From: an uncultured archaeon
GTDB taxonomy: Archaea > Aenigmatarchaeota > Aenigmatarchaeia > QMZP01 > JAFGSV01
Assembly: GCA_964611445.1 (NCBI GenBank)
Contig: CAZSYZ010000002.1
Coordinates: 1-37,780, forward strand
Reading direction: 5' to 3'
Length of the DNA: 37,780 nt
A program made the position numbers and the translations under genes. Of the stretch, positions 1 to 37,780 are shown piece by piece. A model generated the notes under the pieces. That model worked only from the letters and a program-made list of their open reading frames with translations, was not told the origin of the DNA and did no database searches. How positions within the stretch are numbered: the first letter of the stretch is position 1; each line of letters begins with the position of its first letter.

Positions 1-247
1 TGGTGTCCTCCATGAACCATGGGAAGTGCTCAAGCGATTTCCTGAGCGACGGCGGGCTCCTGTTGAAGTCTATCCCGAGGGCCCTCTTCCTGGGGACGGA
101 CGAGACCACGAGCTTCCCCCCGACCTTCAGCCAGCAGAGGCTTGCGACCGTGTCGGAGTTTTCGTCCCTCGACGTGGGGGTCTCCAGGGCCGGGCCCGAA
201 TGCGGCGTCACCCATGTGACCTCCATGTTCCCGTTCTCCAGGACCAT
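1..247 (-). CDS. Partial CDS running off the left edge. It is a paralog of the adjacent 265..1158 gene.
   Basis: It is absent from the ORF track because no stop lies in the window. My translation from the ATG at 247 is MVLENGNMEVTWVTPHSGPALETPTSRDENSDTVASLCWLKVGGKLVVSSVPRKRALGIDFNRSPPSLRKSLEHFPWFMEDT. This is colinear with WVAPHAGPGF..DDKTDVIAGLCCNKIGGKAIVSNASRIRDFGVDFNRAPPSQKDSF of the neighbouring gene. Confidence 0.55.
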   Translation of the reverse strand, partial: MVLENGNMEVTWVTPHSGPALETPTSRDENSDTVASLCWLKVGGKLVVSSVPRKRALGIDFNRSPPSLRKSLEHFPWFMEDT

Positions 248-264
248 GAAGCCGCGATTCAGCT

Positions 265-1158
265 TCATATGACCCCCCTCACGATTTCACAGATTATGTC
301 GCTCGCCATGTCAGGGTACCACTGGCTCAGGAAGATGGACACTTCGGTCTGAATGATTTTTGTATCTCCTGACAGGTTCTTAAGGCCATGGGATTTGTCG
401 CCGGTGAATACCTGTCTTATGGTAACTTTAGGAAATACTTTTTTCATATAATTTTCAATGCCCGGGAGTATGCCGTCAACGGATTTTGCGCCGACTATTT
501 TCATGTGGGTATTCAGGTCGTATGTGAATTCCTTCTCCACCTTGCCTTTGGGCGCGCGCCTGACAAACTCAATAGATCTCTTTTCATTGTGAACCATGTA
601 ATCCGTGAAGTCTTTTTTTATCTTGCCGAAGAAAGCGGCATATTTCCTGTTTACCTTCTCGACAGATGATTTCAGGACATTCTCATCAATCCCGGATGAA
701 AATATGTCAATCAAGCTCTTGCATGTCTTGGGCGTGACGTACATCGTGTGAATCAAGACAGCGGTATCACTCTTACCGACTTCTCTCCAGAAAGATCTGT
801 ATAACTTCAGCCTCTGCCTGTGATCATCCTCATCTTCGGCAACCCATGCGTATTGGCGCTTGTATTTGTAATAGGCCTCCTGGTCAATTCTGCCGCTTTT
901 GAGGATGCTGTTCATCCTGAAAGAATCTTTCTGTGAGGGAGGCGCGCGGTTGAAATCCACACCGAAGTCCCTTATCCTGCTGGCGTTGGAGACTATCGCT
1001 TTTCCTCCAATCTTATTGCAGCACAGCCCGGCAATGACATCAGTCTTGTCGTCCCTTGAATCTGAGAACTTGAAGCCTGGTCCGGCATGCGGTGCTACCC
1101 AGGCGGGTCCGTCTCCTCCATCAAATACACTGAAGCCCGGAAAGAATTTAACCCTCAT
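265..1158 (-). CDS. Hypothetical protein with a weak resemblance to the N-formylglutamate amidohydrolase motif set (PHAG .. DxxTD .. SRxxxxGVDFNR).
   Basis: A 297-aa ORF that is visibly less GC-rich than its paralog at 1..247. The family call rests on motifs only. Confidence 0.6.
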   Translation of the reverse strand: MRVKFFPGFSVFDGGDGPAWVAPHAGPGFKFSDSRDDKTDVIAGLCCNKIGGKAIVSNASRIRDFGVDFNRAPPSQKDSFRMNSILKSGRIDQEAYYKYKRQYAWVAEDEDDHRQRLKLYRSFWREVGKSDTAVLIHTMYVTPKTCKSLIDIFSSGIDENVLKSSVEKVNRKYAAFFGKIKKDFTDYMVHNEKRSIEFVRRAPKGKVEKEFTYDLNTHMKIVGAKSVDGILPGIENYMKKVFPKVTIRQVFTGDKSHGLKNLSGDTKIIQTEVSIFLSQWYPDMASDIICEIVRGVI

Positions 1159-1209
1159 AAAAGTATATTGGTCCGGATTCTATTTGTTTTTAACTGTCTG
1201 ATGCGGCAT

Positions 1210-2055
1210 TCACTTCTTTTTCTGCTTCTCGACTACTTCCCTCGCCATCCTGGTGTTCGGGATCAGGACGACCTTTCCGTTCACCTTGAGCTTCGTCACG
1301 AGCTGGTCCACCTCTTCGACGATGCCCGTATACCCGGCGACCTTTATCCTGTCGCCCGCCCTGAAGTTGCCCTTCACCTGAAGCCCCGCGGTTATTTCGG
1401 GTATGATGTCCTTTATCCCGAAGGCCGTTATGATTATTATGGTCACAAGCAGCGCCGAGAGCAGTATCGCGAGTGCCGCGGTCTCGATGCCCAGCAGCGC
1501 CAGCGACATTATGATGACCACGAGCCCGACGCTGTACCTAACGAGGCCGCCCACGAACCTGCCCAGGCCTTCCCCGCCGAGCAGCTTCCCGCTGGCCTCC
1601 TCGAAGACCTTCCCGAAGAAGTCGGCTATTATGAAGCCGACCACCATGAGCAGGATGGCCCCTATGAACCTCGGGACGAATATGGCGACCTGGTTGAAGA
1701 GGTCGGCCACGCCGGACAGGCCAAGCGTCTGGAGTATGAACGTGAAGAACAGTATGTATATGAGCCATTTGACAAGGTCCGCTATGAGCTCCACTATGCT
1801 TCCCTTGTATCCCGTTATCCTGAGCACGCCCTCGGCCCACGACTTGTCGGTCAGGTTCTTGAGGCCCACGATCCTGAGGAGCCTTCTGGTAAGTGACTTC
1901 CCGACCTTCCCGGCTATGTACGCCACCGCGAGGATGAGCACTATCTCGAGCATTATCCTGATGTTCGGAAGTATGTAATCGGGTATGATCCTTGCCGAAA
2001 AATTCCCCATCCACGTCCACAGCGGCGCGAAGAATGCGTTCAGGTCCATGCTCAT
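1210..2055 (-). CDS. Small-conductance mechanosensitive channel (MscS family).
   Basis: Several N-terminal TM helices, then a C-terminal beta-domain motif GDRIKVAGYTGIVEEVDQLVTKLKVNGKVVLIPNTRM typical of MscS. Confidence 0.8.
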   Translation of the reverse strand: MSMDLNAFFAPLWTWMGNFSARIIPDYILPNIRIMLEIVLILAVAYIAGKVGKSLTRRLLRIVGLKNLTDKSWAEGVLRITGYKGSIVELIADLVKWLIYILFFTFILQTLGLSGVADLFNQVAIFVPRFIGAILLMVVGFIIADFFGKVFEEASGKLLGGEGLGRFVGGLVRYSVGLVVIIMSLALLGIETAALAILLSALLVTIIIITAFGIKDIIPEITAGLQVKGNFRAGDRIKVAGYTGIVEEVDQLVTKLKVNGKVVLIPNTRMAREVVEKQKKK

Positions 2056-2082
2056 ATTTTGCCTCCGGTTTATAAAAATGCG

Positions 2083-2994
2083 CTACTTTCCCCTAAGGAC
2101 GTCCTTCATCACGGATTTCGCGTCCTCGAAGAACTTCACAAGCATGGGCTTCTCCTGATGTCGGCGGTAGTTTTCGTGCATGCACTCGATGGTCTTGCGC
2201 GCTATGTTGACCTTCGTCACGCTGCTCGCTGCCTGGAGTTCCGGATTGAGCTCTATGTTCACGACCTTCGGCTCGCCCTTGAGCGACATGTCGACCCTCA
2301 CTATCTGCGTGTCTATGGCCGCAGCCGCCTTCAGCGCCAGCTGTTTCGCCTCTACGCTGAGATTGTGCGCCTTCAGCTTTCCCGGCGAGAATATGACATC
2401 CTGCTCCTTCGTGCTTTTTTTCACTGAGGCTATGACGTCCGGGCTGGCCACGTAAGCGGAGACGAGGTCCCTCACCCGGTCCTCGATGAGGACGGGCTGC
2501 TCGAGCGACCCCAGGGCCTCGATTATGCTCTTGGCCTCGGTCCTGCTCTTCACGGTCACGCCCGTCTTCTGCGAGGGGACCCTCAGCACCACGGGGAATT
2601 CCACGGTCTCGAGGATGCTGGTCGCCGCCCTCACGGACCTCGCCAGGTGGAGGTGGAGCGTGTCCACGTCCCTCTTCCGCAGCACCGTGAGCAGGAAGAA
2701 CCTTTCGGAGGCGAGAAGGAACGCTATCGGAGGCACGGGCATGAACGTCTTCGATGGGAAGAGCGAAAGGAGCTGGTAGGCGTAGGAGTGGTACTTCCTG
2801 GGGACCCTCGGCAGTATGGCGTCGAACTTTAGCAGGTCCGAGTTCCTGTAGCTTATGCTGAAGTCGGAATTGAGCCCGACGCCTATGCTCTCAATGGGAA
2901 CGAAGAACACGGAGCCGAAACGCTTCTTGGCCTCTTCGAGCAGCTTCAGGTTGCTTCCGGTCTTTTCGTGGCCGAGTATGCAAAGACTCATCAA
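2083..2994 (-). CDS. RimK-like ATP-grasp paralog, apparently degenerate.
   Basis: A 303-aa ORF colinear with the adjacent RimK-type ligase in length and layout (N-terminal pre-ATP-grasp, central and C-terminal lobes). It does not have the clean ligase motifs of its neighbour. Confidence 0.65.
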   Translation of the reverse strand: MMSLCILGHEKTGSNLKLLEEAKKRFGSVFFVPIESIGVGLNSDFSISYRNSDLLKFDAILPRVPRKYHSYAYQLLSLFPSKTFMPVPPIAFLLASERFFLLTVLRKRDVDTLHLHLARSVRAATSILETVEFPVVLRVPSQKTGVTVKSRTEAKSIIEALGSLEQPVLIEDRVRDLVSAYVASPDVIASVKKSTKEQDVIFSPGKLKAHNLSVEAKQLALKAAAAIDTQIVRVDMSLKGEPKVVNIELNPELQAASSVTKVNIARKTIECMHENYRRHQEKPMLVKFFEDAKSVMKDVLRGK

Positions 2995-3066
2995 ATCACC
3001 GGTGCCTAATATATGCTCGGCACAGTGTTTAAAAAGATTTGCGCGTTTTGGCTTAGAAACCGTTAC

Positions 3067-3948
3067 CTATCTCCTCGTCTCTCCCCTGATGTAGTCCATT
3101 ACGCGCTGCGCCACGTTTATGTTCGTGGCCTTCTCTATGCCCTGGAGGCCGGGGTTTATGTTGACTTCGATCACGTATGCCTTCCCCTTGCTCTCGACCA
3201 TGTCTATCGCGCATATCCTGCTGTCTATGGCCCTGGCGGCCTCAATTGCTATTTCCCTCATCTCCGGATCCACTTTGAAGTCGACCCCCCTACCGCCGAG
3301 GTGGATGTTGGCCTTCTTGCTGTCCTTCCCCGCAATCCTCTTGAACGACGCTATGACCTCGTCGCCGGCAACGAATGCCCTGATGTCCTCGCCGGGATTG
3401 GGCAGGTACTCCTCGAGCAGCACCTCCTGCCTCAGGCTCTTCATGGCGTGTATGGTGGCCTTTGCGGCGTCCCTGCTCTCCATTATCATCACCCCCTCGC
3501 CACCAAAACCGGACAAGAGCTTCATTATTATGGGAAGCTTCTGCTTGTCAACGATTTTGTTTGCCGTTTCCTTCGAGCCCGTTATCCAGGTCTCGGGCAC
3601 AGGGACCCCCCTCTTGGTGAGCTCCATGAGCGTGAGAAACTTATTGTGGGCGACCAGGATTGTCGTGGCGGGATAAGGCTTATTCACACCGGATTCGTCA
3701 AGGAACCTCAGTATCGGATATCCTATGCTTGCCCTCTTCGAGTCTATCCTTGTCAGTATGTAATCGAAATCCTCAAGGTTCTTTTTGCCGTACTTGGCGG
3801 AGGCCTTCTTCCCCACGGCCAGGACCACGTCCTTTAGGGGGATGTATTCGACCTTCTTGAACTCTCTCCTGGCCTCCTCGAGAAGCCTGCGCGTCGAGTG
3901 CCCCGCGAATTCGGGGGTCGGTCCCATGATGGCAAATTTCATCGGCAT
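3067..3948 (-). CDS. RimK-family alpha-L-glutamate ligase (ATP-grasp).
   Basis: Contains KLLSGFGGEGVMIMES, DIRAFVAGDEVIASFKR and ICAIDMVESKGKAYVIEVNINPGLQGIEKATNINVA, which are typical RimK/LysX/CofF-type ATP-grasp blocks. Confidence 0.85.
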   Translation of the reverse strand: MPMKFAIMGPTPEFAGHSTRRLLEEARREFKKVEYIPLKDVVLAVGKKASAKYGKKNLEDFDYILTRIDSKRASIGYPILRFLDESGVNKPYPATTILVAHNKFLTLMELTKRGVPVPETWITGSKETANKIVDKQKLPIIMKLLSGFGGEGVMIMESRDAAKATIHAMKSLRQEVLLEEYLPNPGEDIRAFVAGDEVIASFKRIAGKDSKKANIHLGGRGVDFKVDPEMREIAIEAARAIDSRICAIDMVESKGKAYVIEVNINPGLQGIEKATNINVAQRVMDYIRGETRR

Positions 3949-3985
3949 CAGCTGATTCTTTATTGACAGGGCTACTTAAAAGCGG

Positions 3986-4381
3986 CTATTTGTATTCGGA
4001 AAGCATGTTCTTTCCCTTCGCGACCCGCCTGAAGAGCTCGCTGTTCTTTTCGGCGTCCACGAGGAAATGCCCTGCCAGTATGTTCCTCCCCACCAGGACG
4101 GGGAATGCCATGTTGCTCCTGTCGGCCACGTTGACCTCGGTGTTGAACTTCTTTCCGCCGAGTACCACGGTGGCGTGAAGCACGGCCCTTCTGGTCCCGG
4201 TGTCCTTTGAGGCGCTCTTTATCTTCGTGACCCTCTTCACGGGGCCTATGCCCGCCTCTGCGGCAAGCGTTATGTCGACCGAGGTCAGCTTTGCTCCGGT
4301 GTCGACGAGCCCGAGCGCCTCGGCCTCGCCGCTGCTTCCCACTATCTTCACCTTCTCGATGATTCCAAGAACTTTCTTCAT
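3986..4381 (-). CDS. Retropepsin-like aspartic protease of the RimK-associated family (PF05618-type, RimB-like).
   Basis: A 131-aa ORF with the LVDTGAKLTSV active-site-like DTGA motif, lying immediately upstream of the rimK-like genes in the same orientation. Confidence 0.7.
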   Translation of the reverse strand: MKKVLGIIEKVKIVGSSGEAEALGLVDTGAKLTSVDITLAAEAGIGPVKRVTKIKSASKDTGTRRAVLHATVVLGGKKFNTEVNVADRSNMAFPVLVGRNILAGHFLVDAEKNSELFRRVAKGKNMLSEYK

Positions 4382-4414
4382 GCTTTATTTTAAACTGCAT
4401 TCTATTTTAAGATT

Positions 4415-5983
4415 ATGGACGATTTCGTGGAGCACCGCCTCATAAAGCCCGGGACGCTGCAGGCTAGGCTTTACCAGCAGCAGATACTGGGGCGCGCGGT
4501 GAACGAGAACCTGCTCGTGGTCCTGCCGACAGGGCTCGGCAAGACCCCGATAGCCGTGATGCTCGCCGTGCACAGGCTGGAAAAGATGCCCGAGGGAAAG
4601 ATAATGGTGCTTGCGCCCACGAAGCCGCTGACGAGCCAGCACTGCCACAGCTTCAAAACCTTTCTCAATGTCGACGAATCCAGGTTCCAGGTGGTCACCG
4701 GGGAGATGAAGCCAGCCGAAAGGCGCGGCATATACGACCGCAAGGACATCATATTCGCGACCCCCCAGACCATCAGGAACGATTTGGAGAAGGACATCAT
4801 AGACTTAAGGCAGTTCTCCCTGCTGGTTTTCGACGAGGCCCACCACGCCATAGGAGGCTACGCCTACCCGTACATAGCAAGGAAGTACATGGAGCAGGGC
4901 AGGAACCCGCGCATACTGGCGCTGAGCGCGTCCCCCGGGGCCACCCACGAGAAGATAAGCGAGATATGCGCGAACCTCGGGGTGAAGGCCGTTGACATAA
5001 GGACCGAGAAGGACAGGGACTTGAAGCCCTACGTCCAGGACAAGGACGTCATGCAGGTGAAGGTCAGCCTCCCGCCTTCGTTCATGTCGATAAAAATGCT
5101 CATGGAGGATGTATACACCAGGAAACTGGGCCACCTGAGGAAGTTCGGCTTCACCAAGCCCGCGAGGCTTGTGAACAAGCGCGACCTGCTAGCGCTTCAG
5201 GGGGACTTCATGTCCCGGCTGCGCTCCGGGAACAGGTCGTCGTTCGCGGCCGTTTCCATAGTCACCCAGTGCATAAAGCTGGAGCACGCGATGGGCCTCC
5301 TTGAGACGCAGGGCATAAGGCCGCTGATGGAATACTGGGAGAAGATGGCGAAGAACAAGACCAAGGCTGACAAGATAATATCGAACGACGCGAAGATAAA
5401 GAAGGCCATGAAGCTCACGCGCGAGCTTTCGGAGAGGGGCTCTAGGCATCCCAAGATATCGAAGCTCTGCTCAGTCGTGGACGCGGAGCTGAACAGGAAC
5501 CCCGGGGCGAGGATAATAGTGTTCGCCAACTACAGGACGAGCGTCGGCGACATCGTGGATTCGCTGGGGAAGGTCGCCGGCGCGAGGCCCGTGCGATTCG
5601 TCGGCCAGAAGGAGGGCGTCACCCAGAAGCAGCAGATTGAGACCATAAGGAAGTTCCGCGAGGGGGAGCACAACGTACTCGTCGCGACGGCCGTGGGGGA
5701 GGAGGGCCTGGACATCCCGAGCGCCAACCTCGCGATATTCTACGAGCCGGTCCCGAGCCCGCTCAGGTCCATACAGCGCAGGGGCAGGGTGGGCCGCGCG
5801 GACATAGGCAGGGTTGTGCTCCTCATAACCGAGGGCACGCGCGACGAGGGCTATTACTGGACCTCCTACCACAAGGAGAAGCGCATGAAGAGCATCCTGA
5901 GAGGCATGAAGGAGAGCGGGGAAGAGGCCGAGGGCGCGGAAGAAAAGAGAAAGGGCCCGCTGACGCTCGGGGACTTCTATTGA
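4415..5983 (+). CDS. Hef/FANCM-like SF2 helicase (COG1111 type) with no C-terminal XPF nuclease domain.
   Basis: Contains LPTGLGKT (Walker A), FDEAHH (DEAH box), SASPG and QRRGRVGR. It ends in a short acidic tail, ...GEEAEGAEEKRKGPLTLGDFY. Confidence 0.9.
   Translation: MDDFVEHRLIKPGTLQARLYQQQILGRAVNENLLVVLPTGLGKTPIAVMLAVHRLEKMPEGKIMVLAPTKPLTSQHCHSFKTFLNVDESRFQVVTGEMKPAERRGIYDRKDIIFATPQTIRNDLEKDIIDLRQFSLLVFDEAHHAIGGYAYPYIARKYMEQGRNPRILALSASPGATHEKISEICANLGVKAVDIRTEKDRDLKPYVQDKDVMQVKVSLPPSFMSIKMLMEDVYTRKLGHLRKFGFTKPARLVNKRDLLALQGDFMSRLRSGNRSSFAAVSIVTQCIKLEHAMGLLETQGIRPLMEYWEKMAKNKTKADKIISNDAKIKKAMKLTRELSERGSRHPKISKLCSVVDAELNRNPGARIIVFANYRTSVGDIVDSLGKVAGARPVRFVGQKEGVTQKQQIETIRKFREGEHNVLVATAVGEEGLDIPSANLAIFYEPVPSPLRSIQRRGRVGRADIGRVVLLITEGTRDEGYYWTSYHKEKRMKSILRGMKESGEEAEGAEEKRKGPLTLGDFY
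5847..5983. repeat. Helicase 3'-end repeat, copy 1. This is the in-gene copy, with variant tail ..gaagaaaagagaaaggg..ttctattga.
   Basis: It aligns base for base with 8792..8928 (same 137-bp length), and its last 99 bp align with 7306..7404. Confidence 0.9.
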
Positions 5984-6047
5984 CAGTAGAAATAAGTTTC
6001 TATTTACAATAGAAAGATTTAAAAACAAGCAGGTATTATAATTAATA

Positions 6048-7283
6048 GTGATAAGAAAAGATAAGCTCAGTGAGATTATTGAAAACCAAAGACGCTGGAT
6101 AACTGAAATTGACAGGGGAACCGAAAGGGAATATCTGGAAGAGGTCAGATTGACAGAAGACTTCGCTCTCGTCATTTCCGGAGTAAGGAGATGCGGTAAA
6201 AGCACTTTTCTAAGCCAAATACTGAAAAGCCGGGAAAAGTTTTATTATCTCAATCTCGAGGACCCGAACCTAACGGATTTCGAACTGAAGGATTTCATCA
6301 GGGCAGATGAGATTTTCAAAGAAAAATATGGGAAGAGAGGAGTTTATTTTTTTGACGAAATTCAGAACGTCGGTGAATGGGAAAGGTTCGTAAGACATAT
6401 CGTAGACAGAAAAGAGAAGGTCGTTTTAACAGGCTCAAACGCTTCTCTATTGAGCAGGGAACTTGGAACCAAACTGACGGGAAGGTACACAAGGATAGAA
6501 ATGTACCCCTTTTCTTACAACGAGTTTCTGAGGTTTTTCGGCATGAAGCCGTCGCCTGAATCCTATGGAAAATACCTTATGAAGGGAGGCTTTCCCCAAT
6601 TCCTGAAGAACGAAGACGAATCCATACTGCACGAACTGCTCAATAACATTGTAATGAGGGATGTTGCAATAAGGTTCGGGATAAAGAATACACACACACT
6701 CAAAAGGCTCGCGGTATGGCTTATAAGCAACACAGGAAAGGAGTTTTCTTACAATTCGCTGAAAAAGACCTTCAGCGTAAAATCTGTCCAGAGTGTAATA
6801 GACTATGTTTCTTTTTTTGAGGATGCGTATCTTGTATTCACTCTGCCGAGATTCAGCTACTCGTACAGGACCCAACAGATGAGCCCGAAAAAAATATATT
6901 CAATAGATAACGGGTTTTCCCGTGCAAACTCGGTATCGTTTTCAAAGGATATGGGGAGGATGCTCGAAAACAGCGTCTTTCTGAGCCTCAAAAGGATTTA
7001 CGGAGACGTCTTTTATTTCCAAGAGGAAGAAGAATGTGATTTTGTTGTGAAGGAAAAGAACAAAGTAAGCAGGGCGTTTCAGGTATGTTATGAGATCAAT
7101 GACGACAATGAGAAAAGGGAAATAAACGGCCTGATGGAGGCAATGGACAAATTCAACATTGAAAACGGCCTTATTCTGACGTATAACCAGGACGATGTAG
7201 TTAAAATAGGTGGCAAGAGCATCACGGTAAAGCCTGCCTGGAAATGGCTCACACAGAGAAAACATGCTGAGAAAAGCGAGTGA
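6048..7283 (+). CDS. AAA+ ATPase of the COG1373 type (AAA_14 + DUF4143) with a PD-(D/E)xK-like C-terminal region.
   Basis: Contains GVRRCGKST (Walker A), VYFFDEIQNV (Walker B) and a C-terminal EEEECDFVVKEKNKVSRAFQVCYE. The start codon is GTG. Confidence 0.85.
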   Translation: MIRKDKLSEIIENQRRWITEIDRGTEREYLEEVRLTEDFALVISGVRRCGKSTFLSQILKSREKFYYLNLEDPNLTDFELKDFIRADEIFKEKYGKRGVYFFDEIQNVGEWERFVRHIVDRKEKVVLTGSNASLLSRELGTKLTGRYTRIEMYPFSYNEFLRFFGMKPSPESYGKYLMKGGFPQFLKNEDESILHELLNNIVMRDVAIRFGIKNTHTLKRLAVWLISNTGKEFSYNSLKKTFSVKSVQSVIDYVSFFEDAYLVFTLPRFSYSYRTQQMSPKKIYSIDNGFSRANSVSFSKDMGRMLENSVFLSLKRIYGDVFYFQEEEECDFVVKEKNKVSRAFQVCYEINDDNEKREINGLMEAMDKFNIENGLILTYNQDDVVKIGGKSITVKPAWKWLTQRKHAEKSE

Positions 7284-7305
7284 TGGCAGCCAAAAATCAG
7301 GTCCG

Positions 7306-7404
7306 ATGAAGACCATCCTGAAGGACATGAAGGAGAGCGGGGAAGAGGCCGAGGGCGCGGAAGTGAAAAGGAAGGGCCCGCTGACGCTCGGGGACTTCTG
7401 CTGA
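7306..7404. repeat. Helicase 3'-end repeat, copy 2 (99 bp including a TGA).
   Basis: The sequence atgaagaccatcctgaaggacatgaaggagagcggggaagaggccgagggcgcggaagtgaaaaggaagggcccgctgacgctcggggacttctgctga differs from copy 1 at its left end and in the last ~45 bp. Its tail is identical to the tail of copy 3. Confidence 0.9.
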
Positions 7405-7406
7405 TT

Positions 7407-8723
7407 CTATGGTTTCGGAGCGGGATTGCTCCGGCCGGCTTCCAGCAGCCATTTCCACAGCGGAATGAAAAGTATTTTCATGTTTCCTATAGTTTCTTCC
7501 TTTTCCACATCCATCGTTATAATAGTCCCTTCTTTCAGTCCGTGGAAATTCATGGCTTCCAGCAGTCCTTCAATTTCCCTCTTATAATTTTTCTCGTTCA
7601 GTTCAGTGGTCACCTGAATGGCTCCCGTCACCCTGTCCTTCTCCCTTATAAGGAAATCGCATTCATGCTTTTTCCTGTGATAGAAAACATCAGCTTTCCT
7701 TCTCTTCAACTCTATGAAAACCAGATTCTCCGCCAATTTCCCGACCTCGCCCGAAAATTTGAAACTCACGGCATTGAGAAGGCCGTTGTCGATGCAGTAT
7801 ATCTTTTTGATTGAGCCAAGCTGCTTTGTTAAAGAATAATCGTACTTCATATTCTGGAAAAAGAGATACGCATCCTCAAAATAGGATATAAATTCGATGA
7901 CCGTGTTTTTGCTTATATTGAATCCAAGAGATTTCATCTTATTGGCCAGTTTGCTGTATGAAATTTCATGCGATGCCGATTCAAACAGCAGCTTGGCAAG
8001 AATCTGAAGTTTCTTGATTTCTTTTATGCCATACCTCTCCACAATGTCCTTGAAAATCATGGACTGCAGATAACCCTGCAGAATCGTTTCTTTCGGGACA
8101 TTTTCATTTATCAGGATTGACGGGTAACCTCCTCCGAAGAGATATGAATCGAATGCCTTCTTTATTTTGAACCTTTTTTTGCTGTACGAAATTTCCCTGG
8201 CGTCGCGGGGAATCCCTTTCCAGTCCAGAAATTCCGTGAAGCTCAGGGGGAAGACCTCGGTGTTGAAGATTCTCCCTCTCAGCTTGGTGGATATTTCCCT
8301 GCTCAGCATTTTTGAAGAAGACCCCGTAATAACTATTTTCAGGTTTTTATTCATGTCGTACAACCTTCTGACCCAGACATCCCAATCCCTCACGTTCTGC
8401 AATTCATCCAGAAAGATGTATATCTTCTGTTTTTCGTTCAAATCGGACAATTCGTAAAAGGTATCCAACAGCCTGTCGAGGTCTTCCGCACCAGCCCCGA
8501 GCAGCTTTTCGTCCTCAAAGTTTATATAGAGGACATTGTCCTTTTTCACACCGTCCTTCAGGAGAGACCTTATCTTCTGGAAGCAGAGGTACGTCTTTCC
8601 CGCCCTTCTGGGCCCAGTGACGGTTGATATGAAATCGTGGTCCATGCTTATGCCCGTTTCCCTGTGAAAAACCTCGGGAATCTGGAATTCCTGCCACTGC
8701 ACTATTATTTTCTTGTAATCCAT
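7407..8723 (-). CDS. AAA+ ATPase of the COG1373 type (AAA_14 + DUF4143) with a PD-(D/E)xK-like C-terminal region.
   Basis: Contains GPRRAGKTY (Walker A), IYIFLDELQNV (Walker B) and a C-terminal KHECDFLIREKDRVTGAIQVTTE. It is a paralog of 6048..7283. Confidence 0.85.
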   Translation of the reverse strand: MDYKKIIVQWQEFQIPEVFHRETGISMDHDFISTVTGPRRAGKTYLCFQKIRSLLKDGVKKDNVLYINFEDEKLLGAGAEDLDRLLDTFYELSDLNEKQKIYIFLDELQNVRDWDVWVRRLYDMNKNLKIVITGSSSKMLSREISTKLRGRIFNTEVFPLSFTEFLDWKGIPRDAREISYSKKRFKIKKAFDSYLFGGGYPSILINENVPKETILQGYLQSMIFKDIVERYGIKEIKKLQILAKLLFESASHEISYSKLANKMKSLGFNISKNTVIEFISYFEDAYLFFQNMKYDYSLTKQLGSIKKIYCIDNGLLNAVSFKFSGEVGKLAENLVFIELKRRKADVFYHRKKHECDFLIREKDRVTGAIQVTTELNEKNYKREIEGLLEAMNFHGLKEGTIITMDVEKEETIGNMKILFIPLWKWLLEAGRSNPAPKP

Positions 8724-8791
8724 ACCAATTCACTGAACAAATTATCCATAATTTGTATTATTCACTGAACATATTTATAAATATTACCTTC

Positions 8792-8928
8792 AGGGCCACT
8801 GCTGGAACTCCTACCACAAGGAGAAGCGCATGAAGAGCATCCTGAGAGGCATGAAGGAGAGCGGGGAAGAGGCCGAGGGCGCGGAAGTGAAAAGGAAGGG
8901 CCCGCTGACGCTCGGGGACTTCTGCTGA
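8792..8928. repeat. Helicase 3'-end repeat, copy 3 (137 bp including a TGA).
   Basis: In the helicase frame it encodes ..HCWNSYHKEKRMKSILRGMKESGEEAEGAEVKRKGPLTLGDFC*, against EGYYWTSYHKEKRMKSILRGMKESGEEAEGAEEKRKGPLTLGDFY* in the gene. Confidence 0.9.
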
Positions 8929-8944
8929 CTTCTATAATCGTTTA

Positions 8945-10840
8945 CTACACCGGCGTCTCCACAGGCGCTTTAGCATTGTGGGCTAGTATCCCCTCTGCGA
9001 AATAGTTGTTCGGGCTTGCAAGCTTAAGGTTGTAGACTGTTCCCAGTTCCTCCTTTTGGAACTTGAGCGAAACTATCTTTGACCACTTCACCGAGTCTCC
9101 CTGAGAGACCAGAACATGCTCGCCTTCCTCAAGGTTCTGCACAGGCTCGTATCTTTCCGAGCCGTCTTTCATCGCGTATAGCAGATGGATGCCCGTAACC
9201 CTCGCTTCCTGACCGTCTGCAGTCGTCAGGACATAATACCCGTCATTCGGCACAACTCTGTTCTCTTTGGTGTGGACGAGCAGTTCTTCTACCCGGGATT
9301 CCGTGATTTCCCCGGTTTCGTCGTTGTATGAAATGACGACGTCGCCGGACTCGATGTCCTCTATGCTTTTCAGGCCGCCGTCAGCCATCAAGATTCTCGT
9401 GCCGGGGAGGAAGCACTCAGCGCATGAGCCACCGACACAGATATGGGTCTCCTGGCTGCAGTCGCATATTCCGTCTGGTGGAATATCGCAGTCAAGCCAG
9501 CCTCCACTCAGGCAGTCACATACTCCACCTTCACAGAGCGCACCATACGGACAGCTATTGCTGCATGAACCGCAGTGGTCAGGGTCGGTATGAAGGTCTA
9601 CACATTCCCCCCCACAGCACGCGCCATAGCAGTTGCATATCCCTTGGCAGTTTCTAAATCCAAAGTCGCAGATGCACTGTCCGTTGGAGCAGTGCTGGTT
9701 GGGGCCGCACGTTTTTGTCACTGTCCCTCCGCAATTGTCGTAGAATGTCCCGCACTCAGGCAGGTCTCCCGCTTCGCCGCATAAAAGCACGCCCCTGAGA
9801 TATATGTCACCGCCGCTGGTTATCCATGCAACAGGGTCGCCGTAGGAATTAATCACAAAATTCCCCGAACTGCTGGGAGTTGCAGCCGTGTTTCCATAAA
9901 GGCCGCCCCTCTTATAGACATCGCCGGTTGAGCCGTCAACCCAGAATACAGTGGTCCCGGCAGAATTCTGTATTATGAAATTGCCATTGCCTGAAGGATT
10001 TGAGAACGTTGCCTTGAGCATTCCACCTATCCACATATATCCGTCGCTGCCTATACTCAGCAGGTCACTGCCAGCGCTGTTCTTTAATACGAATTTAGGC
10101 GGCGAGGTCCTCCATACGCCTAAATAGCATCTTATAGTTTCTCCGCTTATCGTCATCTGATATCCGTCAGGCCTGCACGTCCCGCTGTAGACGCAGTCGT
10201 ACTCGCTGTCGCAGCATGCGTCATCACTCGCGCTGCCCGTGCACCCTTCCTCACATTTCCTGTATTTATAATATTCACCCTTATCGTCGCCGCAGCAGGT
10301 AGTAGTTGCCACATCGCCCAAGCTGGAGATGGCCCAGTGCTCTTCAAGAGGATAGTAGCAGTCGCAAGCATCTTCGCTCGTATCTATGTCGGCCACCTCA
10401 GATGGCCAGTATGGTAATACACACCCACCTTTACCGCAGCTGCTTTGCGTGTAGTAGTTCCCTTCATAGCACTGGTCCTCATCGCTGCACGGACCGGATA
10501 CGCAGGCACCGTCGCTGCAGTAAGTGCCGTAATTGCACCTGTGCAGTATCAATTCCAATGGAGAATTAGGTACGCATGCCCCTTCGCATGTTCCGGCCGT
10601 TTCAATGTATGTGCAGATATCGGTGTCGTCGCATACCGTTTCATATGTGCAATCTGCCCAGATATCGTAAACGCAGAGTTCCTGTAAACGGAGGCAGTTC
10701 CAGCACGCGGGATCACCGCAGTCGCTGTCAGTTTTGCATTGAGAATGAACGGGAGCCGGGTAAGCTATCGAATTCGGGAGAAAGACGATTAGGATAAAAA
10801 GAAATGCCGCACATCCCGCAAGAACCCCATAACGCCACAT
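8945..10840 (-). CDS. Secreted cysteine-rich protein with three internal ~35-aa repeats and a C-terminal 147-aa Hint domain (nt 8975..9415).
   Basis: - N-terminal signal/TM segment VLAGCAAFLFILIVFLPNSIA.
- Many CxxC/EGF-like Cys clusters.
- Three repeats: FVLKNSAGSDLL.., FIIQNSAGTTVF.., FVINSYGDPVAW..
- Hint blocks: CFLPGTRILMADGG (A), VTGIH (TxxH, B), VYNLKLASPNNYFAEGILAHN (F/G).
- Only AKAPVETPV follows the terminal Asn.
- The ATG at 10840 overlaps the upstream stop (TGATG). Confidence 0.8.
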   Translation of the reverse strand: MWRYGVLAGCAAFLFILIVFLPNSIAYPAPVHSQCKTDSDCGDPACWNCLRLQELCVYDIWADCTYETVCDDTDICTYIETAGTCEGACVPNSPLELILHRCNYGTYCSDGACVSGPCSDEDQCYEGNYYTQSSCGKGGCVLPYWPSEVADIDTSEDACDCYYPLEEHWAISSLGDVATTTCCGDDKGEYYKYRKCEEGCTGSASDDACCDSEYDCVYSGTCRPDGYQMTISGETIRCYLGVWRTSPPKFVLKNSAGSDLLSIGSDGYMWIGGMLKATFSNPSGNGNFIIQNSAGTTVFWVDGSTGDVYKRGGLYGNTAATPSSSGNFVINSYGDPVAWITSGGDIYLRGVLLCGEAGDLPECGTFYDNCGGTVTKTCGPNQHCSNGQCICDFGFRNCQGICNCYGACCGGECVDLHTDPDHCGSCSNSCPYGALCEGGVCDCLSGGWLDCDIPPDGICDCSQETHICVGGSCAECFLPGTRILMADGGLKSIEDIESGDVVISYNDETGEITESRVEELLVHTKENRVVPNDGYYVLTTADGQEARVTGIHLLYAMKDGSERYEPVQNLEEGEHVLVSQGDSVKWSKIVSLKFQKEELGTVYNLKLASPNNYFAEGILAHNAKAPVETPV

Positions 10841-12021
10841 CAACTCAACCTTATGACTATATTGCTTCCAGGTAATGCATATATGTAGGCTGTATCTAAT
10901 CTGTTGACATTTTCGATATTATTGGTGTTCATGTCGAGGTTCCCGCCCACGATCTCAAGCCTGTCGTCAAGACTTGTCGTTCCTATACCGACCCGCCCCT
11001 GGCCGTCAACCACAAGACGAGTAGTGTATGAACCTCCGCTGTAGCTTCTCACATAGAATGCGCCGCCGGAAGAGTGTGTGATATAATTGCTTGCCCCCCC
11101 GAGATTGCTGGTCCCGTATATTGAGGATTCTATCCTTACACCTACCGCCGAGCCCGAATCAATATGAAGCTTTGCGTCAGGAGATGTTTCTCCTATGCCG
11201 ACCCTGTTGTTTGCCGCATCTATGTACAGCGTGCCCGAGTCTACGTTGAGGTCGCCGTCAAGCGTTATGGAATCGGCCAGCTGCGCACCGTTTATTGAAT
11301 CAGAGACGACCGAAAGCGTCGGAGTCGAGCCCTCTCCCGTTCCGCTACCGCTCAGGAACCCTATTGTCGCCGAGTCCGTTATCGTCGCCACGTAATCCCC
11401 TGTCGTATGCGCCCCAAGGGATATGAGGTCGGTCAATGACGTCGCTCCTGTGCCGCCGCTTGCTATCGGAAGGGTGGCGCTCCTGAGCACTCCGGAGCCA
11501 TCATAATACAAGGCGCCGTTACTGGTTCCCGTGAAGTCATCCACCCTGTCCCCCGCGGCCGGGTAGTATGCAATCTTGTTTGCCGCGCCCGCGTTCACAG
11601 CGCCCTGCCCGCCCCCTATGCAGGCCGTCGCATTGCATATGGTGCCCGTGGCCTGTATGTTGCCCTGGACGTAAACGTTCCCTGAAACGCTGAGCCGCGA
11701 AGTTCCGGGAGTAGCTGTCCCGATGCCGACGTTGCCGCCGGTCGATATGTATATGTCAGGCCCTCCATTCGAATCGCCATACAGCCTGAGGTCATTTAAA
11801 CCCATTATCTGGTCTGCACCAGTTATGTCGGCGTCGTTGAGCGTTAGCCCGTTCGCTCCGTTCACTGTAAGGCTCCCGGGAAACGTCCATGCACCGCCTG
11901 CACCGCCCCCGAAAGTTCCCGGAAGTATCTGGCTGGCGGGATGCGACTGAGCCTGAACGCCTGCGCATGAGAATAGAACCATGACTCCAATGACGGCCAG
12001 AGAGAGGAATATCCGCCTCAT
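10840..12021 (-). CDS. Secreted fibre-like protein (tail-fibre-like GNVGIGT repeats), paralog 1.
   Basis: Signal peptide MRRIFLSLAVIGVMVLFSCAGVQAQS. It has Gly/Thr/Ser/Asn-rich beta-type composition and repeated GGNVGIGTATPG / RVGIGETSPDAKLHI / RVGIGTTSLDDRLEI motifs, as seen in phage tail-fibre-type proteins. Confidence 0.75.
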   Translation of the reverse strand: MRRIFLSLAVIGVMVLFSCAGVQAQSHPASQILPGTFGGGAGGAWTFPGSLTVNGANGLTLNDADITGADQIMGLNDLRLYGDSNGGPDIYISTGGNVGIGTATPGTSRLSVSGNVYVQGNIQATGTICNATACIGGGQGAVNAGAANKIAYYPAAGDRVDDFTGTSNGALYYDGSGVLRSATLPIASGGTGATSLTDLISLGAHTTGDYVATITDSATIGFLSGSGTGEGSTPTLSVVSDSINGAQLADSITLDGDLNVDSGTLYIDAANNRVGIGETSPDAKLHIDSGSAVGVRIESSIYGTSNLGGASNYITHSSGGAFYVRSYSGGSYTTRLVVDGQGRVGIGTTSLDDRLEIVGGNLDMNTNNIENVNRLDTAYIYALPGSNIVIRLS

Positions 12022-12056
12022 TGTTTAATTAATTGCCGGCAGCGAATTAAAAGCTT
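11905..12056. repeat. 152-bp perfect direct repeat, copy A. It covers the promoter, 5' UTR and first 39 codons of fibre paralog 1.
   Basis: I compared it base by base with 14161..14312 and found them identical. Identity drops to clearly diverged homology further into the genes. Confidence 0.9.
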
Positions 12057-12103
12057 ACCGCAGCAGATTGCTCTTGGGAACTGACAAAACGGCACCAGGC
12101 GGT

Positions 12104-12147
12104 TTCTGAAGGATGTCCTGAAGGGGACTTATGCTGATTATGTGGTT
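12104..12147. repeat. Degenerate, internally deleted fourth copy of the helicase 3' end.
   Basis: The sequence tcctgaagg|ggggacttatgctgattatgtggttt matches atcctgaagga....ggggacttctgctgattctatggttt of copy 2. The match continues for several bases past the TGA. Confidence 0.6.
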
Positions 12148-12171
12148 TTTTCAACTGTTCCTAGTTGCAGG

Positions 12172-14277
12172 TTATCCAGAGCCGCAGGTTATCCAGTCTA
12201 TGAAATTCATGCTCGTTCCACAGGTTGCCCTGTACCATTCCCCGTTGGTGGCATCGCCGTCGGAGTCGTACCAGCCGCAGTCTATGTCATAAGCGTAACT
12301 GAAGCTTGCCGAGTGTGAACTGACATGGTTCAGCCCGAACTCGCTGCACCAGGCGGCTCTCGTGTCCCCGTCGGTCTGTTCGTGCCTCATAAGCCGTTCG
12401 GCCTCGGTATGGCCTTCGTAGTTAGGCCTGAAGTAGCCGTCCCATCCTGGCATGGGGCTCGAGGAGAATACGAGTTCCCTTCCTTGGACCACTTGTGGTA
12501 CATTGAAAGTGATACTTCCGTCACTGTTCTCTGTACAACTTTCCCAGATGAGGAATTCATCCCCGTTCCCGGCTTCATCTACCCTAAGCCCGTACTGGTT
12601 TATGAAGCCTCCATAGAGTGGTTGTCCTGAGAATATGCCGCCTTCCGTATAATGGCCCCACACGTCGAAATTGAAGCCCATGAATTTCGGGCACCTCGCA
12701 CGCCTCTTTATCACATTTACGGTGAAGCAGTTCTCTCCGTTCTCATCGCAGTACTCTGTCGCTCCGACCTTCCCGCCGACGTCCAGCATGAGGTCGGAAG
12801 AGCGGCTGGTTGTCCCAATGATAGCATAGCTTCCGGTCCTTAGGTAGTCGGAAATATAGCCCGGCCCGGTCACGTGAATCCCCCAAGGACCAGGACTTCC
12901 TTGGCTTCCTGCCCTTATGCCGCCTGTCACCAAGACGTTTCCCCTAACGTCCAACTTCTGCGTCGGTTGGTCTATCCCTATTCCCACGTTTCCGTTCAGG
13001 CGGTATATGTTGCTGGTTCCATCGTAGAGCGACCAGTAGCTGGTCCCCCCTCCTCCTACGTTATCAAGACAATTACCATAGCCGTCGCATACAGTTCCGC
13101 TGGCTTTTATGTCACCCTGGACGTCAAGCTCCACCCCGCTCGCGGGCGCTTTCCCTATGCCGACGTTCCCGCCATCCCGGACCGTAAACACATTCGTGAT
13201 GCCGTCGTAAAGATTGAAAATGTCCCCAGTCCCGTCCTGTACCACTCTCAGCTTTCCGCTACCGTACAATGATCCTACGCCGACGTTCCCTCCACCGGGT
13301 TGCAGGATGATGTCAGCTGTTGGGTTGTTGATGAGGAAATCGTCGTCAGCGTTGGTATACAACTGGCCGACTTCTGCCGACTGCGACCATACCCCTATCT
13401 CCCTGTAGTTCGAACCGTCGTCGAGATAGAAGTCGACATCATTTATGTATGTGTTGCTGTCACCGAAATCGACATGCGTGTAATCGTTGAAGCCGATCCG
13501 GAAATTGACAGGATACATGTAGAAGTTGTCTATGGAGTTCTGGACGTAGACGTTCCCTGTGCCGCTTCCCGACTGAACGAAGTTCAGATACCCGTCGCTT
13601 GAAGAATGGTATAATCTCACCCCGTGGCTGTTGTCACCGTCCTGGAAGTATAACGAATTGCTTCCCACCCTCAGGTCTCCTGTCATGGTGTCGCCGTCTA
13701 TGTCGACCCAGTCATCAGATACGACGAGATTCTCGCCGCTGCATCCTATGTGGTCATCAGCCGTGCCGGTCACATCCGAACAATCGAAAGAAATGGTGCC
13801 GGTAGTGGTGATGGGACCGCCTCCTATCCCCACACCAGTATCAATCTGGGTAACGGTACCGGTCCCGGTCGTGCTTATACACAGCCCGCCGCCATCGCAT
13901 ACCTCCCCAGTCGCCTGTATGTTGCCCTGGACGTACACATTCCCCGAAACATTGAACCGTGCCGTTCCCGGAACCGCCGTCCCGATACCCACATTACCAC
14001 CCGTCGTTATGTATATGTCAGGCCCCCCCGTAGAATCCCCGTACAGCCTGAGGTCATTAAAGCCCATTATCTGGTCGGCACCCGTTATGTCGGCGTCGTC
14101 GTCAAGCGTTATGCCGTTCACCCTAAGCCCCCCGAGGAACCTCCATGAATCGACAGATGTGCCCCCGAAAGTTCCCGGAAGTATCTGGCTGGCGGGATGC
14201 GACTGAGCCTGAACGCCTGCGCATGAGAATAGAACCATGACTCCAATGACGGCCAGAGAGAGGAATATCCGCCTCAT
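12172..14277 (-). CDS. Secreted fibre-like protein, paralog 2 (701 aa), with a distinct C-terminal globular region.
   Basis: Its first 39 aa are identical to paralog 1, followed by about 85 aa of diverged homology. It has GGNVGIGTAVPG, GGNVGVGSLYGSGKL, GGNVGIGKAPASGVEL and NGNVGIGIDQPTQKLDV repeats. The unique C-terminal ~200 aa are rich in W, Y and C. Confidence 0.75.
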   Translation of the reverse strand: MRRIFLSLAVIGVMVLFSCAGVQAQSHPASQILPGTFGGTSVDSWRFLGGLRVNGITLDDDADITGADQIMGFNDLRLYGDSTGGPDIYITTGGNVGIGTAVPGTARFNVSGNVYVQGNIQATGEVCDGGGLCISTTGTGTVTQIDTGVGIGGGPITTTGTISFDCSDVTGTADDHIGCSGENLVVSDDWVDIDGDTMTGDLRVGSNSLYFQDGDNSHGVRLYHSSSDGYLNFVQSGSGTGNVYVQNSIDNFYMYPVNFRIGFNDYTHVDFGDSNTYINDVDFYLDDGSNYREIGVWSQSAEVGQLYTNADDDFLINNPTADIILQPGGGNVGVGSLYGSGKLRVVQDGTGDIFNLYDGITNVFTVRDGGNVGIGKAPASGVELDVQGDIKASGTVCDGYGNCLDNVGGGGTSYWSLYDGTSNIYRLNGNVGIGIDQPTQKLDVRGNVLVTGGIRAGSQGSPGPWGIHVTGPGYISDYLRTGSYAIIGTTSRSSDLMLDVGGKVGATEYCDENGENCFTVNVIKRRARCPKFMGFNFDVWGHYTEGGIFSGQPLYGGFINQYGLRVDEAGNGDEFLIWESCTENSDGSITFNVPQVVQGRELVFSSSPMPGWDGYFRPNYEGHTEAERLMRHEQTDGDTRAAWCSEFGLNHVSSHSASFSYAYDIDCGWYDSDGDATNGEWYRATCGTSMNFIDWITCGSG

Positions 14278-14312
14278 TGTTTAATTAATTGCCGGCAGCG
14301 AATTAAAAGCTT
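14161..14312. repeat. 152-bp perfect direct repeat, copy B (promoter and signal-peptide block of fibre paralog 2).
   Basis: Identical to 11905..12056. On the minus strand it contains CTTTTAATT about 25-33 nt upstream of the ATG, a TATA-like box that would give a short or absent leader. Confidence 0.9.
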
Positions 14313-15029
14313 TCATTCATTCATGTTTCTGACTTCGCACTTCTTGAAGTTTCCGCTTATTTTCTCTCTCAGTCCTGCGAAGAACGCGTCAGGATACGTG
14401 GACACTTTTGCGAACTCCGGGTCTATCATGCTGTCCCTAGGAATGAACTTCTGGAGCACGTACTTACTCGAGCCCTTCAGCTGCCTCGCTATCTCCAGGA
14501 TGTCCTCCTCGCTGTGCATTCCCGGCACGACCGTGGTCCTGAACTCGTAATCGATGCCGCTGCCCCTCAGCATCTCCACGCTTTTCAGGACATTCCCGAA
14601 GAGCCTTTTGTCGCTTGTCGCGGCGGCCTTCGTATACTTCTCCCTTTTCAGCGACGTCTTGATGTCCATGGCCACGAAATCCACGAGCTTGTCCCCTATG
14701 AGGGCTTTCAGCATCACCGGATTCGTGCCGTTTGTCTCCAGTCCTGCAAGAAGCCCGAGCTTTTTGACCTTGCCGTAGAAACCAGGCAGGTCCATGTGCA
14801 TGGTCGGCTCGCCTCCCGTGACTATCACCGCCTGGTAGAGCTTCCTCCGCGCTTTCAGGAAATCCAGCACCTCTTCCTCGGTTATCCTTTCCAGCTTGTC
14901 CGGCCTGAGCACAAGGTCGCGGTTGTAGCAGAAAGGGCACCTGAAGTTGCACCCGCCGGTGAAGAGCACCGTGGAGACCTTTCCGGGATACTCCACGAGC
15001 GAAGTCTTCTGCCACCCTCTGAATTCCAT
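14313..15029 (-). CDS. nrdG: Anaerobic ribonucleotide reductase activating protein (radical SAM).
   Basis: Contains the GGCNFRCPFCYN CxxxCxxC cluster, is about 235 aa, and is the last gene of the nrd operon. The start could be the ATG at 15029 or the GTG at 15038. Confidence 0.85.
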   Translation of the reverse strand: MEFRGWQKTSLVEYPGKVSTVLFTGGCNFRCPFCYNRDLVLRPDKLERITEEEVLDFLKARRKLYQAVIVTGGEPTMHMDLPGFYGKVKKLGLLAGLETNGTNPVMLKALIGDKLVDFVAMDIKTSLKREKYTKAAATSDKRLFGNVLKSVEMLRGSGIDYEFRTTVVPGMHSEEDILEIARQLKGSSKYVLQKFIPRDSMIDPEFAKVSTYPDAFFAGLREKISGNFKKCEVRNMNE

Positions 15030-15060
15030 GCGTATCACGACCCAATTTTAACCGAGAGAA

Positions 15061-15561
15061 TCAATAGCCTTTCAGGTCCTTCTCCGAATAGACGCCGTTG
15101 TCTTCCTTTATCCAGTCTTCTATGGCATAGGTCTTCGTTCCGTCAGGCGTCTTGACAACGACATGCTTCAGCCCGGCGTTTATTATCATGCGCTTGCACA
15201 TCTTGCACGGCTTCGCCTCCGCTATGCTGTCGTCCTTGACGTTCTCCCCGTAAAGGTAGAGCGTGCCTCCCAGCAGGCTGACTCCTGCTCTGGCCGCGTT
15301 TATGAGGGCGTTTGCCTCGGCGTGCACGCTCCTGCAGAGCTCGTAACGCTCTCCCGGTGGCACCTTGAGCTCATCCCTGGCGCATTTGCCTATGTCCACG
15401 CAGTTCGGCACGCCCCTGGGGGCGCCTACGTATCCCGTGGAAATGATCTGGTCGTCCTTGAGGATGACCGCCCCGAACCGCCTGCGGAGGCAGGTCGAGC
15501 GCCTGCTCACCTCCCTGGCTATGTTCAGGTAATAGTCCAATTTGGATGGTCTGTCCGGCAT
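15061..15561 (-). CDS. dCMP deaminase (ComEB/Dcd-type cytidine/deoxycytidylate deaminase).
   Basis: Contains the HAEANAL and PCKMCKRMI zinc-binding motifs. Confidence 0.9.
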   Translation of the reverse strand: MPDRPSKLDYYLNIAREVSRRSTCLRRRFGAVILKDDQIISTGYVGAPRGVPNCVDIGKCARDELKVPPGERYELCRSVHAEANALINAARAGVSLLGGTLYLYGENVKDDSIAEAKPCKMCKRMIINAGLKHVVVKTPDGTKTYAIEDWIKEDNGVYSEKDLKGY

Positions 15562-15591
15562 ACGAACTCTATGTCTCCGAATAATAAAAAA

Positions 15592-15744
15592 CTAACACTT
15601 TTTCTCCATTGCCTGCGTCTTGAGTTGCCTGTCGAACGTCTTCCTGTCGCCGAACTCCTCCTGCTTCCCCTCGTTCCACTGCTCGACGGGCCTCAGGTAG
15701 CCCACGGATCTCGACCATATCTCGCACTTTGTCCTTTCCGCCAT
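15592..15744 (-). CDS. Stand-alone glycyl-radical C-terminal segment of NrdD (50 aa).
   Basis: It falls below the ORF-track cutoff. My translation is MAERTKCEIWSRSVGYLRPVEQWNEGKQEEFGDRKTFDRQLKTQAMEKKC, which carries the canonical class III RNR glycyl-radical motif (SR-x-x-GY-x-RPV..WN.GK..E). The ATG lies 1 nt after the nrdD TGA and is preceded by GGAGGT (aaaggaggtaagtgacATG). Confidence 0.75.
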   Translation of the reverse strand: MAERTKCEIWSRSVGYLRPVEQWNEGKQEEFGDRKTFDRQLKTQAMEKKC

Positions 15745-15745
15745 G

Positions 15746-18700
15746 TCACTTACCTCCTTTTGCTATTTTTACGAACCCCGACTCTTCATCGCATTTGGGG
15801 CAGTACTCATGCTCGCCCTCCAGATACCCGTGGAACGGGCATATGCTGAACGTCGGGGTCAGGGTGAAATAAGGAAGGTGGAAGTTCTCCGCTATGGTCT
15901 TCACCAGGGCCTTCGTGGCCTCCGCGCTCGGGAGCTTCTCGCCTATGAAGCCGTGTAAAACCGTGCCACCAGTATACTTTACCTGGAGCGGGTCCTGCAG
16001 TTCGAGCGCCTGGAAGATGTCGTCGGTGAAGCCCACGGGCAGCTGAGTGCTGTTCGTGTAGTAGGGCTTGGCGTCCTTCTTCCCGTACTTCTCCAGGTTG
16101 TACACCTTCATCTTCGGGAAGAGCTTCATGTCTATCCTCGCCAGCCTGTAGGACGTCCCCTCGGCGGGCGTGGCCTCGAGGTTGAATATGTCCCCTGTCT
16201 CATCCTGGAACTCCATGAGCTTTTTCCTCATGAAGTCGAGCACCTTTATCGCAAAGTCCCTGCCTTGCGGCTGGGTCATGTCATGCCCCGAGAAGTTCAG
16301 CAGCGCGTCGTTCATGCCGATTATGCCTATGGTCGAGAAGTGGTTCTTCCAGAAGCTTCCCTGCGACTTCTTTATGCCGCGAAGGTAGAACCTGCTGTAA
16401 GGGTAAAGGCCGCTGTCCGTGAACTTCTCCAAGATTTCCCTCTTTATTATGAGGCTCTCCTTGGCTAGCTCCATCCTTCTTTCGAGGATGTCGAAGAAGT
16501 CCTCCTCGTTCTCGGCCTCGTACGCGATCCTCGGCAGGTTGAGCGTCACCACGCCGACGGAATTTCCGCACCAGCAGACCCTCCCGTTTCTTCTGACGAA
16601 GAGTGTATTGTTTTCCACTTCGCAGCAATACACCTTCCCCTTGTAATCAACTTTCTTAATACTGCCCTCTCTCAATCTGTAGTGCCTTGTTTTTTGAACT
16701 CCGATAGTATAACAAATTCCTGCGTTGATTTTTCTGCCTTTTATTTCAGAGACTCTCCCTTTCCTGGCTGTAAGAGTACCAAGCCATCCCAATTTCATAA
16801 TGATTTCCTGCAAATCGTCTGCCAGTTTCTTTGAAGATGTCCAGTAATTGATTTGCCCGTTGGTTTTTCTTATGTGGCCATCACCCTTTACCATCCAGTC
16901 AAACAGAATCTTAAGCTGTCTCTTGCTCAGACCTTTTATTTCGGGCGGGACAAATTTTGTGTATTTATTGCCAAACTGCCGCAGGTAAGTCCAGAGCTGC
17001 TTGTTGCAGATTATAAAACTGTGGTTTTCCTCATAGTAATTGAAAGGCAGTTCATCCAAGATTTCCCTGAATTCCTTCCTTTTTCTCTTATTGATTTGGA
17101 CGACTGTAACCCTGTACCCGTGCCGCTTGGCAATTTTTTCGTTGTCGGTGCAGCCTTCAGCCAGCCAAAATCCAAAAAATCTTAACCAGTCACCCATTTT
17201 TACCCTCAAAGAGTCCCTGATCACTGAATAGGGGGTCCTGCCCTGCCTGCCATATTTTATAAATTCGATTCCGGGCAATACAAACCACTCTTTATCCTCC
17301 CCATCCCAAATACCTTGCTTCGGAATACGGTGATTATTAACATCAAAGTCTTTCGCTTCAACAAATTTTCTTTTGTTCTTGTAAGTCTGATCCACAACCA
17401 TCCTATGATTAGGCGTGACCAGCAGATCTAAGGATTTTGTCCTGAAGTTGTACATCTGTCCATCGTGGTCATATTTGAAAAGTCTTTTTGGTTTATGGAT
17501 TTCAATTTCGTTTTTCTCGTTCAGAGTAAACACCGCGTCTTTCTTAGTCAAATCCTTGAAGAATTTCCACCCGCCTTCAGTCAATATTTCGGTTTTTTCG
17601 TCATAACACCCCGTAAGAGGATGGGAGCCGAACAGCCCGCCTCCCCTCTTCCTCAGTTCCCGGTTGTCGATACGCAATCGGCAGCACATGCTCCTGACAT
17701 CATCCGGTTTCATATCCGAGTTTATGAAGTTGGCGAAATAGGGGATGCCGTATTTTGCGGTCATCTCCCAGATGGCCTGTAGCTCTTTCTTGTCCCACGG
17801 AAAGTCCTTTGTAACGTTGTATGTAGGTATGGGGAACGTGAAAGGTCTGCTTGAAGCGTCACCCGCAAGCATGGTTTCGGCGAACGCCCTGTTCAGCATG
17901 TCCATCTCCTCCTGGTAATCACCGTAAGTGGTGTCCTGGGGCTTGCCGCCTATTATGACAGGCTGACCTTTCATGAAACTTGGTGGTGTAAGATCCATAG
18001 TCAGATTAGAAAATGGAGTTTGGAAACCGACACGAGTCGGCACATTCATGTTGAACAGGAACTTCTGCATGGACTGCTTCACCTGCTCATACTTCAGCTT
18101 GTCCACCCGTATGAAGGGCGCCAGGAGCGTGTCGAAGTTGGACAGGGCCTGCGCCCCAGCGGCCTCGCCCTGCAGCGTGTACATGAAGTTGACTATCTGC
18201 ATGAGAGCGACGTCGAAGTGCTTAGCCGGCTTGCTTTCTATCTTGCCGCGGACTCCCCTGAAACCGGACATCAGCAGGTCTTCCAGGTCCCATCCTACGC
18301 AGTTGTGGTTCCACATGCCATTTACAACAAGTGTACTTGAATTCGTTGTTATATCATATATGTATTTGTCCGTTGTCTTTGTGCTTTCATTGTTAAGAAT
18401 CTTGTGCCAGCCAGCGCATTCTGCTCTCCATGCCTTGCCTGACAAACCTGCAGAATTGTATTTAAAGGATGGCAATGACTTCCCCTTCAATGTCCTGAAG
18501 CTTATTCCGAACAATGGATAATTCTGGACAATTCTCCTGCCTTTAAATTCGCGTTCCGTTCCGACTCCTTCAATGTTCCTGTCCCTAGCGACGAACCCAA
18601 GTAGATTCAGAACAGTTGCCATCTGTTCAAGCATGGTCCTGCTCGAGGTTCTCACATCGATGGAGGTCCTACTGCTGTTTATTGATCCGTCACCGTCTAT

Positions 18701-20107
18701 TACTCCTGCCACAATCCCCTTTACGAATCTTTTGTTGTAGCTCAGTATATCTTCGGGTAGCATCTTATCCTTACTTATTCCTCCGCATGTGAAAACTTCT
18801 TTTATCAGATATTTTACGAAGGTTGTATTCGCTATGTCCAGCGTTGTTATGCCATTTTTATCCCTCGCATACAGTCTGCATCCAAGCCCGTGGGCTGCAT
18901 TTTTGAGCCTCTCGAAGGCTTTCTTGTTGCTCGGTGTCTTTTTCTGCTTTATCTTTAACTTGTGTGCGTCCACACTGCCCTCTGCCAGGCAGTATCCTAC
19001 AAGATAACCTAGGTTTTCCGTCAATTTTACCCTGTTTGGAAGCACATTGGCGTTGTTGTTCGCTGAAACCATCACGTTCGCTTTAAAGTCTTTGGAATAC
19101 TTAGAATATTCCTCAAGCGGCATACCGTCTATCCAGAAATCGTCGATGCCACGATTGAGAAGCTCTTCTGCAAGAAAAATAGTTTCCTTGTGAAATAGTT
19201 TCTCCTTTGTCATGAGCTTCTTCAAATCAACTGTAAGTGTCTTGTCTTCCTCTGTCTTGACAAGCTTGGCAGCCTTTGTTTCACCTTGCTCATTCAATAT
19301 CATCGGGTGATCTTCCGTGACTATCACGGAGCGTCCGCCCTCGTTTTTTATGAACTGCATCTTTTTCTTTTTGGCTTTTTTCACAAGCCTTGTTGCCTCT
19401 GTCCATCCTTTTCCGTCAAGAACCATGAGGTTTTTCGGGTACTTGGCGCATGCGTCGTCTGCCTTTGACAGCAGATTCTCCTTTTCTTTCAGTGACTCAT
19501 AAAGACGCTGGAATGACGTTACCAGTAACCTACCATCCAGCTTTGCTATCACACTTTCCTTTCCAAAATAAGTATAAGGCCCGAGCGTTCCGAGGTCGTG
19601 TATGTGGAACTCCCCGTTGATGTGGGCGTCCCTTATCTCCTTGGGGTACACGCTGTTCAGCCAGTAGTTGGATATGACCTTGGACGTTATGTGGACGTTC
19701 AGCCCCTGAAGAGAATAAGTCATGTTGCTGTTCTCCCTCACCCTCCAGTCCAGCTCCTCTATGTAATCGTCGACTATCGTTATGTCCCTGAGCAGCTTGG
19801 TCACTTCCCTGAGGTTCTTGTGCTGCTCCCTGTAGAGTATGTAGGCCTTGGCGGTCTTCGCATGGCCGTTCTCTATGAGCACCTTCTCCACCATGTCCTG
19901 TATGTGCTCCACGCCGGGTATGCCCCCGTCGTCGTACTTCCTTTCGAGAACCCTCACGACGTCCTTGGTAAGCTTCTCCGCGATCGTCCTGTCCTTCCCG
20001 CCGACTGACTGCGCCGCGGCCCATATGGCCTTGGTTATCTTCTCCGTGTCGAACTTCACGACCCTGCCGTCCCTTTTCCTTATCTTCCCGATCTTCGGCT
20101 TCATCAT
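15746..20107 (-). CDS. nrdD: Anaerobic (class III) ribonucleoside-triphosphate reductase large part, with an ATP-cone and two inteins. It lacks the glycyl-radical tail.
   Basis: N-terminal ATP-cone IRKRDGRVVKFDTEKITKAI. Extein motifs are FHIHDLGTLGPY|CVGWDL, RKRGGGLFGSHPLTG|SVGVVTLNLPR, and a zinc ribbon CPFHGYLEGEHEYCPKC at the end. I prefer the ATG at 20107, which follows GGAAGGTG. Confidence 0.9.
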   Translation of the reverse strand: MMKPKIGKIRKRDGRVVKFDTEKITKAIWAAAQSVGGKDRTIAEKLTKDVVRVLERKYDDGGIPGVEHIQDMVEKVLIENGHAKTAKAYILYREQHKNLREVTKLLRDITIVDDYIEELDWRVRENSNMTYSLQGLNVHITSKVISNYWLNSVYPKEIRDAHINGEFHIHDLGTLGPYTYFGKESVIAKLDGRLLVTSFQRLYESLKEKENLLSKADDACAKYPKNLMVLDGKGWTEATRLVKKAKKKKMQFIKNEGGRSVIVTEDHPMILNEQGETKAAKLVKTEEDKTLTVDLKKLMTKEKLFHKETIFLAEELLNRGIDDFWIDGMPLEEYSKYSKDFKANVMVSANNNANVLPNRVKLTENLGYLVGYCLAEGSVDAHKLKIKQKKTPSNKKAFERLKNAAHGLGCRLYARDKNGITTLDIANTTFVKYLIKEVFTCGGISKDKMLPEDILSYNKRFVKGIVAGVIDGDGSINSSRTSIDVRTSSRTMLEQMATVLNLLGFVARDRNIEGVGTEREFKGRRIVQNYPLFGISFRTLKGKSLPSFKYNSAGLSGKAWRAECAGWHKILNNESTKTTDKYIYDITTNSSTLVVNGMWNHNCVGWDLEDLLMSGFRGVRGKIESKPAKHFDVALMQIVNFMYTLQGEAAGAQALSNFDTLLAPFIRVDKLKYEQVKQSMQKFLFNMNVPTRVGFQTPFSNLTMDLTPPSFMKGQPVIIGGKPQDTTYGDYQEEMDMLNRAFAETMLAGDASSRPFTFPIPTYNVTKDFPWDKKELQAIWEMTAKYGIPYFANFINSDMKPDDVRSMCCRLRIDNRELRKRGGGLFGSHPLTGCYDEKTEILTEGGWKFFKDLTKKDAVFTLNEKNEIEIHKPKRLFKYDHDGQMYNFRTKSLDLLVTPNHRMVVDQTYKNKRKFVEAKDFDVNNHRIPKQGIWDGEDKEWFVLPGIEFIKYGRQGRTPYSVIRDSLRVKMGDWLRFFGFWLAEGCTDNEKIAKRHGYRVTVVQINKRKRKEFREILDELPFNYYEENHSFIICNKQLWTYLRQFGNKYTKFVPPEIKGLSKRQLKILFDWMVKGDGHIRKTNGQINYWTSSKKLADDLQEIIMKLGWLGTLTARKGRVSEIKGRKINAGICYTIGVQKTRHYRLREGSIKKVDYKGKVYCCEVENNTLFVRRNGRVCWCGNSVGVVTLNLPRIAYEAENEEDFFDILERRMELAKESLIIKREILEKFTDSGLYPYSRFYLRGIKKSQGSFWKNHFSTIGIIGMNDALLNFSGHDMTQPQGRDFAIKVLDFMRKKLMEFQDETGDIFNLEATPAEGTSYRLARIDMKLFPKMKVYNLEKYGKKDAKPYYTNSTQLPVGFTDDIFQALELQDPLQVKYTGGTVLHGFIGEKLPSAEATKALVKTIAENFHLPYFTLTPTFSICPFHGYLEGEHEYCPKCDEESGFVKIAKGGK
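16562..17608 (-). mobile_element. NrdD intein 2 (349 aa) with a LAGLIDADG homing endonuclease domain.
   Basis: It starts CYDEKTEILTEGG and ends ..RVCWCGN, followed by a +1 Ser. LAGLIDADG-like blocks are LRFFGFWLAEGC and LFDWMVKGDGHI. It is AT-rich relative to the exteins and its length is an exact multiple of 3. Confidence 0.85.
18302..19573 (-). mobile_element. NrdD intein 1 (424 aa) with a LAGLIDADG homing endonuclease domain.
   Basis: It ends ..VVNGMWNHN, followed by a +1 Cys. Block B is GRSVIVTEDHPM. LAGLIDADG blocks are LGYLVGYCLAEGS and FVKGIVAGVIDGDGSI. The inferred first residue is Thr (TYFGKESVIAKLDG). It is AT-rich. Confidence 0.8.
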
Positions 20108-20117
20108 CACACCTTCC

Positions 20118-20597
20118 TTAATCGCATCCCCTGTTTTTCGACTCTATGCTTTTCCTGAGCTTCCGGAGCTCCTTCTCGAAGGAGCTCAGGTCCGTGAATT
20201 CCCTGTATACTGACGCGAACCGTATGTATGCCACCTTGTCGAGGTCCCTGAGCCTTTCCATCACGAGCTTTCCTATCTGGGCGCTGGGGACTTCCTTCTC
20301 CCCATAGTTCCTGAGCTCGCCCTCGACGCCGCTGACGAGCTTCTCGACCTGCTCCCTCGGTATGGGCCTCTTCTCGCATGCCCTCAGGATGCCGGCGAGC
20401 AGCTTCTCCCTGTCGAAGCTCTCGCGCCTGCCGTCCTTCTTGAGCACCGATAGGCCCGTCAGCTCTATCCTCTCGTAGGAAGTGTACCTCTTTCCGCATT
20501 TCAGGCACTCCCTTCTCCGCCTTATCGAGTCCGTCTCGGGGGCGTCCCTCTTGTCCACGACCTTGCTCTTCACTTCGAGGCAGTACGGGCATTTCAT
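20118..20597 (-). CDS. nrdR: NrdR transcriptional repressor (zinc ribbon + ATP-cone).
   Basis: MKCPYCLEVKSKVVDKR....RRRRECLKCGKRYTSYERIE followed by an ATP-cone. It lies directly upstream of nrdD. Confidence 0.9.
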   Translation of the reverse strand: MKCPYCLEVKSKVVDKRDAPETDSIRRRRECLKCGKRYTSYERIELTGLSVLKKDGRRESFDREKLLAGILRACEKRPIPREQVEKLVSGVEGELRNYGEKEVPSAQIGKLVMERLRDLDKVAYIRFASVYREFTDLSSFEKELRKLRKSIESKNRGCD

Positions 20598-20643
20598 AGC
20601 GTCACCATTCTACAGCCGTGGCTGGTTTTCAGTCGATATAAAA

Positions 20644-20679
20644 TGTCACTGGAATGTGACAAAACACAACATATTGTGT
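20644..20679. promoter_or_regulatory. Candidate NrdR boxes in the nrdR-nrdD leader.
   Basis: ACACAACATATTGTGT (20664..20679) fits the bacterial NrdR-box palindrome acaCwAtATaTwGtgt. An adjacent inverted repeat TGTCACtggaaTGTGACA lies at 20644..20661. On the minus strand, the TATA-like CTTTATATA at about 20719..20727 sits upstream of them. Confidence 0.6.
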
Positions 20680-20776
20680 CCCAGACACAACTTCCAATAC
20701 AATATTGGTCCAAGGGGGTATATAAAGATTTATTTCCTCGGACATATAGAATTGGAAATATTTCTTTGAAAATATT

Positions 20777-21004
20777 CTAATCTTGATACCGTTCTTTGAA
20801 AGAATCTCTCATGCCCTTTTTAAGATATCTCTTCTCCTTTCCCTTTGCATGATGCCTGATATTATCGAGACCATCTGCTGTCCCGAGAAAGAATGTCTTT
20901 GCACCAAAATATCCTATTCCAACAGCGTCAGTATAACCATCGGAGTTGACATCATCCACGTGTTTTATTTCTCGTGGATGCCTGATTACATCACGGGTTA
21001 TCAA
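20777..21004 (-). pseudogene. Possible remnant of an FG-GAP/VCBS-repeat protein gene.
   Basis: The 75-aa ORF contains DVNSDGYTDAVGIGYFGA. Just upstream, in another frame, a 34-aa ORF (MRFSKYYGFGRMVTNIGFMGYVAISTVGGLLPAT) suggests a frameshifted fragment. The region is AT-rich. Confidence 0.25.
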
Positions 21005-21182
21005 GTTGCAGGTAGAAGACCACCGACTGTCGATATAGCAACGTATCCCATAAAACCTATGTTCGTTACCATTCTACCAAAACCGTAATATTTACTGAAT
21101 CTCATATCCAAACATGAACAATAACCTTTTTAAAGGTATTTTCTATCAAACTTTTAAACTTAGGCATACCTAAATATTGACT

Positions 21183-21815
21183 ATGGTGAGGCACAGGATG
21201 CATGAAAGGGTGCGCTCCACTGAGAGCGTCGAGGAGTATCTCGAGACGCTGTGCAGGCTCGCGGAGAGGGGGGAGAGGCTCAGCACTAAGAATATAGCCG
21301 GAAAGCTCGGCGTCTCCCAGGCAAGCGTCTCTGAGATGCTGAAGAGGATTGAGAGGGAGGGTTATGTCACTCACGCCCCGTACAAGGACGCTGTCCTTAC
21401 CAAGAGCGGGAGGCTTCTTGGCGGAAAGATGCTGGGAAGGCACAGGCTCCTTGAGAGGTTCCTCGAAGGCATGGGCATGCGGAGGAACCGCATCCACGGG
21501 GAGGCATGCAGGCTCGAGCATCATGTTTCCGACGAGCTCGAGTGCATCATAAAGAAGAAGCTCGACGGCCCGCCCGAAAGGGGGCTGCACAGCCTCGTTG
21601 ACCTCAGGAACGGCCAGGAAGGAGAGCTGGTGGCCATAGACGGGGGAGCAAGGGCGGTTAAACGCCTCGAGGACATGGGGCTGACGCCGGGCGCGGGGAT
21701 AAGGGTCACGCGCTCCGCTCCCTTTTCCGGACCCGTCGAGGTCCGCATCCGCGATTCCTGCCTGGTGATAGGAAGGGGCATGGCGGCCAAGATATTCGTG
21801 AAGGTGAAAGGATGA
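21183..21815 (+). CDS. DtxR/SirR-family metal-dependent regulator with a C-terminal FeoA-like domain.
   Basis: The wHTH region is EEYLETLCRLAERGERLSTKNIAGKLGVSQASVSEMLKRIEREGYV. The C-terminal region GELVAIDGGARAVKRLEDMGLTPGAGIRVTR is FeoA-type SH3-like. The start is ambiguous (21177, 21183 or 21198). Confidence 0.85.
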   Translation: MVRHRMHERVRSTESVEEYLETLCRLAERGERLSTKNIAGKLGVSQASVSEMLKRIEREGYVTHAPYKDAVLTKSGRLLGGKMLGRHRLLERFLEGMGMRRNRIHGEACRLEHHVSDELECIIKKKLDGPPERGLHSLVDLRNGQEGELVAIDGGARAVKRLEDMGLTPGAGIRVTRSAPFSGPVEVRIRDSCLVIGRGMAAKIFVKVKG

Positions 21816-23722
21816 AAAGGCTGACCGTCGCCCTCGCCGGCAACGCGAACGTCGGCAAGTCCGTCATTTTCAACGAATTCACGGGCCTTCACCAACACAT
21901 AGGCAACTGGCCGGGGAAGACCGTGGAGAAGGCAGAAGGGACGCTTCACCACAGGGGTTATGAGATAGACGTCATAGACCTTCCGGGCATATATTCCCTT
22001 TCGACGTATTCCCTCGAGGAGGTCATAACCCGCGAGTACATAATCAACGAGAAGCCGGATGTGGTCATAAACGTCGTGGACGCTTCGGTCCTCGAGAGGA
22101 ACCTTTACTTCACCATTCAGCTCCTGGAGCTCGGGAGGCCGATGGTCATAGCACTCAACCAGATGGACCAGGCCAAGAAAAAGGGCATAGCCCTGGACTG
22201 CAGGAAGCTGGAGAAGGCCCTAGGCGTTCCCGTAATCCCGACCATAGCCGTGAAGGGCAAGGGCATGCAGGAGCTCCTTGAGAAGGCCGTTCGGGCCGCT
22301 GAGGAGAAGAAGGCGCCGAAGCCCCTCTATTACGGGAAGGAGATAGAGGGCGCAATAACCAAGGTCGGCAGGAAGCTTGAGACATCGGGGACGGCGTACT
22401 CGAAGAGGTGGCTCGCGATAAAGCTGCTTGAGGGCGACAGGGAGGTCAGGAAGCTGCCACTCGACAGGGAAGCGCTTTCCGAGACGGCGAAGGTTTCGAA
22501 ATCCGTCGAGCATCTCCACCACCATTCGTGCCCCACGGCCATGGCATGCGAGATGTACGCGAAGGCGGCGGGCATCGCGGAGGACGTCCAGCTCAGGACA
22601 AAGATGAAAAAGAGGTTCTCGGAGAAATTCGACGACCTGAGCACCCACAAGATATGGGGCTACCCCGTGATGGCCGCGCTGCTCCTTGCCATGTTCTTCG
22701 GCATATTCGGGCTCGGGAACATCGTGGCCGTGTACATAGAGGGCTCATTCACTTTCCTGATAGCGCCGCTCGGGCAGATTGGCGGTATCGCAGGGGAACT
22801 GATATTAGCCCTGGCCGAGGGAATAGTGGCCACGCTCACGGTCGTGATACCCTACATACTTCCGTTCTACCTGATACTGGGGCTCCTTGAAGGCTCGGGG
22901 TACATGGCAAGGATAGCGTTCCTTATGGACAGTGTGATGCACAGGATGGGGCTCCACGGGAAGGCGTTCATACCGCTCATGATGGGCTTCGGGTGCAACG
23001 TTCCCGCATGCCTCTCGTGCAGGGTCATGGAGACCCACAGGGAAAGGCTCATCGCGGTTTTCGTCACCACGCTGATACCCTGCGCGGCCGTCACCACGGT
23101 CATACTTGGTCTCGTCGGGAGGTTCGTCGGCATATGGTGGGCGCTCGGCCTTTACGTGATAGACGCCGCGATAGTGCTGGCGCTGGGGCGCGTAGCCTTC
23201 AAGGCGTTTCCGGGAGAGCCTTCGGGGCTGATAATGGAGATGCCGCCGCTCAGGATGCCCCACATATCAACCGTACTGAAGCAGGCGTGGTTCAAGATAG
23301 AGGGATTCGTCAGGATCGCGTTCCCTGTTATAATCGCGGCAACGCTCGCCATAAAGGCGCTTGAGATAATCGGTGTGATAGGGGCCGTGTCCGGTGCAAT
23401 ATCGCCGGTCACCGTCTGGTGGCTGGGACTGCCGGCCGTTTCCGGAATACTGCTAATATTCGGCATACTGAGGAAAGAGCTCACCATCGTGATGCTGGCG
23501 GCGCTCATGGGCACCACCAACTTCGCCCTCGTCCTGACACCAGTGCAGATGCTGGTCTTCGCCCTCGTGACGATGCTCTACATACCGTGCGCCTCGACCA
23601 TCGCGGCGCTCGTGAAGGAGACGGGATGGAAGAGGGCGCTTTACATAACCGTCTTCGAGATAGCTTTCGCGATAGTCGCAGGCGGGATTTTCTACAGACT
23701 GTTGCTTCTTCTTGGAATATAA
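21812..23722 (+). CDS. feoB: Ferrous iron transporter FeoB.
   Basis: N-terminal GTPase motif ALAGNANVGKSVIFNEFTG followed by a polytopic membrane domain. Its ATGA overlaps the upstream gene. Confidence 0.92.
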   Translation: MKRLTVALAGNANVGKSVIFNEFTGLHQHIGNWPGKTVEKAEGTLHHRGYEIDVIDLPGIYSLSTYSLEEVITREYIINEKPDVVINVVDASVLERNLYFTIQLLELGRPMVIALNQMDQAKKKGIALDCRKLEKALGVPVIPTIAVKGKGMQELLEKAVRAAEEKKAPKPLYYGKEIEGAITKVGRKLETSGTAYSKRWLAIKLLEGDREVRKLPLDREALSETAKVSKSVEHLHHHSCPTAMACEMYAKAAGIAEDVQLRTKMKKRFSEKFDDLSTHKIWGYPVMAALLLAMFFGIFGLGNIVAVYIEGSFTFLIAPLGQIGGIAGELILALAEGIVATLTVVIPYILPFYLILGLLEGSGYMARIAFLMDSVMHRMGLHGKAFIPLMMGFGCNVPACLSCRVMETHRERLIAVFVTTLIPCAAVTTVILGLVGRFVGIWWALGLYVIDAAIVLALGRVAFKAFPGEPSGLIMEMPPLRMPHISTVLKQAWFKIEGFVRIAFPVIIAATLAIKALEIIGVIGAVSGAISPVTVWWLGLPAVSGILLIFGILRKELTIVMLAALMGTTNFALVLTPVQMLVFALVTMLYIPCASTIAALVKETGWKRALYITVFEIAFAIVAGGIFYRLLLLLGI

Positions 23723-23791
23723 ATGTCACTAAATGGTAGTTAAAATAGATACCTTTATAAACACATAATCCGATAATCTATTAAAAAGTAA

Positions 23792-24214
23792 GTGATAGAG
23801 ATGAGGATCTTCAATGGCTTAAAAGGGTATATTCCAGGGGCTTTTGCTTTATTTGAAATAGTGTCTTCCTGCGTGGCTCCTTCAGAATCAACAAATTACT
23901 TCAGGAAACTCGACTATGCGATGGATAAATTGGGAGTCGGTGACACTTCAATGCTAGTATTTCTGCCGGATGGCTACATTACATCAAAAATTGTTAAAGG
24001 GACACTAACGACACTGGCCGGAATTGAGGCAGGAACCGTTAAGGTCGTAAGGACGAATGGAAGATACTTCGCACAGGGTTCTTACAGTCAGGTACTGAAC
24101 CCGGAAGCCATGGAGAAGGTTTGCAGGGATTCTGACACCAACGAGGACAAGATAATAACGTGGGAAGAGGCAACCAGGCACTCCATGGAACTTTATGAAG
24201 AACATGCCAAGTAA
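23792..24214 (+). CDS. Hypothetical protein in an AT-richer island.
   Basis: A 140-aa ORF with no recognisable family. It has one EF-hand-like loop, DTNEDKIITWEE. The start could be the ATG at 23801. Confidence 0.5.
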   Translation: MIEMRIFNGLKGYIPGAFALFEIVSSCVAPSESTNYFRKLDYAMDKLGVGDTSMLVFLPDGYITSKIVKGTLTTLAGIEAGTVKVVRTNGRYFAQGSYSQVLNPEAMEKVCRDSDTNEDKIITWEEATRHSMELYEEHAK

Positions 24215-24255
24215 AAGCCAGGTTTTTATGGCACTCTCATCTTTGAAAATTAATT

Positions 24256-26127
24256 TCACTTCAGCCTCACGGCCTCCAGGTTCTTGGGGGCGAGCGTCTC
24301 GCACTTGAATATCTTGTGGGCGTCCTTCGCGAACTCGACGCACCTGCTGCTCTCGCCGTGGTTGACCAGTATGCGCTCCAGCCTCCCCGGGAGGTTGTAG
24401 ATGTAGCTCACCAGCTGCTTCCTGTCCGAGTGGCCGGAAAGCCCGTGGACCGAGTGCACCTCCATGTTGACGGGAACGGTCACGGTCTTGCCGCCCTCCT
24501 TGCCTATGGGCACCTCGTTCCAGCCCTTCTGCAGCCTCCTTCCCAGGGTGCCTTCGGCCTGGTAGCCCACGAAAATGAGCATGTTCTTCTTGTCCGGGGC
24601 GAACGCCTTGAAGTACTCCACGGCCGGCCCGCCTATTAGCATGCCGGACGTGGCTATGACGACACCCGGCTCGTTGGAGTCCAGTATCTTGTTCCTCTCC
24701 TTCGGGACCACCCTCTTGAATATCTCGTTGGTGAACGGGTTCTCTCCCTTGTGGAAGATGTCCCTCTGGACGTATCTTGAAAGGTATTCGGGGTAGGCCG
24801 TGTGTATGGCAGTCGAGTCCCAAAGCATCCCCTCCATCCAGACCGGATACTTGAATCCGTTTCCCGCCAGCACGGCCATGACCTCCTGGGCCCTGCCGAC
24901 GGCGAACGACGGTATGAGGACCTTCCCTCCCCTTTCCATGACCTTGTTGATGAGGTCCATGAGCTCCTGCTCGGATTCGCGCCTTCCCGGCATCAGGTTG
25001 TCGGAAGCGCCGTAAGTGGACTCTATCAGAAGGGTCTCGACCCTCTGGAACTTCGTGGAGGCCGCGTCGAAAAGCCTGCTCGGGCCGAACTTTATGTCGC
25101 CCGTGTAGAGGACATTGTGCAGCCCGTCGCCTATGTGCAGATGCACTACCGAAGCGCCCAGCAGGTGGCCTGAAGGCTCCAGGGTCAGGCGCACGTCGGG
25201 AGTGATGTCGCTGACCTCCCCGTAATCCAGTGCTATGGTGTGCTTGACTGCCTTCTCGACGGACTTCTTGGTGTACCAGACCTTCTTGCCCTCCCTCTGG
25301 CAGACGTCGACGAAGTCCAGGCAGAGGAGCACCATGGTGTCCCTCGTGGGCGCCGTGCAGTAAAGCGGGCCCTCGTAGCCGTTCTCATAAAGCCATGGGA
25401 TGAAGCCGCAGTGGTCAAGGTGGCTGTGGCTGAGCACCACGGCGTCCAGCTTCCCTATGTCAAAATCCGGCGACTCTGTGTATGGAACGTCGTCCGTTCC
25501 CACGTCCACGCCGAAATCCAGTAGTATGTTCGAGTTCGAGGTCTGGAGCATGATGCCGCTCCTTCCTACCTGCCTCCCGCCCCCGAGATACGAAAGCCTT
25601 ATCCATTCCTTGTCCTTCTCGACCCTGGGAGGGGAGTTTATCCTCTGGCCTATCTTGTTGAGGAACACCTTCCTGTACGGTATCTCGCTGTGGAGCAGGT
25701 TCCTGACGGCCCTGACTATCTCCGACTCTATCGCGGGCGCCCTCTCTATCTTCGGGAGCCAAAGCGTCTCGGACTTTATCTTCCTGTAGGTTTCCCCGCC
25801 CTTGCCTATGACAAGGCCGGGCTTGGCGGACTCTATCACGACCTTGCCCAGCTCGGGCTCGAAGTATATGGCCTTTATATCGGCATCCTTCGGCACGATG
25901 GCCTCTATCTTCTTCTTGGCCTTCTCCGGGTCCAGCGTGATGGTCTGGTCAGGCCTTATCTCTATCCTCTTCTTGAGGCTGGACACTATGTTCCTGACCA
26001 CGCCCTCGCTTTCCCTGAAGAACGTCTTGTTCTTGGTGTATAGCACCATCTCGGAGCCCTCGAACTTGGCTTCTGATATCTCCGCGTCCTTGGGTAGATG
26101 CGTCTCTAATTCCTTTAACAGACTCAT
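24256..26127 (-). CDS. aCPSF1-type KH-domain / metallo-beta-lactamase / beta-CASP ribonuclease.
   Basis: N-terminal KH region (VVIESAKPGLVIGKGGETYRKI), the HSHLDHCG motif, and beta-CASP C-terminal blocks. I prefer the ATG at 26127 (MSLLKEL), which follows GGAG. Confidence 0.9.
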   Translation of the reverse strand: MSLLKELETHLPKDAEISEAKFEGSEMVLYTKNKTFFRESEGVVRNIVSSLKKRIEIRPDQTITLDPEKAKKKIEAIVPKDADIKAIYFEPELGKVVIESAKPGLVIGKGGETYRKIKSETLWLPKIERAPAIESEIVRAVRNLLHSEIPYRKVFLNKIGQRINSPPRVEKDKEWIRLSYLGGGRQVGRSGIMLQTSNSNILLDFGVDVGTDDVPYTESPDFDIGKLDAVVLSHSHLDHCGFIPWLYENGYEGPLYCTAPTRDTMVLLCLDFVDVCQREGKKVWYTKKSVEKAVKHTIALDYGEVSDITPDVRLTLEPSGHLLGASVVHLHIGDGLHNVLYTGDIKFGPSRLFDAASTKFQRVETLLIESTYGASDNLMPGRRESEQELMDLINKVMERGGKVLIPSFAVGRAQEVMAVLAGNGFKYPVWMEGMLWDSTAIHTAYPEYLSRYVQRDIFHKGENPFTNEIFKRVVPKERNKILDSNEPGVVIATSGMLIGGPAVEYFKAFAPDKKNMLIFVGYQAEGTLGRRLQKGWNEVPIGKEGGKTVTVPVNMEVHSVHGLSGHSDRKQLVSYIYNLPGRLERILVNHGESSRCVEFAKDAHKIFKCETLAPKNLEAVRLK

Positions 26128-26171
26128 ATTCGTCTCCTGAAAAAACTGACTGAAAATATGACAAAAAACAT

Positions 26172-26801
26172 TCACGCTGCGATCTTCTTGACCTCTTCGT
26201 CGCTGACCCTCTTGAAGCCCGCGCCGGAAATGACCACGGCGTCTATTCCGCTGCCTCCCGATGCGATGTCCCTCTTCGTCGCGGCCCTCACGGACCTGAT
26301 TGCAAGCCTCTTCGCCTCTTCGATGGTCATGCCATCCTTGAACTCGTTCTCGAGCACGCCGAAGGCTATAGGTGAGCCTGAACCCGTCGAGAAGTACTTC
26401 TCTGGCATCACTGAGCCGTCGGGCGACATGGTGAAAAGCCAGGGCTTCTGGTCGTATCCCGCGACGACTAGCTGCACTATGTACGGGTAAAACCTTCTTG
26501 AGTACAGGATGTTGGCTATCAGGGTGGAAGCCGCCTCGGTGCCCATCTTCCTTCCTTCCTGAAGCTCGTAAAGCTTCAGCTCAGCCCTCACGTACCTGAT
26601 GAGCGCCTGCGCATCCCCGACCACGCCTGCTATAGTCATGCCGAGCTTGTCGTCGATCTGGTATATCTTCTCGGCGTCCTGGCTTGCCACGAGGTAGCCC
26701 ATGGTGGCCTTCCTTTCCGCGGCTAACACGACCGCACCGTTCGCCATTATTCCGACGGTTGTCGTCCCCGTCTTCATGTTCTTCTCGATTTGCTCCATCA
26801 T
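26172..26801 (-). CDS. psmB: Proteasome beta subunit.
   Basis: The propeptide is followed by TTTVGIMANGAVVLAAERKAT (Thr1 active site). Confidence 0.92.
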   Translation of the reverse strand: MMEQIEKNMKTGTTTVGIMANGAVVLAAERKATMGYLVASQDAEKIYQIDDKLGMTIAGVVGDAQALIRYVRAELKLYELQEGRKMGTEAASTLIANILYSRRFYPYIVQLVVAGYDQKPWLFTMSPDGSVMPEKYFSTGSGSPIAFGVLENEFKDGMTIEEAKRLAIRSVRAATKRDIASGGSGIDAVVISGAGFKRVSDEEVKKIAA

Positions 26802-26864
26802 GAGAATCAGCGCCGTTCACTGAAATTGATTAATTTATTGAACATAGTACTTATAAATCTTTGC

Positions 26865-27305
26865 TCAGGTGGGTATCGTGACGGCACCCCTCCTGGATGC
26901 GATGAGGCTGTGCACGAGTTCCGCGAGGGAGTTCAGCAGGCCCTGCGCCTGCCCCATGTCCATCTGTATCTTCGAAGGCTCCAGTATCTCCACGCTCGAG
27001 GGCGCGTAGTTCAGTATGAGATAGGCAAGCGTGTCGAACCTTCTGGCCACCATTTCGGCCTCGACCACCTGCGAGAACGCCTCCTTGATGTTCCGGAACG
27101 GGCTCTTCACCTTCTGGGCTTCCTCTAACTTCTCGCTGTATATGATGAGGTCCTCCTCCTTCTTCATCAGCTCCATGTGCTTTCTGAGGCTGTTCTCGGC
27201 CGCCTCCTTTGAGACGGCAAGGACCTCTATGTCCATCCTCACCTTTATCCAGCCGTCCTTGAGCCTCTTCTTAGCAGTTTCCATGACGTCTTCCGCCATA
27301 ACCAT
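26865..27305 (-). CDS. Hypothetical protein (146 aa, helical and charged).
   Basis: Only the 3' part of track ORF 26865..27638 has host-like coding character. The ATG at 27305 gives MVMAEDVMETAKKRLKDGWIKV. The rest of that ORF overlaps the radical SAM gene. Confidence 0.55.
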   Translation of the reverse strand: MVMAEDVMETAKKRLKDGWIKVRMDIEVLAVSKEAAENSLRKHMELMKKEEDLIIYSEKLEEAQKVKSPFRNIKEAFSQVVEAEMVARRFDTLAYLILNYAPSSVEILEPSKIQMDMGQAQGLLNSLAELVHSLIASRRGAVTIPT

Positions 27306-27334
27306 TAAAGGCGGGTCATTATTTAAATGTCTTG

Positions 27335-28336
27335 CTAGGCCCACTTCTTCCCGGCTATCGGGACACTGGTCCCGCATTTGAGGCACTTGCCCCCATGGTA
27401 GACCGTGCTGTACCCCGACCGCTCTATGATGACTTGGCCGCACTTCGGACAGAACGTGGATTCCTTGTCGGTACGCGCGTTGCCCAGGTACACGTAGTTC
27501 ATGCCCTCCTTCCTTGCGATTCCGTGGCATTTCTCCAGGGTCTCCAGCGGCGTCGGGGGCACGCCCGTCAGCCTGTGCTGCGGGAAGAAGGCGGAGAAGT
27601 GGAGCGGCACGTCGGGGCCGAGATTGTCCCTGACCCACATGACAATCTTCAGTATTTCCTTCCTGTCATCGTTGTAGCCCGGGATGACGAGGGTCGTTAT
27701 CTCCGTCCAGACACCATGCTTCTTGTAGGCGAGCAGCGCGTCGTACACGGGCTTTATGCCGGGCGCCATGCACACCTTCCTGTAGAATCCGTCATTGCCT
27801 TTCACGTCCACGTTGACGGCGTCCAGGTACTTAGACGCATGCTTTATGGCCTCCGGGGTCGTGTAACCGTTGCTCACCCACACGTTGTAGAGCCCGGCCT
27901 TGGAGGCGAGCTTCATGGTGTCATAAGCATATTCGTAGAATATGGTCGGCTCCGTGTACGTGTATGCTATGCCTTTCACGTCCCGGCTTTTCGCCAGTTC
28001 AACGATTTTCTCGGGCTCGATGCTCTCACCAAAAATGTCCCTAGGCTGGGATATCTCCCAGTTCTGGCAGTGCATGCACCTGAAGTTGCACCCGACCGTC
28101 GAGATGGAAAGGCAGTCGGTCCCCGGCGCGAAATGGAACAGCGGCTTCTTCTCTATGGGGTCCACGGCCACGGAGCAGGCCTTTCCGTAGACCAGTGAGT
28201 AGAGCTTTCCCTTCACGTTTTTCCGGACTCCGCAGAAGCCAGTCCTGCCGTCGCCTATGCCTTTGCAGCGGCGCGCGCAGAGACGGCAGTCGACCTTGCC
28301 GCCCTTAGCTTTGTCCCAGAAGAGAGCCTCCTTCAT
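27335..28336 (-). CDS. AmmeMemoRadiSam-system-type radical SAM enzyme (PflA-like, COG1180).
   Basis: Contains VDCRLCARRC..GFCGVR, DPIEKKPLFHF, a CNFRCMHCQNW cluster and a C-terminal CPKCG..CLKCG ribbon. The start is either the ATG at 28336 or the TTG at 28372. Confidence 0.85.
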   Translation of the reverse strand: MKEALFWDKAKGGKVDCRLCARRCKGIGDGRTGFCGVRKNVKGKLYSLVYGKACSVAVDPIEKKPLFHFAPGTDCLSISTVGCNFRCMHCQNWEISQPRDIFGESIEPEKIVELAKSRDVKGIAYTYTEPTIFYEYAYDTMKLASKAGLYNVWVSNGYTTPEAIKHASKYLDAVNVDVKGNDGFYRKVCMAPGIKPVYDALLAYKKHGVWTEITTLVIPGYNDDRKEILKIVMWVRDNLGPDVPLHFSAFFPQHRLTGVPPTPLETLEKCHGIARKEGMNYVYLGNARTDKESTFCPKCGQVIIERSGYSTVYHGGKCLKCGTSVPIAGKKWA

Positions 28337-28450
28337 GCTTTTATATAAATTTGCTAAACTAATAAAAGCCAAAAGCCTCTGTAGCTCATCAGGCTTTTAC
28401 GGGAGCTGACCGCTTCCACAAAAGCCCGAACGGCAAAAGAGGAAAAAAGG

Positions 28451-28588
28451 GCCTCTGTAGCTCAGCCGGTAGAGCGATCGTTTCGTAAACGATAGGTCGC
28501 GGGTTCAAATGCACCTTTTGCACAGGTAGACGTGCAAAACGCGCCCGAAAGTAAGCTGGCGCACGTGCTGAAATTCCCTCCAGAGGCT
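28451..28588 (+). tRNA. tRNA-Thr (anticodon CGU) with a 65-nt intron at position 59/60 (28510..28574).
   Basis: Hand-folded cloverleaf:
- acceptor gcctctg/cagaggc, 7 perfect bp
- D stem gctc/gagc
- anticodon stem atcgt/acgat with loop ttCGTaa
- variable loop aggtc
- T stem gcggg/ccctc, with one C:U mismatch
- T loop ttcaaa|t
The intron junctions form a canonical hBHBh' motif (see findings). No CCA is encoded. Confidence 0.8.
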
Positions 28589-29122
28589 CTACTTCTTCTC
28601 TATTACGACCTTCTTCGTCATGCCGTACGGATACCTGCTTATCACGGACTTCTTCTCCATCCTGCTGAGAACCCTGTGCAGTCTTACCTTTGGCATGCCG
28701 GTACGGTTGGAGAGCTCCTTCTGGGTCAGCTCCCCTCCGGCCTTCTTCAGCTCTTCCATGACGGACTTCTCTTCTGGCAGGAGAAGGGCTTTCTCCACTT
28801 CCTCCCTGAGGAGGCCCGTTTCCTTTTCCCTGATGAGATACCACATCGAAATTCCCGCGATTATGAACGCGACGCCGCCAAGCAAATCTATCAGAGACTC
28901 GCTGGGGAACTGGCGGTTCATCTGCATCCTGAAGTCCCTGAAGCCCTCGGTCAAGTTTCCGTTCGGCGGTGTAGGCAACATGGAGGCGTTCATACCGTCA
29001 AACATGGCGTTCCTGAACCAGAAATCGTAAACCTGGGAAACGAAGTTTACGAGAAAATAGCCTCCGAATATGAAGCACAAGAACATAACGGCCATGAATT
29101 TCTTCTTCATCAGTCTCACCAT
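28589..29122 (-). CDS. Membrane-anchored winged-HTH protein (MarR/TrmB-like C-terminal domain).
   Basis: Two predicted TM segments, then EELKKAGGELTQKELSNRTGMPKVRLHRVLSRMEKKSVISRYPYG. Confidence 0.7.
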   Translation of the reverse strand: MVRLMKKKFMAVMFLCFIFGGYFLVNFVSQVYDFWFRNAMFDGMNASMLPTPPNGNLTEGFRDFRMQMNRQFPSESLIDLLGGVAFIIAGISMWYLIREKETGLLREEVEKALLLPEEKSVMEELKKAGGELTQKELSNRTGMPKVRLHRVLSRMEKKSVISRYPYGMTKKVVIEKK

Positions 29123-29137
29123 TTAATGGTTACAAGT

Positions 29138-29220
29138 CGTTTCACGTTTGTTATATAATCCGTTTCAGCTTTAAAAAAGTTGTTTCAGTCCGTTTCAACA
29201 TACATAGATATACCGTTTCA
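29138..29220. promoter_or_regulatory. Array of five (C/T)GTTTCA heptamers in the divergent promoter between the wHTH gene and the ABC operon.
   Basis: Copies start at 29138, 29161, 29181, 29191 and 29214, giving spacings of 23, 20, 10 and 23 nt. A TATA-like gttatataat lies at about 29150. Confidence 0.55.
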
Positions 29221-29235
29221 TCCACTCTTTCTTCC

Positions 29236-29937
29236 ATGGAAAAGCAGATAATACAGCTGAAGGACGTCTGGAAGATATACAGGATGGGAGAAGTGGAGGT
29301 GCCTGCTCTCAGGGGTGTGGAGCTCGATGTAAGCAGGGGCGAGTTCCTCGCCATATCCGGTGCGAGCGGAAGCGGGAAGAGCACGATGATGAACCTTGTA
29401 GGATGCCTCGACGTGCCAACCAGGGGAAGCATATATCTGGACGGCCGGGACATCTCGAAGCTCAGCGAATCGCAGCTGGCAAGCACGAGAGGCCGGAAGA
29501 TCGGCTTCATATTCCAGCAGTTCAACCTGATTCCGACGCTCAGCGCGCTGGAGAACGTGATGCTGCCGCTTGCATTTCAGGATGAGGATGATCCGGTGGC
29601 CAGAAAAAAATCAACAGAGCTTCTAAAGATGGTCGGCCTCGGGGACAGGATAAATCACCTTCCCTCGCAGCTTTCAGGCGGCCAGATGCAGAGGGTCGCG
29701 ATCGCGAGGTCGCTCGCCGTGGACCCCGAGATAATACTCGCGGACGAGCCCACGGGAAACCTCGACAGCAAAACAGGCGGGTTCATAATCGATTTTCTCA
29801 GGAAGGTTCACAGGGACGATGACAAGACCATCATAATGGTGACGCACGACCTTCACCTTGTTAAATTCGCGGACAGGGTGGTCTACCTCAAGGACGGCCA
29901 GATCGAAAGGATAGAAAAGAGGAGGGTGGCAAAATGA
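29236..29937 (+). CDS. ABC transporter ATP-binding protein (MacB/LolD-type).
   Basis: Contains [24 protein letters not shown] and [11 protein letters not shown]. Confidence 0.92.
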
Positions 29938-30023
29938 AATCATGCGGATACTACTGCAGGAATATAAACCCTGAACACGAGTTCTGCAGCCAGTTCAATA
30001 TAACAAGGAGGTTTTCAAGATGA
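29934..30023 (+). CDS. Candidate 29-aa micro-ORF ([29 protein letters not shown]).
   Basis: Its ATG overlaps the ABC ATPase stop (ATGA), and its TGA overlaps the next gene's ATG (ATGA). The interval also contains that gene's SD (AAGGAGGT), so it may simply be spacer. Confidence 0.3.
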   Translation: MKSCGYYCRNINPEHEFCSQFNITRRFSR

Positions 30024-31354
30024 GAATAGATATTTTGACAGCAGCGCTTTTACTGGCTTTGTGCATTTCCGCGGCCGGCGCGTTTGCCCAGGAATATCCG
30101 GCGACGTCCTCGATAGAGGTATCGCTGGTTAATCAGAATCCCGACCCCGCCAGGGCAGGCGACACGCTGGAGTTGAGGTTCATGGTGGAGAACAAGGGCG
30201 GAACGGATGCCACGAACGTCCGGTACGAGCTCGTCCCGAAATACCCTTTCGTGAAAATACCGGGAGAGGACTACACGGTAACCATAAGCAAGATTTCAGC
30301 CTATCAGCTTGGCGACGACTCGGCAACAATAAAGTTCGAGGTCATGGTCGACAAAAATGCCGTGAAAGGGGTCAATGAGATAGAACTGAGAAGGATATAC
30401 AGCACCGGATCGAGCACAACAAAAAGCTTCGAGATAGACGTCAGGGGAACCGAGTACGCCCAGATAATATACGTTGACAAGGCGAAGCTTTACCCCGGCA
30501 ACGAAACCCCGCTGACGTTCACCATCACGAACGTGGGGAATTCGCCCCTGAGGGATCTGGTTTTCTCATGGAGCGAGGAGGACGGTGTCATTCTTCCGGT
30601 ATATTCCGACGACACGAAATACATAAAGAGCATAGACGTCGGCGAATCGGTGGAAGTCGAATACACAGTCGTTGCGGACGTGAACGCCGACCAGGGACTT
30701 TACCAGCTGGACCTTACCCTCCAGTATGAAACGGAGTCGGGCGTCACGGAGGAGTTGAGCACAAAAGCGGGCATCTTTATCGGCGGCGAGACGGATTTTG
30801 ACGTGACGTTCTCCGAGAGTTCGGAAGGCGTGACATCACTCTCGCTGGCAAACGTAGGCAACAACCCCGCTTACTCAGTGACGGTCAGAATCCCGGACCA
30901 GCCTAACTACAGGGTGACGGGCAGCACTTCGACGATAGTGGGCAATCTGGACAAGGGCGACTATACGATAGTGTCTTTCCAGATAAGCCAGAGCACCGCC
31001 GCGGCCTTCAGCCCCCAGAACTTCAGTCAGATGACGCCTGATCAGAGGACAGCCATGAGGGATTCCGCGGCACGGACTGAGGGATTGGACAACAGCCTCG
31101 AAGTGCTCATAGAGTACACGGACACGACCGGAATAAGGCACGTGGTCGAGAAGGACGTCCCTATACAGTTCAGGGCAGCTGATACCGACACAGCAACGGC
31201 CACGACCAGGTTCGCAAGGCAGTCCGTTGTTTCATCGCCGTACGCGACCTACGTGATGTACGGGGAGCTGGTGGCGGTATTGGTTGTGGCCCTGGTGTGC
31301 TACAGGAAGAGGGAGAAGATCAAGGCGCTGATAGGCAAGAAAAAGAAAGGCTGA
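30020..31354 (+). CDS. Secreted, C-terminally anchored protein with CARDB/COG1361-like beta-sandwich repeats.
   Basis: It has a signal peptide and repeated motifs of the type GDTLELRFMVENKGGTDATNV / LTFTITNVGNSPLRDL / SLSLANVGNNPAYSV. The C-terminal end has a TM segment plus a KKKKG tail. It sits between the MacB-type ATPase and the permease. Confidence 0.75.
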   Translation: MRIDILTAALLLALCISAAGAFAQEYPATSSIEVSLVNQNPDPARAGDTLELRFMVENKGGTDATNVRYELVPKYPFVKIPGEDYTVTISKISAYQLGDDSATIKFEVMVDKNAVKGVNEIELRRIYSTGSSTTKSFEIDVRGTEYAQIIYVDKAKLYPGNETPLTFTITNVGNSPLRDLVFSWSEEDGVILPVYSDDTKYIKSIDVGESVEVEYTVVADVNADQGLYQLDLTLQYETESGVTEELSTKAGIFIGGETDFDVTFSESSEGVTSLSLANVGNNPAYSVTVRIPDQPNYRVTGSTSTIVGNLDKGDYTIVSFQISQSTAAAFSPQNFSQMTPDQRTAMRDSAARTEGLDNSLEVLIEYTDTTGIRHVVEKDVPIQFRAADTDTATATTRFARQSVVSSPYATYVMYGELVAVLVVALVCYRKREKIKALIGKKKKG

Positions 31355-31358
31355 ATGC

Positions 31359-32654
31359 ATGAAAGCGAGGAAATCCTTCAAGCTAGCAGTGAATATACTG
31401 AGGCACAGCAGGCTGCGTAGCTGGCTTACCATAATAGGCATAGTCATAGGAGTAGCGGCCGTGGTGGCCATAGTCTCCATAGGAGAAGGCATGCAGCAGA
31501 GCCTTGAGAGCAACCTCGGCGGCCTCGGGGCAGACATAATCACGGTCTCTCCCGGTGCTTCACGGGCCACGGGAGGGTTCAGGGTTTATACGGGGGGCGG
31601 TGAGCCGCCGGGCGGCTTCAGCACCAGCAGCACGAGAAGCTCGGCCACTGAGACAAAGAACCTGACCATAAGGGACATACAGGCTATCAGGTCAGTGGAC
31701 AATGTGGGGATAGTCACGGGCACGGTCTCCGGCCGGGGAGAGCTCTATTACCTGGCAGAAAAGACGACGGTCTCGGTCACTGGCGTCGATCCGGTAGCGT
31801 GGAACGGGATAACGACGGCTTCTCTCGCATCGGGGCGCTTTCTCGGCGCCGGCGATTATAACGCGATTCTGGTAGGGAGCAGGGTAGCCAGCAGGATGTT
31901 CAAGCAGCCCCTCTCTGTGAACAGGATTGTCACAATCGAGGGGGTGAACTTCAAGATCGTGGGAATACTGAACGAAAGCGGCGGCATGATGGGAGGCGGA
32001 AGCGACAGCGGCATAATCATGCCCATCGAGGCCGCAAGGGCCGTCCTTGACGACGTTGGGACCAGCAAATTCGACTCGATCATGGTAAAGGTTGCGGATG
32101 CCAGTCTCGTGGAAGAGACCATGTCCGATATCGACGCCAGGCTCATGCTCACGCGCCACGTCACGGACAGGACCAAGGACTACAGCGTCTCTTCATCCGT
32201 GGCCATGCAGGAAACCATAAATACAACCATGGAATCCATGACGCTCTTCCTGGCTGCCATCGCCGCGGTATCGCTCCTCGTGGGCGCCGTGGGCATCGCC
32301 AACACCATGTTCACAACGGTCCTCGAGAAGACCAAGGAGATAGGCATAATGAAGGCGATAGGCGCGAAGAACAGGGACATAATGGTCATATTCCTCATGA
32401 ACTCCGCGCTTGTGGGCGTCATCGGGGGTGTGATAGGAATCACACTCGGTACTCTGGCTTCATCATTGATGGACCTGGGAGGCACCGTGTCCGGAGGCGG
32501 GATGATGGGAAGGATGTTCGGTTCCACGCTCGTGACACCCCAGCTGGTTTTCTACGCGATGGCGATAGCGATAGGCATCTCTATGGTTGCAGGACTGGTT
32601 CCCGCCTACAGGGCATCGAAACTCAGGCCGGTTGACGCCCTGAGATACGAATGA
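31359..32654 (+). CDS. ABC transporter permease (MacB/FtsX family, COG0577).
   Basis: The layout is an N-terminal TM segment, a large periplasmic-type domain, and a C-terminal FtsX domain (KEIGIMKAIGAKNRDIM..). Confidence 0.9.
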   Translation: MKARKSFKLAVNILRHSRLRSWLTIIGIVIGVAAVVAIVSIGEGMQQSLESNLGGLGADIITVSPGASRATGGFRVYTGGGEPPGGFSTSSTRSSATETKNLTIRDIQAIRSVDNVGIVTGTVSGRGELYYLAEKTTVSVTGVDPVAWNGITTASLASGRFLGAGDYNAILVGSRVASRMFKQPLSVNRIVTIEGVNFKIVGILNESGGMMGGGSDSGIIMPIEAARAVLDDVGTSKFDSIMVKVADASLVEETMSDIDARLMLTRHVTDRTKDYSVSSSVAMQETINTTMESMTLFLAAIAAVSLLVGAVGIANTMFTTVLEKTKEIGIMKAIGAKNRDIMVIFLMNSALVGVIGGVIGITLGTLASSLMDLGGTVSGGGMMGRMFGSTLVTPQLVFYAMAIAIGISMVAGLVPAYRASKLRPVDALRYE

Positions 32655-32713
32655 AGCTTTTTAGGAAAAATCTTCAGCAAAAAAGGAAGCATTCACGGAA
32701 AAACAGGAGATTC

Positions 32714-32878
32714 CTAGCCGAACGCCGCGTCAAGCAGCTCCACTACCGGCGAGAACGGCTGGCAGTAGAACGCGTCCCTGTTGAAGTTCGTCGAGCAGAT
32801 GAAGACCACGAAGAAGATGAACAGGATGAGGAGTATGAGGAGTATTCCTACCGTCTTTATCGGGCTGCTTATCTGCAT
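32714..32878 (-). CDS. Candidate small membrane protein (54 aa).
   Basis: My translation is MQISSPIKTVGILLILLILFIFFVVFICSTNFNRDAFYCQPFSPVVELLDAAFG. It has host-like GC3. The overlapping +strand ORF 32651..32929 looks spurious. Confidence 0.35.
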   Translation of the reverse strand: MQISSPIKTVGILLILLILFIFFVVFICSTNFNRDAFYCQPFSPVVELLDAAFG

Positions 32879-32931
32879 GAAGTATTCTTCTTTACAGGGA
32901 TTTTTAAAGCGATAGTGTGCATACAGTAATC

Positions 32932-33042
32932 ATGGGCCGCGAAGAGGATAAGGAAGACTACTTCGAGCACCTCGACAAGAAGCGCTACAAGGGCAAGTAC
33001 AAGAAGCGCGTCCCCCTGCGGAAGATAAATGGCGTGCAGTGA
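32932..33042 (+). CDS. Candidate small basic protein (36 aa).
   Basis: My translation is MGREEDKEDYFEHLDKKRYKGKYKKRVPLRKINGVQ. Codon usage is host-like, and I recognise no family. Confidence 0.3.
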   Translation: MGREEDKEDYFEHLDKKRYKGKYKKRVPLRKINGVQ

Positions 33043-33079
33043 GTCCCTTATTTAAAATTTTCTTTGTATATAGCTGCTT

Positions 33080-33496
33080 ATGCGGGAAGTTGCAGGATAT
33101 ATGGGAGCTATAGGGTTTTCGATAGACTACGAGAGCATGAGGTTTTCCGTCACGGTTCAGGACATAGAAGATTCCGGACGCAAGAGAGATTTTAGAAACC
33201 ATTATTTCTATCTCCCTGAACATGTTTTCAAGGGAATCGACGAAGCTGTCTATGACAAGACGTTTGAAGATGGGCACGGCGTGAATTTCAATTATTTCGT
33301 TGAGATGAGCGACGGGGCCAGAAAGAAGCTCGGTGTATACGCGGATGCCATAGAAGCTGACGTGAAATATAAAAATGAATTGAGCTTTATGAAGCACGAA
33401 GCATTGCCCGAGGACGACATCGTCATACAGATACCGAGCCCGATTCGCATACGCAGCAGGGATTTTGCCCGCCGGGCCTTTGACGCGAAGAAGTGA
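33080..33496 (+). CDS. Hypothetical protein (138 aa).
   Basis: It is the best coding candidate in this interval, and the antisense ORF 32930..33397 looks like a shadow ORF. No family is recognised. Confidence 0.5.
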   Translation: MREVAGYMGAIGFSIDYESMRFSVTVQDIEDSGRKRDFRNHYFYLPEHVFKGIDEAVYDKTFEDGHGVNFNYFVEMSDGARKKLGVYADAIEADVKYKNELSFMKHEALPEDDIVIQIPSPIRIRSRDFARRAFDAKK

Positions 33497-33537
33497 GCAG
33501 ATACTTTTTAATACACCAGAGTCCTATCTTATCTTCA

Positions 33538-33839
33538 GTGGGGTCTTGAGGTAGTTTGGCTATCCTGGCGGGCTCCAGAGGTCATCTGGAGAGCTGACGG
33601 GTTTATTGAGGCTTCGATAAGCCGGATGATAGGAAGAAACCCGCATACATGGGTTCAAAGGCACCCTTTAGCCCAAGTAAACGTGCTAAAGCGCGCGCCG
33701 GAAAACAAGCTGGCGCAGCGAAACATGCGGAAGCATCGGGAATGTTTTCCCTTGCATCCGCTGCTGCGGAAGCGGACATTCCGGGAGCGCTTTTCGCGCT
33801 TGCATGCGAAAAGGGTTCTGGGAATCCCATAGACCCCAC
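33538..33839 (+). ncRNA. Structured ~302-nt RNA, possibly RNase P RNA. The class is not established.
   Basis: - The 5' gtggggtct pairs with the 3' agaccccac (9 bp).
- TATA-like tttttaata lies at 33505..33513, about 25 nt upstream.
- An oligo-T tract (tttctttttatttt) lies immediately downstream.
- Many local hairpins, including two GGAA-capped ones.
- Long-range pairing AGAAACCC/GGGUUCU is flanked by AGGAAG.. and ..GCGAAAA, reminiscent of P4/CR-I/CR-V.
- GUAA ... hairpin ... GCGAAAC is reminiscent of CR-II/III. Confidence 0.6.
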
Positions 33840-33853
33840 TTTCTTTTTATTTT
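33818..33853. repeat. 3' end and terminator of the structured RNA (repeat copy A).
   Basis: The sequence ctgggaatcccatagaccccactttcttttt contains a 16-nt exact core, ccatagaccccacttt (33827..33842), that recurs at 34101..34116. Confidence 0.8.
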
Positions 33854-33904
33854 GTTTCAGACGCCAAAGTATCGGTTTGTTTACGGGATTAGTACATGTT
33901 GATA

Positions 33905-34104
33905 TTACTCATCGAGCCCGACAATAACGTATTTTTTCTTTAGTTCAGTCAAAATATCAGGAGGAAGTTCCTTATCGGTATGTATCTGACATCCCCCATC
34001 TTTGTATGCGTTTAAGGTCACATCGTAATTATTCATATCAGTTATCGCATTTTTTGCTGCTTGAACTCCAATAATATTGTGCCCTTTTATCAGATATCTG
34101 AATC
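33905..34104 (-). CDS. Small hypothetical ORF (~66 aa) inside the AT-rich insertion.
   Basis: MVLGFRYLIKGHNIIGVQAAKNAITDMNNYDVTLNAYKDGGCQIHTDKELPPDILTELKKKYVIVGLDE. Its 5' end is encoded by repeat copy B. Confidence 0.4.
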
Positions 34105-34125
34105 CCAATACCATAGACCCCACTT
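34088..34125. repeat. Diverged duplicate of the structured RNA 3' end (repeat copy B).
   Basis: The sequence ctgaatcccaataccatagaccccactttattattttt matches copy A apart from a 6-nt insertion and a few substitutions. Confidence 0.8.
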
Positions 34126-34127
34126 TA

Positions 34128-34463
34128 TTATTTTTCCATGCTCAGCACTCTGTATCTGCGGCTGAAAGGGAAGATTTTCCTGACCTTAAGGTTTTCTATG
34201 ATGTCCCCTTCCTGAACGCTGCCCGAGGGGAACCTGAGAGTGCCATCAAATCCTTTAATCCCGACCTCTGTGCAGGTGGGCCCGGTGTGGAATTCCGGGT
34301 AAACATCCCACGGGTTCCCGACGGGATCGGCATATTCAATGACGGCATTTGATATCGTCACTGGAGGGTTACTGTCGTGCCATCCCTTGCAGATACCTGC
34401 CAAAGTGTATAAACCTAAGATAGTGATCATCACTTTTGCGGCGTAATTCCTTCCTGGAACCAT
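34128..34463 (-). CDS. Hypothetical small secreted or membrane-anchored protein (111 aa).
   Basis: It has an N-terminal hydrophobic segment, AAKVMITILGLYTLAGIC. No family is recognised. Confidence 0.5.
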   Translation of the reverse strand: MVPGRNYAAKVMITILGLYTLAGICKGWHDSNPPVTISNAVIEYADPVGNPWDVYPEFHTGPTCTEVGIKGFDGTLRFPSGSVQEGDIIENLKVRKIFPFSRRYRVLSMEK

Positions 34464-34487
34464 TAAGCTAATTTGGTGGAAAATAAT

Positions 34488-35069
34488 TTAAGCCTTCAGT
34501 ATCTTCGCCTTGACTTCCCCGAAGTGCTTGGGGAGCGCTTCCGGTGCCGCCTTCGCCTTTGCGTATCCCGAGAATGTCTTCTTGTACCCGGCTGCGCTCT
34601 CCTTCTTCAGGTGCTCGGCGTATGCGGAGATGTGCTGGCCTCTGAGCCTGTCGTCATCCGGCGCTATCTCCTCCGAGAACGGCACCCTGAGGCCGGCGTC
34701 GGCCGCGCCCCTGAGCGCTGCGTATATCCTGCTGCCCTTGGTGGACCTGTAGAGGCCCGCATCGAGGATTGCTTCCTTGACCTTTCCCTTTGCCCTGATG
34801 CCGCAGAGGAGCCCGGTAAGGTAGGCTGCAGGTATGTTTCCCGTGCCCGCTTTCCATCCGAACTTGGCGAGTTCCTTTGAATCCACGGTGCAGACGGTTT
34901 TGTCTCCCGCGGGCTGGTATTCGACCAGCTGGCATACCACGTTCCTGGCGGACTTCCTTATGACCAGTCTCGCCTTTCCGCTCTTGAGAAGCCTCAACCT
35001 GTTCTGGTAATCGGTCTTCATAGTCCTCCTTCTCCTGTGGGGGACTATGACTTTCCTGCCTCTAGGCAT
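34488..35069 (-). CDS. rpl18: Ribosomal protein uL18 (archaeal L18P/L5e type).
   Basis: MPRGRKVIVPHRRRRTMKTDYQNRLRLLKSGKARLVIRKSARNVVCQLVEY. I prefer the ATG at 35069 to the GTG at 35078. Confidence 0.9.
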   Translation of the reverse strand: MPRGRKVIVPHRRRRTMKTDYQNRLRLLKSGKARLVIRKSARNVVCQLVEYQPAGDKTVCTVDSKELAKFGWKAGTGNIPAAYLTGLLCGIRAKGKVKEAILDAGLYRSTKGSRIYAALRGAADAGLRVPFSEEIAPDDDRLRGQHISAYAEHLKKESAAGYKKTFSGYAKAKAAPEALPKHFGEVKAKILKA

Positions 35070-35523
35070 TCGCTTCACCCCTTCCCTTGAGAAGGCCCTT
35101 GTCTTTCAGGTACGCAAGCATGTGCTTCTTGTTCCTGAACTCGCCTCCCTTGGACCTCTTGTACATCGGACCGTAAACGCCCTTCCCTATCTGGCCGCTG
35201 TCCCTGAGCTCCCCGAGCAGAACCCTCTGCGCCCTCAGGTTCCTCATCCATACGTCCTTCTTGCTCAGCCTTGAGTGCTTCGTGCCGCTCCTCTTTCCGG
35301 TGCCCCTGCCGCGGCCCTTCTTCTTCTGCGACAGCCTCTTCCTGGCATCCGTCCTGGTTGTGCCCTTCTTCTGCCTCTTGCTTATGAGGCCCTTGACTAT
35401 CAGATGCCTCACGTCGTTCCTGGTCAGCGCCTCCTCTATGTCCTTTTCCTGCGCCATCTTCACCCTCTTCGGGCTGCATTTCATGACTTTCGCGGCAAGC
35501 CTTTTCTGGTATGACGTGTCCAT
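35062..35523 (-). CDS. rpl19e: Ribosomal protein eL19.
   Basis: MDTSYQKRLAAKVMKCSPKRVKM...KGLISKRQKKGTTRTDARKR. The ATG is at 35523. Confidence 0.9.
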   Translation of the reverse strand: MDTSYQKRLAAKVMKCSPKRVKMAQEKDIEEALTRNDVRHLIVKGLISKRQKKGTTRTDARKRLSQKKKGRGRGTGKRSGTKHSRLSKKDVWMRNLRAQRVLLGELRDSGQIGKGVYGPMYKRSKGGEFRNKKHMLAYLKDKGLLKGRGEANA

Positions 35524-35528
35524 AAGAA

Positions 35529-36248
35529 TCACTCGTCCTTCTTGGCTTTCCTGTCAGCCTTCTCCTCAGCTTTCTGCCGCGCCCTTTTAGGTGCGGATTT
35601 TGCCGGCTCCGGCTTCTCCTCTTCCTCTACGGCTTCTTCAGGCTTCTCCTCCCCGGCCTGGGCCGGCGCGCTCTCGCCGCCGAAGTCCTCTATGGTGTAC
35701 TTGAAGTCGGAGTCCTTCTTGACCTTTCCCCTCTTCTTCAGGATTTCCCTCGCGAGCAGCATGAAAATCAGGGCCATCGATTTCTTTCCGTTGTTGTTGG
35801 CCGGTATAATGAGGTCCACGTCGCTGGCCTCGTTGAACGTGTCGCAGAGGGCAATCATCGGTATCCTCTTCTTCTTGGCCTCCTTTATCGCGTTCTCGTC
35901 GACGAGCGGATCGACCGATATGACCACGTCGGGCTCGAAGAAATCGCTGTATGACGGGTTCGTCAGCGTTCCGGGCGAGAACCTGCCGGCTATGGCCTTG
36001 GTTCCCGTAACCTCCGCGAACTTGATTATGGCCTCGGCAGCGTTGCTCTTCCTCGAAACGACAAGTATGTTATCGAACTGCGAGAGGAAATTCGCAGCCA
36101 CGGCTATCCTCATGTCCACTTTCCTCAGGTTGAAGACCGCGAGGCCGTCATCCCTTATCTTGTAAACGAACTGCCTGAGGTACTTCGTGCACGACTTCAT
36201 GCCTATGTGCACCCCCGCAGACAGGTAATCGGTCCTTTCCGCTAACAT
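35529..36248 (-). CDS. rps2: Ribosomal protein uS2 with a C-terminal Lys/Glu/Ala-rich extension.
   Basis: MLAERTDYLSAGVHIGMKSCTKYLRQFVYKIRDDGLAVFNLRK. The C-terminal ~45 aa are APAQAGEEKPEEAVEEEEKPEPAKSAPKRARQKAEEKADRKAKKDE. Confidence 0.9.
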   Translation of the reverse strand: MLAERTDYLSAGVHIGMKSCTKYLRQFVYKIRDDGLAVFNLRKVDMRIAVAANFLSQFDNILVVSRKSNAAEAIIKFAEVTGTKAIAGRFSPGTLTNPSYSDFFEPDVVISVDPLVDENAIKEAKKKRIPMIALCDTFNEASDVDLIIPANNNGKKSMALIFMLLAREILKKRGKVKKDSDFKYTIEDFGGESAPAQAGEEKPEEAVEEEEKPEPAKSAPKRARQKAEEKADRKAKKDE

Positions 36249-36326
36249 AGCCAACACATCTTATATAATGAACAGTTATTAATAATTTTCGTAATAATTG
36301 GCTCTTTAAAAATATAAATGCGTATC

Positions 36327-37376
36327 TCAGGCGGGCCTCTGCGCCGCTTCCCGGGGTTTCTCTGCGGGTCCTTCGGCCTTCCTCGTGATCCCTTCAAGCA
36401 GGAACTTGGGAAAGAAGGTCTTCTTGTAGGTGTGGTAAAGCGGCACGCTTTCCGCCTGCTGTATCAGCGGTGCGAAGAGATGCCTTATGTCCATCTCTAT
36501 GGTCCTCCTCTCCATGACGTCCTTCGACTCTATCGATATCTCCATGTCCCATTCGCCCAGCGTCTTGGTTATGCACCTTACGTTCGGGTGAACCCTCAGG
36601 TATCCTATGAACTTGCTCTCGAGGTCCGATGTTATGTTGTGGTACCTTATCATGAGGAGGCTCGGCGTGTAACCAGCCTTTCTCGTGTCCCAGAGTGGCC
36701 GGGAGCCACGTATGACGCCTTTTTCCTTCAGCCTTTTCATCCTCTCTATAACGGTCTTGACGCTGAGCGAAAGCTCCGCCGAGATGCTCACGGCACTCTT
36801 CCTCGCGTCGTCTGCGACAAGGTCAAGCATTTCCATATCCTTCTCATCCACCTCTGCGGGTACGCTGTCGCCTCCCATGAGAACCTCGGGGAGAGCGATT
36901 TTCCCGTGAGGCAGGTACTTCCTCCCGAACTCCCTCACCACGACCGTTGTCAGGACCGAATAGTTCTGGAGCTGCTGGGGGAACCTGGCCATTATCTCCC
37001 TCAGCGTCTTGTTGAACTGCGACGGGTTCCCGGCGAAGAACGAGCATATGAGGTCATAGCTTCCACTGCACGTGGCTATCCAGGAGGTATGGTGCTCCTT
37101 TACCAGATATTCTATGAGCTCGTCGAACTTCGTCCGGCTTATGTAGTTCACCCTGAAGTAGACCCTGAAATTGAGCACATTGAATTTGGAGTAGTCGATG
37201 AGCGTGAAAAAGCTCTTTATGATGCCCTTCTTCTGCATCGAATTCACGGTGTAGCTTACCTGCTGCTGGCTTCTCCTGATGCTGGTCGCGATCCTTGTCA
37301 TGGGAGCCCTCGAGTCGAACTCGAGCCTGCCAAGGACGAGCTTCTCGATGTTCGAGAGCCCTTTTCTTGATGACAT
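36327..37376 (-). CDS. Tandem (duplicated) Lrp/AsnC-family transcriptional regulator.
   Basis: It has two HTH_AsnC-like modules, IEKLVLGRLEFDSRAPMTRIATSIRRSQQQVSYTVNSMQKKGII and DMEMLDLVADDARKSAVSISAELSLSVKTVIERMKRLKEKGVI. Each is followed by a RAM-like domain. Confidence 0.75.
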   Translation of the reverse strand: MSSRKGLSNIEKLVLGRLEFDSRAPMTRIATSIRRSQQQVSYTVNSMQKKGIIKSFFTLIDYSKFNVLNFRVYFRVNYISRTKFDELIEYLVKEHHTSWIATCSGSYDLICSFFAGNPSQFNKTLREIMARFPQQLQNYSVLTTVVVREFGRKYLPHGKIALPEVLMGGDSVPAEVDEKDMEMLDLVADDARKSAVSISAELSLSVKTVIERMKRLKEKGVIRGSRPLWDTRKAGYTPSLLMIRYHNITSDLESKFIGYLRVHPNVRCITKTLGEWDMEISIESKDVMERRTIEMDIRHLFAPLIQQAESVPLYHTYKKTFFPKFLLEGITRKAEGPAEKPREAAQRPA

Positions 37377-37491
37377 ACTTTGTTATATTGTACTTTTTAG
37401 TTAAATTAGTTACTGTTTCAAATAAAAAAATTCAAAAAATTTAATATGATTGGTAAAGTAAATACATTTTACTGAATTTTTAGGGGATATT

Positions 37492-37780
37492 ATGGACTAT
37501 TACGGCGCTGGAGGCGAGCCCTGGAGGAAGTTCGGAGCCACCGTAGAGGAGTGGAGGGACTGGAAGTGGCAGGCAAGGAACGGAATAACGGACATAGACG
37601 GGCTCAGGCGCATACAGGACTTCCACATGACGGATGAGCAGCTTGACATGCTCGGAAGGTTCGGCAGCTGGCCGATGAGGATAACGCCTTATTACGCTTC
37701 CCTCATGGGTGACAATCCCACCGGGGTGGGCCCTGACGGGAAATCGACAAGCGATTACGTGAGCCCGGTATTCCTTCAGG
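37492..37780 (+). CDS. KamA-family (lysine 2,3-aminomutase-like) radical SAM protein; N-terminal part, running off the right edge.
   Basis: It is absent from the ORF track because no stop lies in the window. My translation is MDYYGAGGEPWRKFGATVEEWRDWKWQARNGITDIDGLRRIQDFHMTDEQLDMLGRFGSWPMRITPYYASLM, the typical KamA N-terminal signature (W.W..R..I ... ITPYY.SL). AGGGGAT lies upstream. Confidence 0.75.
   Translation, partial: MDYYGAGGEPWRKFGATVEEWRDWKWQARNGITDIDGLRRIQDFHMTDEQLDMLGRFGSWPMRITPYYASLMGDNPTGVGPDGKSTSDYVSPVFLQ

What the first reader, a model, noticed from the sequence alone, without database searches (positions are those of the whole stretch)
5847..12147. Four direct copies of the helicase 3' end delimit three stacked insertion cassettes with no visible integrase
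**Seen directly.** The last 137 bp of the Hef-like helicase ORF, including its stop, recur at 8792-8928 with the same length. The last 99 bp recur at 7306-7404. A degenerate, internally deleted version recurs at 12104-12147. All four copies are in direct orientation.

The tails of copies 2 and 3 are identical to each other (..gaagtgaaaaggaaggg..ttctgctga). Both differ from the tail now terminating the gene (..gaagaaaagagaaaggg..ttctattga). Copy 2 differs from the gene at its left end. The copy farthest from the gene is the most decayed.

The intervals between copies are:
- 5984-7305 and 7405-8791, each holding one AAA+/DUF4143 gene; these two are conspicuously AT-rich against the flanks
- 8929-12103, holding the Hint-domain protein and a fibre-like protein

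**Inference.** This is the footprint expected from repeated Campbell-type integration of circular elements that each carry their own version of the helicase 3' end. Each event rebuilds an att-like site next to the gene, so the newest insertion sits nearest the gene. No cassette encodes a recognisable tyrosine or serine recombinase or a transposase, so the mobilising activity is unknown. It may act in trans, or it may come from the cargo.
Basis: partly seen in the sequence, partly recalled or inferred. Interest (0 to 1): 0.8.

Follow-up and report, generated by a model that had tools for sequence, protein, structure and literature searches.

The report
Stacked gene cassettes at helicase end
In this DPANN archaeon, foreign single-gene "defence" cassettes have been slotted one after another behind a DNA-repair helicase gene, each flanked by a copy of the helicase's last ~100-140 bases and with no integrase in sight; the same pattern recurs around this gene family in many other tiny-genome microbes.

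Summary
The helicase 3' end (5847-5983) recurs in direct orientation at 8792-8928 (94%), at 7306-7404 (92%) and as a decayed remnant at 12104-12148. A relative has a tail remnant at the same syntenic position, which supports the fourth copy.

The copies delimit three blocks:
- two AT-rich (41-42% GC) single-gene cassettes, each encoding an AAA_14/DUF4143 ATPase with a nuclease-like C-terminal domain (PADLOC candidate defence gene PDC-S01);
- one older block of two genes for apparent surface proteins.

Related Aenigmarchaeota show every occupancy state: empty (helicase directly followed by the radical-SAM gene), one cassette, or two cassettes in a different order. Occupied sites are always bracketed by helicase-tail copies. 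Three unrelated DUF4143 lineages use this one site.

Differences between copies are mosaic, and one copy carries the allele of another lineage's helicase. So the tail piece travels with the cassette and recombination occurs inside it. No recombinase was found on the contig, and the repeats are not attC-like.

Among 78 DUF4143 genes from other genomes, 26 are flanked by long direct repeats, against 3 of 126 neighbouring genes. Several form similar stacks.

Closest precedent: "insertion with long target duplication" of restriction-modification genes. I read this as a new variant of that kind. The mechanism is inferred, not shown.

The parts
4415..5983 (+). Hef-like (ERCC4-related, helicase-only) DEAD/DEAH helicase gene; its 3' end is the recurrent insertion site
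   Evidence: Pfam DEAD, Helicase_C, ResIII and RNA_helicase_helical. Sources name its homologues ERCC4-related helicase or FANCM, from Aenigmarchaeota MAGs.
5847..5983 (+). Tail copy 1: the functional 3' end of the helicase, including the stop. Its last 40 nt carry private variants (...AEEKRK...DFY*).
5984..7305 (+). Cassette 1 (GC 0.41): palindromic operator-like motif at 5987-6016 (TAGAAATAAGTTTCTATTTACAATAGAAAG), promoter region, DUF1 gene and a 22-nt spacer
   Evidence: The same motif, doubled, heads the DUF1-type cassette in L121 and survives as a remnant after the helicase stop in L001. The hairpin folds with z = -2.3.
6048..7283 (+). DUF1: AAA_14 + DUF4143 protein (411 aa). It is a PADLOC PDC-S01 candidate defence gene, with an Orc1/Cdc6-like AAA+ and helical region followed by a C-terminal alpha/beta domain. 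Pfam family DUF4143 is classified as PD-(D/E)XK.
   Evidence: Pfam 4.7e-37 and 3.6e-19. PADLOC PDC-S01 6e-112. AlphaFold2 model with pLDDT 84. Foldseek best match Orc1/Cdc6, 2qby_B. Closest homologues are 86% and 76% identical, the rest about 60-66% in Nano-, Pace- and Woesearchaeota.
7306..7404 (+). Tail copy 2 (99 nt; homology continues to about 7415). Its left 25 nt carry a foreign helicase allele (MKTILK); its right part is identical to copy 3.
7405..8791 (-). Cassette 2 (GC 0.425): DUF2 gene plus its promoter region (8724-8791), which holds the direct repeat TTCACTGAACA twice and a TATA-like TTTATAAATA. The last two codons and the stop of DUF2 lie in the roughly 11 nt that are shared downstream of the tail copies.
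7407..8723 (-). DUF2: second AAA_14 + DUF4143 / PDC-S01 protein (438 aa). It is 40% identical to DUF1, 84% to the L001 cassette gene and 33% to the L003 gene.
   Evidence: The closest GTDB relatives are 72% and 69% identical, in Woesearchaeota.
8792..8928 (+). Tail copy 3 (137 nt, 94% to copy 1). It reads as a non-functional pseudo-tail (GHCWNS... instead of the conserved GYYWTS...).
8929..12103 (-). Block 3 (GC 0.54): a Cys-rich protein with a C-terminal Hint/intein-like domain (8945-10843) and a 393-aa fibre-like protein whose N-terminus looks like a signal peptide (10840-12021). It is older, is shared with L001 and is not a DUF4143 cassette.
   Evidence: Pfam Hint, Intein_splicing and PT-HINT. 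L001 synteny.
12104..12148 (+). Tail copy 4: a decayed, internally deleted helicase tail plus about 11 nt of the conserved downstream sequence
   Evidence: 23/26 match with 0 expected. Syntenic remnant in L001 at 16664-16694.
12172..14277 (-). Second fibre-like gene (701 aa). Its first ~370 nt and promoter are 86% identical to those of the 393-aa gene (11651-12056 vs 13913-14312). It is part of the variable region that is absent from L002.
14313..15038 (-). Radical-SAM gene: in the empty-site relative L002 it directly follows the helicase. It marks the far edge of the roughly 8.3-kb variable region.

Best explanation
**What it is (shown).** The 3' end of the Hef-like helicase gene is a recombination landing pad. 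Foreign single-gene cassettes, each a promoter plus an AAA_14/DUF4143 (PDC-S01) gene, have entered here repeatedly. Earlier, a two-gene block of apparent surface proteins entered the same way. Each entry left a direct copy of the helicase tail on both sides.

**How it likely works (inferred).** No dedicated integrase is needed.
1. The incoming DNA is a fragment from a related genome in which the cassette already lies next to a helicase tail.
2. It arrives either as a circle (tail piece plus cassette) or as a linear tail-cassette-tail fragment.
3. The host's homologous recombination machinery crosses over inside the roughly 40-140-nt tail homology.
4. The helicase gene keeps an intact but chimeric 3' end. 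The displaced or donor tail remains as a pseudo-copy on the far side.
5. Every tail copy can serve as a landing site again, so cassettes stack.

The result is an 'insertion with long target duplication'. How the very first tail-cassette junction arises is unknown. The ATPase-nuclease cargo may promote breaks.

**Selection (inferred).** Selection probably acts on the cargo as candidate anti-virus genes, giving a small, fast-turnover defence and surface-protein island.
For: - **Repeats.** Real and in direct orientation.
- **Occupancy polymorphism** in helicase relatives:
  - L002 is empty.
  - L001 and L003 have one cassette flanked by their own tails (L003: 82 nt at 96%).
  - L121 has two cassettes and three tail copies in another order.
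  - L036, L037 and L040 have no cassette and no repeat.
- **Several lineages, one site.** Three DUF4143 lineages (33-40% identical to each other) occupy the same site.
- **Foreign composition.** Cassettes have GC 0.41-0.43 against 0.58-0.61 for the tail copies. Their closest homologues are in other DPANN phyla.
- **Mosaic copies.**
  - All 10 mismatches between copies 1 and 3 lie at the edges (P about 0.001).
  - Copy 2's left end matches the P0003/L129 allele.
  - L121's third copy is L001-like on its left.
- **No recombinase.** No integrase or transposase domain in the 29 larger ORFs scanned.
- **Not attC-like.** The tail copies have no special single-strand fold (z -0.4 to +0.3).
- **Generality.**
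  - 26 of 78 DUF4143 ORFs in GTDB genomes are flanked by direct repeats of at least 35 bits, against 3 of 126 other ORFs. No inverted hit reached that score.
  - Stacked arrays occur in L073 (four repeat copies, three cassettes; the repeat is the 3' end of an Lhr-like helicase gene).
  - They also occur in L045 (a CPR bacterium), L091 and L101.
- **Precedent.** Restriction-modification genes inserted with long, variable target duplications and no mobility genes (PMC2853133).
Against: - No closely related (>95%) empty/occupied pair was available, so exact junctions at the moment of insertion are not seen.
- Circular or linear intermediates are not observed.
- Only one 37.8-kb contig of the genome was available, so a trans-acting recombinase elsewhere cannot be excluded.
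- All tail copies share the last ~20-30 nt of the gene. One junction always lies within ~0-15 nt of the stop codon. That regularity would also fit a site-specific core.
- The cassette 3' junction lies right at the end of the DUF4143 ORF (conserved WKWLL) in many genomes. This regularity is not explained by random fragment ends.
- 0 of 64 distant DUF4143 loci in IMG/VR contigs show flanking repeats, so the pattern is specific to some lineages or contexts.
- About 6 of the 26 positives may reflect partial tandem paralogues, because the repeat overlaps the gene's own 3' coding end.
Confidence: 0.5

Rival explanations
1. **Self-mobilising selfish gene.** The DUF4143 protein (an Orc1/Cdc6-like AAA+ DNA binder with a nuclease-like C-terminal domain) itself makes widely staggered cuts at a target next to a gene end. 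Its own gene is then pasted or copied in, and fill-in creates the long, variable target duplication. This is the route Kobayashi and colleagues hypothesised for restriction-modification genes.
For: - Flanking repeats are strongly enriched for DUF4143 genes: 33% against 2.4% of neighbouring ORFs.
- Cassettes are minimal: a promoter with a palindromic operator, then an ORF ending at the conserved WKWLL, with the 3' junction at median +40 nt from the stop and sometimes inside the repeat.
- Repeat lengths are very variable, 21-406 nt.
- Both cassette orientations occur at the helicase site (window).
- The cargo has intact Walker A and B motifs and a conserved E-x-D-F motif. Pfam family DUF4143 is classified in the PD-(D/E)XK superfamily (PMC3424549).
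Against: - Repeat copies carry foreign helicase alleles, so they are not simple local duplications.
- Non-nuclease cargo shows the same footprint: block 3 in the window, and a membrane-protein gene in L006.
- 0 of 64 IMG/VR homologue loci have repeats.
- The expected (D/E)xK lysine is not obvious in the two window proteins (QVT and QVC where L003 has ELK).
- No biochemical data exist for the family.
Confidence: 0.2
2. **Classical site-specific integration in trans.** A tyrosine or serine integrase, or the host Xer recombinase, encoded elsewhere in the genome or on a helper element, recognises a core at the extreme 3' end of the helicase gene. Each cassette's attP carries a replacement tail, as in elements that integrate into tRNA genes or into icd.
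For: - All copies, including the shortest ones (L121 second copy 42 nt, L001 third copy about 30 nt, window copy 4), retain the last ~20-30 nt of the gene plus about 10-15 nt downstream.
- One junction is always close to the stop codon.
- The gene is always restored.
Against: - No recombinase in the larger ORFs of the 37.8-kb contig. None appears in the precomputed Pfam listings of genes called beside the helicase in L001, L003 and L121. A DDE transposase lies upstream of the helicase in L123.
- The putative core differs in sequence between genomes (GACTTCTGCTGA, GATTATTGCTGA, GATTTCGGCTGA).
- In other genomes the repeats are unrelated sequences of very different lengths. That would need a different integrase specificity in each lineage.
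- No attC-like fold.
Confidence: 0.15
3. **Old local rearrangement with concerted evolution.** The cassettes and tail copies are ancient in this clade. Gene conversion from the functional gene keeps the pseudo-tails similar, and differences between genomes reflect deletions rather than gains.
For: - DUF2 and the L001 cassette gene are 84% identical, only slightly above flanking genes at 73-80%.
- Block 3 and its remnant copy are shared by the window and L001.
- L001 looks like it lost a DUF1-type cassette.
- Edge-biased divergence is also what conversion tracts produce.
Against: - Three unrelated DUF4143 lineages at one site, in both orientations and in different orders, cannot come from one ancestral arrangement.
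- The cassettes keep a foreign GC content.
- Copy 2 and L121's third copy carry alleles of other lineages.
- The left repeat boundary differs between the window (-137) and L001 (about -100), although the adjoining cassette end (ATACCTTCAG) is the same.
Confidence: 0.1
4. **Assembly artefact.** The metagenome assembler stitched strain variants together and created false repeats.
For: The window is a metagenome-assembled contig. Six contigs carrying a related helicase all break 225-493 nt downstream of the gene, which shows that this neighbourhood is hard to assemble.
Against: The copies differ by SNPs and in length. They flank intact, different genes. The same architecture appears in four assemblies from different samples and pipelines.
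Confidence: 0.03

Closest known systems
Insertion with long target duplication of restriction-modification gene complexes (Nobusato et al. 2000; Furuta, Abe & Kobayashi 2010, PMC2853133)
   Same: - A small block of nuclease-type defence genes with no mobility gene.
- Flanked by long direct repeats of variable length (>30 bp, up to several hundred).
- The repeats correspond to a single-copy sequence at the empty site of a related genome, and often overlap a gene's 3' end.
- The insert has a GC content unlike the genome's.
   Different: - The cargo here is a single ATPase-nuclease gene (PDC-S01), not an R-M pair.
- The hosts are archaea (DPANN) and CPR bacteria. The 2010 survey found no archaeal case.
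- Cassettes stack into arrays that reuse the same repeat.
- Some repeat copies carry donor alleles, so at least some events are homologous integrations of a tail-bearing donor rather than de novo duplications.
Integron gene-cassette arrays (especially chromosomal super-integrons with near-identical attC repeats)
   Same: An array of single, unrelated or diverged genes in about 1.3-1.5-kb units. The units are separated by a repeated sequence of 50-140 nt that is highly similar within one array. New units appear to be added next to a fixed anchor.
   Different: - No IntI integrase and no attI.
- The repeats are copies of a host gene's 3' end, with no attC-like hairpin.
- Each cassette has its own promoter.
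- Cassettes occur in both orientations.
- The repeat sequence is specific to each lineage.
Integrative elements that target the 3' end of a gene and carry a replacement 3' end (tRNA-integrating elements; e14 and phage 21 in E. coli icd). From general knowledge.
   Same: The target gene is restored by element-borne sequence. The displaced original 3' end remains as a direct pseudo-copy at the far end. Tandem or stacked integrations are possible.
   Different: Those elements encode their own integrase and are many kilobases long. Here the units are one gene long and no integrase was found.
PADLOC candidate defence system PDC-S01 (AAA_14 + DUF4143)
   Same: Both cassette genes match the PDC-S01 models almost end to end (E 6e-112 and 8e-116).
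   Different: PDC-S01 is described only as a widespread, unvalidated candidate, enriched in Archaea (PMC12988326). No mobility, flanking repeats or array organisation were found in the searchable literature.
pdif modules / Xer-dependent elements (IMEX). From general knowledge; a lead only.
   Same: Small modules without their own recombinase, moved by a host recombinase. DUF4143 homologues are common on Acinetobacter plasmids (166 records), where such modules are known.
   Different: The repeats here are 40-140-nt gene tails, not 28-bp dif-like sites. No dif-like motif was tested or seen.

Membership tests
Insertion with long target duplication (Kobayashi group definition) | The inserted segment is absent from a related genome that aligns on both sides (an empty site) | tested here: met
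   In L002 the helicase is followed after 49 nt by the radical-SAM gene that lies 8.3 kb downstream in the window. Caveat: the helicases are only 78% identical.
Insertion with long target duplication (Kobayashi group definition) | Direct flanking repeats longer than 30 bp that correspond to one copy at the empty site | tested here: met
   Repeats of 137, 99 (window), 82 (L003) and about 100 nt (L001, L121). L002 and other unoccupied relatives have a single tail and no repeat.
Insertion with long target duplication (Kobayashi group definition) | No integrase, transposase or other mobile element in or next to the insert | tested here: met
   Pfam on the cassette ORFs and the other larger ORFs of the contig (29 in all) gave no hit. 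The rest of the genome was not available.
Insertion with long target duplication (Kobayashi group definition) | The cargo is a restriction-modification system (R and M genes) | tested here: not met
   The cargo is a single AAA_14/DUF4143 gene with no methyltransferase. So this is a variant of the kind, not a member as originally defined.
Insertion with long target duplication (Kobayashi group definition) | Both repeat copies derive from the local target, i.e. a true duplication | tested here: inconclusive
   The copies are mosaic. Copy 2's left end matches the P0003/L129 allele, and L121's third copy is L001-like. This points to donor-borne tails for at least some events.
Integron cassette array | An IntI tyrosine recombinase and attI next to the array | tested here: not met
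   No integrase domain on the contig.
Integron cassette array | attC sites: imperfect palindromes that fold as single-stranded hairpins | tested here: not met
   The tail copies fold no better than shuffles (z -0.38, +0.29 and -0.44).
Site-specific integrative element with a gene-3'-end att site | An element-encoded or linked integrase | tested here: not met
   The cassettes hold one gene each, which is not a recombinase family.
Site-specific integrative element with a gene-3'-end att site | Crossover at one fixed core shared by all att copies | tested here: inconclusive
   All copies keep the last ~20-30 nt of the gene. However, that sequence differs between genomes and the switch points of identity vary.
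PADLOC PDC-S01 (AAA_14 + DUF4143) | A near full-length match to the PDC-S01 profile, with AAA_14 and DUF4143 Pfam domains | tested here: met
   PDLC04787: 6.2e-112 (residues 23-404) and 8.1e-116 (residues 26-428). Pfam AAA_14 and DUF4143 score above their gathering thresholds.
PADLOC PDC-S01 (AAA_14 + DUF4143) | Protects against viruses | not testable with these tools
   The system is reported as an unvalidated candidate (PMC12988326).
Xer-dependent modules (pdif / IMEX) | dif-like 28-bp XerC/D (or archaeal XerA) sites at the module borders | not tested
   No dif consensus for this lineage was at hand. The borders are long gene-tail copies.

The most novel reading that the evidence does not exclude
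This clade of AAA_14/DUF4143 (PDC-S01) genes is counted among the commonest 'defence systems' of prokaryotes. It may instead, or in addition, be a previously unrecognised kind of one-gene mobile element. In this reading, an Orc1/Cdc6-like DNA-binding ATPase fused to a nuclease-like domain binds its own palindromic operator. It then drives insertion of its gene beside the 3' ends of host genes with long, variable target duplications. This builds integron-like arrays without any integrase or transposase, especially in DPANN archaea and CPR bacteria.
Probability: 0.2. Interest if true: 0.9.

Novelty: new variant of a known kind. Interest (0 to 1): 0.68.

Why it matters
**A gene-gain route without an integrase.** If correct, tiny-genome archaea and bacteria can gain and stack accessory genes using only a stretch of a conserved gene's 3' end as a reusable landing pad. 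No integrase or transposase would be needed.

**A new light on PDC-S01.** A 2026 survey of 7,747 archaeal genomes ranks PDC-S01 as the fourth most common defence system across all prokaryotes (PMC12988326). Its biology is unknown. Here it appears as a cassette-like, horizontally exchanged and possibly selfish gene.

**A practical signature.** Long direct repeats with a period of about 1.3-1.6 kb next to a conserved gene end could be used to find variable defence and surface-protein islands in metagenome bins. The same signature may explain recurrent contig breaks at such sites.

**Wider reach of a neglected observation.** It extends 'insertion with long target duplication', previously documented for restriction-modification genes in bacteria, to archaea and to a new cargo.

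Tried and rejected
- **Exact-protein look-ups** of the window's helicase and both DUF4143 proteins found nothing on record. Context was obtained instead through homologue ids.
- **Metagenome scan with the helicase** gave mostly distant (<50%) relatives. None had a helicase-tail repeat. It did give the L006 side observation.
- **tRNA or other RNA as the att site:** no tRNA in the region. The only Rfam hit is a tRNA-like match at 28451-28513.
- **Integron reading:** rejected. No IntI, and the repeats are not attC-like.
- **Simple tandem duplication:** rejected. The two DUF genes are 40% identical and on opposite strands, while the repeats are 92-95% identical.
- **Viral or plasmid carrier:** the tail sequence is absent from IMG/VR, and the best cassette homologue there is 41% identical.
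- **IMG/VR homologues:** 0 of 64 loci have flanking repeats. The claim of generality is therefore limited to the clade and context sampled.
- **Solved structures:** a PDB sequence search found no relative. The fold search was dominated by the AAA+ part and did not resolve the C-terminal nuclease-like domain.
- **Promoter and terminator consensus scans** were uninformative: bacterial models, with counts at chance level.
- **Occupied/empty pair in complete E. coli genomes:** abandoned. Plasmid hits were mainly Acinetobacter and Moraxella, with none listed for E. coli.
- **Literature:** searches for DUF4143, COG1373, PDC-S01 and the Pfam accessions found nothing on mobility or arrays.

Full report
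**1. The observation**

The window is a whole 37,780-nt contig of an Aenigmarchaeota (DPANN) metagenome bin. Source names of the helicase homologues give this assignment. ORF 4415-5983 (+) is a DEAD/DEAH helicase of the Hef/ERCC4-related type.

Its last 137 nt recur in direct orientation at 8792-8928 (93.9% over 132 nt). Its last 99 nt recur at 7306-7404 (91.5%). Copies 2 and 3 are 95.3% identical over 106 nt, and that similarity runs about 6 nt beyond the stop codon.

The fourth copy (12104-12148) is short and internally deleted. Its 26-nt core matches copy 2 plus the 11 nt that follow it at 23 of 26 positions, with no such match in 100 shuffles. More importantly, relative L001 has a tail remnant at exactly the syntenic position, between the two fibre-like genes (16664-16694). 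So all four copies are real.

- Copies 2 and 3 share a tail that differs from the functional one.
- Copy 2 differs only at its left end.
- The two DUF4143 intervals have GC 0.41 and 0.425, against 0.58-0.61 for the tail copies.

**2. What lies between the copies**

Intervals 1 and 2 each hold one gene with its own upstream region. Both genes are AAA_14 + DUF4143 proteins. Both match the PADLOC candidate defence family PDC-S01 nearly end to end (E 6e-112 and 8e-116).

An AlphaFold2 model of the first protein (pLDDT 84) has three parts: an AAA+ domain, a helical region and a C-terminal alpha/beta domain. The best structural match is Orc1/Cdc6 bound to origin DNA, followed by other AAA+ and STAND ATPases. 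No sequence relative has a solved structure. Pfam family DUF4143 is classified in the PD-(D/E)XK nuclease superfamily (PMC3424549). Walker A and B motifs and an E-x-D-F motif are conserved.

Cassette 1 starts with a palindromic operator-like motif at 5987-6016. Cassette 2's upstream region carries a doubled TTCACTGAACA and a TATA-like box.

Interval 3 is different. It holds a Cys-rich protein with a C-terminal Hint domain and a fibre-like protein whose N-terminus looks like a signal peptide. A longer paralogue of the fibre-like protein lies just beyond copy 4.

No integrase or transposase domain was found in the 29 larger ORFs scanned.

**3. Comparative evidence at the same site**

Helicase relatives at about 70-80% identity keep the upstream synteny (RimK, RimB-like) but differ downstream.

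| Locus | Downstream of the helicase | Tail repeats |
|---|---|---|
| L002 | Radical-SAM gene after 49 nt (empty site) | none |
| L001 | One DUF4143 cassette (84% identical to DUF2), then Hint + fibre genes, then radical SAM | three tail copies or remnants |
| L003 | One cassette with a DUF4143 gene only 33% identical to DUF2 | 82-nt repeats, 96% identical |
| L121 | An L003-type cassette proximal and a DUF1-type cassette (76% to DUF1) distal | three tail copies |
| L036, L037, L040 | Unrelated genes | none |
| P0010 lineage | No cassette within the 225-493 nt available | – |

So at least three DUF4143 lineages (33-40% identical to each other) have landed at one site, in both orientations and in different orders. 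Each time they are bracketed by helicase tails.

**4. Where do the tail copies come from?**

If each repeat pair were a fresh duplication that then decayed, differences should be scattered. They are not.
- All ten mismatches between copies 1 and 3 lie at -131 to -121 and -40 to -3, leaving an 80-nt clean core. A run that long arises in about 0.1% of random placements.
- Copy 2's private changes are in frame and conservative (MKSILRG becomes MKTILKD). Three of the four changed bases are shared with the functional helicase of another lineage (P0003/L129, MKTILKG).
- The left part of L121's third copy resembles L001-type tails (AAGTCCATCCT.AGGGGCATGAA), not L121's own tail.
- The DUF1-type cassette is followed by a tail copy of about 100 nt in both the window and L121, with a homologous spacer.

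I therefore infer that the tail piece travels with the cassette and that the crossover occurs inside the tail homology. It does not require a circle, however. A linear tail-cassette-tail fragment entering by two crossovers in a single resident tail gives the same product (inference).

Some features argue for regular junctions:
- Every copy keeps the last ~20-30 nt of the gene and ~10-15 nt downstream (T[TA][AC]TATG...TTT).
- The minus-strand DUF4143 genes end inside that shared stretch.
- DUF2 and the L003 and L121 genes share about 55 nt (encoding WKWLLEAxRSxPxxKx) despite 33% overall identity.

**5. It is a general pattern in this clade**

I fetched 80 loci from GTDB species genomes that encode relatives of these proteins. 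For each gene I compared the upstream flank with the downstream flank.
- 26 of 78 testable DUF4143 ORFs are flanked by a direct repeat of at least 35 bits.
- Only 3 of 126 other ORFs of at least 250 aa in the same loci are.
- No inverted match reached that score.
- Repeat length is 21-406 nt (median 52). The period is about 1.5 kb. The median gap from the stop codon to the downstream repeat is 40 nt, and in several cases the stop lies inside the repeat.
- About six positives have repeats overlapping the gene's own 3' coding end and may be partial tandem paralogues. Without them the rate is still about 26%.

Several loci are stacks like the window:
- L073 (Pacearchaeota) has four repeat copies delimiting three DUF4143 cassettes. 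The repeat is the 3' end of a convergent Lhr-like helicase gene.
- L045 (a CPR bacterium) has four copies and three cassettes.
- L091 and L101 show the same kind of stacking, and L087, L094, L098 and L114 also carry multiple direct repeats.

By locus, the positives are mostly DPANN archaea, with two CPR bacteria and a few others. By contrast, 0 of 64 distant homologue loci in IMG/VR contigs show such repeats. The pattern therefore depends on lineage or context.

**6. Mechanism**

Best-supported reading (confidence about 0.5): integrase-independent, homology-driven integration of tail-bearing cassette DNA from related genomes. This gives an 'insertion with long target duplication', and the tail copies are reused as landing pads so that cassettes stack.

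Shown:
- the repeats;
- occupancy polymorphism between relatives;
- multiple cassette lineages at one site;
- foreign base composition of the cassettes;
- mosaic copies with donor alleles;
- absence of a recombinase among the larger ORFs of the contig.

Inferred:
- the form of the incoming DNA;
- the role of host recombination;
- how the first junction arises.

Rivals, detailed in the Rival explanations section:
- The ATPase-nuclease drives its own insertion through widely staggered cuts (0.2). The family-specific enrichment and minimal cassette ends favour it. Donor alleles, non-nuclease cargo with the same footprint and the IMG/VR result weaken it.
- A trans-acting site-specific recombinase (0.15). 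The regular junction near the stop codon favours it. The lineage-specific and highly variable repeats weaken it.
- An ancient arrangement homogenised by gene conversion (0.1).
- An assembly artefact (0.03).

**7. Comparison with known systems**

The closest precedent is the Kobayashi group's 'insertion with long target duplication' of restriction-modification genes. That describes small nuclease-type defence units without mobility genes, flanked by long variable direct repeats that are single-copy at the empty site and often overlap a gene's 3' end. It was found in bacteria only, and no archaeal case survived their screen (PMC2853133).

The present case meets the structural criteria. It differs in cargo (one PDC-S01 gene), in hosts, in stacking and in the donor-allele evidence.

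It resembles integron arrays in layout, but fails both defining tests: no IntI and no attC fold. It resembles elements that integrate into tRNA genes or icd in restoring the target gene's 3' end, but it lacks an integrase.

PDC-S01 itself is described only as a very common, unvalidated candidate enriched in Archaea (PMC12988326). Searches for DUF4143, COG1373, PDC-S01 and the Pfam accessions found nothing about mobility, flanking repeats or arrays. The searched library is incomplete, so prior description elsewhere cannot be excluded.

**8. Verdict**

The finding is a new variant of a known kind. Its interest lies mainly in the generality of the pattern for a very abundant but unexplained gene family, and in a gene-gain route without an integrase in DPANN and CPR organisms.

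Noticed in passing
L006:5606-6700: In a distant helicase relative (47% identical), a 292-aa multi-pass membrane-protein gene sits between the helicase stop and the next gene, which looks like an ERCC4-type nuclease from its first residues. A 35-nt direct repeat (5611-5645 / 6655-6689, 94%) flanks it, and the second copy is the 5' start of the downstream gene. This is the same 'single gene flanked by a duplicated gene end' footprint, but with non-DUF4143 cargo.
   Followed up: partly
window:15746-20110: The anaerobic ribonucleotide reductase NrdD ORF is 1454 aa, against 998+49 aa in L002. It contains intein splicing and LAGLIDADG homing-endonuclease domains, and these coincide with AT-rich dips (about 16400-17600 and 18400-19600).
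   Followed up: no
window:11651-12056 and 13913-14312: The two fibre-like secreted-protein genes share a 406-nt, 86% identical 5' region including the upstream sequence (identical N-terminus MRRIFLSLAVIGVMVLFSCAGVQAQ). Tail copy 4 lies between them. This may be another long direct repeat produced by the same insertion process, or a simple paralogous duplication.
   Followed up: partly
window:28451-28513: Rfam reports a tRNA match (34.8 bits, gathering score 29) that ARAGORN did not call.
   Followed up: no
window:5987-6016; L121:3244-3285; L001:11584-11630: DUF1-type cassettes begin with a near-perfect palindrome, TTTCTATTGACAATAGAAA. It is single in the window and doubled in L121. A doubled remnant sits directly after the helicase stop in L001, which has no DUF1 gene. 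Other cassette types have their own conserved palindromes (for example AGTACAAT...ATTGTACT before the ATG in L073 and L104). These are probably autoregulatory operators for the helical, possibly winged-helix, region of the protein.
   Followed up: partly
L073:833-6424: A Pacearchaeota contig with four direct copies (55-139 nt, 91-95%) of the 3' end of an Lhr-like helicase gene. They delimit three stacked DUF4143 cassettes, one of them disrupted. The target is again the 3' end of a DNA-repair helicase gene, which may or may not be coincidence.
   Followed up: partly
L123-L128 (contigs carrying helicase P0010): Six contigs from six samples encode the identical helicase, and all end 225-493 nt downstream of it with identical sequence up to the break. 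This suggests a strain-variable or repetitive region just beyond. L123 and L126 also carry a DDE transposase gene upstream of the helicase neighbourhood that L124 lacks.
   Followed up: partly
plasmid collection: DUF4143 homologues occur on 216 plasmid records, 166 of them Acinetobacter. Small recombinase-less modules bounded by Xer (pdif) sites are known on Acinetobacter plasmids. Whether the gene sits in such modules there was not examined.
   Followed up: no
L105:3568-3705 and 5252-5389: A Pacearchaeota DUF4143 cassette is flanked by a 138-nt repeat that is 99% identical. The second copy runs to the contig end. Unlike the helicase tails, this repeat is strongly structured as single-stranded DNA (z = -5.0).
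   Followed up: no

What the first reader, a model, noticed from the sequence alone, without database searches (positions are those of the whole stretch)
8945..10840. Secreted cysteine-rich archaeal protein ending in a Hint (intein/Hedgehog-type) autoprocessing domain with almost no C-extein
**Seen directly.** The 631/632-aa protein has an N-terminal signal/TM segment and two long Cys-rich regions with dozens of Cys in CxxC/EGF-like spacing. It also has three ~35-aa repeats (F-x-hydrophobic-x-N-S-x-G .. G-D-x-Y-x-x-G). Its last 156 aa form a compact 147-aa Hint domain:
- Cys1 in CFLPGTRILMADGG
- a TxxH block (VTGIH)
- a terminal ..GILAHN

Only nine residues (AKAPVETPV) follow, starting with Ala, so canonical splicing is not possible. 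There is no endonuclease insert.

**Established knowledge.** Hint domains in this position either auto-cleave and esterify the N-terminal part to another molecule (Hedgehog) or release C-terminal modules (bacterial intein-like domains, polymorphic toxins).

**Inference.** The domain may process or anchor the Cys-rich ectodomain, or attach it to a lipid or surface acceptor. Alternatively it may be a polymorphic-toxin-like protein whose C-terminal module was lost; the cassette boundary lies only 17 bp downstream of the stop. The gene is translationally coupled (TGATG) to the upstream fibre-like gene, which suggests the two surface proteins work together.
Basis: partly seen in the sequence, partly recalled or inferred. 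Interest (0 to 1): 0.75.

Follow-up and report, generated by a model that had tools for sequence, protein, structure and literature searches.

The report
Archaeal surface protein ending in self-cleaving Hint
A secreted, cysteine-rich surface protein of a DPANN archaeon ends in an intact intein/Hedgehog-type self-cleaving domain with almost nothing after it, and this layout is a conserved, selected design shared by a whole subfamily of uncultivated-microbe proteins, not the wreck of a toxin gene.

Summary
Window 8945..10840 (-) encodes a 631-aa protein with these parts: signal peptide, Cys-rich region 1, three ~35-aa beta repeats, Stig1/MXAN_6577-like Cys-rich region 2, a 147-aa mini-Hint (aa 476-622) and a 9-aa tail. 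Pfam Intein_splicing, Hint and PT-HINT all pass their gathering cut-offs. An AlphaFold2 model (pLDDT 92) matches mini-inteins, BIL domains and Hedgehog-C. Cys1, block B TxxH, block F YN and the terminal HN are all present, and +1 is Ala.

The host is a Candidatus Aenigmatarchaeota (DPANN) archaeon. The only ortholog (59% identity, syntenic, also coupled to a fibre-like gene) likewise stops 6 residues after HN. The Hint is the most conserved part of the protein (79% identity, dN/dS about 0.12). The 13 most similar Hint domains in 1.84 billion representatives are all C-terminal, with an HN-x-K-x-x-P tail.

So this is not a decayed polymorphic toxin and not a Hedgehog-type Hog domain, because it has no sterol/adduct region. 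It fits an A-type BIL-like autoprocessing domain. Most likely it forms a thioester at Glu475-Cys476 and removes itself from the ectodomain. What resolves the thioester (water, the tail's amine or Lys, or a partner molecule) is unknown.

Verdict: a new variant of a known kind, of moderate interest.

The parts
8945..10840 (-). Whole gene, 631 aa from the ATG (an alternative TTG lies at 10843); stop TAG at 8945-8947 followed by TAA
   Evidence: identical to NCBI-derived protein P0001
10763..10840 (-). Predicted Sec signal peptide or signal anchor, aa 1-26 (MWRYGVLAGCAAFLFILIVFLPNSIA)
   Evidence: Sequence inspection; helix 3-19 in the AF2 model; conserved in P0002. No dedicated predictor was run.
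10127..10738 (-). Cys-rich region 1, aa 35-238 (28 Cys). It includes a CCGDD...DDACCD module shared with Asgard and other archaeal proteins (P0012, P0005).
9785..10096 (-). Three ~35-aa beta-strand repeats, aa 249-352 (F-x-h-x-N-S-x-G ... G-D-x-Y-x-x-G)
   Evidence: 61% identical to P0002; beta-hairpins in the low-confidence model
9416..9781 (-). Cys-rich region 2, aa 354-475 (24 Cys), made of Stig1 / MXAN_6577-like repeats (C-x-D-L-x-T-D-x-x-H-C-G-x-C). It ends C473-A-E, directly abutting Cys1.
   Evidence: Pfam Stig1 25.8 bits against a cut-off of 24.1; NCBIfam NF041328 weak hit; BLAST to P0003-P0016
8975..9415 (-). Mini-Hint (A-type BIL-like) autoprocessing domain, aa 476-622. Cys1 codon is 9413-9415, block B T549-x-x-H552 is 9185-9196, and the terminal H621-N622 has its Asn codon at 8975-8977.
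   Evidence: Pfam; family alignment A2; AF2 pLDDT 92; Foldseek against the PDB
8948..8974 (-). 9-aa tail AKAPVETPV (+1 Ala, +2 Lys, Pro-rich). It fits the subfamily tail motif HN-x-K-x-x-P.
10840..12021 (-). Upstream fibre-like secreted protein (393 aa) with GNVGIGT motifs, translationally coupled through the TGATG overlap
   Evidence: PHROG tail-fibre motif hits; the coupled arrangement is conserved in L001
12172..14277 (-). Paralogous fibre-like secreted protein (701 aa) that shares its first 130 aa with the 393-aa gene (81% identity); first gene of the three-gene surface cluster
   Evidence: the L001 counterpart is a 477-aa collagen-repeat protein

Best explanation
The gene encodes a Sec-exported, disulfide-rich surface protein of a DPANN (Aenigmatarchaeota) archaeon. 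Its C-terminal 147 residues are a catalytically intact, A-type BIL-like Hint domain that acts as a single-turnover, self-removing pro-domain.

Proposed sequence of events:
1. **Inferred.** The signal peptide is removed, and the 52 ectodomain cysteines pair into disulfides. This leaves Cys476 as the odd free thiol, possibly held transiently in a C473-x-x-C476 disulfide 'redox trap'.
2. **Inferred from conserved residues and known Hint chemistry.** Cys476, helped by T549/H552, carries out an N-to-S acyl shift on the Glu475-Cys476 bond, producing a thioester.
3. **Inferred.** The thioester is resolved and the roughly 47-kDa ectodomain separates from the Hint. Asn622, with H621, can cyclise and cut off the 9-residue tail.

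Because +1 is Ala, no branched intermediate and no canonical splicing are possible. The outcome is either cleavage or, as shown for A-type BILs and Tetrahymena BIL2, aminolysis of the thioester by a free amine (the tail's alpha-amine, Lys624, or an amine on another molecule).

The protein probably works with the translationally coupled fibre-like protein as part of a surface appendage. The nature of the acceptor is the open point.
For: **Hint identity**
- Three Pfam Hint-family models score above their gathering cut-offs, and NCBIfam intein N- and C-terminal models hit.
- The AF2 model has pLDDT 92 and pTM 0.87.
- Foldseek TM scores of about 0.75-0.79 match PhoCDC21 and NpuDnaB inteins, Tetrahymena BIL2 6y75, C. 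thermocellum BIL 2lwy and Hedgehog 1at0.

**Catalytic residues**
- C476, F477, T481, T549, H552, Y603, N604, H621 and N622 fall in columns that are at least 90% conserved in 45 homologous domains.
- Of 294 domains from the top representatives, 286 start with Cys and 275 end in HN. Only 29 have C/S/T at +1, while 184 have Lys.

**Selection**
- Against the ortholog, the Hint region is 79% identical with dN/dS about 0.12, compared with 45-61% identity elsewhere in the protein.

**The architecture is not accidental**
- The ortholog P0002 ends HN+VKPIPK.
- The downstream DNA is homologous non-coding sequence.
- The 13 most similar Hint domains are all terminal, against 41 of 293 overall.
- A second DPANN-type locus, L017, has two such genes.

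**Chemistry precedents**
- A-type BILs with His-Asn and no +1 nucleophile cleave at both ends, and can ligate through the freed amine (PMC4031507; PMC5874633).
- Tetrahymena BIL2 forms a Lys isopeptide (PMC8616854).

**Organism**
- FttA is 82-88% identical to Aenigmatarchaeota MAGs.
- An anaerobic NrdD sits in the window, consistent with a reducing habitat that would keep Cys1 free.
Against: - There is no biochemical evidence at all: cleavage, the thioester and the acceptor are all inferred.
- The -1 residue is Glu, not the Gly or Ser typical of the family.
- No flexible linker precedes Cys1, which could slow or gate the acyl shift.
- The CxxC arrangement could lock Cys1 in a disulfide outside the cell.
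- Retention of HN when the tail is only 1-25 residues has no obvious purpose under a pure N-cleavage model.
- Only one true ortholog was found.
- The full-length structure could not be modelled (pLDDT 37).
- The signal peptide was not tested with a dedicated tool.
Confidence: 0.6

Rival explanations
1. Thioester-driven covalent attachment, working like Hedgehog or BUBL. The Hint does not merely hydrolyse off. It transfers the ectodomain's C-terminal Glu475 carbonyl to a specific nucleophile on another molecule: a Lys or N-terminus of the coupled fibre protein, an envelope or S-layer component, a lipid, or the host-cell surface. This would anchor or cross-link the Cys-rich head without ATP or a sortase.
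For: - The Hint sits at the extreme C-terminus of a secreted protein, as in Hog proteins.
- Translational coupling to a fibre-like gene is conserved in both loci.
- Relatives fuse fibre-type N-terminal parts directly to a terminal Hint (P0030, P0087).
- Tetrahymena BIL2, a top structural match, conjugates its N-terminal flank to lysines of other proteins.
- No other C-terminal anchor (TM segment, PGF-CTERM) is present.
Against: - There is no adduct-recognition region: only 9 residues follow the Hint, and the Pfam Hint profile is matched only over positions 11-136 of 213.
- No acceptor has been identified.
- The model does not explain the conserved HN and the x-K-x-x-P tail.
- Hydrolysis is the default fate of BIL thioesters in vitro (PMC7664689).
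Confidence: 0.17
2. BIL-type 'mini-splicing'. Asn622 cyclisation frees the tail. The tail's alpha-amine (or Lys624 epsilon-amine) then attacks the Glu475 thioester, so the Hint is excised and the short Pro-rich tail is ligated to the ectodomain.
For: - The mechanism has been proposed and shown for A-type BILs that lack a +1 nucleophile (PMC4031507).
- HN is conserved even in terminal domains.
- Lys at +1 or +2 is near-universal: 184 of 294 domains have it at +1, and 13 of 42 terminal tails have it at +2, including most of the closest terminal relatives.
- The K624 and P626 positions are shared with the ortholog.
Against: - Cleavage products dominate over splicing in characterised BILs.
- Tails can be as short as a single Lys and are otherwise not conserved, so the ligated product would gain little.
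- There is no evident benefit to the host.
Confidence: 0.1
3. Non-catalytic Hint. The domain is kept as a structural, oligomerisation or binding module at the tip of the protein, and the catalytic residues persist only through recent descent.
For: - There is no experimental evidence of cleavage.
- The -1 Glu and the absent linker are atypical for the family.
- Hint-like folds are used non-catalytically elsewhere; for example, the AXH module appears among the Pfam hits.
Against: - Every catalytic position is retained in both orthologs even though dS exceeds 1.
- The same positions are retained across the terminal-Hint subclade.
- Purely structural retention would not be expected to preserve Cys1, TxxH and HN together.
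Confidence: 0.08
4. Degenerate polymorphic toxin. This was a PT-HINT releasing domain whose downstream toxin cassette was deleted, leaving a remnant.
For: - Pfam PT-HINT is just above its gathering score (29.4 against 27.7 bits).
- One relative is annotated 'polymorphic toxin-type HINT domain-containing protein' (P0020).
Against: - No toxin domain and no immunity gene follow the Hint.
- The ortholog has the same end.
- The downstream DNA aligns between the loci as non-coding sequence plus a small convergent ORF.
- There is strong purifying selection on the Hint.
- The 13 nearest domains are all terminal.
- PT-HINT is defined by its position just before a toxin domain (PMC3482391).
Confidence: 0.03

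Closest known systems
A-type bacterial intein-like (BIL) domains (Amitai et al. 2003; Dassa et al. 2004; C. thermocellum BIL structure 2lwy)
   Same: - Hint fold: 2lwy is 29% identical with TM 0.75-0.87.
- Cys1, block B TxxH and a C-terminal His-Asn, with no +1 nucleophile.
- No homing endonuclease.
- Sits in a secreted, poorly conserved protein, not in an essential enzyme.
- Expected to give N- and C-terminal cleavage rather than canonical splicing.
   Different: - Archaeal (DPANN) host.
- Placed at the extreme C-terminus with only a 6-25-residue tail, rather than between two substantial flanks.
- Belongs to a subclade in which terminal placement is the rule (13 of 13 nearest domains).
- Membership in the original A-type sequence profile could not be tested.
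Hedgehog / Hog C-terminal autoprocessing domains
   Same: - The Hint is the last domain of a signal-peptide-bearing secreted protein.
- A Cys-Phe start.
- The predicted chemistry begins with the same N-to-S acyl shift, which detaches the N-terminal part.
- 1at0 and 6tyy are structural matches (TM about 0.76).
   Different: - No sterol or adduct recognition region: 9 residues follow the Hint, where Hog proteins have about 60-70.
- The -1 residue is Glu, not Gly.
- It retains the intein/BIL terminal His-Asn that Hog domains lack.
- Prokaryotic host.
Tetrahymena BUBL BIL2 (PDB 6y75 / 6tmm)
   Same: - Among the best sequence and structure matches.
- A BIL with Cys1 and a terminal Asn but no +1 nucleophile.
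- It shows that a BIL thioester can be resolved by a lysine amine to give an isopeptide conjugate.
   Different: - Eukaryotic and cytoplasmic, flanked by ubiquitin-like domains on both sides.
- Here the N-flank is a disulfide-rich ectodomain and the C-flank is a 9-residue tail.
PT-HINT domains of polymorphic toxins (Zhang et al. 2012; MafB, CdiA, Rhs, UmbC 8w20)
   Same: - The Pfam PT-HINT model matches.
- Sec-exported multidomain surface protein with fibre-like partners.
- UmbC's Hint is a sequence match.
   Different: - The defining C-terminal toxin domain and the adjacent immunity gene are absent, in both orthologs and in the nearest 13 relatives.
Class 1 mini-inteins
   Same: Blocks A, B, F and G are all present, and the size of 147 aa is typical of mini-inteins. 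The best Foldseek hits are mini-inteins.
   Different: - No +1 Cys/Ser/Thr.
- No real C-extein.
- Not inserted in a conserved site of a housekeeping protein. The window's NrdD does carry true inteins for comparison.

Membership tests
Hint (Hedgehog/intein) superfamily | Sequence match to curated Hint-family profiles above threshold | tested here: met
   Bit scores against Pfam gathering cut-offs: Intein_splicing 40.7 vs 35.8, Hint 39.7 vs 29.7, PT-HINT 29.4 vs 27.7
Hint (Hedgehog/intein) superfamily | Horseshoe all-beta Hint fold | tested here: met
   AF2 pLDDT 92 and pTM 0.87. Foldseek probability 1.00 and TM 0.75-0.79 to inteins, BILs and Hedgehog-C. This is a predicted structure, not an experimental one.
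Class 1 intein | Cys/Ser1, block B TxxH and a terminal His-Asn | tested here: met
   C476, T549/H552 and H621/N622
Class 1 intein | Nucleophilic Cys/Ser/Thr at +1 of a C-extein that is ligated to the N-extein | tested here: not met
   +1 is Ala623 and only 9 residues follow. The ortholog has Val at +1.
A-type BIL domain | Hint domain with a conserved C-terminal His-Asn but no +1 nucleophile (PMC4031507, PMC7765530) | tested here: met
   HN followed by Ala. In the family, 275 of 294 domains end in HN and only 29 of 294 have C/S/T at +1.
A-type BIL domain | Located in variable regions of non-conserved, typically secreted, proteins; no homing endonuclease | tested here: met
   Secreted Cys-rich protein with a single detectable ortholog; 147-aa domain without an insert
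A-type BIL domain | Match to the A-type BIL sequence motifs or profile of Amitai et al. 2003 | not testable with these tools
   No BIL-A profile is in the libraries, and the primary papers are not held. The nearest proxy is 2lwy at 29% identity.
A-type BIL domain | Auto-cleavage at the N- and/or C-terminal junction | not testable with these tools
   Needs expression and SDS-PAGE or mass spectrometry
Hedgehog-type Hog domain | Hint module followed by a sterol/adduct recognition region (SRR/ARR) (PMC2362128) | tested here: not met
   The Pfam Hint profile is matched only over positions 11-136 of 213, and 9 residues follow Asn622
Hedgehog-type Hog domain | Gly-Cys-Phe cleavage junction | tested here: not met
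   The junction is Glu475-Cys476-Phe477, and Glu-Cys-Phe in the ortholog
Polymorphic toxin with PT-HINT | HINT positioned just before a C-terminal toxin domain (PMC3482391) | tested here: not met
   No domain follows the Hint in P0001, in P0002 or in the 13 nearest relatives
Polymorphic toxin with PT-HINT | Adjacent immunity gene and/or silent toxin cassettes downstream | tested here: not met
   Downstream are a 32-aa convergent ORF and AAA_14/DUF4143 ATPase genes. The intergenic DNA is conserved between the loci.
Stig1 / MXAN_6577-like cysteine-rich repeat proteins | Profile match to the Cys-rich repeat | tested here: met
   Pfam Stig1 scores 25.8 against 24.1 for aa 398-443. The NCBIfam NF041328 hit is far below its cut-off. 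BLAST finds repeated matches to P0003-P0016.

The most novel reading that the evidence does not exclude
In DPANN archaea (and the relatives that carry terminal or tandem 'VHNK-Gly-CF' Hint domains), terminal BIL-like Hints act as built-in, ATP-independent protein ligases. Each delivers a one-shot thioester at the C-terminus of a secreted head domain, which is then captured by an amine or hydroxyl on the coupled fibre protein, the cell envelope or the host cell. This would be a prokaryotic, sortase-free counterpart of Hedgehog cholesteroylation or BUBL ubiquitination, used to assemble or anchor surface appendages of episymbionts. It might also be gated by a Cys(-3)-Cys1 redox trap.
Probability: 0.15. 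Interest if true: 0.85.

Novelty: new variant of a known kind. Interest (0 to 1): 0.55.

Why it matters
- **Position of the domain.** Hint domains are known as inteins (selfish), as toxin-releasing peptidases, and as the Hedgehog lipidation engine. This is a conserved, selected subfamily in which an intact BIL-type Hint is the last domain of secreted surface proteins of uncultivated, host-dependent archaea. That places a Hedgehog-like topology in prokaryotes.
- **Evolution.** It bears on how Hog-type C-terminal autoprocessing arose.
- **DPANN biology.** DPANN cells depend on surface contacts with hosts, yet their surface proteins are almost entirely uncharacterised. A self-activating thioester at the end of a disulfide-rich head, encoded next to fibre genes, gives a concrete and cheaply testable hypothesis for how such appendages mature or attach.
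- **Biotechnology.** Small Cys1/Asn Hints with no extein requirements could be useful as cleavage or ligation tags.

Tried and rejected
1. **Full-length AF2 from a single sequence.** The model was unusable (pLDDT 37), so nothing is claimed about the ectodomain fold.
2. **Word-indexed search with the Hint region alone.** It returned nothing, not even the query itself, and was a wasted search. The same search with alignment A2 returned mostly unnamed short metagenomic proteins, so no taxonomic census was possible.
3. **GTDB genome scan with the P0001/P0002 alignment.** It found no further orthologs.
4. **Exact look-up of P0001's own contig.** It is not on record.
5. **Cluster look-ups of the closest terminal-Hint relatives.** All were unnamed singletons, apart from a Nanoarchaeota hit and an Omnitrophota hit.
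6. **Phage lead from phrog_21587.** The tblastn hits were helicase inteins plus one internal Hint in a Microcystis phage hypothetical protein. This gave no support for a phage tail-fibre origin.
7. **PDB sequence search with the ectodomain (aa 1-476).** No hits.
8. **Promoter and terminator scans.** Counts were at the level of the shuffled controls, and the scan is bacterial-type, so it is uninformative for an archaeon.
9. **Cassette or lost-module idea.** Rejected from the downstream DNA alignment.
10. **Cys(-3) as a general family feature.** Rejected: only 11 of 286 domains have it. It is specific to this orthologous pair and a few others.
11. **Primary BIL papers (PMID 12492854 and 15150275).** Not held, so reviews were used instead.
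Full report

Yes. The minus-strand ORF 8945..10843 is present. From the ATG at 10840 it encodes 631 aa, identical to an NCBI-derived protein (P0001).

A script confirmed 54 cysteines, and none of them lies inside the Hint:
- one in the N-terminal hydrophobic segment (C10);
- 28 in aa 35-238;
- 24 in aa 354-473;
- Cys476, which opens the motif CFLPGTRILMADGG.

The script also confirmed VTGIH (T549/H552), GILAHN (H621/N622), the nine-residue tail AKAPVETPV and a double stop. The upstream gene's TGA overlaps this gene's ATG as TGATG. The three ~35-aa repeats are at aa 249-283, 286-321 and 326-352.

**2. Is it a Hint domain?**

*Sequence.* Three Pfam models exceed their gathering scores: Intein_splicing (E=2.7e-10), Hint (5.2e-10) and PT-HINT (1.1e-6). 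NCBIfam's intein N- and C-terminal models also hit.

*Conservation.* An exhaustive HMMER scan of 1.84 billion representatives with aa 470-631 gave 5,991 hits at E<=1e-3. In an alignment of 45 cropped homologous domains (A2), the columns conserved at 90% or more are exactly the canonical catalytic and structural positions, and the query has all of them:
- Cys1-Phe and the block A Thr;
- block B T-x-x-H;
- block F Y-N;
- block G H-N.

*Structure.* With that alignment AlphaFold2 gave a confident all-beta model (pLDDT 92, pTM 0.87). Foldseek against the PDB returned mini-inteins (PhoCDC21, NpuDnaB, Ssp DnaB), the Tetrahymena BUBL BIL2 domain, the C. thermocellum BIL domain (29% identity) and the Hedgehog autoprocessing domain, all at probability 1.00 and TM about 0.75-0.79. 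The domain is 147 aa with no endonuclease insert.

**3. Context and organism**

The window is archaeal chromosome. It encodes FttA/aCPSF1, a proteasome subunit, an intein-containing anaerobic NrdD with its activase, FeoAB and RimK-type ligases. FttA is 82-88% identical to several Candidatus Aenigmatarchaeota MAGs, so the host is a DPANN archaeon, probably an anaerobe.

The gene is the last of a three-gene, same-strand cluster of secreted proteins:
- a 701-aa fibre-like protein (12172..14277);
- a 393-aa fibre-like protein (10840..12021), which shares its first 130 aa at 81% identity with the 701-aa gene;
- the Hint protein.

The only close homolog is P0002 (739 aa, 59% identity). It lies in a syntenic JGI contig (L001) with this gene order: radical-SAM, a collagen-repeat secreted protein, a 366-aa fibre-like protein, the Hint protein (coupled by a start/stop overlap), AAA_14/DUF4143, helicase, RimK. 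The coupling to a fibre-like gene is therefore conserved.

**4. Is the missing C-extein an accident?**

No. Four independent lines of evidence agree.
- **(a) Same end in the ortholog.** P0002 ends ...GILAHN-VKPIPK, six residues after Asn.
- **(b) No deleted sequence.** The DNA after the stop aligns between the two loci as non-coding sequence, a small conserved convergent ORF and the conserved promoter region of the AAA_14 gene. There is no trace of a deleted coding module.
- **(c) Strong constraint.** Nei-Gojobori analysis by region shows the Hint is the most constrained part of the gene: 79% amino-acid identity, dN 0.13, dS about 1.1 and dN/dS about 0.12. The other regions are 45-61% identical.
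- **(d) Terminal relatives.** Individual Hint domains from the best 152 representatives were ranked by similarity to the query. The top 13 all lie within 6-23 residues of their protein's C-terminus, against 41 of 293 overall. These closest relatives share an insertion (LLVHT-x-EN...W) and mostly a tail of the form HN-x-K-x-x-P.

A second DPANN-type archaeal contig (L017) carries two such genes in a tight cluster of secreted proteins. Each has a signal peptide with a 'GNPGH' motif, a beta-rich part, a small Cys-rich module, a Gly linker and a terminal Hint. The same post-signal motif (PNPGH-x-A-x-QI-x-PGTF) opens the fibre-like genes of the window and of L001. Some relatives (P0030, P0087) join fibre-type sequence directly to a terminal Hint. 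Fibre-like or Cys-rich surface proteins combined with a terminal Hint therefore form a recurrent design, whether fused or encoded side by side.

**5. What kind of Hint is it?**

Across 294 complete domains from the top representatives:
- 286 begin with Cys and 275 end in His-Asn;
- +1 is Lys in 184, and Cys/Ser/Thr in only 29;
- 128 are followed by another Hint within 15 residues (tandem arrays 'VHNK-(G)n-CF'), 124 by other sequence, and 42 are terminal.

This is the published functional definition of A-type BIL domains: a Hint with a C-terminal His-Asn, no +1 nucleophile, in variable secreted proteins. Such domains cleave at either junction and are occasionally ligated through the amine freed by Asn cyclisation (PMC4031507; PMC5874633; PMC7765530; PMC7664689).

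- **Hog membership fails.** The Pfam Hint profile is matched only over its Hint portion (positions 11-136 of 213). Nine residues follow the domain where a sterol/adduct recognition region should be, and -1 is Glu, not Gly.
- **Polymorphic-toxin membership fails.** PT-HINT is defined by lying just before a toxin domain (PMC3482391), and neither a toxin nor an immunity gene is present.
- **Class 1 intein membership fails** on the +1 nucleophile and on the lack of a real C-extein.

**6. Mechanism (inferred)**

After Sec export and signal-peptide removal, the 52 ectodomain cysteines can all pair. The count is even here, and likewise 58 in P0002, which leaves Cys476 as the odd thiol.

Cys476 with T549/H552 would convert the Glu475-Cys476 peptide bond into a thioester. 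Resolving that thioester detaches the ectodomain from the Hint. Asn622 with H621 can excise the tail.

With Ala at +1, the possible outcomes are:
- hydrolysis, meaning simple self-removal of a pro-domain;
- aminolysis by the tail's alpha-amine or by Lys624 (BIL-type ligation). Tetrahymena BIL2 shows that Lys isopeptide formation is possible (PMC8616854);
- capture by a nucleophile on another molecule.

I rate an active, self-removing BIL-type Hint at about 0.6. Specific transfer to a partner gets about 0.17, and the other readings less.

One specific feature is that Cys1 forms a CxxC with the last ectodomain Cys (C473-A-E-C476, and C-E-E-C in P0002). A Cys(-3)-Cys1 disulfide is a documented intein 'redox trap' (Callahan et al. 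2011, as summarised in PMC3922620). It is uncommon in this family (11 of 286 domains), so it may gate activity in this lineage. This is speculative.

**7. Novelty and score**

The fold, the chemistry and the 'no +1 nucleophile' condition are known. The following are not described in the literature I could search, although that library is incomplete and the primary BIL papers were not held:
- a conserved subclade in which an intact BIL-type Hint is the terminal domain of secreted proteins;
- its occurrence in DPANN archaea next to fibre-like genes;
- the conserved HN-x-K tail.

I class this as a new variant of a known kind, with interest 0.55. The most novel surviving reading, a built-in thioester ligase for assembling or anchoring episymbiont surface structures, has a probability of about 0.15 and would be of high interest.

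Noticed in passing
window 8830..8928 (+); L001 6155..6280 (-): There is a conserved small convergent ORF between the Hint gene and the AAA_14 gene. The window copy reads MKSILRGMKESGEEAEGAEVKRKGPLTLGDFC*, and the L001 copy reads ...MKSTLKCMKGDGEAHEEKPAGRKGTLEDFC*. The N-terminus (MKS-L--MK) and the C-terminus (KG-L-DFC) are shared. It ends 17 bp from the Hint gene's stop. Its function is unknown, and it could instead be a conserved non-coding element.
   Followed up: partly
relatives P0017 (1288 aa, Nanoarchaeota MAG), P0028 (5631 aa, 10 matched stretches), P0018, P0021 and others: Many large proteins carry tandem arrays of complete Hint domains joined head-to-tail by 'VHNK-(G)n-CF'. Of 294 domains, 128 are followed by another Hint within 15 aa. 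If all were active, such a protein would cut itself into pieces. I found no description of this in the searchable literature.
   Followed up: partly
window 10840..12021 (-) and 12172..14277 (-); L001 1272..2705 and 2790..3890; L017 5847..9179: The secreted fibre-like proteins share a post-signal-peptide motif: PNPGH-x-A-x-(Q/M)I-x-PGTF, which appears here as QSHPASQILPGTFGG. They also share GNVGIGT fibre motifs. The two window paralogs are 81% identical over their first 130 aa and then diverge completely, giving a variable-tip architecture. The 393-aa protein and its L001 counterpart share a C-terminal ...VIRLS(S) end.
   Followed up: partly
window 9413..9424 (-), aa 473-476: Cys1 of the Hint forms a CxxC with the last ectodomain cysteine (C-A-E-C here, C-E-E-C in the ortholog). 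This is the same Cys(-3)/Cys1 geometry as the documented intein redox trap. Only 11 of 286 family domains have a Cys at -3.
   Followed up: partly
window 15746..20110 (-): The anaerobic ribonucleotide reductase NrdD (1454 aa) is interrupted by intein sequence, including LAGLIDADG endonuclease domains. It is a canonical intein in the same window, next to its radical-SAM activase (14313..15038) and a dCMP deaminase.
   Followed up: no
window 6048..7283 (+): A second AAA_14/DUF4143 ATPase gene lies in a low-GC stretch (0.41 against about 0.55 elsewhere). It is in the opposite orientation and is absent from the syntenic L001 locus, so it is probably a recent insertion or duplication.
   Followed up: no
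L017 4478..5797 and 8001..9179: A second archaeal (DPANN-like) contig has two terminal-Hint genes in one six-gene cluster of secreted proteins. Both have a small Cys-rich module and a Gly linker before the Hint, and tails that begin LK.
   Followed up: partly
tool behaviour: The word-indexed protein search with the 162-aa Hint region returned no hit at E<=1e-8, not even the query's own full-length protein, which the same tool had found with the full-length query. Negative results from that tool with short queries should not be trusted.
   Followed up: no
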